Shown one piece after another: positions 1 to 64,000 of a DNA stretch of 64,000 nucleotides. A program made the position numbers and the translations under genes. Source of the stretch: Anaeramoeba ignava BMAN (lineage: Eukaryota; Protista; Anaeramoebae); contig JAPDFW010000124.1 in assembly GCA_028826165.1 (NCBI GenBank), forward strand, positions 1 to 64,000. Direction: 5' to 3'. Positions within the stretch are counted from its first letter, which is position 1. Each line of letters begins with the position of its first letter. The notes beneath the pieces were generated by a model. The model was not told where the DNA came from. It made no database searches and worked only from the letters and a program-made list of their open reading frames with translations.

Positions 1-3000
1 TCAAAATGAAATCAAAATCAAACAGAAAATCAAGAAAATCGAACAAACAGAAAATTTGTTTTTGCTTTTCTTCCTGAAGATATTGCACAAGAAAAATCCT
101 TCAACAAGAAAATAGAAAAAAATCCACATTCAACCTCAACAAAATGCTTATGGATAATGCAGCATTTTGTTGCTTCTTTACCCTCAGATCTTCGAAGAGA
201 AGTTTATTTGACTTGTGAGCGAAACATTCTTGGCATCTCTTCCCTCACATTTGCAGTAGCACAAACTGTTAGAGAAGTTAACTTCAGAAATCCTTTTTGG
301 ATTATCAAGTCAATCAATGAAATCCAAAATGAAAAATATGAAAAGTATCATGAAAATGCAAATGTTATAAACGACCATGAAAAACAAACAAATAGAAGAA
401 AATGAATAAAGAACCACCATTAATGTTAAATGAAATCTGGAATCCAAAATATCACAAATGCTATATAAGATTAATTTCTGATCTATCTTCAAAAAGAATC
501 AAATTTATTGAAAAGATTTTTAAGACATTTATGTATTCATAATATTTCTCGAGAAAATTTACTTGAAATTTTATTATCTGTTTTGGGATGTTCTGATAAA
601 GATTTGATGATATTGGTATCAAAAGGTTCAATTCATCAAGAAACTTTTTCAAATATTTACAACTGAAAATGAATTTATTAAAAATATTGATTCTCAACTT
701 AGAAAATAATAGTGATAATATTGATAAACAAATAATAATAACAATAATATTCAAATTGAAGAAAAGAAAATGAAAAAGTAATTTCAAATCAAGTTATTGT
801 GTGGTCAAGTTTTGGATTATCTTATTTATCTTTCCCAAATTAAATCTGTTTGTGATTTTCTAATTAAAGAAAGTTCTGAAATTCAAACATCAAAAGAAAA
901 TATAATTTCAAATCAAGAAAATCAAGAAAATCAATTAAATGATTCTCAACTTTCTCCATTTGCTAAATTAATGAATTTATTTACAAAAACCAGCATTTTC
1001 TTCAACTCTCAAGAAATGTTAGTTTCTAAATTATTAATTTTCCTTTCAAAAATAATTTCTCATTTCACAAAGAAAAGAAAACAAAAACAAGAAGAAGAAA
1101 AAAGAAAAGAAAAAGTTGAAGAGAAAAAGAAGAAGAGAAATTGAAGAAGAAAGTTGAAGAAATTCAATTCCTTATATTCCTCCAAATTATTTAAAATCAT
1201 TCGTTAATGTTTTACTTATTGATAATTTACAAAAACCAGAATTTGATAAATTACAATGATAATTTTAGAAGGAGTTCACAAAATTTACAAAATCGAAAAA
1301 TCCTCATTTCAAAATTCATTCATGTTTCAATAGATTATCAACAATTCTACAAGAAACTTGAAAAATATCAACAAGATTTACATGAAGCAGTTGAAAAACT
1401 AAAAAGATTTACCAACATTTTCTCAACACACAAAAATTAGAAAACAAATTTCCTTCGAGTTATAAAAACACTTGATTCAATAATAACCAAAATAGATTTT
1501 CTGATGAAGATTTAGATAAAGAAATATCAAATCAAGATCCAAAATTAGAATCTGAAAAACAAGAATATTATATCAATTATATCAGATCTCAATTAAAATT
1601 TGAAGAACTTTGGAAAATTTTGAATGATTGTTTGTATTCAATTCTTCAAATACAAAACAATGCAGCACCAAAAATTGAGAAGAAAGAAAATCAAAAATCA
1701 CACTTACAAGAGAAAGATCAAGAAATCAACCAAGAAATCCATTTTCATTTTATTCAGATTCATTTGAAGAAGATTATGATAGAGCAAGAGAACCACAATA
1801 TATCAAAAGAACAACCACAACAACAATGAAATTAATTGAACCACTTCTTTCACTTATTGAAATTTTCTTTATTTTAAATGGACCAAAAAACAACGTGAAG
1901 AAAAAGAAGAAAAAAAGAAGAAAAAAGAAGAAGAAAAGAAAAAGAAAAGAAAAGAATTATTTGAATCTCTTGTATTAACATCATCTCATTCTTATACTAA
2001 TCTTGATAATTTATCACCAGATATTTTCACTAGTTTTGTAAATACACATCGTAAATTAATCAATGATCTTATTCATGATAATCCATCTCTTCTCAATACT
2101 TCATTCAGTAGATTGAAAATACACCTAAATTACTTGATTTTGATAATAAAAGGAAATATTTTCTTTGAAAAATACAAGAACCAGATAAATAATCGATATT
2201 ATCATGGAAGAGTATCATTATCAGTGAGAAGACAGCATGTATTAGAAGATACATTCCATCAACTTCGCCACAGAAAATTAGAGGAATTAAAATCACCATT
2301 TAGAGTTCAATTCACAGGAGAAGAAGCAGTTGATATAGGAGGAGTTACACGAGATTGGTATTCAACATTAACAAAAGCAATGTTCAATCCTGGATATGCT
2401 TTATTCACACCTACAAACAAGAAGGATTCAACATATCAACCAAATCGATTTTCATATATAAATCCTGATCATCTTGACTATTTCAATGTAATTGGAAAAG
2501 TAATAGGAAAAGCAATACGAGATGGAGTTTATTTGGATGCTTATTTTACTCGTTCATTTTATAAACACATGCTTAAAATACCAGTTACTTATCATGATAT
2601 GGAAGCTATTGATAATGAATATTATAAAAATCTTAAATGGATGCTTGAAAATGATATCACTGATGTTCTTGATCTAACTTTTTCAGCTGATTTTGATGAA
2701 CTTGGACAATCCACTATTGTTGACTTAATTCCTAATGGAAGAAATATTCAAGTGAATGAAGAAAATAAAAGAGAATATGTTAAATTGATTTGCGAGCTCA
2801 AAATGACAAAAAGCAATCCAAATTCAAACCGATTCTTTTCTTCAAGGGTTTTATTCCATAATCCACGAAATGATTTCTATTTTGATGAAAATGAACTTGA
2901 ATTATTGATTTCGGGTCTTCCAACTATTGATATAAAAGATCTAAAAGAAAACATTGTTTATCAAGGATATACAGCTTCAAGTCAAGAAATCAAATGGTTT

Positions 3001-3276
3001 TGGGAAATTGTTGAATCTTTTGATCAAGAAGAAAGAGCTAAACTTCTTCTTTTTATTACTGGAACTTCTAAAGTTCCTCTTGATGGATTTTCTGCTCTTC
3101 AAGGAATGCATGGTTTACAAAAACTTCAAATTCATAGAACTAGAGATACTGAAAGACTTCCTACTGCTCATACTTGTTTTAATCAACTTGATTTACCTGA
3201 ATATCAAAATTCTCAACTTATGAGAGAAAGATTACTTTATGCTATTAATGAAACAAAAGGTTTTGGTTTTGTTTAA
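1..3276 (+). CDS. 3' part of a HUWE1/Tom1-like HECT E3 ubiquitin ligase (5' end outside the window; several frameshifts)
   Basis: The 2113-3276 ORF has a full HECT domain (F.GEEAVDIGGVTRDW, YFTRSFYKHML, FITGTSKVPLDGF, catalytic LPTAHTCFNQLDLP, C-terminal GFGFV). Upstream fragments include a HUWE1-type UBM-like motif (FVASLPSDLRREVYL, ~165-210) and a pre-HECT segment (FVNTHRKLINDLI..NPSLL, ~2030-2100). Confidence 0.9.
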
Positions 3277-3282
3277 TTTAAA

Positions 3283-3665
3283 AAACAAACAAAACAAACA
3301 AAACAAACAAACAAACAAACAAACAAACAAACAAACAAACAAACAAACAAACAAAAAAACAAACAAACAAACAAACAAACAAACAAACAAACAAACAAAC
3401 AAACAAACAAACAAACAAACAAACAAACAAACAAACAAACAAACAAACAAACAAACAAACAAACAAACAAACAAACAAACAAACAAACAAACAAACAAAA
3501 CAAACAAACAAACAAACAAACAAACAAACAAACAAACAAACAAACAAACAAAAACAAAACAAACAAACAAACAAACAAACAAACAAACAAACAAACAAAC
3601 AAACAAACAAACAAACAAACAAACAAACAAACAAACAAACAAACAAAAAACAAACAAACAAACAA
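3283..3665 (+). repeat. (AAAC)n microsatellite, ~380 bp, directly after the HECT stop codon
   Basis: Near-perfect AAAC tandem read directly. Confidence 0.97.
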
Positions 3666-3858
3666 AAAAAAACTTTTTTTTTGCCTTCTTTTTTCTTTTT
3701 TTAAATTCAAAAAATTAAAAATTAAAAAAATAAAATTTTTTTTTCCATTTTTTTATTTTAATAAAAACACTAAAACAAACACAAACACAAACACAAACAC
3801 ACAAACAAACAAACACACAAATACACAAATACACAAACAAACACACAAACAAACAAAA

Positions 3859-6800
3859 ATGAACAATCATCAAGTTGATCAAGTTAATAAAGATAATAAA
3901 GAGAATAAAGATAATAAAGATAATAAAGATAATAAAGATAATAAAGATAATAAAGATAATAAAGATATTAAAGATAATAAAGATAATAAAGATAATAAAG
4001 ATATTAAAGATAATAAAGATAATAAAGATAATAAAGATAATAAAGATAATAAAGATAATAAAGATAATAAAGATAATAAAAGATAATAAAGTAAAGATAA
4101 TAAAGATATTAAAGATAATAAAGATAATAAAGATATTAAAGATATTTAAAGATATTAAAAGATAATAAAGATAATAAAGATAATAAAGATAATAAAAGAT
4201 AATAAAAGATAATAAAAGATAATAAAAAGATAATAAAGATAATAAAGATATTAAAGATATTCGAGATATTAAAAGATATTAAAGATAATAAAAGATAATA
4301 AAGAGATAATAAAAAAAAGATAATAAAAAGATAATAAAGATAATAAAAGATAATAAAGATATTCAAGATATTAAAGATATTAAAGATACCAAAAGATATT
4401 AAAAGATATTCAAGATAAAGATAATAAAAGATATTAAAGATAATAAAGATAATAAAGATAACAAAGCAATAAAAAAAGATAATAAAAAGATAATAAAGAT
4501 AATAAAGATAATAAAAAGATAATAAAGATAATAAAGATAATAAAGATAATCAAGATAATAAATTAAGATAATAAAGATAATAAAGATATTAAAGATAATA
4601 AAGATAATAAAGATAATAAAAGATAATAAAGATATTAAAAGATAATAAAGATAATAAAGATAATAAAGATAATAAAGATAATAAAGATAATAAATTAAAG
4701 ATAATAAAGATAATAAAGATAATAAAGATAATAAAGATAATAAAGATAAAAAGATAATAAAAGATAATAAAAGATAATAAAAGATAATAAAAGATAATAA
4801 AGATAATAAAGATATTAAAGATATTAAAAGATAATAAAGATATTAAAGATATTAAAAGATAATAAAGATAATAAAAGATAACAAAGATATTAAAGAAGAT
4901 AAAAAGATAATAAAAGATAAAAAAAAATAATAAAGATAAAAAGATAATAAAGATATTAAAGATAATAAAGATAATAAAAGATAATAAAAGATAATAAAGA
5001 TAATAAAGATAATAAAGATAATAAAGATAATAAAGATAATAAAGATAATAAAGATAATAAAGATATTAAAGATATTAAAGATATTAAAGATAATAAAGAT
5101 AATAAAGATAATAAAGATATTAAAGATATTAAAGATATTAAAGATAATAAAGATAATAAAGATAATAAAGTTAATAAAGATATTAAAGATAATAAAGATA
5201 ATAAAGTTAATAAAGATAATAAAGTTAATAAAGATAATAAAGATAATAAAGATAATAAAGATATTAAAGATAATAAAGATATTAAAGATAATAAAGATAA
5301 TAAAGATATTAAAGATAATAAAGATAATAAAGATATTGAAGAGATTGAAGATATTTGGCAAATGATTGAAGAAAACAATTTCCAAGAATTAAAAGAAATT
5401 GAAACAATTCCAGAAAATCAATTAATAAAAGAACAAAAACCAATTTTACATTTTGCAATAGAAAAACAAGTTTCAAAAGAAATAATTCAACTTTTAATTT
5501 CAAAAGGTGCAAATCTAAATTTAATTGATGATAAAAGAAGAAATTCATTACATATTGCATGTTTAAATCCAAATATTTCACTTCAAATTATTAAATATTT
5601 AATTTCAAAAGGAATTGATATTAATTCAAAAACAAATCAAAATGAAACAATTTTACATATTGCATGTTTAAATCCAAATATTTCACTTGAAATTATTAAA
5701 TATTTAATTTCATCAGGAATTGATATTAATTCAAAAACAAATCAAAATGAAACAACTTTACATTATAAATGTCAAAATCCAAATATTTCACTTGAAATTA
5801 TTAAATATTTAATTTCATCAGGAATTGATATTAATTCAAAAGCAAAACTAAATGAAACAGTTTTACATTATGCATGTTTAAATCCAAATATTTCACTTGA
5901 AATTATTAAATATTTAATTTCATCAGGAATTGATATTAATTCAAAAACAAATCAAAATGAAACAATTTTACATTATGGATGTTTAAATACAAATATTTCA
6001 CTTGAGATTATTGAATATTTAATTTCATCAGGAATTGATATTAATTCAAAAACAATTTATAATGAAACAGCTTTACATTTTGGATGCTTAAATCCAAATA
6101 TTTCACTTGAAATTATTAAATATTTAATTTCATCAGGAATTGATATTAATTCAAAAACAAATCGAAATGAAACAGCTTTACATTATGCATGTCAAAATTC
6201 AAATATTTCATTTGAAATTATTAAATATTTAATTTCATCAGGAATTGATATTAATTCAAAAACAAATCAAAATGAAACAATTTTACATAATGCATGTTTA
6301 AATCCAAATATTTCACTTGAAATTATTAAATATTTAATTTCATCAGGAATTGATATTAATTCAAAAACAAAATCAAAATGAAACAGCTTTACATTATGCA
6401 TACAAAAATCAAAATATTTCCATTGAAATTATTGAATATTTAATTTTAAAAGGAATTGATATTAATCCAAAAACAAAACAAAATAAAGAAGTTTTGGATT
6501 ATTTTTGCAATAATTCAACAAATGAAATTATTAAATATTTAATTTCATCAGGAATTGATATTAATTCAAAAACAAATCAAAATTTAACAATTTTACATTA
6601 TGCATGTTTAAATCCAAATATTTCACTTGAAATTATTAAATATTTAATTTCATCAGGAATTGATATTAATTCAAAAACAAATCAAAATGAAACAGTTTTA
6701 CATTATGCATGTTTAAATCCAAATATTTCACTTGAAATTATTAAATATTTAATTTCAAAAGGAATTGATATTAATTCAAAAACAAATCAAAATGAAACAG

Positions 6801-9800
6801 TTTTACATAATGCATGTTTAAATCCAAATATTTCACTTGAAATTATTAAATATTTAATTTCATCAGGAATTGATATTAATTCAAAAACAAATCAAAATGA
6901 AACAATTTTACATTATGCATGTTTAAATCCAAATATTTCACTTGAAATTATTAAATATTTAATTTCATCAGGAATTGATATTAATTCAAAAACAAATTGG
7001 GATGAAACAGCTTTACATTATGCATGTTTAAATCCAAATATTTCACTTGAAATTATTAAATATTTAATTTCATCAGGAATTGATATTAATTCAAAAACAA
7101 ATCAAAATGAAACAGCTTTACATTATGCATACAAAAATCAAAATATTTCACTTGAAATTATTGAATATTTAATTTCAAAAGGAATTGATATTAATTCAAA
7201 AACAAGTCAAAATGAAACAATTTTACATATTGCATGTTTAAATCCAAATATTTCACTTGAAATTATTAAATATTTAATTTCATCAGGAATTGATATTAAT
7301 TCAAAAACAATTTATAATGAAACAGTTTTACATTATGCATGTCAAAATCAAAATCCAAATATTTCAGTTGAAATTATTAAACATTTAATTTCATCAGGAA
7401 TTGATATTAATTCAAAAACAAGTCAAAATGAAACAGCTTTACATTCTACATGTTTAAATACAAATATTTCACTTGAAATTATTAAATATTTAATTTCATC
7501 AGGAATTGATATTAATTCAAAAACAAATAAAAATGAAACAGCTTTACATATTGCATGTAAAAATGAAAATATTTCACTTCCAATTATTAAATATTTAATT
7601 TCAAAAGGAATTGATATTAATTCAAAAACAAATCAAAATGAAACAATTTTACATATTGCATGTTTAAATCCAAATATTTCACTTGAAATTATTAAATATT
7701 TAATTTCATCAGGAATTGATATTAATTCAAAAACAAATCAAAATGAAACAACTTTACATTATAAATGTCAAAATCCAAATATTTCACTTGAAATTATTAA
7801 ATATTTAATTTCATCAGGAATTAATATTAATTCAAAAACAAATCAAAATGAAACAATTTTACATAATGCATGTTTAAATCCAAATATTTCACTTCCAATT
7901 ATTAAATATTTAATTTCATCAGGAATTGATATTAATTCAAAAACAAATCAAAATGAAACAATTTTACATTATGGATGTTTAAATACAAATATTTCACTTG
8001 AGATTATTGAATATTTAATTTCATCAGGAATTGATATTAATTCAAAAACAATTTATAATGAAACAGTTTTACATTATGCATGTTTAAATCCAAATATTTC
8101 ACTTGAAATTATTAAATATTTAATTTCATCAGGAATTGATATTAATTCAAAAACAAATCAAAATGAAACAGCTTTACATTATGCATACAAAAATCAAAAT
8201 ATTTCCATTGAAATTATTGAATATTTAATTTCAAAAGGAATTGATATTAATCCAAAAACAAAACAAAATAAAGAAGTTTTGGATTATTTTTGCAATAATT
8301 CAACAAATGAAATTATTAAATATTTAATTTCATCAGGAATTGATATTAATTCAAAAACAAATCAAAATTTAACAATTTTACATTATGCATGTTTAAATCC
8401 AAATATTTCACTTGAAATTATTAAATATTTAATTTCATCAGGAATTGATATTAATTCAAAAACAAATCAAAATGAAACAGTTTTACATTATGCATGTTTA
8501 AATCCAAATATTTCACTTCCAATTATTAAATATTTAATTTCAAAAGGAATTGATATTAATTCAAAAACAAATCAAAATGAAACAGCTTTACATATTGCAT
8601 GTAAAAATCCAAATATTTCACTTGAAATTATTAAATATTTAATTTCATCAGGAATTGATATTAATTCAAAAACAAATCAAAATGAAACAGTTTTACATAA
8701 TGCATGTTTAAATCCAAATATTTCACTTGAAATTATTAAATATTTAATTTCATCAGGAATTGATATTAATTCAAAAACAAATAAAAATGAAACAGTTTTA
8801 CATTATGCATGTTTAAATCCAAATATTTCACTTGAAATTATTAAATATTTAATTTCATCAAGAATTGATATTAATTCAAAAACAAATAAAAATGAAACAG
8901 TTTTACATTTTGCATGTAAAAATCCAAATATTTCACTTGAAATTATTAAATATTTAATTTCAAAAGGAATTGATATTAATTCAAAAACAAATCAAAATGA
9001 AACAGCTTTACATATTGCATGTTTAAATCCAAATATTTCACTTGAAATTATTAAATATTTAATTTCATCAGGAATTGATATTAATTCAAAAACAAATCAA
9101 AATGAAACAGCTTTACATATTGCATGTAAAAATCAAAATATTTCACTTGAAATTATTGAATATTTAATTTCATCAGGAATTGATATTAATTCAAAAACAA
9201 ATCAAAATGAAACAGTTTTACATTATGCATGTAAAAATCCAAATATTTCACTTCAAATTATTAAATATTTAATTTCAAAAGGAATTGATATTAATTCAAA
9301 AACAAATCAAAATGAAACAGCTTTACATTTGCATGTTTAAATCCAAATATTTCACTTGAAATTATTGAATATTTAATTTCAAAAGGAATTGATATTAATT
9401 CAAAAACAAATCAAAATGAAACAGTTTTACATTATGCATGTAAAAATCCAAATATTTCACTTGAAATTATTAAATATTTAATTTCATCAGGAATTGATAT
9501 TAATTCAAAAACAAATCAAAATGAAACAGCTTTATATTATGCATACAAAAATCAAAATATTTCATTTGAAATTATTGAATATTTAATTTTAAAAGGAATT
9601 GATGTTAATCCAAAAACAAAATAAAAATAAAAATTTTTTTTGGATTATTTTTTAAATAGAAAATATTTCAAATGAAATTATTAAATATTTAATTTCATCA
9701 GGAATTGATATTAATTCAAAAACAAACAAAATGAAACAGCTTTACATATTGCATGTTTAAATCCAAATATTTCACTTGAAATTATTAAATATTTAATTTC

Positions 9801-12800
9801 AAAAGGAATTGATATTAATTCAAAAACAAATCAAAATGAAACAATTTTACATTATGCATGTAAAAATCCAAATATTTCATTTGAAATTATTGAATATTTA
9901 ATTTCATAAGGAATTGATATTAATTCAAAAACAAATCAAAATGAAACAGCTTTACATTATGCAAAAACCAAATATTTCACTTGAAATTATTAAATATTTA
10001 ATTTCAAAAGGAATTGATATTAATTCAAAAACAAATCAAAATGAAACAGCTTTACATTATGCATGTCAAAATCCAAATATTTCACTTGAAATTATTAAAT
10101 ATTTAATTTCAAAAGGAATTAATATTAATTCAAAAACAAAACAAAATGAAACAGCTTTACATTATGCATACAAAAATCAAAATATTTCATTTGAAATTAT
10201 TGAATATTTAATTTTAAAAGGAATTGATGTTAATCCAAAAACAAAACAAAATAAAGAAGTTTTGGATTATTTTTGCAATAATTCAACAAATGAAATTATT
10301 AAATATTTAATTTCAAAAGGAATTGATATTAATTCAATAACAAAACAAAATGAAACAATTTTACATATTGCATGTTTAAATCCAAATATTTCACTTCCAA
10401 TTATTAAATATTTAATTTCATCAGGAATTGATATTAATTCAAAAACAAATCAAAATAAAACAGTTTTACATTATACATGTAAAAATCCAAATATTTCATT
10501 TGAAATTATTAAATATTTAATTTCAAAAGGAATTGATATTAATTCAAAAACAAATCAAAATGAAACAATTTTACATAATGCATGTTTAAATCCAAATATT
10601 TCACTTGAAATTATTAAATATTTAATTTCATCAGGAATTGATATTAATTCAAAAACAAATCAAAATGAAACAGCTTTACATATTGCTTGTCAAAATCAAA
10701 ATATTTCACTTGAAATTATTAAATATTTAATTTCATCAGGAATTGATATTAATTCAAAAACAAATCAAAATGAAACAGTTTTACATATTGCATGTCAAAA
10801 TCAAAATATTTCACTTGAAATTATTGAATATTTAATTTCATCAGGAATTGATATTAATTCAAAAACAAATCAAAATGAAACAGTTTTACATATTGCATGT
10901 CAAAAATCCAAATATTTCACTTGAAATTATTGAATATTTAATTTCATCAGGAATTGATATTAATTCAAAAACAAATCAAAATGAAACAGTTTTACATATT
11001 GCATGTTTAAATCCAAATATTTCATTTGAAATTATTAAATATTTAATTTCATCAGGAATTGATATTAATTCAAAAACAAATCAAAATGAAACAATTTTAC
11101 ATATTGCATGTTTAAATCCAAATATTTCACTTGAAATTATTAAATATTTAATTTCATCAGGAATTGATATTAATTCAAAAACAAATCAAAATGAAACAGT
11201 TTTACATATTGCATGTAAAAATCCAAATATTTCACTTGAAATTATTAAATATTTAATTTCATCAGGAATTGATATTAATTCAAAAACAAATCAAAATGAA
11301 ACAGTTTTACATATTGCATGTAAAAATCAAAATATTTCACTTGAAATTATTGAATATTTAATTTCATCAGGAATTGATATTAATTCAATAACAAAAGAGA
11401 AAAAGAAAACAGCTTTACATTATGCTTGCAAACAGAAAAATATTTCATTTGAAATTATTGAATATTTAATTTCAAAAGGAATTAATATTAATTCAAAAAC
11501 AAATAAAAATTTAACAATTTTACATTATGCATGTTTAAATCCTAATATTTCACTTGAAATTATTGAATATTTAATTTCATCAAGAATTGATATTAATTCA
11601 AAAACAAATAAAAATGAAACAGTTTTACATTATACATGTCAAAATCAAAATATTTCACTTGAAATTATTAAATATTTAATTTCTTCAGGAATTGATATTA
11701 ATTCAAAAACAAATAAAAATGAAACAATTTTACATTATGCATGTAAAAATTCAAGTATTTCAGTTGAAATTATTAAATATTTAATTTTCAAAAGGAATTG
11801 ATATTAATTCAAAAACAAATCAAAATGAAACAGTTTTACATATTGCATGTAAAAATCCAAATATTTCACTTGAAATTATTGAATATTTAATTTCAAAAGG
11901 AATTGATATTAACTCAAAAACAAATCAAAATTTAACAATTTTACATATTGCATGTTTAAATTCAAGTATTTCACTTGAAATTATTGAATATTTAATTTCA
12001 TCAGGAATTGATATTAATTCAAAAACAAATAAAAATGAAACAGTTTTACATATTGCATGTAAAAATTCAAGTATTTCACTTGAAATTATTGAATATTTAA
12101 TTTCAAAAGGAATTGATATTAATTCAAAAACAAATAAAAATGAAACAGCTTTACATTCTACATGTTTAAATCCAAATATTTCATTTGAAATTATTAAATA
12201 TTTAATTTCATCAGGAATTGATATTAATTCAAAAACAAATCAAAATGAAACAGCTTTACATATTGCATTGAAAAATAAATATCCAAATAAAATTATTAAA
12301 TATTTAATTTCATCAGGAATTGATATTAATTCAAAAACAAATAAAAATAAAACAGCTTTATATTATGCATGTCAAAATAAAAATATTTCACTGATGAAAT
12401 TATTGATGATTAATGGTGGAAATGTTTTTGATTTGAAAGAAAATGAAATTAATCAAGAAATGATTGATTTATTTCGAAAAATTTATTCATTTAATGAAGA
12501 TTTAAACAATTTTTTGAAATCAAATGAATTTAAAGATATTGAAATTAAATGTAATGATGGAGAAATAATCAAAGTTCATCATTTAATTCTCTTAACAAGA
12601 TTTGATAATAATCAAACAAATTTTAACAAGATTTATCAATATTTGCAGAAGAAAACCAAAAAAAGATATTCAATTAGCTTTAAATTTTCTTTATACTGGA
12701 TTTGTTAATTTTGATTATTTTCTTCAAAGATTTCAAAATTTAATCAATTTTAAAAATCAAATTAAAGAAAAGAAACAAATTCAAGATGAAAGAGAAAAAG

Positions 12801-13306
12801 AAAAAATGAAAGAAATTGAAATTGAAGAAATTGAAAAAGGATTAGCTTATGATTTATTTGAACAAACAGGATTTGATTCAAATTGGATTAAAGAAAAAGA
12901 AGGAATAAAAGGGATATTAAAAGATTTATCAAAATTATATCAACAAAATGAAACCAAAGATTTTACAATAATTTGTGAAGAAAAAGAAATTAAAGTTCAT
13001 AAATTAATATTACAAATAAGAAGTGAATTATTTAAAGGAATGTTTTTAAGTGTTAATGATACTTCAAATCAAGTTCATGATTATACAGGAAAATCATTTC
13101 AAACAATTCAAGAATTAATTTATTTTCTTTATCATGATAAAATTGATGAAACAAAATTAACAAAAGAAAATATTGAAGAATTTGTTGATTTAAAAGATTT
13201 TTATGAATTAAATCAAAATTCAATTTTAGGATCATATTTAGTTGATTTTTATTCTAAAAACATTTTCAATTCATCAAAAACAAAAAAAGAAGAAGAACAA
13301 AAATAA
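3859..13306 (+). CDS. Giant intronless ankyrin-repeat + tandem BTB/POZ protein, with an N-terminal (NKD)n tract, ~65 35-aa ankyrin repeats and two BTB-like domains; broken by frameshifts
   Basis: ATG at 3859 leads into (AATAAAGAT)n, and the last stretch of that tract reads in frame into the 5362 ORF. The 105-bp repeats encode NETxLHxACxNxNISLEIIKYLISxGIDINSKTxx. The C-terminus has FKDIEIKC..IKVHHLILLTR and KDFTIICEEKEIKVHKLILQIRSELFKGMF (BTB). The start could instead be at 5362. Confidence 0.85.
3884..5338 (+). repeat. 9-bp (AATAAAGAT/ATTAAAGAT)n minisatellite with 10-11-bp variants
   Basis: Read directly; encodes (NKD/IKD)n in the gene frame. Confidence 0.95.
5545..12380 (+). repeat. Coding tandem array of 105-bp ankyrin units (~65 copies)
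   Basis: Recurring GGAATTGATATTAATTCAAAAACAAATCAAAATGAAACA at ~105-bp spacing. Confidence 0.95.
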
Positions 13307-13659
13307 TTCCAAATTTTTTTAATCTTTATTATCTTTAATATCTTAAAAAATAATTCCACTTTTTTTAATCTTGAATGACTTAAAAAATAATTCCACTTTT
13401 TCTTTCTTTATTATCTTTAAATATCTTCTTTTTCTTTATTATCTTTAATATCTTTATTATATCTTTTTAAAAAGCAATTCCACTTTTTAATCTTGAATAT
13501 GGTTTTTAATTTTTTTTTTGAAATTTTCCTCTTTTTAAAAAAGAAAACAAAAAGGGGAGTTTAATTGATTTTTAAAAAAGAAAAAAAAAATAAAAAAGGA
13601 GAAAAAAAATTTTTTCATTTTTTTCATTTTTCATTTTTTTTTCACTTTTTTTTTTTAAA

Positions 13660-16600
13660 ATGACAGATATAAAAGAAAACAAAGAAGAAAATAACGAACA
13701 AGAAAATTGGCAAAAGAAAATAGAAGAAGAACTCCAGAACAAAAAAGAGGGAATAAGAAGTATAATAAAAATACAAAGTGCAATTCGAAGAAAAACAACA
13801 AAAAACGAAGAAAAACGGTTAATGCGACATAAAAGATTACGAGAGAAGGCAGTACAAGAGGTTTTAAGCACTGAGCGGACATACGTTGAGAGACTTCAGC
13901 TTCTTATGGAGAAGTTTGTCAAGCCGCTTGAGGAACAAACACATATCAAACATGGACTAATTTCGAGCGAACAATTTAAATCACTTTTTTCAAATATTGA
14001 TTCTATTTTGTTTTTACATATTGATACCCTTAAGTTCTTTGAACAACGCTTCGCTTCAAATTTCGATTCTTCTCGTGAAATTGCTGATATTTTTTTGAAG
14101 TTCGTTGGATTTTTGAAGGTTTATTCAGAGTATTGTCAAAATTATGATAATTCTATTAAGGTTCTTGATGATTTGGTTAAAAAAAATCAGAAGTTTGTTG
14201 ATTTTATTGATGTATTTTATTTATTTCTCCTTTTTTTTTCTTTTCTTTTTTCTTTTTTCTTTTTTAAATTTGACAACATTAATATTACAATTACAATTCA
14301 TTTATAAAATTACAATTACAATTCATTTATAAAATTACAATTCATTTATAAAATTACAATTCATTTATAAAATTACAATTCATTTATAAATTAAAATTAA
14401 AATTAAAATTACAATTCATTTATAAAATTAAAATTAAAATTACAATTCATTTATAAAATTAAAATTACAATTCATTTATAAAATTACAATTCATTTATAA
14501 AATTAAAATTCATTTATAAAATTACAATTAAAATTAAAATTAGAACTAAAATCTAAATTAAAATTAAAATTAAAATCAAAATTAAAATTAAAATTAGAAC
14601 TAAAATTAAAATTAAAATTTAAAATTAAAATTAAAATTAAAATTAAAATTAAAATTAAAATTAAAATTAAAATTAAAATTAAAATTAAAATTAAAATTAA
14701 AATTTAAAATTAAAATTAAAATTTAAAATTAAAAATTAAAATTAAAATTAAAATTAAAATTAAAATTTAAAATTAAAATTAAAATTAAAATTAAAATTAA
14801 AATTCATTTATAAAATTAAAATTGAAATTAAAATTAAAATTAAAATTAAAATTAAAATTAAAATTAAAATTAAAATTAAAATTAAAATTAAAATTAAAAT
14901 TCATTTATAAAATTAGAACTAAAATTAAAATTAAAATTAAAATTAAAATTAAAATTCATTTTGAAAATTAAAATTAAAATTCATTTATAAAATTAAAATT
15001 AAAATTAGAACTAAAATTAAAATTCATTTATAAAATTCATTTATAAAATTAAAATTAAAATTAAAATTAAAATTAAAATTAAAATTTAAAATTTTTTTTA
15101 GGAATGCCATAATTCTCCAGAAATTCAAGGATTAAACATTAGTAGTTTATTAATATTACCAGTTCAAAGAATACCGCGATACAATTTATTAATTCAAACA
15201 ATATTAAAGTACACACCAAAAGAGCATTCTGATTATGATAATTTAAACAAAGCACTTGATACAACAAAAGAAATTTCTGATTGGATCAACACAAACATCA
15301 AAAAACTCGAAAACAGAAGGAAAATGGTTGAAATCCGTTCAGCTTTTGATTCAAGCACTTCTGTAAACAAAAATATTCCAAATCAAATAATTAGAATTTT
15401 TCTTTTTCTTTCATTATCAAAATTTTATCAAAAAAAATTTACTCTAAAAATTTTCTTAAAATGGAAAAAATTTTTATATTTTAAAACAAAATCTACAACA
15501 GGAATTTATAGAACCTCATCGTATTTTTATTCGGCATGATGCTGTTGAAGTTATGAATTCAAATGGGAATTTAGAAAAGAAGAATTTGTTTTTGTTTAAT
15601 GATTTAATAATTTATGCAGCTAAGAAATTTCATAAATATCGACTTAAACAAAAAATAGAATTTGGACCTCTTTGGATTCAAGATCTTCCAGATTCTTCAC
15701 GTTTTTCAAATCTATTCTTTATGGTTACTGAGAAGAAAACTCTTGTTATTTTTTGGGACAGTGCAAAATCAAAGCAAGAATTTTTAAAGGCTTTTACAGA
15801 AGTTTATCAAAAAACTTGTGAAAATAAAACAGATAAAAGTAATTTTCACATTAAAATTAAAATTAAAATTCATATTAAAATTAAAATTAAAATTAAAATC
15901 ATTTATGAAATTTAAAATTAAAATCAAAATTAAAATTATAATTAATTTATAAAAATTAAAACTAAAATCAAAATCAAAATTAAATTCAAAATTAAAATTA
16001 AAATTAAAATTAAAATTAAAATTAAAATTAAAATTAAAATTAAAATTAAAATTAAAATTTAAATTTAAAATTAAAATTAAAATTAAAATTAAAATTCATT
16101 TATAAAAATTAAAATTCATTTATAAAAACTAAAATTACAATTAAAATTAAATTTAAAATTAAAATTAAAATTAAAATTAAAATTAAAATTAAAATTAAAA
16201 TTACAATTACAATTCATTTATAAAAATTAAATTAAAAATTAAAATTATTTATAAAAATTAAAATTAAAATTAAAATTAAAATTAAATTCAAAATCAAAAT
16301 TAAAATTAAATTTAAAATTAAAATTAAAATTAAATTCAAAATTAAAATTAAAATTAAAATTAAAATTAAAATTAAAATTAAAATTAAAATTAAAATTTTA
16401 ATATTCATTTTAAAAATTTTAATATTCATTTTAAAAATTTTAATATTAATTTTGAAAATAGTTGTCAAATCGCCAATGAAATTATCACCTAAAATAATGT
16501 CAGTTTTTTCTGTCAACTTAAAAATGTTATCACTTCTTCAAAGTCTTAAACCACCAACAACAGGTTGCATCGCAGATACATCAGTATTCTCAATGGACAA

Positions 16601-17729
16601 ATCAGATATCCAAAAGAAACTTGCAAAAATCAGCTCTCATCGGAATATATCAGTCATAACAAAATCAGCAAAAACTCGACACTCTGTTTCTCGAGAGTTT
16701 GTAGAGTCCTTAAGAAAAGGACGCACACAACCTTTGCCTCCAATTCAAAAAAGGCACCCGATCTCAAAAGAGACTGTAAAAGAGATCAGTGATGATCCAA
16801 AAAAAAATTCAACTTCCAAAACAAAAAGCAAAAATTCACTGGAAAATTTGCCTTCAAAAACATCACATCAAAAACCAAAGTCATTTCTTGCACAAAAATC
16901 TTTCACTTTAACTCCCAATTTTAATCCTGAAAAGGTTCAGCAGAAAATCCTTAAAGTTCTTGCTCTCAAACAAACTAGAAAACAACCAAAACCTCCTCCA
17001 CTTTCTTCAAAACCTAAGTTTGACCAAAAAATCAATCAATTCATTTCCGAAAAGAAACCCCTAACAAAACTCAAAACAGAAATTCGCTCACATTCACTTT
17101 CTCAAGAAAATTTCAATTTGTCTCAAAATTTTTCAAATGAAAAAAATGATCAAGAAAATTTAAAAAAAAACGGAAAAAAAACGGAAAATTCTGACATTTC
17201 TAAAAATGACATTGAAAAATCAAAAGAATCAACAAAAACAACTGAACAATCCACACAAAAATCAGCACCACCAAGACCACAGCCGAAGTATCGCCAGCCA
17301 CCACCACGACCAAAAGGTCCCAAACCGTTAATAAGCCAATCAAGTCCTCTTGCAAAATCAACTTCTCCACCTCCTCGACCACCCAAAAAAAACAAATCGC
17401 CATCAGAAAACCTCACCTCAAGTGTACCAAATTTAAAGTCAAAGAAACCTCCGCCAAGACCTCCTTCAAAACATCGACTTTTGGATCCTTCTAATGTTCA
17501 GAATGATAATGATTCTGAAAAACTTAAATTGAAATTAAGAAGTGCTCCTCCTCCTCCTCCTTCTAATACAAATCAAACCAAGAATGATGATTCAAAAAAT
17601 AATAATGATTCAAAAAATAATAGTGATTCAAAAAATAATAGTGATTCAAAAAATAATAATGATTCAAAAAATAATAGTGATTCAAAAAATAATGATGATT
17701 CAAAAAATAATAATGATTCTCGCAAGTGA
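13660..17729 (+). CDS. RhoGEF (IQ-like motif, DH, PH, Pro-rich tail). Exons: 13660-14211, 15102-15362, 15502-15838, 16462-17729
   Basis: DH motifs REKAVQEVLSTERTYVERL, LFSNIDSILFLH, KVYSEYCQNY and (exon 2) SSLLILPVQRIPRYNLL. PH motif LFLFNDLIIYA. IIKIQSAIRR is IQ-like. The GT-AG junctions keep the frame. Confidence 0.9.
14280..15090 (+). repeat. Intronic (AAAATT)n with an interspersed TACAATTCATTTATAAAA unit
   Basis: Fills RhoGEF intron 1; a similar tract fills intron 3 (15850-16400). Confidence 0.92.
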
Positions 17730-17884
17730 TAAATGTTTTCTTTCGTTTTATTTTTCTACTTTTTCATTTCCTTTCATTTTTTTTTTCTCTTATTCTTTTC
17801 TTTTCTTTTTTTGTAAATTCAATTCAAAAAACAATTCCAAAACAATTCAAAAAACAATTCAAAATTTTTATCCGATTTTCAATA

Positions 17885-18352
17885 AAATTTAATTCAAAAT
17901 TTAATTTAAAATTTAATTTAAAATTTAATTTAAAATTTAATTTAAAATTTAATTCAAAATTTTATTCAAAATTTAATTTAAAATTTAATTTAAAATTTAA
18001 TTTAAAATTTAATTTAAAATTTAATTTAAAATTTAATTTAAAATTTAATTTAAAATTTTTATCCAATTTTCAATAAAATTTAATTTAAAAAACAATTTAA
18101 AATTTAATTCAAAATTTAATTTAAAATTTAATTTAAAATTTTTATCCAATTTTCAATAAAATTTAATTCAAAATTTAATTTAAAATTTAATTTAAAATTT
18201 AATTTAAAATTTAATTTAAAATTTAATTTAAAATTTAATTTAAATTTTAATTTAAAATTTAATTTAAAATTTAATTTAAAATTTAATTCAAAATTTTTAT
18301 CCGATTTTCAATAAAATTTAATTCAAAATTTAATTTAAAATTTAATTCAAAA
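17885..18352. repeat. 12-bp (AAAATTTAATTT)n near-palindromic satellite between convergent genes
   Basis: Read directly; interrupted by TTTATCC(G/A)ATTTTCAATA spacers. Confidence 0.9.
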
Positions 18353-18411
18353 TTTTGTTGTTATTCATTTATTTTTGAATTAAAAATTCAGTTAAAAAAA
18401 AATAATAAAAT

Positions 18412-19971
18412 TCAAATCTCATTCCAAAGATCAGAATCATTTTGAGAAATTTGAATTTCTATATTAGAAAATTCTTCAGTAATCCATTCTTTATCATCTT
18501 TTTGAAAATTATTTTCATTTTGATTATCTTTTTCAATTTGCATTGAATTATCATTAATATTTGAAGGATTTTGATTATCAATTTCTGTAAAATCTAATTG
18601 TTTGGCAGAAAGAGGAATATAAATAATTGATTTTTGAGAACTTTCTTGATTTGTTGGAGAAGTCGAAAAAATATATGGAATATTTGATTGACTTGTTTCT
18701 TGAAATAAGTTATTTTCAATAGTCACTAGACATCTAATTGGAAATAAAAGAAGTTCTGCTTTTGGATTTTGTAATATTAAGTTATTATCAAGTGTTAAAA
18801 TTTCCAGTTTTGGTAATTGCAATAATTGACTTGGTATTGATCGTAAAAAATTGTGACTTAACTAAGAATTGAATAATATATGATTGTGAAAAAGAAAAGG
18901 AAAGAATTGTTAAGAAAACATTTTTTGATATGATTATTTTTTTTAAGTTGTTTTTGTTGATCTTTTTTTTAATAGGTAATTTGATCATACTGTAAATGTT
19001 GTTATATTTTTTAATTTTGCAATATCACTGGGTATAGTAGTTAAATAATTGGTGTGTGCGAATAGCTTCTCCAGGCCGAATATGTTCCCAATAGTGTGAG
19101 GAATGTTCCGAATTTCGTTATTATTTATGCATAATTTTTTTAATTTTTTAAGGTTTCCAATGTTTTGTGGAATTTTTTTTAATCGATTTTCATCAAGTAA
19201 TAAACTTTTTAATTTAGTTAATTGTGCAATTTGTGAAGGAATTTCATTGAGGATATTGTTTTTAACTTTCAACTTGATTAAATTTGTTAAATTTCCGATA
19301 GATCTTTTTTAATTTTCAAATTAATTTTAATTTTAATTTTAATTTAAATTTTAATTTTAATTTTAATTTTAATTTTAAAATGAATTTTAATTTTAATTTT
19401 AATTTTAATTTTAATTTAAATTTTAATTTTAATTTTAATTTTAATTTTAATTTAAATTTTAATTTTAATTTTAATTTTAATTGTAATTTTAATTTTAATT
19501 TTAATTTTAATTTTAATTTTAATTTTAATTTTAATTGTAATTTTAATTTTCAAAATGAATTGTAATTTAAATTTTAATTTATACTTTGGAATAACTTTTA
19601 AGCAATTATAACTTAAATCAAGTTGTTCTAGAAATTCTAAATTACAAATTTCTTCTTCAACAGTTACAATACTAAAAATAAAAACAAAAAACAAAAAATA
19701 ATTTTCTAAATAAATAATTTTCTAAATAATTTAATTACAAATTATGAGAAAGAATTAAAATTCTTAGTTGATTTAATAAAGATAATTGAGAAGGAACTAT
19801 TTCTAATGCATTATTTGAAAGATTAAGTATAGTTATATTTCTTATACTATAAATACTTGGTGGTATTGTTAATAATTTGTATGATTCTAATACTAATGTA
19901 TTTGTTTTTTTTGATTGTTTCAGTCTTTTTGTTGTGTTTTCATTTGTTTTTTGTTCACAACACTTTTTCAT
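18412..19971 (-). CDS. Leucine-rich repeat protein. Exons: 19971-19739, 19671-19585, 19303-18991, 18861-18412
   Basis: LxxLxLxxNxLxxIP repeats (LNLSNNALEIVP, LDLSYNCLKVIPKSIGNL, LLLDENRLKKIP, TLSHNFLRSIP) continue in frame across three GT-AG introns. Confidence 0.88.
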
Positions 19972-20074
19972 TTTAAATAATTAATTAAAAATAATAATAA
20001 TAATAAAAAAAAAGTGAAAAAAAATGAAAAATGAAAACGGGAAAAAAAATTTTATTTTTTTTTTTTTTTTAAAA

Positions 20075-20490
20075 TAAATTTTAAAATAAATTTTGAAATA
20101 AATTTAAAATAAATTCTAAAATCAATTCTAAAATTAATTCTAAAATAAATTTTAAAATAAATTCTAAAATAAATTCTAAAATAAATCCTAAAATCAATTC
20201 TAAAATAAATTTTAAAATAAATTTAAAAAAATAAATAAATTCTAAAATAAATTCTAAAATTAATTCTAAAATTAATTCTAAAATAAATTCTAAAATAAAT
20301 CCTAAAATAAATTCTAAAATAAATTCTAAAATAAATTTTAAAATAAATTCTAAAATAAATTCTAAAATTAATTCTAAAATAAATTTTAAAATCAATTCTA
20401 AAATAAATTTTAAAATAAATTCTAAAATAATTCTAAAATAAATTTAAAATAAATTCTAAAATAAATTTTAAATTTAAAATAAATTTAAAA
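20075..20490. repeat. 12-bp (TAAAATAAATTC)n satellite
   Basis: Read directly. Confidence 0.9.
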
Positions 20491-20556
20491 TTTTTAAAAT
20501 TTGTTTCTTTTTTTTTTCTTTTTCTTTTCAATTCTAAAATAAATTTTAAAATAAAT

Positions 20557-23411
20557 TTAAAATCCATTTTCTTTTTCTTTCTTGTTTTCTTTTTTTTTCT
20601 TTTTCTTTTTGTATTCTCAATTGTTTCAATAATAACTTCCATTTCTTTTTCTTTTTCTTTCTTGTTTTCATTTTCATTTTCTTTTTCTTTTTCTTTCTTG
20701 TTTTCATTTTCTTTTTCTTTTTCTTTTTCTTTCTTGTTTCCATTTTCTTTTTCATTTCCATTTTCGTTTTCATTTTTATTCTCTTCTTTCTTGTTTTCTT
20801 TCTTCATTTTCTTCTTTCTTTTTTTCACTTTTTCTTTTTTTGTGGAAAAATCTTTTTTTGTTTCAGAAAATAATTTATCAATTTCTCGATTTGAATCTCC
20901 ACTTATTAATTTTGAATGCTTTTCTTGAATATTTTGTTTGTTTTTATTTTTATGTTTGCTTTTGTTTTTGTTTTCCTTCAAATTCAATCCAAGTGATTTT
21001 GCAATTTCAAGAGTTTGTTTAGATTCTTCAAAATTAGTTTGATTTTCATTTTGAATAATTTTTTTGTTTTTTGATTTTTTTGAAATGATTTTTTTTTCAT
21101 TTTCATTTTTCATTTTCATTTTCATTTTCATTTTGAATAATTTCTTGAAACATTTCCAATTTTTTTTGATTTTGTGTTTGTTTTTGAATCCAATCTTGCT
21201 TTTTTTGCATAAATGATTCTAAACGACAAGTTCTAATTAAAAAACCACCATGTTTAATTTTTTTGAGTTTATCATAAATAGGAATTAATTCTTGAACAAT
21301 AAATTCTTTTGTTTTGACATCTGAATTGATAAAACATTTTTCAACAATAAAACTTCCAACTGAATTTAAAGATAAATTTGCAAAAAATCCCTTTAATTTT
21401 TGTATTAATTTGTTCTTGTTTTCAAAACTTGTTTTTCCTTCAAAAAATGCTTGCACAATTCGAGATCCACTTCCATTTAAAGCCAAACCGTAAATAATTT
21501 TCCCAGGAAATCCAAGTAAACCTTCAATTATTCTTTGTGTGTTTTGTGGTTCAAAAGATGATAGTATTGTTTGAAGAATTAAAGATCCTTGAACAGAAAC
21601 AAATTGAATTTTCCAATCATTTTTCTCCTCATTTTTTTCATTGGTTTTTTCTATCATTTCTAAAAGAAATTTTTTTTGGGAAAATCTTGGATCTGCATTT
21701 TGAATATTAATGATTTTCATGATGAATAATGAATTGTATTTTGTTTGCAATTTTAAATCCAATCCATGATATAATTTCCTGATAAATTCCTTTTCTTTCG
21801 AATGAAATTTCCCACAAGCAGATGCCAATTCAACAATTATTCCTGATCTTGATTGTTGGATTAATTGTTGGAAATGATTTGTTTTTGTTGAATCTCCTGA
21901 TAATTCATCAAAAATTAAATCGATTTGTGGTTTTTCTCGGATTTGTTGAATGAGTTTTTGAACAACAAAATTGGCTTGAAAATGAAGGGAATAATTTTGT
22001 AAATGATTTCTAAAATAATGGGTATAAATATTAGAATAAATAATATCATCGCAAGTCTAAATAAAATAAAAATAAAAATAAAAATAAAATTAAAAATAAA
22101 TTAAAAAATAAAAATTAATTTTTGTTACAAGAAAAAGAACTTCCATAAATCGACTTCCAATTTTATCACAAACTAAATTTTCAATATGGCTTTGAATATC
22201 AAAAATAAAAAGATCGTTTTTCTTTTCATTTCGAAGTAAATTAATTTCTGAAACAGATTCAAGATCAATTCCACATGTTTTTCGAACAATTTGATAATAA
22301 AATTTTGTATCATTTTGAAATATTCTGAGTAAAAGTTGATAAATAGGACTTGAATATTGATCAAACAAAGAATTTGAAACCCAAAAAGGATCATTATCAT
22401 TTTGATTTTGATTTTCATTTTGATTTTGATTTTCATTTTGATTTTCATTTTGATTTTCATTTTGATTTTCATTTTGATTTTCATTTTGATTTTCATTTGA
22501 ATTTTTTTTCTTCTTTTTCTTCTTTTGTTCTTGTTCTTGTTCTTGTTCTTGTTCTTCGCCAATAATACATTTACTAATTTCTTTCAATTTAGATGTAAAT
22601 TTAATTGGAACTCGAATTGGTGCCTTTTTTTTAATTGGTTTTTTGAATTTATAATTTTTCCCTTGAAAATTTTGATTTTCATTCAAAATAAATTCTCCAT
22701 ATAATAATTGAATAAGTGCGCGAAGAAAATAACTTCCTGAAGCATCTTTTAATAAATCTTTCCATTTATTATTCAATTCATCACACATTTTAATCACAAG
22801 ATCTTGGAACGTAGTATCAATATCCATTTGATTTTCCTTATTTTTATTTTTATTTTTATTTTTATTTTTATCATTTGTTTTTTTGGAATTTGTTTGAGAA
22901 TTTGATTCTGTTTGAACCATCATTAAAATATGATAAAATAAAGTTTCAAGAACATGAGAAGAATATTGATTTTTAGCCATTTCATAAAAACTAAATAAAT
23001 TAAATGATTAAAAATATATATAATTATTTTTTAAATTTTTTTTTTAAATTTAAATTACTTTCCAAATAAAGAAATGAATAACTTTTTTAAATTGACATAA
23101 TCAGATAATCTTATTAATCTTTCAATAATGCTACTACAAACAGGATCAATACACAATCTAATTTCTCTTCCTTTAATTTCAATTAATGCATTTTGTACAA
23201 TTGAAATTTTATTCACTTCATCTCCATAATTTTCTTGGTCAATAATTGTTCTAATACTTTTGAAATAACGTTTTGTTTCTTTATCAAGTTTTTCAGAATT
23301 AATTTTTGCAATTCCTTGTTGTTTTTTTTGTTGTGGTTTTTGTTTTTTGTTGAATTTTTTTTTATTTCTAAATTTATTTCTTTTTCTGTTTTGATTTTTT
23401 TGTGAATTCAT
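20557..23411 (-). CDS. NOP9: Nop9 (Pumilio-like 18S rRNA biogenesis factor). Exons: 23411-23059, 22990-22129, 22056-~20557; the K/E-rich 3' end is frameshifted and the stop is uncertain (20557 or 20433)
   Basis: LDKETKRYF, GREIRLCIDPVCSSIIERL, MAKNQYSSHVLETL, DASGSYFLRAL, DKIGSRFME, HFQANFVVQ, SVQGSLILQ, GSRIVQAF and GSFIVEKCF are typical Nop9 PUF-repeat motifs. Confidence 0.88.
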
Positions 23412-23473
23412 TTTTAAAACAATTTGAGAAAAATGAAAAAAAATGAAAAAAATTTTTTTACAATTTTTTTTTT

Positions 23474-24160
23474 TCATTTTGTTTTTCTTTCAATTTCTTT
23501 TTCTTCTAAATACTTTTTTAATTTATCGTTTTTAAGGATTTCTTTTAAATTTTGAATTTCCTTTTCATTCATAATTTTTTCTTTTTCAATTTGATTAATT
23601 TTTATTGCAATTTCTTTTTCTTTTTTTGATAGTTTAATTTTATTTGTAAATTTTTCTTTTTGAATTTTTTCCAATTCTTGATTTAAAATTTTCAAATGGT
23701 TTTTTAAATCAATTTCTATTTGTTGAATTTGATTAATTTCTTGATTAATTGAATCCAATTCTTTTTGTTTTTTTGATTTTGTTATTGATAAAGAATTGAA
23801 AATTTGATTTAATTTTTTGGCATTTTCTTCTTCATTTTTTTTGAATAAAAAATTTTGATTAAGAATTTTTTCCAAATTTTGTTCCAATTTAAAAAGAGAA
23901 CTTTTAAGATTTTTATTTTTTTGATTTTCTTTTTGGATTAAATTTGTGATTGATTTTTTTTGATTGATTAATTTTTGATTATTTTTTTGAAGAGTTTTAA
24001 GCATTTCAATTTCTTGTTGAGAATCATTAAAAATGTTTTCAATTTGATTAAGTAATTCTTCAATATTTTTATGTAAATCAAGAATATTGAAAGAAGAATT
24101 TTGATTTTGGAGAATAATTTTTTCAATTTCATTAAAAGTTTCTCTAAATCTTAAAGCCAT
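23474..24160 (-). CDS. Hypothetical coiled-coil protein (228 aa)
   Basis: Uninterrupted ORF with heptad-like E/K/Q/L/I composition; no recognisable family. Confidence 0.7.
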   Translation of the reverse strand: MALRFRETFNEIEKIILQNQNSSFNILDLHKNIEELLNQIENIFNDSQQEIEMLKTLQKNNQKLINQKKSITNLIQKENQKNKNLKSSLFKLEQNLEKILNQNFLFKKNEEENAKKLNQIFNSLSITKSKKQKELDSINQEINQIQQIEIDLKNHLKILNQELEKIQKEKFTNKIKLSKKEKEIAIKINQIEKEKIMNEKEIQNLKEILKNDKLKKYLEEKEIERKTK

Positions 24161-24257
24161 TTGAAGAAGAAAAAAATAAAAAAATTAATTTAAAAAAAGT
24201 GGAATATTTTTTAACATTAAATTGACATTGATTTAACAAATAAAATTTAATAAAATT

Positions 24258-26102
24258 TAAAATTGATTTAAAATTGATATAAAATTGATTTAAAATTGAT
24301 ATAAAATTGATTTAAAATTAATATAAAATTGATTTAAAATTGATTTAAAATTGATTTAAAATTGATTTAAAATTGATATAAAATTGATATAAAATTAATT
24401 TAAAATTGATATAAAATTAATATAAAATTAATATAAAATTGATATAAAATTAATATAAAATTGATATAAAATTGATTTAAAATTGATTTAAAATTGATTT
24501 AAAATTGATTTAAAATTGATATAAAATTAATTTAAAATTGATTTAAAATTGATTTAAAATTGATATAAAATTAATTTAAAATTGATTTAAAATTGATATA
24601 AATTTGATATAAAATTGATATAGAATTGATTTAAAATTGATATAAAATTGATTTAAAATTGAATTTAAAATTAATATAAAATTGATTTAAAATTGATTTA
24701 AAATTGATATAAAATTGATTTAAAATTGATTTAAAATTAATATAAAATTGATATAAAATTGAATTAAAATTAATTTAAAATTGATATAAAATTGATTTTA
24801 AAATTGATTTAAAATTAATATAAAATTGATTTAAAATTGATATAAAATTGATTAAAAAATTTAAAATTGATATAAAATTGATTTAAAATTGATTTAAAAT
24901 TGATTTAAAATTGATATAAAATTGATATAAAATTGATATAAAAAATTGATATAAAATTGATATAAAATTGATATAAAATTGATATAAAATTGATATAAAA
25001 TTGATTTAAAATTGATATAAAATTGATCATGAAATTAATATAAAATTGATATAAAATTGATATAAAATTGATTTAAAATTGATTTAAAATTGATATAAAA
25101 TTGATTTAAAATTGATTTAAAATTGATATAAAATTGATTTAAAATTAATTTAAAATTGATTTAAAATTGATATAAAATTGATTTTAAATTAATATAAAAT
25201 TGATTTAAAATTGATATAAAATTGATTTAAAATTAATATAAAATTAATATAAAATTAATATAAAATTGATATAAAAATTGATATAAAATTGATTTAAAAT
25301 TGATTTAAAATTGATATAAAATTGATATAAAATTGATTTAAAATTGATATAAAATTGATATAAAATTGATATAAAATTGATTTAAAATTGATATAAAATT
25401 AATATAAAATTGATATAAAATTGATTTAAAATTGATATAAAATTGATATAAAATTGATTTAAAATTGATTTAAAATTGATTTAAAATTGATTTAAAATTG
25501 ATTTAAAATTGATTTAAAATTGATATAAAATTAATATAAAATTGATTTAAAATTGATTTAAAATTGATATAAAATTGATATAAAATTGATATAAAATTGA
25601 TATAAAATTGATTTAAAAATTGATATAAAATTGATATAAAATTGATATAAAATTGATTTAAAATTGATATAAAATTGATTTAAAATTGATTTAAAATTAA
25701 TATAAAATTGATATAAAATTGATTTAAAATTGATTTAAAATTGATATAAAATTGATATAAAATTGATTTAAAATTGATTTAAAATTGATTTAAAATTGAT
25801 TTAAAATTTATTTAAAATTTATTTAAAATTGATATAAAATTGAAATAAAATTGATATAAAATTGATTTAAAATTTATTTAAAATTGATATAAAATTGATA
25901 TAAAATTGATTTAAAATTGATTTAAAATTGATATAGAATTGATTTAAAATTGATTTAAAATTGATTTAAAATTAATATAAAATTAATATAAAATTGATAT
26001 AAAATTGATATAAAATTGATATAAAATTGATATAAAATTGATATAAAATTGATTTAAAATTGATTTAAAATTGATATAAAATTAATATAAAATTGATTTA
26101 AA
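24258..26102. repeat. ~1.85-kb 11-bp satellite AAAATT(G/A)AT(A/T)T
   Basis: About 165 tandem units with three main variants: AAAATTGATAT, AAAATTGATTT, AAAATTAATAT. Confidence 0.97.
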
Positions 26103-26143
26103 AATTAAAAATCATTTTTTTCTTTTTTTAAAAAAAAACCAAA

Positions 26144-26596
26144 ATGGAAAAAACAGAAACAAAAGGATTTGAAATAAGCAAAGAAGAAACAGGATTAAGT
26201 GAAGAAGAAATCAAAGAATTAATAGAAGGAGCAATCAAAGGAAAAGAAAAGGCTTATGCACCATATTCAAATTTCCATGTAGGAGCATGTATCTTAACGG
26301 AAACTGGGGAAAAATTTTCTGGTTGTAATGTTGAATCAGCAAGTTATGGATTAACTATTTGTGCGGAAAGAACAGCCGTTTTCAAAGCGGTTAGTGAAGG
26401 ATTTACAAAATTTAAAGCAATTTCCGTTATTTCTGATGCTGATTCTTTTACTTTTCCTTGTGGTGCTTGTAGACAGGTTTTGGTTGAATTCGGTGATTTT
26501 GTTGTTCTTGTTCTTAAATCTGATAAATCTGTCTTTTTTACTACTACTTATAAACTCCTTCCTTTTCATTTTGGTCCTTCTGATCTTTTGAAATGA
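26144..26596 (+). CDS. cdd: Cytidine deaminase, homotetrameric type
   Basis: AYAPYSNFHVGA, GCNVE, TICAERTAVFKAVSEG and PCGACRQVLVEF (three Cys Zn ligands plus the catalytic Glu); intronless. Confidence 0.96.
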   Translation: MEKTETKGFEISKEETGLSEEEIKELIEGAIKGKEKAYAPYSNFHVGACILTETGEKFSGCNVESASYGLTICAERTAVFKAVSEGFTKFKAISVISDADSFTFPCGACRQVLVEFGDFVVLVLKSDKSVFFTTTYKLLPFHFGPSDLLK

Positions 26597-26649
26597 TTTT
26601 CTTTTTCAATTTCTTTACTTTCTTTTTTAATTTTAATCAATATCAATGA

Positions 26650-27195
26650 AAAATTAAAAATTAAAATTAAAATTAAAATTTAAATTAAAATCAAAATTTA
26701 AAATTAAAATTAAAATTAAAATCAAAATCAAAATTAAAATCAAAATTAAAATTAAAATCAAAATTAAAATTAAAATCAAAATTAAAATCAAAATTAAAAT
26801 TAAAATCAAAATCAAAATTAAAAATTAAAATTAAAATTAAAATTAAAATTAAAATCAAAATTAAAATCAAAATTAAAATCAAAATCAAAATCAAAATTAA
26901 AATCAAAATTAAAATTAAAATCAAAATCAAAATTAAAATCAAAATCAAAATTAAAATTAAAATCAAAATCAAAATTAAAATCAAAATCAAAATCAAAATT
27001 AAAATCAAAAATTAAAATTTAAATTTAAATTAAAATTAAAATTAAAATCAAAATTAAAATTAAAATTAAAATCAAAATCAAAAATTAAAATTAAAATTTA
27101 AATTAAAATTTAAATTAAAATTAAAATTAAAATTAAAATTAAAATTAAAATCAAAATCAAAAATTAAAATTAAAATTAAAATCAAAATTAAAATT
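26650..27195. repeat. (AAAATT/AAAATC)n hexamer satellite
   Basis: Read directly; lies between convergent genes. Confidence 0.93.
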
Positions 27196-27319
27196 CTCTT
27201 TTTTTATTTTAATGAAAAACTAAGCTTTTCGTATCACAAAAATTATTGAAAAAATTATTGAAGAAATTATTAAAGAAATTATTAAAGAAATTATTAAAGA
27301 AATTATTAAAAAAAAGTTT

Positions 27320-29932
27320 TCAAATCTTCGTCTCAATCATCTCATGAAAATATTGAGATTCTTCTTCATTATTAAATTGAACCAAAAAAGAATGTTTCAT
27401 TGTTTTAAGTCGAGTAATTCTTATAAAATCTGGATGAACAAAAACTCGAAGATCATCAAAATTCATTGAATAAACTTCTTTATTCTTCATTTGTAAAGTT
27501 ATTTTTTCATTAAAAACACTTAAATTTGCTTTTTCTTGAAAATTCAATTTATTATTTAAAATAATAATTGAAAATTGTTGATTTGGAACTTCTTCATTTT
27601 CACTTTTTCTAAAATGAATTTTTTCAAGTTGAATTGGAGTTCTTTTTGAAATTGAAGATTTTAATTTTAATTTTGATTTTGAATTGGATTTTGAATTAGA
27701 TTTTGAATTAGATTTTGAATTGCTTTTTTGAATTTTTGAATTGTTTCTTTTGTTAATTTCTTGATAAAAATTAAACCGTTTTTTTGGAGAAACAAATTTC
27801 AATATAATTAATCCATTTGATTGAGTATTTAATTTACAAATTCTTTGATCAATTGATTCAAGTTTTACACTTATTTTTTGATAATTTAATGGATAGCTTT
27901 CTTTTGAAGTATTGAGAATCAAAAAATCATTTTCAAAAATAGCACTTCCTGTATCAATAACACGAAAAGAAGAATTCAAAATTTCAACAGCAAATTGATT
28001 TGTCAAAATTTGGAAATTTTGAAGAGAATTATTATTTTGGATTGATTTAGAAGGAGAAAATTTTGAAATTTCTTTTTTTTCTTTTTGAATTGATTTTTTT
28101 TTTTGAATTAAATTTTCTTCTTGAATTAAATTTTCTTCTTGAATTAAATTTTCTTCTTGAATTAAATTTTCTTTTTGAATTAAATTTTCTTTTTGAATTG
28201 AATTTTCTTCTTGAATTAAATTTTCTTTTTGAATTAAATTTTCTTCTTGAATTAAATTTTCTTCTTGAATTAAATTTTCTTCTTGAATTGAATCACCTCT
28301 TACTGGTAATTGTGGTGGTTTTGTTGTTTTTTGTATTTCAAATTCTTTTTTTGAATTTGTTACTAATTCTGAAAATTGAGAAATTTCTTCTTCAGTTGGA
28401 AATGAAACTACAACTGAAACTGAATCAGGAAATCTTATTTTAACAATTTGAGAATTTGATGTATGATAAAATAAATCAAGATAATAAAGTGGAATTTCAA
28501 AAATATAATATGTTTTTGAGAAAAAATTCAACTTTTGATTTGATATTGTTATTTTAACTTCTTCAATAATTTCAAAAAATCCATCTAATAAAAATATTCG
28601 ATAATCCAAATCATTTTGTTCATTTAAATCCTGATTTTCAGAAACGGTTTCAGAATCAAAAACAAAATCATCTAAATCCAATTTTTCAACAATTTGATCT
28701 TGATAAATTCTTTTGTGTTGAATTTTTCTTTTCAAATTTGATTTTTGTTCATTTTTAATATTGATTTCATTTCTTTCCAAATTTCTTTTATCTTCATTTT
28801 TAATATTAATTTCATTTCTTTCCAAATTTGTTTTATCTTCATTTTTAATATTAATTTCATTTCTTTCCAAATTTATTTTATCTTCATTTTTAATATTAAC
28901 TTCAATAGTTTTTGATAACTCTTCTTGTTCTTTTTGCTTCTTTTTCTTTCTAATATAATAATTTTTAGCAAGACTAAAACAAAGAAACAAATCCTTAATT
29001 TCTTCTTCAGTTCCAAGCTCAAAAAAATAATCTCGATCTTTGATTTGAATTTTAACTCGATATTGAAAATTTGTATCCAAATAAAATTCTAATTTTTTGT
29101 TATATCTTGATCGTTTAATTTGAGTTGGAGTAATTAAATTAAATTCATCTTGTTTAAATCTTAATTGAGCTGAATGTAATTTTTCAAATTGAGGATTTAA
29201 TAATTTTGCATAAAATATTTTTCCAATAAAATATTTTTCTGAAGAAAGAAATTGAGTTTTTTTTTCTTTTTCATTTTTTGATTCTTTTTCTAATTTATTT
29301 CTTGATTTATTTTCTAATTTATTTCTTGATTTATTTTTTGATTCTTTTTCTAATTGTTTTTTTGATTCTTTTTTTGATTTATTTTTTGATTTATTTCTTG
29401 ATTTATTTTTTGATTTATTTTTTGATTTATTTCTTGATTTATTTTTTAATTCTTTTTTTGATTTATTTCTTGATTCTTTTTTTAATTCATTTTTTGATTC
29501 TTTTTTTGATTCTTTTTTTGATTCTTTTTCTAATTCATTTCTTGATTCTTTTTTTAATTCATTTCTTGATTCTTTTTTTAATTGCTTTTTTTCCGTTATT
29601 TTTTTTGTTTCAATTTCATCAATTTCATCTGCACTTGTTTTTTGTAAAATATTTTCTTGATTAGTTTTAAATGTTTTAAATTGAGTCAAAAAATTTTGAA
29701 CATCTTTATTTGATGATAATTTAAAATGAAGTTTTTCTGAAGAATTAAGAATTTGAATTTGAAACATTTTTTTCTTTTTTGGATTTTGAAAAATTTTGAA
29801 ATTTTCAATCGATTGACTTGTTTTTTTTGTAAGTATATTTATTGTTGAAAGATTAAAAAAAATATGTGCTTTTTCAATTGATTTTGAATTTTCATTAAGT
29901 AAAGTAATTGACAGTTGATTTTGAGTTGACAT
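27320..29932 (-). CDS. Hypothetical 870-aa protein with five divergent putative PH-like domains and minisatellite-derived linkers
   Basis: Long intact ORF with a recurring beta-rich module ending in F.(S/T/N)xE(E/D)...F. Linkers are (KESK/NKSR)n, (NLERNEINIKNEDK)n, (QEENLI)n and (SNSK)n. Confidence 0.75.
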   Translation of the reverse strand: MSTQNQLSITLLNENSKSIEKAHIFFNLSTINILTKKTSQSIENFKIFQNPKKKKMFQIQILNSSEKLHFKLSSNKDVQNFLTQFKTFKTNQENILQKTSADEIDEIETKKITEKKQLKKESRNELKKESRNELEKESKKESKKESKNELKKESRNKSKKELKNKSRNKSKNKSKNKSRNKSKNKSKKESKKQLEKESKNKSRNKLENKSRNKLEKESKNEKEKKTQFLSSEKYFIGKIFYAKLLNPQFEKLHSAQLRFKQDEFNLITPTQIKRSRYNKKLEFYLDTNFQYRVKIQIKDRDYFFELGTEEEIKDLFLCFSLAKNYYIRKKKKQKEQEELSKTIEVNIKNEDKINLERNEINIKNEDKTNLERNEINIKNEDKRNLERNEINIKNEQKSNLKRKIQHKRIYQDQIVEKLDLDDFVFDSETVSENQDLNEQNDLDYRIFLLDGFFEIIEEVKITISNQKLNFFSKTYYIFEIPLYYLDLFYHTSNSQIVKIRFPDSVSVVVSFPTEEEISQFSELVTNSKKEFEIQKTTKPPQLPVRGDSIQEENLIQEENLIQEENLIQKENLIQEENSIQKENLIQKENLIQEENLIQEENLIQEENLIQKKKSIQKEKKEISKFSPSKSIQNNNSLQNFQILTNQFAVEILNSSFRVIDTGSAIFENDFLILNTSKESYPLNYQKISVKLESIDQRICKLNTQSNGLIILKFVSPKKRFNFYQEINKRNNSKIQKSNSKSNSKSNSKSNSKSKLKLKSSISKRTPIQLEKIHFRKSENEEVPNQQFSIIILNNKLNFQEKANLSVFNEKITLQMKNKEVYSMNFDDLRVFVHPDFIRITRLKTMKHSFLVQFNNEEESQYFHEMIETKI

Positions 29933-30197
29933 TAAAAAATGATTAAAAGTAGAAAATTAAGTAAACAAAATGAATAAATGAAAAAAAATGAAAAAAAAAA
30001 TGAATTGAGAAAAAAAAATTAAATTAAATTAAATTAAAAAGGAGAAAAAAAAATTAATTTTTCTTCTTTTTATTTTTATTTTTATTTTTTATTTTTGCCA
30101 TTTTTTTCCTTTTTATTCTCTTTTTTTCTTTATTATTCTTTTTTTCTTTTTGACTTTCCAAAAATAAAATCAATTTGAAATTTTTTAATTTTTATCA

Positions 30198-32972
30198 ATG
30201 TCTGAATTAAAACTTGTAATAGTTGGAGGAGGAGGAGTTGGAAAATCTGCATTAACGATCCAATTTCTTCAAAATCATTTTATAACTCAGTAAAAAAATA
30301 AAAAAATTAACTGAAAAGATTATTTTTGATTTAAAATAATTTTTGATTTAAAAATAATTTTTGATTTAAAAATAATTTTTGATTTAAAAATAATTTTTGA
30401 TTTAAAAATAATTTTTAATTTAAAAATAATTTTTGATTTATAAATAATTTTTGATTTAAAAATAATTTCTAATTTAAAGATAATTTTTAATTTAAAAATA
30501 ATTTTTGATTTAAAAATAATTTTTGATTTAAAAGATATGATCCAACAATTGAAGAAACTTATAGAAAACAAGTTGTTGTTGATGCAAAAACTTATGTTTT
30601 AAATATTTTGGATACTGCTGGTCAAGAAGATTATTCAGCAATGAGAGAACAATATATGAGAACTGGAGAAGGATTTTTACTTGTTTATTCAATTATTTCT
30701 GAAACTTCTTTTTCTGAAATTGAAGATCTTCGTGATCAAGTTAATTTTAATATTAAATATTGAATTGAATATTGAATTGAATATTAAATTAAATATTGAA
30801 TTAAATATTAAATTAAATATTTAAATATTAAATTAAATATTAGATTAAATATTAGATTAAATATTAGATTAAAAATTGAATTGAATATTGAATTAAATAT
30901 TAGATTAAATATTGAATTAAATATTAAATAATAAATATTAAATTAAATATTAAATTAAATTTAAATTAAATATTAGATTAAATATTAAATTGATTAAATA
31001 TTAGATTAAATATTAGATTAAATATTAGATTAAATATTAGATTAAATATTAAAGATTAAATATTAAATTAAATATTAGATTAAATATTAAAGATTAAATA
31101 TTAAAGATTAAATAAATATTAAATTAAATATTAAATTAAATATTAGATTAAATATTAGATTAAATATTAGATTAAATATTAGATTAAATATTAGATTAAA
31201 TATTAGATTAAATATTGATTAAATATTAGATTAAATATTAGATTAAATATTAGATTAAATAAATATTAGATTAAATATTAGATTAAATATTAAATATTAA
31301 AATTAAATATTAAATTAAATATTGGAATTAAAAATGATTAAATATTGAATTGCCAAATATTTATATTAAATATTAAATTAAATATTAGATTAAATATTCA
31401 TTAGATTAAATATTGAATTTAAATATTAGATTAAATATTAGATTAAATATTAGATTAAATATTAGATTAAATATTAAATTAAATATTAGATTAAATATTA
31501 AATTAAATATTAGATTAAATATTAGATTAAATATTAGATTAAATATTGAATTAAATATTGAATTGAAAATTGAATTGAATATTAAATATTAGATTAAATA
31601 TTAGATTAAATATTAGATTAAATATTAAATTAAAGATTAAATATTAGATTAAATATTGAATTAAATATTAAATATTAAATTAAATATTAAATAGATTAAA
31701 TATTAGATTAAATATTGATTAAATAAATTAAATATTAAATTAAATATTAGATTAAATATTAGATTAAATATTAGATTAAATATTAGATTAAATATTAGAT
31801 TAAATATTAGATTAAATATTAGATTAAATATTAGATTAAATATTAAATTGAATAAATATTAAAAAATAAAATAAATTAAATTGATTAAATAAAAATTAAA
31901 TATTAAAATTAAATATTAAATTAAAATAAATAGATTAAATATTAAATTAAATATTAGATTAAATATTAGATTAAATATTAAAATTAAATTAAAATTAAAT
32001 ATTAAATTAAATATTAGATTAAATATTAAAGATTAAATAAAAATATTAAAATATTAAATTAAATATTAAAATTAAATATTAAATTAAATATTAGATTTAA
32101 ATATTAAATTAAAATTAGATTAAAATATAAATCAAAAAATTAAATATTAAATTAAATATTAAATTAAATATTAAATTAAATATTAAATTAAATATTAAAA
32201 TTAAATAAAAGATTGAATATTGAAAAATTTAAAATTGAAAATTGAATTGAAATATAAATATTAAATAAAAATTAAATATTAAATTAAATATTAGATTAAA
32301 TATTAAATTAAATATTAGATTAAATATTAGATTAAATATTATTAAATTAGATTAAATATTAAATTAAATATTAGATTAAATATTAGATTAAATATTAAAT
32401 TAAATATTAAAATTAAATATTAAAATTAAATAAAAAATTTAATTAAAGATTAAATATTAAAGATTAAAATATTAGATTAAATATTAAATTAAATATTGAA
32501 TTAAATATTAGATTAAATATTAGATTAAATATTAGATTAAATATTAAATATTAGATTAAATATTAAATATTATTAAAGATTAAATATTAGATTAAATATT
32601 AGATTAAATATTAGATTAAATATTAGATTAAATATTAAAGATTGAATATTAAAGATTAAATATTAGATTAAATATTAAAAATTAAATATTTAATATTGAA
32701 TGTTTTAGATTGTTAGAGTTAAAGATCAATCTATTTTTCCAATGGTTCTTGCTGGGAATAAATATGATTTAAATGATGATAGAATAATTGAATCAAAAAG
32801 AGGTGAAGAATTAGCAAAAACATTCCAATGTCCTTTTATAGAAACTTCAGCAAAAACTAAACATAATGTTGAAGAATGTTTTCATGCTTTAGTCAGAGAA
32901 ATTGTGAAAATGAGAGAAACAAACCAACAATCAAAACCAAAGAAAAAAAAGAAAAGATGTTCTCTTCTTTAA
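30198..32972 (+). CDS. ras: Ras-family GTPase. Exons: 30198-30289, 30535-30739, 32709-32972
   Basis: [65 protein letters not shown], a polybasic tail and CaaX CSLL. Confidence 0.96.
30318..30532 (+). repeat. 18-bp intronic repeat (TTTTGATTTAAAAATAAT)n
   Basis: Fills Ras intron 1. Confidence 0.9.
30750..32690 (+). repeat. ~1.9-kb intronic satellite (ATTAGATTAAAT/ATTAAATTAAAT)n
   Basis: Fills Ras intron 2. Confidence 0.93.
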
Positions 32973-33102
32973 AAGAAAAAAAAACTTTATTTTTGAATTT
33001 TTTTGTTTTGTTTTTGATTCTTTTGATTCTTTTGATTTTTTATTTTGAAATGTTAAAGAAAAAAAAAAGTGGATCAAAAAAAAAAAAGCAAAAAAAATCT
33101 TT

Positions 33103-34136
33103 TTATAATATTTCAGTAAGTGATGAATTATTTAATCTAAATCTAATTCCAAATCTAAAATGTAAATAAATATATAATTGAATCAAATTAAGAAAAGCAC
33201 CAATAGAACTTGGAATAGTAACAAAAATATCCGAAATAACAATTCCATAAAAAATCCAAGAAAAATTAACACAAAAAGAAATAATTGAAGCGAAAAAAAG
33301 AATTTGATTTGGATTATTTTTTGTTTGAAAAATCCTTCTCTATTTAAATTAAAAGAAAATATTTAAATAGAAAGAAAACAAACTAATTTAAAATTTGGAA
33401 AATACAAATTGATAAAGAGGTGTTATTTGAATTGCTAAATCAAAAATAACTGCAAATATTCCATAAAGTAATTCTTTTGTCTGAATTGAAAAAATAACAG
33501 ATCCTAATAATGCTAAACTTATCATAACTCCAATAAAACGAAAAGGGAATTTTAATTCATTCTAAATTTGAAATGAAAAAAATTTAAATTTGAATTTAAA
33601 ATCAAATTTAAGATTTAAATTAACTTTATGAGTTGAATGATTGAAACTGATTGAAGAATAATAAGCACTAAAAAAAATTCCAATAAAATGCATTAAAGTT
33701 AAAGCGACTTCTTTTTGAGTTAAACTACAAATTTATTTTCATTTATAATTTGATTTGATTTAAATTTAATTTGATTTAAATTTGATTTGATTTAAATTTG
33801 ATTTGATTTAAATTTATTTTGATTTATATTTAATTTGATTTAAATTTATTTTAATAAAAACCCATATAAAAACCAAGTTATATTGCTAAGTAACATAACA
33901 AATTCTATAATTGGTCTTTCTATTTTTAAAATTAAATTTTTAGTTTTGCTTGTATTTAATGCTTCTGGTCTAAAAAATAAATCAAATAAATTGAATAAAT
34001 TTAAATTAAAATTTAAATTGAATTCTTATTTCTTTTTTAAAAAGAAAATTGAAGTAAAAAATCACAAAGGAGTTAATAATTCTACAAAAGTAAAAAAACC
34101 AGCAGAAAATGAAACAATTATTTTAAAAGAAGGCAT
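33103..34136 (-). CDS. SWEET/MtN3-saliva family transporter (not in the ORF track). Exons: 34136-34066, 33969-33862, 33724-33625, 33561-33406, 33339-33103
   Basis: Spliced translation: MPSFKIIVSFSAGFFTFVELLTPLPEA...SNITWFLYGLTQKEVALTLMHFIGIFF...LYGIFAVIFDLAIQITPLYQFRRIFQTK...NFSWIFYGIVISDIFVTIPSSIGAFLNLIQLYIY. It shows two MtN3 halves, each with (T/S)PL and WxxYG motifs. Confidence 0.82.
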
Positions 34137-34437
34137 TTTATATTTTTATTTTTATTTATATTTATATTTTTTATTTCCTTATTTTTAAAAATGAAAAAAA
34201 GAAAGAAAGAAAGAAAAAATGATTTTTAAAAAGAGAAAAAAAAATTATCAAAAAAAAAATCTTTTTCCTTTTTTTTTAATCTAACATTTTTCAAACTGAA
34301 AAAAAAAAAGAAAAAGAAGAAGAGAAATAAGAATCAAAAAAAAAATAGTGTTATTTTGAAATTTCAAAAAGAAAATTTAAAAGAAAATTATTGAAAAATT
34401 ATTTCTTTGTTGTTTAAAATTGTTTTTTTTTAAAATT

Positions 34438-36573
34438 TTAATTTTGATTTGTTTTTGTTTTTGGTTTTGGAACAGTTTTTCTGTTTCTAACTGATTTATG
34501 AAGACGAAATCCAAATATTTGAGGTGTATATTTTTGAAGAAGTGGTTTTGGTTTAAATTGTGGAAATACTTTTAAGAAAAAATGTGGAAAAGTTGTTCCA
34601 AAATAAGCTCCATCAATATCTAAAATTAAAATTCATTTTAAAATTAAAATTAAAATTAAATTTAAAATCAAAATTTTAATATTAAAATTAAAATTAAAAT
34701 TAAAATTAAAATTAAAATTCAAATTAAAATTAAAATCAAAATTAAAATCAAAATTAAAATTAAAATTAAAATTAAAATTAAAATTAAAATTAAAATTAAA
34801 ATTAAAATTAAAATTAAAATTAAATTTAAAATTAAAATTAAAATTAAAATTAAAATTAAAATTAAAATTAAAATTAAAATTAAAAATTAAAATTAAAATT
34901 AAAAATTAAAAATTAAAATTAAAATTAAAATTAAAAATTAAAATTAATAGTTTAGGAACAAAATTAAATATTAAAATTAAAATTAAAATAAAATTAAAAT
35001 TAAAATTAAAAAAAATTTAAAATTAAAATAAAATTTAAAATAAAAATTAATTTTTATTTAAAATTAATAAAATTAAAATTAAAATTAAAATTGGCCAAAA
35101 GGAAGAAATTAAAAATTAAAAATTGGAAATTTTCCAAATTCAAATTTTGAATTTTTAAAATTAAAATTAAAAATAAGAAAAATTAAAATTGTTTTAAAAT
35201 TAAAATTTTCATCTTAAAATTAAAATTAAAATTAAAAATTAAAATTAAAATTAAAATTAAAATTAAAATTAAAATTAAAATTAAAATTAAAATTAAAATT
35301 AAAATTAAAATTAAAATTAAAATTAAAATTAAAATTAAAATTAAAATTAAAATCAAAATTAAAATAAAATTAAAATTAAAATTTATTTAAAATTGAATTT
35401 AAAATTAAAATTATTAAAATTAAAATTAAAATTAAAATTAAAATTATTTAAAATTAAAAATTAAAATTAAAAATTAAAAATTAAAAATTAAAATTAATAT
35501 TAAAATCAAAATTAAAATTAAAATTAAAATTAAAAATTAAAATTAAAATTAAAATTAAAATTAAAATTAAAATTAAAATTAAAATTAAAATATTAAAATT
35601 AAAATTAAAATTAATATTAAAATTAAAATTAAAATTTATTTATAAAATTAAAATTAAATTTAAATATTAAAATTAAAATTAAAATTAAAATTAAAATTAA
35701 AATTAATATTAAAATTAATATTAAAATTAAAATTAAAATTAAAATTAAAATTAAAATTAAAATTAAAATTAAAAATTAAAATTAAAATTATAATTAAAAT
35801 TAAATTTAAAATAGAATTAAAATTGGATTGTTAAATTGATTGGATTAAAATTTAAATATCAACTTGAATGTCGTGCAAGTTTAGGAAAATAAATTTCTTG
35901 GCATCTTGGACAAAATAATTTAACTGTATCCTAAATTATTTTAAAATAAAATAAAATTTAAAATAAAAATCAATTTTTATTTTATTAATAAATTACTTGT
36001 CGAAGGCTTTCAGATTGGCCAACAGGAAGACAAGGTTGTTTTTCACAATAAAAATGTGGACATTTTCCAAATTCCGCATTTTGGAATTTTTTGGCCTTAA
36101 TTATAAAAAAAATAAGAAAAAAATTAAATTGTTTTGAATAAAAATTTTTTCATCTTTTTAAAAAGATATTTTATAATTTTATTACCATTGCTTGTAATCC
36201 AGAAGGAGTTAAAATATATCGACTATGTATTAATCCATAAAGCATCTCTGCAGCACTTTCAATAACTTCTTGTTGTTCTTCAGTAAGATCATCTGATAAA
36301 ATTATTTATAAAATTATTTATTTATTAATTTATTTATTAATTTATTTATTTATTTAATTTATTTATTAATTTATTTATTAATTTATTTATTAATTTATTT
36401 ATTAATTTATTTATTAATTTATTTATTAATTTATTTATTAATTTATTTATTAATTTATTTATTAAATTTATTTATTAAATTATTTATTAAATTATTTATT
36501 AATTTATTTATTAAATTATTTATTAATTTATTTATTAATTTATTTATTAATTTATTTAATTAAATTATTTAAT

Positions 36574-36608
<35 letters not shown>

Positions 36609-37323
36609 TTAAATTTATTTATTAAATTTATTTATTAAATTATTTATTAATTTATTTATTAAATTTATTTATTAAATTTATTTATTAAATTTATTTATTA
36701 ATTTATTTATTAATTTATTTATTAAATTATTTATTAAATTATTTATTAATTTATTTATTAATTTATTTATTAATTTATTTATTAAATTATTTATTAATTT
36801 ATTTATTAAATTATTTATTAAATTATTTATTAATTTATTTATTAATTTATTTATTAAATTATTTATTTATTAATTTATTAATTTATTTATTAAATTATTT
36901 ATTAATTTATTTATTAATTTATTTATTAATTTATTTATTAATTTATTTATTAAATTTATTTATTAATTTATTTATTTATTAAATTTATTTATTTATTTAT
37001 TAAATTATTTATTAATTTATTTATTTATTTATTTATTAATTTATTTATTAATTTATTTATTAATTTATTTATTAATTTATTTATTAAATTATTTATTAAA
37101 TTATACCTAAGTCTTCAATTTCTTCATCTCTAATAACTGAAATTGCATAATTGTAATAAGGAATTTGTGAAGAAAGTCCAGTTAAATTAAAGTTATCATT
37201 TATATATGATTCATCAACTTGACAAAAAAATTCATTTCCTTTTAAAGAACAAAACCATGAAACCCAAGAAACAGGTTGATTTTCATTAATAATTTGTTTT
37301 GGTTGTTCTTGTTCAATTGACAT
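34438..37323 (-). CDS. CSNK2B: Casein kinase II regulatory (beta) subunit. Exons: 37323-37107, 36292-36186, 36095-35997, 35930-35864, 34619-34438
   Basis: [90 protein letters not shown] and [11 protein letters not shown]. Confidence 0.96.
34625..35820. repeat. Intronic (AAAATT)n
   Basis: Fills CK2 beta intron 4. Confidence 0.9.
36312..37100. repeat. Intronic 12-bp (TTTATTTATTAA)n
   Basis: Fills CK2 beta intron 1. Confidence 0.92.
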
Positions 37324-37370
37324 AACAAAAAAAAATGAAAAGAAAAAAATGAAAAAAAATAAAAAAAAAT

Positions 37371-37712
37371 TTTTATTTAAATGAAAATGAAAAAGATTTT
37401 ATAATTGAAAGAAAAGAAAAACAATATAAATTTCCTAAATTAATATTAATAATGAGAAGTGAATTATATCGAGGAATGTTTTTATCTGTAACAAATGATA
37501 CTTCTAATAAAGTTACAGATTATAGTGAATTAAGTAATAAATCATTTCAAATATTTGAATATTGGATTTATTCAAATCAAATCAAAGATGAAATTCAAAT
37601 TAATCAAGAAATCATTGATGAAATTCAAATTGGAATTGATTATTTTCAATTAAATCAAACAAATCCAAATTTATTTGATTTATTAATTAACAAATTTAAT
37701 AATCAAAATTAA
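37371..37712 (+). pseudogene. 5'-truncated copy of the 3' end (last BTB domain) of an RCC1-BTB gene
   Basis: Nearly identical to 39259-39610 (..[34 protein letters not shown]..). It starts abruptly ~50 bp from the CK2 beta ATG. Confidence 0.8.
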
Positions 37713-37832
37713 AATTAAAATTAAAATTAAAATTAAAATTAAAATTAAAATCAAAATTAAAATTAAAATTAAAATTAAAATTAAAATTAAAATTAAAATC
37801 CAAAATTAAAATTCATTTTTTTCTTTTCAAAA

Positions 37833-39617
37833 ATGAATGATTGTTTATTTTTTGGTTCAAATCAATTTCCAAAACTTATCAAAAATGAACCAAATGAAAT
37901 AACAAAACCAATTCAATTTAAATTTGAAAATGAAAATGAAAATGAAAATGAAAATGAAAAACAAATTAAACAAATTTCATCAGGTTATTATTCAACAATT
38001 TTCCTTTTTAAAAATGGAAAAGCAATAGAATATTTATTTAATTCAAAACAAAATCCTGAAAAAATCCAAATTGAAGAAAATATTCAAAAAGTAACTGTTG
38101 GTTATGATAATGAAGCTATTTTAACAATAGAAAGAAATGTATTTGCCAAAGGATATTATGTTAATTCAAAAAATCCAAATAAATTTATCAATATTTCATC
38201 ATTAATTGAAGATAAAAATGATAGAATAATTCAAGATGTTGTTTCTGGATATGATTCAATTTATTTATTAACTTCAAATCAAAATGCTTATGGAATTGGT
38301 TACAATTTTGATGGTCAACTTGGTTTTGATTCTAAAACACTTCCAAAAACAGAAAAACCAATTTTAATGATGAAAAATGTTTCTAAAATATTTTCAGGAA
38401 ATACTTCATATTCCGTTTTTCTTTTAAATTCAAATCAAGAATTATTTGGATGCGGATGGAATAATTATGGTCAAGTTGGATTAGGAGAATCAATAAAAGA
38501 AAAAAAAATCCAAAAATTAACCAAAATCCAAAATATTCCAAAAGGCAAAATAATTGATATTCAATGTGGATATGATTATTCAATAATGTTGATTGAAAAT
38601 GAAAATGAAAATGAAAATCCAAAAAGAAAACTTTATTCATGTGGATATTGGCAATATAATGGACTTGGCAAAAATGAAGATACTTATGAATTTACTGAAA
38701 TCAAATCATCTTTATTTGAAAATGATGATAATATTCTTGATTTTTCTGTTGGAAATGTTCATACTTTGATTTTAACTTCAAATTCAAAATTAATAGGTTT
38801 CGGTCATAATTTTTCTGGACAATTAGCAACTGGAGATACAAATGATCAAAAATTCCAATTCAAATTGAACTTCCTAAATTAAGATTTAATGAAAATATTT
38901 CTAATTATCATATTTCTTGTGGATATAACAAATCATTTCTTTATTATTCTCCTTTCTTTTTCCAATCTTGAAGAAGATTTGATAAAATTATTTAGAAGAA
39001 AAGAATTTTGTGATATTTCATTTAAAACCAAAAATGGAGAAATAATTGAAGCTCATAAATTAATATTGAAATACAGATTAAATCAAAATAAAAATGAAAT
39101 TGAAAAACTTCAAGAAATTATTTCAAATAAATCAATTAAAGAATCAAATCAAATATTTGAAATGATTTATTCAAACAGAATAATAAATCCAAAATTATAT
39201 TCTGAAATTAAAGAAATTATAAATTCAAATGAAAAAATTGAAGAAACAATGAAAAGAATTTATTTAAATGAAAATGAAAATGAAAAAGATTTTATAATTG
39301 AAAGAAAAGAAAAACAATATAAATTTCCAAAATTAATATTAATAATGAGAAGTGAATTATATCGAGGAATGTTTTTATCTGTAACAAAAGATAAATCTAA
39401 TAAAGTTACAGATTATAGTGAATTAAGTAATAAATCATTTCAAATATTTGAATATTGGATTTATTCAAATCAAATTAAAAATGAAATTCAAATTACACAT
39501 GCAACCATTGATGAAATCAATTAAATCAAATTGGAATTGATTTATTTTTAATTAAAAATTAAAAATCAAAAATTAAAATCAAATTTATTAATTAATAAAT
39601 TTAATAATAAAAACTAA
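37833..39617 (+). CDS. RCC1/BLIP-II beta-propeller + tandem BTB protein (intronless; frameshifts near 38850-38950 and 39520; 3' end approximate)
   Basis: RCC1 repeats (YGIGYNFDGQLG, FGCGWNNYGQVGLG, IQCGYDYS, FSVGNVHTLIL, FGHNFSGQLATG) followed by FCDISFK..IEAHKLILKYR and a second BTB-like domain. Confidence 0.88.
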
Positions 39618-39829
39618 AATCAAATGAAAAAAAGAAAGAAAATTAAAATTAAAATTAAAATTAAAATCAAAATCAAAATCAAAATCAAAATTAAAATTAA
39701 AATTAAAATTAAAATTAAAATTAAAATTAAAATTAAAATTAAAATTAAAATTAAAATTAAAATTAAAATTAAAATTAAAATTAAAATTAAAGTCGTTTTT
39801 GATTTTTTGAAAAGAAAAAGAAAAAAAGA

Positions 39830-42800
39830 TTAATTTTTTGAAAAAGATTTGGAATAAAAATCAATTAAATAAGATCCTAAAATTGAATTTTGATTTAATT
39901 GATAAAAATCTTTTAAATCAGTAAATTCTTCAATATTTTTTTTGGTTAATTTTGTTTCATCAATTTTATCATTATAAAGAAAATAAATTAATTGATTAAT
40001 TGTTTCAAATGATTTTCTTGAATATTCATGAACTTGATTTGATGAATCATTAACATTTAAAAACATTCCTTTAAATAATTCACTTCTTATTTGTAATATT
40101 AATTTATGAACTTTAATTTCTTTTTCTTCAACAATTATTGTAAAATCTTTGGTTTCATTTTCTTGATAAAATTGTTCAAAATCTTTTAATATTCCTTTTA
40201 TTCCTTCTTTTTCTTTAATCCAATTTAAATCAAATCCTGTTTGTTCAAATAAATCATAAGTTAATCCTTTTTGAAATTTTTCATTTTGTTTTTCAATTTC
40301 ATTTAAAATTAATTCTTCTTCTTTTTTTTGATTTTCAAATTCAATTTCATTTGAAAATAAAAATTGAAAATTTGAATCAATTTGTGTTTTTTTTTGAATA
40401 AATTGATTATTAAATTTTTCAATAAATTTATCAAAATCAATAAATCCTGTATAAAGGAAATTTAATGCAAATTGAATAATTTCTTTTGATTTTCTTCTGC
40501 AAATATTAATAAATCTTGTTAAAATTTTTTGATTATTATTAAATCTAATTAATAAAATTTGATTATGAATTTTAATTATTTCATTATCATTACTTTTAAT
40601 TTCAATATCTTTAAATTCATTTGATTTCAAAAAATTGTTTAAATCATCATTAAATGAATAAATTTTTGGAAATAAATCAATTATTTCTTGATTAATTTCA
40701 TTTTCTTTCAATTCAAAAATATTCAAATATCTTATTAATAAAATTATAATTTCATTTGGATAATTATTTTTCAAAGCAAAATGTAAAGGTATTTCATTTT
40801 CATTATTTTTTGAATTAATATCAGAACCTTTGGAAATTAATAATTCAATAATTTCTTTTGAATTTTGATATTTCAAAGCAATATGTAAAGGTATTTCATT
40901 CCAATAATTTTTTGAATTAATATTAGAACCTTTGGAAATTAATAATTCAATAATTTCATTTGAATTTTTATTTTTCAAAGCAATATGTAAAGGTATTTCA
41001 TTCCATTTATTTTTTGAATTAATATTAGAACCTTTGGAAATTAATAATTCAATAATTTGATTTGAATATTTATTTTTCAAAGCAATATGTAAAGGTATTT
41101 CATTTTGGTTATTTTGTGAATTAATATTAGAACCTTTGGAAATTAATAATTCAATAATTTCATTTGGATATTTATTTTCCAAAGCAATATGTAAAGGTAT
41201 TTCATTCCATTTATTTTTTGAATTAATATTAGATTCTTTAGAAATTAATAATTCAATAATTTCTTTTGAATTTTTGTATTTCAAAGCAATATGTAAAGGT
41301 ATTTCATTTTCATTATTTTTTGAATTAATATCAGAACCTTTGGAAATTAATAATTCAATAATTTCTTTTGATTTTTGTATTTCAAAGCAATATGTAAAGG
41401 TATTTCATTTTCTTTATTTTTTGAATTAATATCAGAACCTTTGGAAATTAATAATTCAATAATTTCTTTTGGATTTTTATTTTTCAAAGCAATATGTAAA
41501 GGTATTTCATTCCATTTATTTTTTGAATTAATATTAGATTCTTTGGAAATTAATAATTCAATAATTTCATTTGGATATTTATTTTTCAAAGCAATATGTA
41601 AAGGTATTTCATTCCAGTTATTTTTTGAATTAATATTAGAACCTTTGGAAATTAATAATTCAATAATTTCATTTGTGTATTTATTTTGTAAAGCAATATG
41701 TAAAGGTATTTCATTTAGATTATTTTTTGAATTAATATTAGAACCTTTGGAAATTAATAATTCAATAATTTCATTTGGATATTTATTTTTCAAAGCAATA
41801 TGTAAAGGTATTTCATTCCATTTATTTATTAAATTAATATTAGAACCTTTGGAAATTAATAATTCAATAATTTCATTTGGATATTTATTTTTCAAAGCAA
41901 TATATAAAGATATTTCATTCCATTTATTTATTAAATTAATATTAGAACCTTTGGAAATTAATAATTCAATAATTTCTTTTGAATATTTATTTTTCAAAGC
42001 AATATATAAAGGTATTTCATTTTTATTATTTTTTGAATTAATATCAGATCCTTTGGAAATTAATAATTCAATAATTTCTTTTGAATATTTATTTTTCAAA
42101 GCAATATGTAAAGGTATTTCATTTTTATTATTTTTTGAATTAATATCAGAACCTTTGGAAATTAATAATTCAATAATTTCATTTGGATATTGATTTTTCA
42201 AAGCAAAATGTAAAGGTATTTCATTTTGGTTATTTTTTGAATTAATATTAGAACCTTTGGAAATTAATAATTCAATAATTTCTTTTGAATTTTGATATTT
42301 CAAAGCAATATGTAAAGGTATTTCATTACATTTATTTTTTGGATTAATATCAGATTCTTTGGAAATTAATAATTCAATAATTTCTTTTGGGTATTGATTT
42401 TTCAAAGCAATATGTAAAGGTATTTCATTTTGGTTATTTTTTGAATTAATATCAGATTCTTTGGAAATTAATAATTCAATAATTTCATTTGTATATTTAT
42501 TTTCCAAAGCAATATGTAAAGGTATTTCATTCCATTTATTTTTTGAATTAATATCAGAACCTTTGGAAATTAATAATTCAATAATTTCATTTGGATATTT
42601 ATTTTTCAAAGCAATATGTAAAGGTATTTCATTCCATTTATTTTTTGAATTAATATTAGAACCTTTGGAAATTAATAATTCAATAATTTCATTTTGGATA
42701 TTTATTTTTCAAAGCAATATGTAAAGGTATTTCATTCCATTTATTTTTTGAATTAATATTAGAAACTTTGGAAATTAATAATTCAATAATTTCATTTGGG

Positions 42801-44692
42801 TATTGATTTTTCAAAGCAATATGTAAAGGTATTTCATTCCATTTATTTTTTGAATTAATATCAGATTCTTTGGAAATTAATAATTCAATAATTTCATTTG
42901 GATATTTATTTTTCAAAGCAATATGTAAAGGTATTTCATTTTGATTATTTTTTGAATTAATATCAGAACCTTTGGAAATTAATAATTCAATAATTTCTTT
43001 TGGATATTTATTTTCCAAAGCAATATGTAAAGGTATTTCATTTTGATTATTTTTTGAATTAATATCAGAACCTTTGGAAATTAATAATTCAATAATTTCA
43101 TTTGGATATTTATTTTTCAAAGCAATATGTAAAGGTATTTCATTTTCATTATTTTTTAAATTAATATCAGAACCTTTGGAAATTAATAATTCAATAATTT
43201 CATTTGGATAATTATTTCTCAAAGCAATATGTAAAGGTATTTCATTTTGATAATTTTTTGAATTAATATCAGATTCTTTGGAAATTAATAATTCAATAAT
43301 TTCATTTGGATTTTTATTTTTCAAAGCAATATGTAAAGGTATTTCATTTTGATTATTTTTTGAATTAATATCAGAACCTTTGGAAATTAATAATTCAATA
43401 ATTTCTTTTGAATTTTGATATTTCAAAGCAATATGTAAAGGTATTTCATTCCAATAATTTTTTGAATTAATATCAGAACCTTTGGAAATTAATAATTCAA
43501 TAATTTCATTTGGATATTTATTTTTTAAAACGAATTCTAAAGGTGTTTCATTTTGATAATTTTTTGAATTAATATCAGATTCTTTGGAAATTAATAATTC
43601 AATAATTTCATTTGGATTTTTATTTTTCAAAGCAATATGTAAAGGTATTTCATTTTGATTATTTTTTGAATTAATATCAGAACCTTTGGAAATTAATAAT
43701 TCAATAATTTTATTTGGATATTGATATCTCAAAGCAATATGTAAAGGTGTTTTATTTTGATTATTTTTTGAATTAATATTAGAACCTTTGGAAATTAATA
43801 ATTCAATAATTTCTTTTGAATTTTGATATTTCAAAGCAATATGTAAAGGTATTTCATTCCAATAATTTTTTGAATTAATATCAGAACCTTTGGAAATTAA
43901 TAATTTAATAATTTCTTTTGGATTTTGATATTTCAAAGCAATATGTAAAGAATTATTTCTGTTTTTATCATTCCAATTTAAATTTGTTTCTTTTTCAATA
44001 AGTTTTTGGATAATTTCTTTTTTTGATTTATTTTTAAAAGCATAATTTAGAAAAGGTTCATTTTCTTTTTCAAATTGTTCTGTTGTTTTTAAAGTTGGAA
44101 TTGAATCAATGAATTTAATATTATTTGTTTTTATTGCTTTATAAACTTTTTTTAATTGATTTGTGTTTTGATTTATGTTTTGATTTGTGTTTTGATTTGT
44201 GTTTTGATTTATGTTTTGATTTATGTTTTGATTTATAAATTGATCGAGATAATGTTTTAACAATTGATTTGTGTTTTGATTTATGTTTTGATTTATGTTT
44301 TGATTTATGTTTTGATTTATGTTTTGATTTATGTTTTGATTTATGTTTTGATTTATGTTTTGATTTATGTTTTGATTTATAAATTGATCGAGATAATGTT
44401 TTAACAATTGATTTATATTTTGATTTATGTTTTGATTTATGTTTTGATTTGTGTTTTGATTTATGTTTTGATTTATGTTTTGATTTGTGTTTTGGTTTAT
44501 GTTTTGATTTATGTTTTGATTTATGTTTTGATTTATGTTTTGATTTATGTTTTGATTTATGTTTTGATTTGTGTTTTGATTTATGTTTTGATTTATGTTT
44601 TGATTTATGTTTTGATTTATGTTTTGATTTATGTTTTGATTTGTGTTTTGATTTGTGTTTTGATTTATGTTTTTATTTGTATTTGAATTCAT
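39830..44692 (-). CDS. Intronless ankyrin-repeat + tandem BTB protein, with an N-terminal (NINQ)n tract, ~31 34-aa ankyrin repeats and two BTB-like domains; two frameshifts (~42690, ~41370)
   Basis: The 102-bp repeats encode NEIPLHIALKNKYPNEIIELLISKGSDINSKNxx. The C-terminus is closely similar to 12430-13306 (YSFNxDLNNFLKSNEFKDIEIK; KGLxYDLFEQTGFDxNWIKEKEGIKGILKD). Confidence 0.9.
44155..44680 (-). repeat. 12-bp coding minisatellite (CAAAACATAAAT)n = (QNIN)n
   Basis: Read directly; includes a duplicated LLKHYLDQF insert. Confidence 0.93.
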
Positions 44693-44795
44693 TGTTTTAA
44701 AAAAAAATAAAAATTAAAAAAATGAAAAAGAAATTTTTTAATTTTTATTTTTCCTTTTTTTCCTTTTTTTCCTTTTTTTGTTTATTTTTAATAAA

Positions 44796-46993
44796 ATGGA
44801 GAATTTATCAGATTTTAAATTAGAAATATTTTTAAGAATAAAGTGAAAAAAAAAATTTATTAAAAAAAAAAACTAAAAATAATTTTAATTTTGTTTAAAA
44901 TAGAAATTTGAAAATACAAAAAAAAGAAACAATAATTACAATAAAAAATAATAAATCGGAAGAAAAGGAATGTGAAAATATGTAAATTTACAAATTAAAA
45001 GATAATTCAAAAAAGAAAAAAATTGAAAAAAAAAATCAACAAAAATAATTTGAATGGAAAAGATCTAATCAAAATATTAAATGGGAACATCGTTTTGAAT
45101 GTGAATATTCTTTTGGACAGATTGACATTTATGAAGTTAGAAAATATTTTATTGAAGATGAAAGAAGAAAAGCATTTGGAAAAGTAGAAAAATAAGGAAA
45201 AAAAATTTTACAAATTTAAAACATTTTTTACGAAAAAAAAATTGAATTAAATTCTTGGTTTTAAATTTAGTTACAATTCTCTTTAGCAGAAATAATTTAT
45301 TCAAATGGAATGAAATTAACAAAACCGTTATTAAATGAAAATAATGAAGATTTAGGTGAATCAATAGAAATTATAGCAAGAGAAGTAAATTTAAAAATTT
45401 TAGAATTAAAAATTGAATTAAAAATTTGAATTGATTTTTTTTATTAGATTCAAAACATAAATTTATCACTTACATTGAATATATTTGGGTAAAAACAAAA
45501 AGTCATTTCATTTTAAATTAATTTTTTAATCATTTCATTTTAAATCAATTTAAAAAGTCGAAAACTTGATCCAAAAGTAATTCAATGAAAAATCAAAATC
45601 AAAATCAAAATCAAAATCAAAATCATTTTTAAAATAAAATAAAATAAAATAAAATAAAATAAAAGGGATCTTATTTGATTTTTAAAAAACCAAATCAAAA
45701 AGAAATTTTTAAAACTGAAACTCAAACTCAAAAATCACCAAAATGGAAACCAGTTATAATTTCTACAAATCAATTATGTGATAATAATTTATCAAAATTA
45801 ATTCTTGTTGAATGTTATGTTAGTGAACAAAAATATTAAGAAAAAAAATTAATCAATGAAATTTTCTTTAATTTTCTTTAATTTTCTTTTAACTTTTCTT
45901 GTTAATAGAAATTTGATTCAACTTTTATAGGAAATTTTCAAGTATTCAAAAAAAAATATTCAAATTAATATCAAAAATTTGAAATTTAATACATTTTCTT
46001 TTATAAATTTTTCAAGTTTACAATGGAAAATTTAATTTCTCAAAACCAAGTTACTTTGCCATTAAAAATCGCAAATTCTCAAAAAAAAACCAAAAGTGAA
46101 ATTGTCATACAAATCTCAGAAAAAAATCAAGAAAAATCCTTTTTAGATTTTCTTCAGAAAACAATGTTTCATTTAATTATTGGGATTGATTTTACAATTT
46201 CAAATGGAAGAGCAAATATGGAATCTTCACTTCATCATTTAGACAAATCACAACCAAATCAATATCAACAAATAATTAGTCAAATTGGGAATGTTTTTGA
46301 ATATTTGAACAAATCCAAGAAGAAATTACAAATTCCTGTATTTGGATTTGGAGCAAAATTTATTTCTCAAAATGGAAAAGAAATTACACCTGATTTTTTC
46401 CCTTTGAATAACAATTCAGATAATCCAGAAATTAAAGGGATTGATAATGTATTATCTCAATATGAAAATTCAGTTGAAACATTATATTTTTATGGACCTT
46501 CTAATTTTATTCCAATAATTACTTCAACAAAACAAATTACGAAACACAAATTTTCCAGCAATGGTACTTTATATTTAATTTATATTTAATATTTAATTTA
46601 TATTTAATTTATATTTAATTTATTATTTAAAGATTATTATGTTCTTTTAATAATTACAGATGGAGATGTTATTAGAATTTCAGAATTCCAAAAAGAAATT
46701 GAGAGTTTAAATAATTATTCTTTAAGTATTGTTGTTTTTGGAATTGGTGATCTTGAGTTTCCTGAACTTGAAATGATTGATCAACAAGATTTAAATGGTT
46801 TTACTTTTATTCCTTTTTCTAAAATTGAAAAAAATACAAATTTTGCTAAAAAAGTGTTAAGAAAAGTAATTTTATTTTTAATTTTAATTTTAATTTTTAA
46901 TTTTAATTTTAATTTTAATTTTAATTTTAATTTTAATTTTAAATTTAATTTTAGATTCCAAAACATTGTATTCAACAATTTAAGCAAAAATAA
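44796..46993 (+). CDS. Copine (C2A-C2B-vWA), about 10 exons including microexons 45558-45576 and 45909-45941; 5' exons uncertain
   Basis: vWA: IIGIDFTISNG, SLHH, NQYQQ, IPVFGFGAK, FYGPSNFIPII, YYVLLIITDG, SIVVFGIGD. C2 pieces: LQFSLAEII..LTKPL, FKTE...SPKWKP...LCDNN...VECY, FIGNFQFT. Confidence 0.85.
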
Positions 46994-47242
46994 TTTTAAT
47001 TTTTAAAAAATTTAAAAAGGAAAATTTAAAAAGGAAAATTTGAAAGGAAAAAGATCGATCTTATTTTTAAAAAAAAAATACAATCAAAAAATAAAAGATC
47101 AAAAATTAAAAAAAAAAATGAATTAAATTTGAAAGAGAATTTGAAAGAAACGAAAATTTGAAAGAAAATTTGAAAGAATTTGAAAGGAGAAAAAGGGAAG
47201 AAGAATTTTGAGAAAATCTAAAAAAAAAGAAAAAAAAAATAA

Positions 47243-48798
47243 TCATTTCTTTGATTTCTTATTCATATGAGCTTTTAACCAATCAAGACCTTCTTTTAAA
47301 CCATCACCAGAAATAGCACAAGAAGTTTGAACAAACCAAACACGATCTTTAAGACTAGAAAGTTTGAGTTTTTCAGTAATTTCATCAGCTGTCATTGGAT
47401 TTGGTAAATCTTGTTTATTTGCAAGTATTAAAATAATTGCATCTTTAAGTTCTTGGTTTGTCATCATACTCGTAAACTCTTTAGTCGCTTCATCTATACG
47501 ATCACGATCACTACTATCGATAACAAATACTATCGCCTCAGTGTCTTCGTAATAATGTCTCCAAAGTGGTCGAATTTTATCTTGTCCTCCAACATCCCAA
47601 ACTGTGAATTTGACACTTCCATATTTTACTTCTTCGACATTGAAACCTTTTTTTTCCAAATTTTTAATTTTAATTTTTAATTTTAATTTTAATTTTAATT
47701 TTAATTTTAATTTTAATTTTAATTTTAATTTTAATTTTAATTTTAAATTTTATAAATGAATTTTAATTTTAATTTTGATTTTAATTTTAATTTATTTTAA
47801 TTTTATTATTAATTTTAATTATAATTTTAATTTTTAATTTTAATTTTAATTTTAATTTTAATTTTAATTTTAATTTCAATTTTAATTTAAATTTTAATTT
47901 TAATTTTAATTTTAATTTTAATTTTAATTTTAATTTTAATTTAAATTTTAATTTTGATTTTAATTTTGATTTTAATTTGAATTTTAATTTTATAAATGAA
48001 TTTTAATTTTGATTTTTAATTTTAATTTTAATTTTAATTTTAATTTTAATTTTAATTTTAATTTTAATTTTAATTTTAATTTTAATTTTAAATTTTATAA
48101 AATGAATTTTAATTTTTAATTTTAATTTTAATTTTAATTTTAATTTTAATTTTAATTTTAATTTTTAATTTTAATAAAAATTAATTTTTAATTTTAATTT
48201 TAATTTTAATTTTAATTTTAATTTTTAATTTTTAATTTTAATTTTAATTTTAATTTTAATTTTAATTTTTAATTTTAATTTTAATTTTAATTTTAATTTT
48301 AATTTTAATTTTAATTTTAATTTTAATTTTAATTTTAATTTTAATTTTAATTTTAATTTTAATTTTAATTTTTAATTTTAATTTTAATTTTAATTTTAAT
48401 TTTAATTTTAATTTTAATTTTAATTTTAATTTTAATTTTAATTTTAATTTTAATTTTAATTTTAATTTTAATTTTTAATTTTAATTTTGATTTTAATTTT
48501 AATATTAATTTTAATTTTTAATTTTAATTTTAATTTTAATTTTAATTTTAATTTTGATTTTAATTTTAATTTTAATTTTAATTTTAATTTTAATTTTTAA
48601 TTTTAATTTTGAATTTAATTTTAATTTTGATTTTTAATTTTAATTTTATTTTTAATTGAGTTTTTATTTACCAACCGTTGGTGATGTTTCAGTTGCTTTC
48701 TTTTTTGATAATTTTAATAATGTTGTTGTTTTTCCTGCTGAATCTAATCCAACCATTAAAACTCTTAAAGTTTTATTTTTTGAAAACCATTTTCCCAT
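47243..48798 (-). CDS. ADP-ribosylation factor (Arf) family GTPase. Exons: 48798-48672, 47646-47243
   Basis: MG myristoylation start, [40 protein letters not shown] and SCAISGDGL. Confidence 0.95.
47660..48655. repeat. Intronic (AATTTT)n
   Basis: Fills the Arf intron. Confidence 0.93.
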
Positions 48799-49059
48799 TT
48801 TGTTTTGTTTTATTTTTTTTTGTTGTTGTTTTAAAAATTGAAAAAAGTATTCAAAATCCAATTTAATGAAATTTTGTTTTTTTTTTTTAAATGGAGAATG
48901 ATGTAAAAAAAAATAAAGATAAAAGAAAAAAAGATCAATAAAAAAAAATAAAAGAAAAAAGAAAAAAAATGATTTTAAATAAAATTAAAAAAAATTTTTT
49001 TCTTTTAATTAATAAAAAAGGAGAAAAAAAAAAAGGAGAAAAATTAAATATTTTTTAAT

Positions 49060-50760
49060 TAATTTTTTAATCAATAATTTAATTAGATTTAAATATAATT
49101 TAATTAATAATTTTATTTATAATTTAATTTTAAAATTAATTCCACTTTTTTTAATTAATAATTTAATTCAATTTTTAATCAATAATTTAATTAGATTTGA
49201 ATATAATTTTATTTATAATTTAATTTATAATTTAATTTTAAAATTAATTCCACTTTTTTAATTTATAATTTAATTAAATTTTTATCAATAATTTAATTAG
49301 ATTTGAATATAATTTAATTTATAATTTAATTTATAATTTAATTTTAAAATTCATTCCACTTTTTTTATTTATAATTTAATTAATAATTTAATCCAATTTT
49401 TAATCAATAATTTAATTAGATTTGAATATAATTTTATTTATAATTTAATTAATTTAATTAATAATTTTATTAATAATTTAATTCAATTTTTAATCAATAA
49501 TTTTAATTAGATTTGAATATAATTTTATTTATAATTCAATTTTAAAATTCATTCCATTTTTTTAAAATTTAATTAATTTTTTTATTTAATAATTTAATTC
49601 AATTTTTAATCAATAATTTAATTAGATTTGAATATAATTTAATTTATAATTTTATTTATAATTTAATTTTAAAATTAATTCCACTTTTTATTTATAATTT
49701 AATTAATAATTTTATTAATAATAATTTAATTGATTTAAATATAATTTCATTTATAATTTCACTTTTTATTTAATTTTTAAAATTAATTCCAATTTTTTAT
49801 TTATAATTTAATTTTAAAATTAATTCAATTTTTTTATTAATAATTTAATCCAATTTTTAATCAATAATTTAATTAGATTAGAATTAATTCAATTTTTTTA
49901 TTAATAATTTAATCCAATTTTTAATCAATAATTTAATTAGATTAGAATATAATTTAATTTATAATTTTATTTATAAATTAATTTTTAAATTTAATTTAAT
50001 TAATTTTAATATTTATAATTTAATCCAATTTTAATCAATAATTTAATTAGATTTGAATATAATTTTAAAATTTATAATTTAATTTATAATTAATTAAAAA
50101 TTTCATTCCACTTTTTAATTTATAATTTAATTCAATTTTTATCAATAATTTTAAATAAGATTTTTAAATAATAATTTTAATTCATAATTTAATTTAATTA
50201 TTTTTAATTAATTTTTAGATTTGAATATAATTTAATTTATAAATTATTTTTAAAAATTCATTCCACTTTTTATTTATAATTTAATTAATTTTAATCCAAT
50301 TTTTAATCAATAATTTAATTCAGATTTTATTTATAATTTAATTCAATTTTAATCAATAATTTAATTTTTAATTCATTTAATTTAATTTATAATTTAATTT
50401 ATAAATTAATTTTAAAATTAATTCCACTTTTTATTTATAATTTAATTAATAATTTGATTCAATTTTTATCAATAATTTAATTAGATTTGAATATAATTTA
50501 ATTTTAAAATTCATTCCACTTTTTATTAATAATTTAATTTTTAATCAATAATTTGAATATAATTTTATTTGATTTATAATTTAATTTTAAAATTCATTCC
50601 ATTTTTATTAATAATTTAATTCAATTTTAATCCAATTTTTATCAATAATTTAATTTGTAATTTAATTTTAAAATTCATTCCACTTTTTTTATTTATAAAA
50701 TTTAATTTTTAATCAATAATTTGAATATAATTTGATTCAATTTTTTATCAATAATTTGAA
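49060..50760. repeat. Degenerate complex satellite with a ~100-bp unit
   Basis: Recurring blocks TCAATAATTTAATTAGATTTGAATATAATTT and TTAAAATT(A/C)ATTCCACTTTTT. Confidence 0.85.
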
Positions 50761-50845
50761 TTTAATTCATTTTAAATTCATTTTAAATTCATTTTTAATT
50801 GTTTATTGTTTTTTTATTTGTTTTTTTATTTAAAAAAAAAATGGA

Positions 50846-53800
50846 TTAATTTGTTCGTTTCCTTAAAGTTCTTTCAATTGATTTAAAAATTTCAAGTGAA
50901 TTTGATATTAAAAATTTGTGTTCAATATCAAATTTTTCTTCAATTTCTTTATAACCATTTGATTCTTTTTCTTCAATTGAAAAAAGAAATAAATCCCGAA
51001 ATGAATATGCTGGATTAATATTATCATTAAGTTTTATAAGAAATTCCTTTAAATATTCAAAAAATTGATTAGTTTCTTTCATTTTTTTAATAGAATTTTC
51101 CAATTCTAAAGCTTGAAAAGATGTTAATTCTATTCTAAATTTTTCTGGTAAATTCTCTAAAACGGTTTCAAAATCAATTTTCAAATCATTCCAAATAAAT
51201 AATAAATGTTTCAATTTCACAAATTTTGAGAATTCAATTAATTTTGCTTGATTGATTCCAGTAAAATTTTCACTTTCAATTTTTTTTTGAAAAAAATCCA
51301 TAATTCCCATTTCTCTCAATTCTTGTCTCTTTTCTTCTGTATTTTTCTTCATGTTAATTCTCTTGCAACTTGAAATCACAAATTTAATTAATTCGAGAAT
51401 TGTTTTGTTTAAATTATTTTGTGTTAATTCTTCTTTGATTTTAAATAAATGAAATTTTTTTAATTTCTCTTGTTTCCATTCTTCAGTTTCAAGGAATTCT
51501 GTTTTAATTTCAGGTTTTTCATTTAAAAATTGAAAGTCTTCAATCACATTTTTGTAATATTTAAATTTCTTTAAATAACTTAATTTCTTGAAAATATATT
51601 CTTCAATTAAATTCAATTCATTATTTATCTCTCCAATGTAAATAAATCTGCTAAATTCTTCAAAATCAAAACGAACAAATTTTGTAAAATCAACTTCAGT
51701 TTCTAAAAATGGTAAATCTACTTGAATTTCAGAAAATTCTTTTTCTTTTTCTTTTTCTTCCAATTTTTGGAAAAGATTTTGTAATAATGGTGATTCAATC
51801 ATTTCATTATGAATATTTATTGAATGATCAATAAATATTGAAATCATTAAATTGTAAATCTTTTTTTCTGTTAAGCAATAATCAATGAAGTTTATTTCAT
51901 TTATTTTAATTGGAATATTCGATTCATTTTTAATATCTTTTAAAACCATTAAATATTTTACTTCTGATATAATAAGTTCCCAAAATTTTTTAAATGATGA
52001 AAAATATTCTTGAACATCTTCTTTTTCATTTTCAAATAATTCTTTGATAGTAATTTGATTTGATTTCTCTTTTTCATTTTCAAATAATTCTTTGATAGTA
52101 ATTTGATTTGATTTCTCTTTTTCATTTTCAAATATTTCTTTGATAGTAATTTGATTTGATTTCTCTTTTTCATTTTCAATTAATTCTTTGATAGTAATTT
52201 GATTTGATTTCTCTTTTTTGATCTTTTCAATTAATTCTTTGATAGTAATTTGATTTGATTTCTCTTTTTTGATCTTTTCAGTTAATTTTTTAATTAAAAA
52301 ATTTGCAAATTTCATAAATCCTTCAAATAAATTCAATATCATCAAATTTTTTTGATTTGAAATTATAAACTCAATCAATGGATAATTATCTTTTTTTTCT
52401 GTTGTTTTTTGTTGATAAAATAAATTGATTATTGAATAGAAATCTGGTTTTGGTAAATCAAATAAATTTAATTTTTGGGATTTTTGTTGTAATTTTCTCC
52501 AAATTGGATCTTCTGCTTTATTTTTGATTTTATTCATTATAAATTGATGTTTTTCATTAACAACATTATTGAAAAATGTTTCAAATGAGTTTCTTGCTTC
52601 AGTTTCCTTAAAAAAATCTTTATTTAGTAACAACTTTGGAATTTTCAAATCTAATAATATATTTAATGTTTCATGGAAATAATAAATTGCTCTATTAATT
52701 GGAGTATTGATTAATTTTGATAAAATCGTTAAATCATTCTGAATATGACCAAATAATTGTTGAATTAATTCTTCTTTGCTTTTCGGTTTAAAAACACAAT
52801 TATTGATAAGCTGAATGAAAAAATTAGAAAACTTATCAGATATTATTGAAACAGAAATAATAGATAAATGCATCAATAATCGAATTATTCTGAAAGTAAT
52901 TGGGTTCATTTCTCTTAATGTATATCCTATATTTTCATTTGGAAATTTGGAAACTGAATAAGATAATAAATTTTCAAAAAAATTCTGTTTAATTTCCTTT
53001 TCTTGTAATTTTGATTTGCAAAATTCACACCAATTTTGTAATTTAAGTTTGGAAAATTTAATAAAATTCAAATGCCCTTTTTCACAAATTTTCCAATTTT
53101 TTGTTTCTTTTCTAAATTCTTTATTGAATGGATGAGATCCCATTGTTGGCCAATATAAATTTTCAAGTTTTTCTTTTTTTAATCCTTCTTCTCCAACTTC
53201 AAATAATAGATCTGATGAAAATAAAAATCCAAAAGGTTCAAGTTTTAAATAATTAAGAAATTCAATAGAATGAATTGCCATTTTGAATACTTCTTTGCTT
53301 TCAAATTGTTTTTCAATATTCCAAAAATGAGAATAAATTTTTGAAAGAAGATAACTTGTATTATATTCAGAAGGAAATGAAACATGAGATTTTTGGAATT
53401 GTGTTGATAAATCATTTCCCATTTGTCTTTGCCCATAATAATATAGTAATGAAGTTTCTTTTTTCTTTTCTTGAATATTAATTCTAATCAAATTTTCTTT
53501 TATTGATAATAAAATAGATTGTGAAATTGAATTATTTTTTAACTTTTCAGGAATTTCATTTTGGATAAAATGTATCAACTGTAATCTTCCTTTTGATTTT
53601 TCAATTTCATTAAAAATAAACTTTAACCATTCTTGCCCTGTTTTTTTCGATAAACTATTTTTGAAACTTGAAGTAAATTTCTTTGGATTATTTAAACATT
53701 GATTGCGTTTTCGTATAAATTTGATAATTTTAGAAAGAGGAAATCCATCTTGGATATAAGCCACTATTATATTTGTTGGCTTATTTTCTTTTGATAATTG

Positions 53801-56800
53801 TTTATTATTATTATTATTTGAGATTATAATTTTTTGTAATTTTTCATCTTCATTTATAACTTTAACACATGAATAAAGAATAGCATTTTCTGGATTTGTT
53901 CTTATTATTTTTAAATTCTTTTCACTCATCTTTTTATCAATAAATTCCAATAATTCTTGTTGGTATTCTTGATTTTCTTTTATTATAGAAAATAAATTCC
54001 TCAACATTTTTTCGTGTATCAAATAAAACATATTTTCCATATTCATCATTGAAAACATTATTCCTTTTTCTTTTAAATATTCTTCAAATTTGTCTATTAA
54101 TTGAAACTCAAAATTTCCTTTTGTTTCCTTTTCTAAAATGAATTTTTGTGAAATGAATTCTGAATAATCTATTAAATATTCTCCAAATTTTTGGAAAACA
54201 TCTTCAATTTCTTTCCTGTATTTTTGAATATTCCTTTCTCGTATTTTTTGGAAATGTGTTTGATCTGCTCTTAATCTTTTCCCACAAATATTACATTTTT
54301 TCTCATTTATATTTTCTTCAAGTGTTAAATAAATCAATTTTTTTGCTTTTTGAGATGGTTTACAAATGTAAATTTTTTGATAACCAGATTCTTCACAAAA
54401 TAATCTTTCAATTAATTCTTTGGATATTTTATCAATCATCATCTGTTTTTCATTATTTTCCAAAATATTTTCTTTTTCATTCATTTGTAATTCATTTTCA
54501 TTTTGATTTTCTTTTTGATTTTGATTTTGATTTTGATTTTCTAAAAAGTTTTCCATAACTTCAATAATAACATATTTAAATTTTTTCAATATAAAATTTT
54601 GGAATGATCCTCCATTATTTTGTTTTGATAATTTTTTAAATCCCATTCAGAACTATAATCATTTTCTTTTATAATTGTCTCTATTTCATTGAAAAAATTA
54701 TCTGATTGATTTCCCAAAATTTTTTGTTTTATTAAATTGTTTTTTTTGAAAATTTCTTGTGTTAAATCAATTATTCTTGAAAGAGCTATTTTAAATACTT
54801 GCTCACAAATTGATTTTAATTTTCCAAATTTTTTTAATTCTTCAAAATAATCTATTGATTCTGTTGAATTTGGATTTGGAATGTCTACTTCTTTTGTAAA
54901 TGTATCAAGATATGAATATTCCCAATTTTTTTCAAAATTAAAACTAAAATTAAATCTTTTTTTTATAATTTGGTAATAAATGAATAATGAATATCACATA
55001 ACAACTTTTTCCTTTTGATATAATCAAATTTTCATTTTCAATTTCAATTTCATTTTGATTATTATTATTGTTTTCATTTTCATTTTCATTTTCATTATTG
55101 TTGTTATTGCTTTCAGAAAATTTGTGATCAATCATCATTTTCATTTCATAAAAACTCTTCATTTCATTTTGTTTAACATCAATAAATAACACAAATTTAT
55201 CATTTTTTTGTTCATCTTGGATTTTTTGAATTAAATATTCTTTGTTTTTAATTTTTTCTAAATATTCAATTTGAAATGAATAATCAGTATTTTGTTTTTG
55301 AATATTTTGAATATCAATTTCTTCATATTGTGTAATAATGATCCATTTCTTTTTCTCTTTTTTTACAATTTCTTCTTGAAATAATTCACTAAATCCTCTT
55401 TCAAATTTGGTAAAATAATATTTTATATTTTCTTCAATCTTTTTTTGAGCTTGATCAATCTCTATTTCTTTTTTAGTTTTGGATAATGAAGATTTTTGTT
55501 TTTGTGGCTCTTGTTTTTGATTTAATAAATAAATTTCAATCATTTGTTCAATTTTAAAAAATTCAATTAATTTATTTTTCATTAATTTCAATATTTTCTT
55601 TTCTTTTTCTTCTTCTTTTTGATACTTTAAAATAAGTGAATATATCAAATTTTCATTATATCCAATAATTAATTCTTCATTACTAATTTCATTTTTTTGT
55701 ATCTTTTTTATTGGTTTTATCAACTCTGTTTCAATTTTTTGCTTTAAATTTAAATATTTTTCCAAATTTTGAAAATAAGAAAGATCAAAATAATATTTCT
55801 CAAAAAAGCTTAATAAATAAGGTTGATTGAATTCATATTTCATTGCTTTTGATGTAATAATAATTAATTTGAAATTTGGATGAATATTGATTTTTTCTGT
55901 TTTTTCATTAATGGAAGAATAAATATAAGTTTTATAATTTTGTTTCAATAAATCATATATTGCATTATATATTTTTTGATAATTAAAAATAACTAATGTT
56001 TCACCATTTTGTACACATTTTTCAATTTTCTCCAAATTAAAATTTAATTCATTTTCTTTTTTTGTTTCAAAAATTAAAACTGAATTATTGAAAAAATTTT
56101 CATAAAGAATTGAGAAAATGGAAACATCTGGAATAAATATCATCAAATGTCTTGATATCTTTTCAAGGTTGTTATTATCATTATTATTGCTAATTTCTTT
56201 TAATAATTTGATTAAATCAAATTTAGGTATATCAATAAATTCTTCTATATTTTCACGTTTCAAGATATTATTTAATATATTTTCTCTAATTCCAAAATGT
56301 TTAAAAAGAGATTCAAAATAAATATCCGAAAATTGCTTTTTTTGTTGTTCATTTGAAATTGAATATCCAATATCTTTAATAAATGAATAATAATCTTGAA
56401 TTCCATAAATTTGATTTGAAGGTTTTCTTCCTTTTAATATTTGAACAAATTGTTTGGAAATTATTTTACTTTCATTTCTATAAATTCCTGATAAAATTTT
56501 AACCAAAAATTTGATTTGATAATCTGCAATGTTTTTGGAAAATGATTTCAAAATACTTTCTGTTGTTTGTTCTAATTCATATGTCTCCATTCTTTCCAAT
56601 TTTAATTTGATATATAAAATTGGTAATTGAAATTCAGAATTTGATAAAATTATTACTGATGGTTTTATCAACTCATTATTTTCAATTTCAGAACAAAAAG
56701 TTATTAAAACTTCTTTTTTCAAAACATTAATTTCTTTTAATGTGATAACATTTATTGTATTTTCATCAATTTCTTTACTAATTTTCTTAAATATATCTTT

Positions 56801-59800
56801 AATTTTATTTGATTCAATTAATTTATTACTTGGAATTTCAAATTCTTTTAAATGTGGAAATGAAAGTGAAAATTTTGGTTTATTTTCTTTATCTCTTTGA
56901 TTGAATAATTCCAAAATAAACTCAAGACTTGTTACTTTTGAACTTCCTATTTATTATTAAGTAAATTAATAAATAAATAAATAAATTTGATTTTTGTTTT
57001 TTGATTTTACCTGATTCTCCAATTATATATAAAGGAATTTGACTAAAACAACAAATAAATATGAAAAAAATATTTTCTTTCAATCTTTGATTAATTCCTA
57101 TATGTTTTTTTTCTGCTTTATCTTTAATATCAAGTTTTTCAATTAAATTTTCTATCATTGAATCAAGATATTTTTGAATATCAATTTTTTTAAAATGTTC
57201 CCTAATTTCTCCAACATCATATTTCTTGAGATATTCTTTTAGATTTTGAAAGAATTGTTGTTTATTTGATTTTGGTTTGAATTTGTATTCATAAACAACA
57301 AATAAACTAATCAAAATAGATTTTGTAATTCTTTCAAATAAATATTCTATATCATTTTCTTTTTGATTTTCTTTTTGATTTTGATTTTCATTTTGATTTT
57401 GATTTTGATTTTCTAATTTTATATCAATCTCATTGTTTAAAATCCATTTAAATATTTTGAGAAATATGGATAAATTTTCATTTTCATTTTCATTTTCATT
57501 TAAATTTAAATTTTCATTTTGAATATAATCTTGATAAAATAAAAATAATCTTTTAATTAATAAATTTACACTTTTTGTAATTGAATTTTCTTTTAATTTT
57601 TTAAATATTTCAAGCTTTTCAAGTACTTTATAAATTATAAGAGAAGTAATTGATTCTTCTGATTCAATTGATTTTCCAAAATCATAAATATCTTCAAAAA
57701 ATGAATCAGGAATAACTTGTAATTTTGAAATGATGTTTTTATCAATTTCTTTTCTTTGATATTTATTTTTATTTAGATCTTTACTATCATATTTATTATA
57801 TTTGTTTACTGAAAAGGATTTAATTGAAGCTAATAAATTGATTTGATTTGATATCCTTGTATCTTTAATATAACGTTCTAATAAAATTTCCTTCAATAAA
57901 ATAATACATTCTTTTGATCCTCTATTAATTTCATCAAAGAAAACATTGATTTCTGAACTTGGAGTTACAAATTTTTCAGCTGTTGTAATAATATTAATAA
58001 TTTCTTCTGGTTTTGTTGTTGGTTTGATTTTTTGAATCAATATTTCTTGTTTCATAATTTCTTCAGAAAGATATTTAATCATAAATAATCTTTCTTTTTT
58101 ATTTCCTCCTTCAAAAATAACAGGAAGTTTTGCAAATAATTTAAATTGGATATATAAAAGTTTCATAATATTAATTGGATTGAATATAAATTCTCTTATT
58201 TTTTCATTTTTTTCATTTTGATTTTGATTTTGATTTTCATTTTGATTTTCATTTTTAATAATTGATTTGAAATTTAAATTTAGATTTTTAATTTCATCAT
58301 TTTCATAAAAATTTAGTTTTTATCAAAATATTTTTGAATGTTTTGATCAAATAAATTTTTGATTTTTTGATTGCTTATTAAATTCATTTCAATATCATTT
58401 TCTCTAATATTTGAAAATATTGGTAAATAAATCATTCTATCTTCCCATTTAACTTTTTCTTTTAATAAAGTAGAAAAATATTCCAAAATATTTGAATTAG
58501 AATCAATATCTTTTGTGCTCCATTTAAGAAATCTTGCCACAATATTAATAATTGAAAAGAAATAAAATTTCAATAAATTTCCAAAATATTTCTTCATAAT
58601 TGTTTCATCCTTATTTTGAAAGTTTTCTATTGAAAAATAATCATTCAAGAAATTAATATTCCTTTTCAAAATTTGTGTAAAATTCATTATTAATCTATAA
58701 GTTAATGGTTGACCAGGAAGCTTTTCTGAAAATCTTTTTTGAATAAATTTGAAAGTTTCTTTTTCATCTTTAATATTTTTTCTGTTTTCAAATTCTTGGA
58801 AATAATCAATATTTTGTTTAATAAATTGAGCAACTTCGTTCATTTTTTGTTTATGCTCATCATCTTCAATAATTTCAAAAGATTGATTAAGTTTATATTT
58901 TGTAAAAGAAAATTCATTTGAAGAGAATTGGCATTGCTTTTCTTCTAACCATTTTAAAAGTGGAAAATCATTTAATCCATTTTCTGAATCTTTTTTACGA
59001 TTACTTGGAATTTCAAAAGAAAAAAAATAAGATGGATCTGAATTCCAAATGAAATTATTTGTAATTTTTCTTTTGCTTTCAACTAAATTCCAAATGATTA
59101 AATTCCAAATTAAATTCATCATTTTCAAATTTGGTAAAAAGTATAATTTGATATGTAAATATTTGATAATATTTTCTGGATTATCAATTTTGAAATGTGG
59201 TGAATAATTGATTTTATTAAGATATTCGTTAATTTTTTCAATAAATTCAATTGGATTTCCATTTGTAATGAAAATTTGGAAATATTTATTTTGGTTTTCT
59301 TGAGATTTTTGATAAATTTCTTTTTGAATTTGATAGGTTTTTCCCATTCCAGCTAATTGTGAAGTAAAAACTTTTTTGTTTTGATAAAATTTAGATTTTG
59401 ATTGAAATATTTTTTTGATAATTTTTGTAGAAAGAGGATTGATTTGACATGATATTAACGAATAAGGAAAATTCTTAACAATATCAAAACTTCCAATATT
59501 TTTTTCATAAAAGAAAATTATTAAAGGAAAACAAATTTCTTTTTCATAATTAATTTTTTCAAGTTCTTGTAATAAAAATTTAGAACATTTTTTTGATAAT
59601 CTTTGTGAATGAATAATTGAAAACAAATATTTTTGATTTTGATTTTGATTTAAATAAAATAATTTGTTATAAAATTTGTAAATATTAATAAATTTTTCAA
59701 TATCTGATTTCTTTGTTTGATTAAAATCACATATCAAAACATTCTCTTTTAATGGGAAATGTTTGCAATATCCAAAATAAAGAGTTGTAATAATTTCATA

Positions 59801-62800
59801 AACTTCAATTTCATTTTCTAATTTATAAAAGAAAAATTTGGTTTCTTCAATTGAATTTCCATATTGTTCAAAAATTTGGTTAAATTTATTTTGATTTTCA
59901 ATTTCAAATTCAAATTCAATTTCAATTTCAATTTTTCTTTGTTGGATTGTTTCCTGTATTAATTTAAATTCATCTTTAATATTTTCAAATTCTTTGGTTT
60001 TAATTTTATCAAAGAAATTATATAATTCTGAAAAATTATTCAAATTTGAATTTTCCAATATTTTTTGAAAAGATGATTTTAATGATTTGAATTGATCAAA
60101 ATTTAAATTAGGATAAAACGAACGAATAAGTTGGAATGAATTTTGGATAATATTTTCTTCATTTTGATTTTGAATATTTTTTAATGAATTTTGGATAATA
60201 TTTTCTTCATTTTGATTTTCATTATTTTGGAATGAATTTTGAATAATATTTTCATTTTGATTTTCATTATTTTGGAATGAATTTTGAATAATATTTTTTT
60301 TTTCATTTTGATTATTTTTTAATGAAAGTCCATTAAATATTGAATCAAGTTGTTCTTCTGAAAAAAGTAATTGGAAATATTTTAGAAATTCTTTTATTAC
60401 TTGAACTAAAATATCTTGAAATTCTTGTAATGAAGCTTTTTGTTTTTGTCTTTGTTTTAAATAATTGTTTGCTTTTTCCCAAATGTAAATTCGAAAAATA
60501 TCCCAATTCTTTAAATGATAAATTTTCGAAAAGAAATTTAAATCAATTCCTAAATCTTGGATAGATTGTTCAACTTTTGTAATTGATTTTGTTTTATTTA
60601 TTTCTTTTTAATTTGATTCATTTTTGAATGATATTTCAATTTTATTATTTTCTTGCATAATTTTTTCAATTTCTCCAGATTTTTGAAAATTTTTAATTAC
60701 AAACTGAATATTTTCTCCAATTTCTTTATTTATTTTACCAAATTTTGCTATTTTTCTATTGATTCCTTTATAGATTGATTTATTGTATTATATTGTTCAA
60801 AATTTTCAATTGATAATTTAATTTCTTCATTTATTTCATTTATTTTTATAAATAATTTTTTCATATTCGGATTTTGTTCTTGAAACTTCTGAGATGATAT
60901 TTGAAAAAAATTAATTGATTGATTCAATTCATTTGCTAATTGCTGAAAAAAACGAATTGCATTTTCAAAAATTTTATTTGAAGTTTCAAATTCATCAATC
61001 ACATTAGAGATATTTTTTTGTATTTCTTCCTTTTCATTGGATTGTTTAATTTCCAAACTTCTCATTATTTGAATTCTTGTGTTAATTTCTTGATTAAATT
61101 TGGGAAATAAAGTTTTAAATTGTGACAATTCAATTTTTTGGAATTGATCCAAATTTTGTTCAAGGGATAAAATAACATTTTCATTTAAGCAAGTTAAAGT
61201 TGCAAATTCTTGACAAATTGTCTTATAAATTAATAAATGTTGAAGTTTTTGTTGAAGGACTTGAGATAAATAATCTAAAAATAAATTGTAAATTTTTGGA
61301 TACAATGGATCATTTTTTGGTAATATTGGAGTGAAAGGAAATGTAATATTTTGAGAATTGGGGTTTGGTTGGAAAAAATTTTGGATATTTGATAAATAAT
61401 TTTGGAGATTTGATGATAAATTATGATCTGAACTTATTAATTCTTGAGGGATTTTTTGAAGTAATTCCATATCAGAAAAATATTCTTCTAAAATTTGTTT
61501 TGGTTGATTTTGATTTGGGGAAATTTTCACATTTTTATTTTGAATAAATGATTTGCATTTATCTTGTGTAAATTCAGAAATAAATTTTCTAAGAAATTCT
61601 GGAGAGTCTTTTATCAAAAGATGGATTTTTGAATTAATAATCGTTTCTAAGCAAATTTTATCTGTTTGATTTTGGAAAAAACGTTGATTTTTGATATTCT
61701 CACAAATTTGATCTTCTATTGAATAATTTTTCTTTTTAATTTTAATTTTTTCCTTTTGAAGTTGTAATTGTTTATCATTTTGAATATTATTTTGTTTCTG
61801 GGTGTTTTCTCTATCAAAGAAAGAAGTATCTGATGATCATTATCATTATAAGAATTCTCATTATCAAATGTATTGAAATTTTGATAAAATTCTTTCCAAT
61901 AATCATAACATTGATCTAAATCTTGGAATTGAAATTTTGAGATGATTTTGATTATGAAAACGTTAGAACTAGTCTTAATGAAATGGTTCAAAATTTGCTG
62001 TTCAAATGTGGAATTTTGGTGAAAAAGTTGTGAAGAAAAAGTACTTTTTTTATGAAATTTTGGATTAAAAAAATCCCATTTTTGAAAATTTGGTTCAGAA
62101 ACTCTTGGAAAATCTTGGAATAGATGGATTTTTTGGTGGAAATTTTCTATAAATTTATTATCAAAATGTGAGAAATGATCTGTAAAAAATTTCAATTTTT
62201 GTTGATTTTTGTTTGGAAATAAATTTGGTAAATATCTGTGAAGTTGTATAAATTTTCCAATCGAGATTTTTTTAGGTTTAATTTTATTAACCAATTTCTG
62301 TATTTGTAAGGTTTTTTTGACAGAATTTTTTATATTTTGTGTCAATAAATATTCCCAATCATTTGATCTTCCCAAATACATTTTCAAAAAATCTGATTTA
62401 ATATTCATTTCTAGTTCTTTATCTTGAATCAATGATTTGAAAAATTGTTCAATAGAAAAATTTAATTTGTTGCTTTTGATTAATGGAAAAATATATTTAA
62501 TAAATGAAGTTATTCCTTCCCAAAAAGCATTTTCCTTTTTTTGTTGAGAATCATTTTGAAAATTTTCATGTAATTCAAATTTATGTATTGCTTTAATAAA
62601 ATTGAGAAAAATTGGAATTGGTTTTTGAATTTCTTCTGGATTTTGAATAAAAAAATAAAAGGAATTTTCTTTTTCAATTTTTTCTTCTTTCTCAAAAATT
62701 CCAGAAATTTTAAGTGTTTGTTGTTCTTTTTCAATATTTTTTTCAATATTTTTTTCAAATGAAGCAAAATAAATTTCATGATATTTTCTGGATCTTTTTA

Positions 62801-62882
62801 TTCTATTATTTGGAATTAGTTGGAAAAACAAATAATTTGAATTATTTTGTTTTTTGTTTGGAAAAATATAAATTTGAAGCAT
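50846..62882 (-). CDS. RNF213/mysterin-like giant protein (~4000 aa): N-arm, dynein-like AAA+ core and E3 module with RZ finger. One intron (57010-56947); several frameshifts
   Basis: Motifs occur in RNF213 order: ENVLIC, TSQLAGMGKT, NIMKLLYIQFKLFAKLPVIFEG, VFFDEIN, LKENIFFIFICCFSQIPLYIIGESG|SSK, YGIQDYYSFIK, SRHLMIF, KCVQNGETLVIFNYQKIYNAIYDLLKQNY, IHPNFKLIII, FEKYY, IIGYNE, WEYSYLD, YWPTM, CEKGH...CEFC, MNPITFRIIRLLMHL. Confidence 0.88.
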
Positions 62883-62964
62883 ATTATTTGTTTTTTTAAA
62901 AAAAAAAGAGGAAAAAAAATGAAAAAAAAATTTAAAAAAAAATTTTTTTTTGTTTTTTTTTTTT

Positions 62965-63901
62965 TTAAGCGAAAAAAGTTTCTAAAATTGAAAATGTTTT
63001 TTGATAAATTTCTTCATTTGGATGAGTTTGAAGTTGTTCAATTTTTTCAATTAAATTTGCTTCTTCCATTCTTTCTATCATTGGTGAATTTTTAACTGAA
63101 TTTTCTTTTTTCAAAATTTCTTCAATTAAATTTAAAATTGTAAGAATACTTTCTGTATTATCAATTTCAATTAAAGAAGTTATTTTTTTGAAGAAGTTTG
63201 TTGAGAAAATTTCACTAAAAATACAAATATAAATTTTAATTTCAAAATGAATTTTTTATCCGATTTTGAAATTTTAAAATAAATTTTGAAATAAATATTA
63301 ATTTTAATTTTAATTTTAATTTCAATATTAATATTAATTTTTAATTTTAATTTTAATTTTAATTTTAATTTTTAATTTTAATTTTAATTTTGATTTTAAT
63401 TTTAATTTTAATTTTAATTTTAATTTTAATTTTAATTTTAATTTTAATTTTAATTTTAATATTAATTTTAATTTCAATATTAAAATAAATTTTAAAATAA
63501 ATTTTAATTTTAATTTTAATTTTTGTGATAAAAACCTCATTTGATTTGAATTTGCATTCTTTATCATTTTAATTAAAAATGAAAATATTAAAATTCTAAT
63601 TTCATTTGAAGAATCCATTTCTAATTCTAATAAATTTATTAAAATTTTCCCATCAAGATATTTTTGAATAGAATTTTCATTTAAAGAAGAATTTGAGAGA
63701 ATTTTAATAATTCCTTCAGTTGCTTTTCTTCTTTTCCAAACTAGAATATTCTTAAATGGTTCTAAATTCTTTAATTCCATAATTTCATCTGAAATTCCTT
63801 CATCCATTGAAAAAATTATTGAAATTTGATTCAAACAAATAATTATAATTTCATATCCAATTTTTTCTCTTGGATTTACATCAATTTTTTGTTGTAATTT
63901 T
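62965..63901 (-). CDS. 3' exons of an importin-alpha-like ARM-repeat protein (exons 63901-63536 and 63214-62965; continues beyond the window)
   Basis: The last exon encodes MEEANLIEKIEQLQTHPNEEIYQKTFSILETFFA*, matching the importin-alpha C-terminal atypical ARM motif. The upstream exon is helical and ARM-like but divergent. Confidence 0.72.
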
Positions 63902-64000
63902 CTAAAAAAACAATTTTAATTTTAATTTTAATTTTAATTTTAATTTTAATTTTAATTTTAATTTTAATTTTAATTTTAATTTTAATTTTAATTTTAATTT

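Follow-up and report, generated by a model that had tools for sequence, protein, structure and literature searches.

Evidence for a retained RNF213-like giant with degenerate catalytic sites in Anaeramoeba ignava

Our best reading of the RNF213-like gene in the window (the whole 64,000-nt stretch of Anaeramoeba ignava BMAN DNA analyzed here, contig JAPDFW010000124.1, positions 1 to 64,000) is that it encodes an intact RNF213-derived pseudoenzyme, i.e., a non-catalytic subunit acting together with canonical paralogues. We give this reading a probability of roughly 60%. The analysis shows an intact gene with a single intron that encodes an RNF213 descendant of ~3,990 amino acids. The coding region (50849..62882; this and all features below lie on the reverse strand) spans ~12 kb, from an ATG at 62882, kept in the sister copy C137, to a final codon at 50849-50851 and a stop at 50846-50848. 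After removal of the intron and correction for homopolymer errors, it holds ~3,990 codons. The span was taken from the chain of open reading frames and from tblastn matches of the canonical paralogue C70 (4182 aa), which run colinearly along the gene with E values from 5e-61 to 2.6e-48 and cover C70 residues 773-4174. In the GenBank annotation, the gene is cut into several “hypothetical proteins”. The host is an anaerobic amoeba that is bacterivorous and hosts symbionts, which bears out the kind of protist that a sequence-only reading of this DNA had proposed.

RNF213 is the only significant PDB match for the gene regions searched, i.e., the AAA3/4 exon (phmmer, E 6.6e-5), the AAA4/5 region (E 2.1e-14), and a profile of the AAA2 region (E 3.6e-25). 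The matches to AAA2, AAA3, AAA4, and AAA4/5 are colinear with RNF213 (PDB 6TAX/6TAY, 7OIK/7OIM, 8S24, 9G08, 9JW1), and the AAA regions stand in the same order in the window gene, RNF213, and C70. The resemblance to the RZ finger and C-terminal domain of RNF213 runs through C70, which itself aligns with RNF213 (E 4e-57 and 8e-47), RZ finger included. These matches uphold the earlier claim of a colinear scaffold and a true homologue. Judged by homology, the gene belongs to the RNF213 family, with a colinear dynein-like AAA core and RNF213-specific sequence around AAA2, AAA3, AAA4, and AAA5. Both RNF213 and the window gene encode a giant single polypeptide of ~4,000 aa. However, the N-terminal third of the window protein is unrelated in sequence to RNF213, neither the stalk nor the CBM20 region was matched, and RNF213 is a single gene, whereas the window gene is one among ~66-75 paralogues. 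ZNFX1, considered for its RZ motif alone, also carries an RZ-type zinc finger, but it is built on an SF1 helicase core rather than a six-AAA ring and shows no homology to the window gene beyond that finger.

In RNF213, a human immune ligase, AAA3 and AAA4 are the sole competent ATPase sites, and the ATP in AAA2 serves as glue. The AAA2 Walker A of the window gene, AGMGKT (59336..59353), is intact and aligns with RNF213 AGVGKS in the profile alignment. The motif xGxGKT[YF]QI at this position is kept in all readable paralogues, both those of the degenerate clade described below (6/6) and the canonical ones (7/7), and we take it as a predicted structural-ATP site. At AAA3, PDB phmmer and the family alignment place FEGGNKKER (58089..58115), without gaps, opposite (L/M)GETGCGKT. 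The Walker Lys (human K2426) is replaced by Glu, the Thr by Arg, and the glycine pattern is gone, while the Walker B, VFFDEIN (57924..57944; human E2488 site), is kept as in RNF213. The AAA4 Walker A, IIGESG/SSKVTS (56927..57026), is split by an intron into halves at 57009-57026 and 56927-56944 and reads GESGSSKV vs GKPGSSKS in canonical paralogues. It therefore keeps GxxGxxK and the Lys (human K2775) but has Val for the Mg-binding Ser/Thr. The AAA4 Walker B site, VITLKEI (56729..56749) for VVILDEV in the family alignment, has Lys for Asp with Glu kept and so departs from the hhhhDE consensus (human D2844/E2845). The sequence-only reading had reported the degenerate AAA3 P-loop beside a kept FFDE, the degenerate AAA4 Walker A and B, and the intact upstream P-loop. 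All of these were reproduced. Measured by the criteria of mammalian RNF213, the gene lacks the AAA3 ATP site and, at AAA4, both the Asp of Walker B and the Ser/Thr of Walker A, with the AAA2 P-loop kept. In human RNF213, experiments have shown the alleles K2426A, K2775A, E2488A, E2845A, and C4516S to be dead (bioRxiv 10.1101/2024.09.24.614677).

The RZ finger, with its YWPxM lead-in (53012..53155; CEKGH-LNFIKF-S-KLKLQNW-CEFC), has the form C-x3-H-x6-S-x7-C-x2-C at 53012-53086. All four zinc ligands are kept, as in RNF213, and align with human C4505, H4509, C4525, and C4528. In contrast to RNF213, the site of the nucleophile (human C4516) is Ser, as the earlier reading had found, and the loop between the RZ His and the CxxC holds no Cys. 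In addition, the general-base His (human H4537) is missing, with Ile at CxxC+9 and no His nearby (residue roles from bioRxiv 10.1101/2024.09.24.614677). An RZ finger lacking the nucleophile also occurs in the paralogue C57, whose ATPase motifs are canonical. The RING is a remnant (YICKPS...CNICGKRL...H, 54272..54370) in which C3HC4 is reduced to C...CxxC...H, so that, unlike RNF213, the gene has no complete RING, and it gave no Pfam RING match. The reduced form stands as first described, but not as a loss peculiar to this gene. Because the fully canonical C70 has the same C...CxxC...H, we regard it as a lineage trait outside the degeneration of the window gene; for RNF213 activity, the RING is dispensable (bioRxiv 10.1101/2024.09.24.614677).

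Scoring the paralogues genome-wide as active or dead, as had been proposed, was achieved with a pattern scan, which found a canonical AAA3 P-loop at 52 loci vs a dead one at 14. The RNF213-like family of A. ignava comprises ~66-75 loci, with at least 14 dead copies. Consequently, the earlier picture of a single inactive paralogue stands as regards the inactive motifs, but not as regards its being alone. The sampled dead loci are monophyletic (SH-aLRT 100), on a stem of 0.99 changes per site relative to the canonical paralogues and with subgroups separated by a path of 1.8 changes per site; these values come from a quick version of the tree, in which the dead sequences are deviant in composition. 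In two of its members, C138 and C64, the exons are open and the intron lies at the same position. Taken on its motifs, the predicted dead clade is shown to be species-specific and monophyletic, with at least 14 loci, an obliterated AAA3 P-loop, and Lys for the AAA4 Walker-B Asp in all members read (ILKE, ILKD, ILKN). In the subgroup of the window gene, the only one for which the RZ state was read, the AAA4 Walker-A Ser/Thr and the RZ Cys and His are lost as well, with the RZ zinc ligands kept.

The canonical A. ignava paralogues (C70, which is a single open reading frame, C128, and C13) resemble the window gene in architecture, including the reduced RING, xGxGKT[YF]QI, and YWPxM, at 23-27% identity over ~3,400 aligned residues. 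C70 and C128 have GETGCGKT, FFDEFN, GKPGSSKS, VVILDEV, and a complete RZ (C, H, C*, C, C, H), whereas the only catalytic residues left in the window gene are those of the AAA3 Walker B together with Lys and Glu of AAA4. Giants of the RNF213 type occur widely among eukaryotes, and public databases already carry automatic annotations of them. Members of the same family in Pelomyxa schiedti (KAH3743879.1), Andalucia godoyi, Stygiella incarcerata, Polarella glacialis, and Haliotis rubra differ from the window gene in that their Walker A motifs at AAA3 and AAA4 are canonical, and all five also keep hhhhDE Walker B motifs. In a worldwide set of 91 cluster representatives, a destroyed AAA3 P-loop is confined to A. 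ignava, and no dead form was found in any other species. One A. ignava entry in this set, P0006, shows milder AAA changes. As in pseudoenzymes generally, AAA units without hydrolysis are kept as structural or regulatory modules, with or without bound nucleotide, in dynein and Rea1/midasin as well. There, however, at least one module is still a motor, whereas in the window gene the damage reaches the two modules active in RNF213 and also the ligase nucleophile, so that the whole protein appears inert.

A residual, altered chemistry has to be weighed against this, in which AAA4 may still bind and slowly hydrolyze ATP and ubiquitin may be accepted by the RZ Ser in oxyester linkage, which would give a ligase that is slow or traps itself. 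Engineered Cys-to-Ser variants of E2 and E3 enzymes do hold ubiquitin in this way. The window gene has Ser exactly at the nucleophile site and not a random residue, its finger should fold given the zinc ligands, and its AAA3 FFDE is retained; the AAA4 Walker Lys persists in all three dead subgroups, as does the Walker-B Glu in that of the window gene. Nevertheless, we consider such an enzyme unlikely: nothing of the glycine-rich loop is left in the AAA3 P-loop, the Mg2+-holding Walker-B Asp is Lys in every member of the dead clade that was read, the Glu itself is replaced in the other subgroups (ILKD, ILKN), and the general-base His has gone together with the Cys. Moreover, human C4516S ubiquitylates no tested target, and one mutation in Walker A or Walker B, whether of AAA3 or of AAA4, is enough to abolish RNF213 function (bioRxiv 10.1101/2024.09.24.614677).

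The assembly (Nanopore R9.4, Pilon-polished) shows seven frame breaks. Three are covered by Illumina-type short-read contigs, and all three (3/3) are restored in them as assembly errors. The A-run at 54631..54637, whose length varies between copies, lacks one base that X1, X2, and X3 contigs each supply; the A8 at 54956..54963, where copies differ, should be A7, since X1 and X3 contigs are one base shorter (in X3, 18/18 in frame and 0/18 shifted); and the run at 58316..58322 lacks one A that is present in an X1 contig and in both sister copies. The other four are open in C137, the only sequence against which they were checked. Three poly-A length differences at 60605..60760 (~60755, 60625, and 60607, where C137 has +1, +2, and +1 A) shift the frame and give an apparent in-frame TAA, through which C137 reads in one frame. 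The frame change between the first two open reading frames (61790..61810) is crossed in one frame by a 1176-aa C137 open reading frame and is probably a homopolymer error too. The only true intron is a 64-nt GT-AG intron of phase 1 in the Gly codon of the AAA4 Walker A (56947..57010). It is spliced identically in the GenBank model P0002 and lies at the same place in the paralogues C64 and C57, and in a spliced contig, X3 record 20, position 57010 is followed directly by 56945, the same junction shifted by a single G. Among the “frameshifts”, one is a real intron and most are poly-A errors of Nanopore sequencing. The short-read polishing that had been proposed thus resolves every break it covers into 1-2-nt poly-A errors, and frameshifts as real damage, which had been left open, are contradicted by these contigs and by C137.

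An ordinary pseudogene would mean that the window copy, or the near-identical trio to which it belongs, is a recently inactivated duplicate with real frameshifts, the transcripts coming from another copy. Besides the breaks themselves, two of the copies lie at contig ends, and the frame-restoring contigs carry C66- or C137-type variants in many places. Because the short-read contigs mix sequence from the three copies, transcription and frame restoration belong to the copy group, not strictly to the window copy. The near-identical copies give dN/dS values of 0.67-0.86, with few changes and no departure from neutrality; for the C138, C4, and C35 copies the values are 0.5-1.27, likewise with few changes and consistent with neutrality. 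The canonical pair C1/C104 gives a comparable 0.5-0.65, so that dN/dS neither proves nor disproves constraint. Against decay, each break is a 1-2-nt poly-A difference, and these run in both directions between the three copies, as is typical of Nanopore R9.4 error. In addition, no substitution-type stop occurs in ~3,990 codons of 81% A+T DNA, in which we estimate that a random frame would meet a stop about every ten codons, which implies selection. The motif losses, finally, are ancient and shared by a clade with open exons and an AAA2 P-loop that has diverged by 1.8 changes per site. From the splice and the published mention of polyA RNA-seq, we infer that the X3 run (indexed “DNA?”) is RNA. 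With the breaks contradicted and a spliced contig present, the features of a processed or decaying pseudogene are absent and that explanation is improbable. The evidence supports a gene that is retained, not decaying, and transcribed in the sense that at least one near-identical copy is.

The most variable part of the gene is an N-terminal module of ~360-400 aa (61791..62882), delimited by copy comparison, which has 49% amino-acid identity to C137 vs 85-97% elsewhere in the gene, and whose DNA is 79% identical or unalignable between copies. This hypervariability, together with multi-copy birth-and-death dynamics, a scaffold kept with catalysis removed, a host living with intracellular-type symbionts, and pathogens that target mammalian RNF213 directly (e.g., Shigella IpaH1.4), would suit a decoy or guard that bacterial or viral factors bind in place of the active ligases, but this is the least probable of the alternatives, since a clade so far diverged (stem 0.99 changes per site) would mimic the canonical paralogues poorly, nothing in the gene separates a decoy from a structural subunit, and Anaeramoeba has no known effector, interaction, or infection phenotype. 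This alternative gives a specific mechanism to the decoy or dominant-negative idea of the sequence-only reading; the roles named there, sensor, scaffold, and dominant-negative regulator of antibacterial ubiquitylation, are putative, and none of the present results connects the family with bacteria.

For the pseudoenzyme that we favor, the protein would probably fold as an RNF213 scaffold with nucleotide held statically at AAA2 and perhaps at AAA4. The AAA3/AAA4 ATPase cycle would not run, and ubiquitin would not be accepted on a thiol. In mammals, RNF213 works as a coat into which many molecules are built cooperatively, and therefore a non-catalytic mode appears most likely for the window protein. 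By analogy with this behavior, it may serve as a subunit for target binding or assembly, joining or modulating the assemblies formed by the ~50 canonical paralogues. Its role would then be that of a scaffold, adaptor, or regulator, with specificity residing in the hypervariable N-terminal module.

The gene at 62882-50849 on the minus strand is a chain of long ORFs in DNA of ~19% G+C. Our searches used its separate ORF or exon pieces and P0002, a public GenBank model that includes the true splice. For the 414-aa ORF at 56922-58166, RNF213 is the sole match among all PDB chains (E 6.6e-5), with LPVIFEGGNKKERLFMIKYLS opposite IPVIIMGETGCGKTRLIKFLS, FFDE opposite FFDE, and IPLYIIGESG opposite IPLFLVGKPG. 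The ORF piece at 54953-56944 matches RNF213 residues ~2985-3274 in the PDB search (E 2.1e-14), and the upstream piece at 58316-60607, used as a profile built with its paralogues, matches RNF213 at E 3.6e-25. In the profile search against the PDB, the AGMGKT of the window falls on the RNF213 AAA2 motif AGVGKS. By phmmer against the PDB, neither the C-terminal 1266-aa ORF nor the N-terminal 764-aa piece finds a match on its own, the latter needing a profile. The C-terminal ORF is colinear with residues 3027-4174 of the canonical A. ignava paralogue C70 (E 2.6e-48), whose own match to RNF213 covers the RZ finger and the C-terminal domain. Therefore, the PDB matches of the pieces, which extend from AAA2 to AAA4/5, together with C70 as a bridge for the C-terminal part, establish that the colinear RNF213 scaffold proposed in the sequence-only reading is real. 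Less was gained elsewhere: Pfam gave no significant domain for the six ORF pieces, the ESM Atlas no usable match for the N-terminal 388 aa, and a protein homologue search with the C-terminal ORF returned the window's own protein alone, with low-complexity words swamping the candidates.

To read the catalytic motifs, we aligned the window protein by MAFFT with two further dead-type paralogues (AAA3 P-loop destroyed), two canonical A. ignava paralogues (AAA3 and AAA4 Walker motifs intact), and nine relatives from other organisms; the row for the paralogue C64 is two exons joined for display. There are no gaps at any of the four Walker motifs. The AAA3 Walker A is GETGCGKT in the canonical proteins, EGGNKKER in the window protein, and IEGNDYEK or NGGNEYEK in the other dead subgroups, while the AAA3 Walker B reads FFDEFN, FFDEIN, and LFNDFN or YFHEFN, respectively. 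In the same order, the AAA4 Walker A is GKPGSSKS, GESGSSKV, and GNSGTSKS or DNLAISKK, and the AAA4 Walker B is VILDEV, ITLKEI, and IILKEF, IILKNF, or IILKD. The RZ finger of C70 is C-PNG-H-PFYINN-C-TWPMEVLQ-C-RE-C-GVQIGGHD-H, whereas that of the window gene is C-EKG-H-LNFIKF-S-KLKLQNW-C-EF-C-KSKLQEKEI. The alignments thus reproduce the earlier motif readings, namely the AAA3 and AAA4 Walker changes, the serine in the RZ finger, and the intact AAA2 P-loop. The RING remnant (C...CxxC...H, 54272-54370), which had been taken as a further mark of degeneration, proves to be a lineage trait, since the fully canonical C70 has no more than that.

These states can be set against what is known of the enzyme. 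Hydrolysis competence resides in AAA3 and AAA4 only, and AAA2 holds ATP as a “glue” (eLife 2020, PMC7311170). In human RNF213, C4505, H4509, C4525, and C4528 are the RZ zinc ligands, the nucleophile is proposed to be C4516, and the general base is H4537; C4516S, K2426A, K2775A, E2488A, and E2845A are loss-of-function alleles (bioRxiv 10.1101/2024.09.24.614677). Several alleles known from experiment to be dead thus have their natural counterparts together in the window protein, in which AAA2 and the zinc ligands are spared; this protein is a homologue of RNF213, yet without the marks of an active RNF213 enzyme. One rival is an enzyme with altered chemistry, that is, an ATPase working through AAA4 only and a ligase forming a serine oxyester. 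The serine in the RZ loop and the lysine kept in the AAA4 P-loop are compatible with it, but that serine is also the equivalent of C4516S, and the AAA4 Walker B is among the altered motifs. We consider it more plausible that the window protein is an inert RNF213 scaffold, which would hold nucleotide statically at AAA2 and perhaps also at AAA4.

The window gene is not the lone dead paralogue that it had first seemed. A search of the 42.8-Mb genome with the AAA3/4 exon yields 108 matches at ~75 places, corresponding to a family of ~66-75 genes, or ~2% of the genome. Scoring this family by DNA pattern scans for the AAA3 P-loop, we found the degenerate GETGCGKT pattern at 52 loci (0 for the reversed control) and the dead P-loop pattern at 14 (13 exact and 1 with one mismatch), all of the latter at RNF213-like places of the exon search. 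GGNKKER occurs at three loci (C125, the window copy, C66, and C137), [E/G/D]GNDYEK at seven (C1:654662, C4, C35, C59, C61, C111, and C138), GGNEYEK at three (C64, C127, and C140), and GGSYYEK at one (C93:830398). About eight more loci match neither pattern; for example, the A. ignava protein P0006 has GETGCEKT and VILDK. The AAA4 P-loop pattern, which is the contiguous DNA for GKPGSSKS, finds just 10 loci, as many paralogues have the motif interrupted by an intron. The scoring of active versus dead paralogues suggested by the sequence-only reading covers the AAA3 P-loop genome-wide by pattern and the other motifs at part of the loci, with the RZ state within the dead clade read in the window subgroup.

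The eight dead sequences available for a quick maximum-likelihood tree of the AAA3-AAA4 region (82 rows) form one clade (SH-aLRT 100) on a long stem (0.99), which sits within an A. ignava-only radiation (SH-aLRT 93). Paths between the dead subgroups reach 1.8 changes per site. Despite this deep divergence, C138 and C64 have open exons and an unchanged intron position, and the AAA2 motif [A/S/P]GMGKTYQI is kept in all six dead members in which it is readable. Among 91 cluster representatives drawn from 1.84 billion proteins, all those from outside A. ignava are canonical or near-canonical at AAA3 and AAA4, including representatives from Pelomyxa, Andalucia, Stygiella, Polarella, and Haliotis. 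Altogether, the clade and the database survey indicate that the catalytic motifs were lost once in the lineage and that the dead genes were then long retained and repeatedly duplicated. Loss of the ligase is uncoupled from loss of the ATPase in this family, as two loci with canonical AAA3 and AAA4 demonstrate: at C57 (genomic stretches L015 and L022), the RZ finger keeps C, H, and CxxC without the loop Cys and His, as in the window gene, and at C46 (L011 and L019) it is degenerate, without the ligand His and the nucleophile.

The N-terminal ~400 residues of the C125 and C137 proteins are only 49% identical, compared with 85-97% for the rest. This variable module lies at 61791-62882 (minus strand) in the window and at L014:2654-3850 in C137, and its divergence makes the copies mosaic, possibly with a recognition end that has been swapped or evolves fast. 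In primate RNF213, positive selection falls where the A. ignava variable module sits (bioRxiv 10.1101/2024.09.24.614677), a parallel that is suggestive of a recognition end. An inert protein with such an end could also be a decoy for effectors. We find it more likely that the window protein would act as a non-catalytic assembly or targeting subunit, or as a modulator of the canonical paralogues, because mammalian RNF213 molecules join coats cooperatively and need ATPase activity to do so (bioRxiv 10.1101/2024.09.24.614677).

The remaining rival is a recent pseudogene, and the breaks in the ORF chain bear on it directly. The sole intron among them is at 57010-56947 (64 nt, GT-AG), within the glycine codon of the AAA4 P-loop, and the spliced reading passes from IIGESG to SSKVTSLEF. 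A contig assembled from the public short-read run X3 (record 20) is exactly these two exons joined, P0002 splices identically, and the intron position is common to distant paralogues (C64, L008 ~1518-1581; C57, L015 ~8017-8041). The non-intron breaks, at ~61800, 60755, 60625 and 60607 (apparent TAA), 58321, 54960, and 54637 of this minus-strand gene, are 1-2-nt differences in poly-A length relative to two copies that are 96-97% identical (C66:1-8300 and the end of C137). Short-read contigs over 54400-60300 have a frame-restoring indel at each of the three breaks that they cover (+1 at 58316, -1 at 54956, and +1 at 54631-54634), and the other four breaks are read through in one frame by a 1176-aa ORF of C137. 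Leftover homopolymer errors are to be expected, above all in near-identical repeats, given that the assembly is based on Nanopore R9.4/R9.5 reads processed with ABruijn, Racon, Nanopolish, and two rounds of Pilon (genome paper). Thus, the frameshifts of the sequence-only reading are contradicted wherever short reads cover them, and one of the breaks is a true intron, so that not all are errors. Since the short-read contigs are mosaics of the three copies, frame restoration and splicing hold for the copy group and not uniquely for C125; as a group, these copies are intact and transcribed. A ciliate-type alternative genetic code was ruled out, as ORFs of 1,000-4,000 codons are open in the standard code.

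Two observations concern the copies themselves. C66:1-8300 (contig start) and C137:843500-854813 (contig end) overlap by ~7 kb at ~98% identity. The assembler may have left a single locus unjoined here, or the two may be alleles, so that the copies number two or three. Within the C-terminal E3-module region, at 51960-52300 (minus strand), there is a tandem array with a unit of ~13-16 aa (...EKSNQITIKELFENEK...), and its copy number seems, from secondary blastn matches, to vary among the three gene copies.

For recent copies within A. ignava, dN/dS (NG86) is 0.67-0.86 among the three near-identical dead copies, 0.5-1.27 among the dead copies C138, C4, and C35, and 0.5-0.65 for the canonical pair C1/C104, with 0.11-0.39 for older canonical pairs. 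These values do not separate dead from live genes, because recent duplicates are fast-evolving family-wide. The stronger arguments for constraint come from the sequence itself, in the ~3,990 codons that stay open in 81% A+T DNA and in the selective conservation, throughout the deeply diverged dead clade, of AAA2, the zinc ligands, and many flanking blocks. A recent pseudogene, for which the broken frames of the assembly might speak, is thus an improbable account of an intact, transcribed copy group in a clade long retained.

The window neighbourhood is rich in ubiquitin-system genes. An ORF at 2113-3276 (plus strand) has a complete HECT ubiquitin-transferase domain (Pfam E 1.1e-94), and very long ankyrin-repeat arrays (Ank_2 >1000 bits) lie at 5362-11801 (plus strand) and 39830-44692 (minus strand), in two ankyrin-BTB genes, with a BTB fusion at 39830-41284 for at least one. 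There are also an RCC1-repeat protein at 37833-38882 (plus strand) and a PUF-repeat gene. Immediately upstream, the gene at 62968-63255 (minus strand) ends in “...IEKIEQLQTHPNEEIYQKTFSILETFFA*”, an importin-alpha-like C-terminus by eye, and the stretch between its stop and the start codon of the RNF213-like gene is only 86 nt long and nearly all A/T. The genome is 80.65% A+T (genome paper); the intergenic DNA downstream of the gene (48001-50000, 6.7% G+C) and like troughs at 24-26 kb and 34-36 kb are extreme even for A. ignava.

In GenBank, the window gene is cut into at least three “hypothetical proteins”, of which the middle (P0002) has 1133 aa and the C-terminal (P0001) 1236 aa, and an invented intron (ISKGK to KVDIPNPN) bridges the homopolymer error at ~54960. 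Among cluster representatives, the best match is P0002 itself, under the accession KAJ5067887.1 (“hypothetical protein M0811_12805 [Anaeramoeba ignava]”). Neither the genome paper, in its main text, nor any paper on Anaeramoeba in the literature searched mentions RNF213. Since RNF213-like protist giants are already in public databases, partly auto-named, homology to RNF213 as such is no novelty. Apparently unreported are the size of the A. ignava family and its long-lived, multi-copy clade that lacks both active ATPase sites and, in the window subgroup, the ligase nucleophile as well. Because homopolymer errors fragment these giants in the public annotation, family counts and domain statistics for A. 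ignava are unreliable.

Work on RNF213 has dealt with it as an immune ligase of vertebrates, encoded by a single-copy gene, and as the gene of Moyamoya disease; how its ATPase ring is coupled to the formation of coats and the transfer of ubiquitin is, to our knowledge, not yet settled. By analogy with sensor/helper NLR networks, the A. ignava family might be a multi-gene recognition and effector system built on the RNF213 scaffold, an idea to which we would give a probability of roughly one in five. In such a system, ~50 catalytic executors would be joined by at least 14 inert members with hypervariable N-termini, which would serve as sensors, nucleators, or brakes that set the sites of active-ligase coats, possibly on prey or pathogens, or on the sulfate-reducing symbionts that the symbiosome holds. 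A. ignava is a natural experiment, a free-living, symbiont-hosting protist in which the RNF213 family has been amplified. Its long-kept dead clade has the changes that experimenters make to kill the enzyme, at the Walker lysine and at the equivalent of C4516S, made by nature, with the AAA2 glue spared. Therefore, both the functions of the RNF213 scaffold that are independent of catalysis and the working of RNF213-type proteins as mixed assemblies become testable here.
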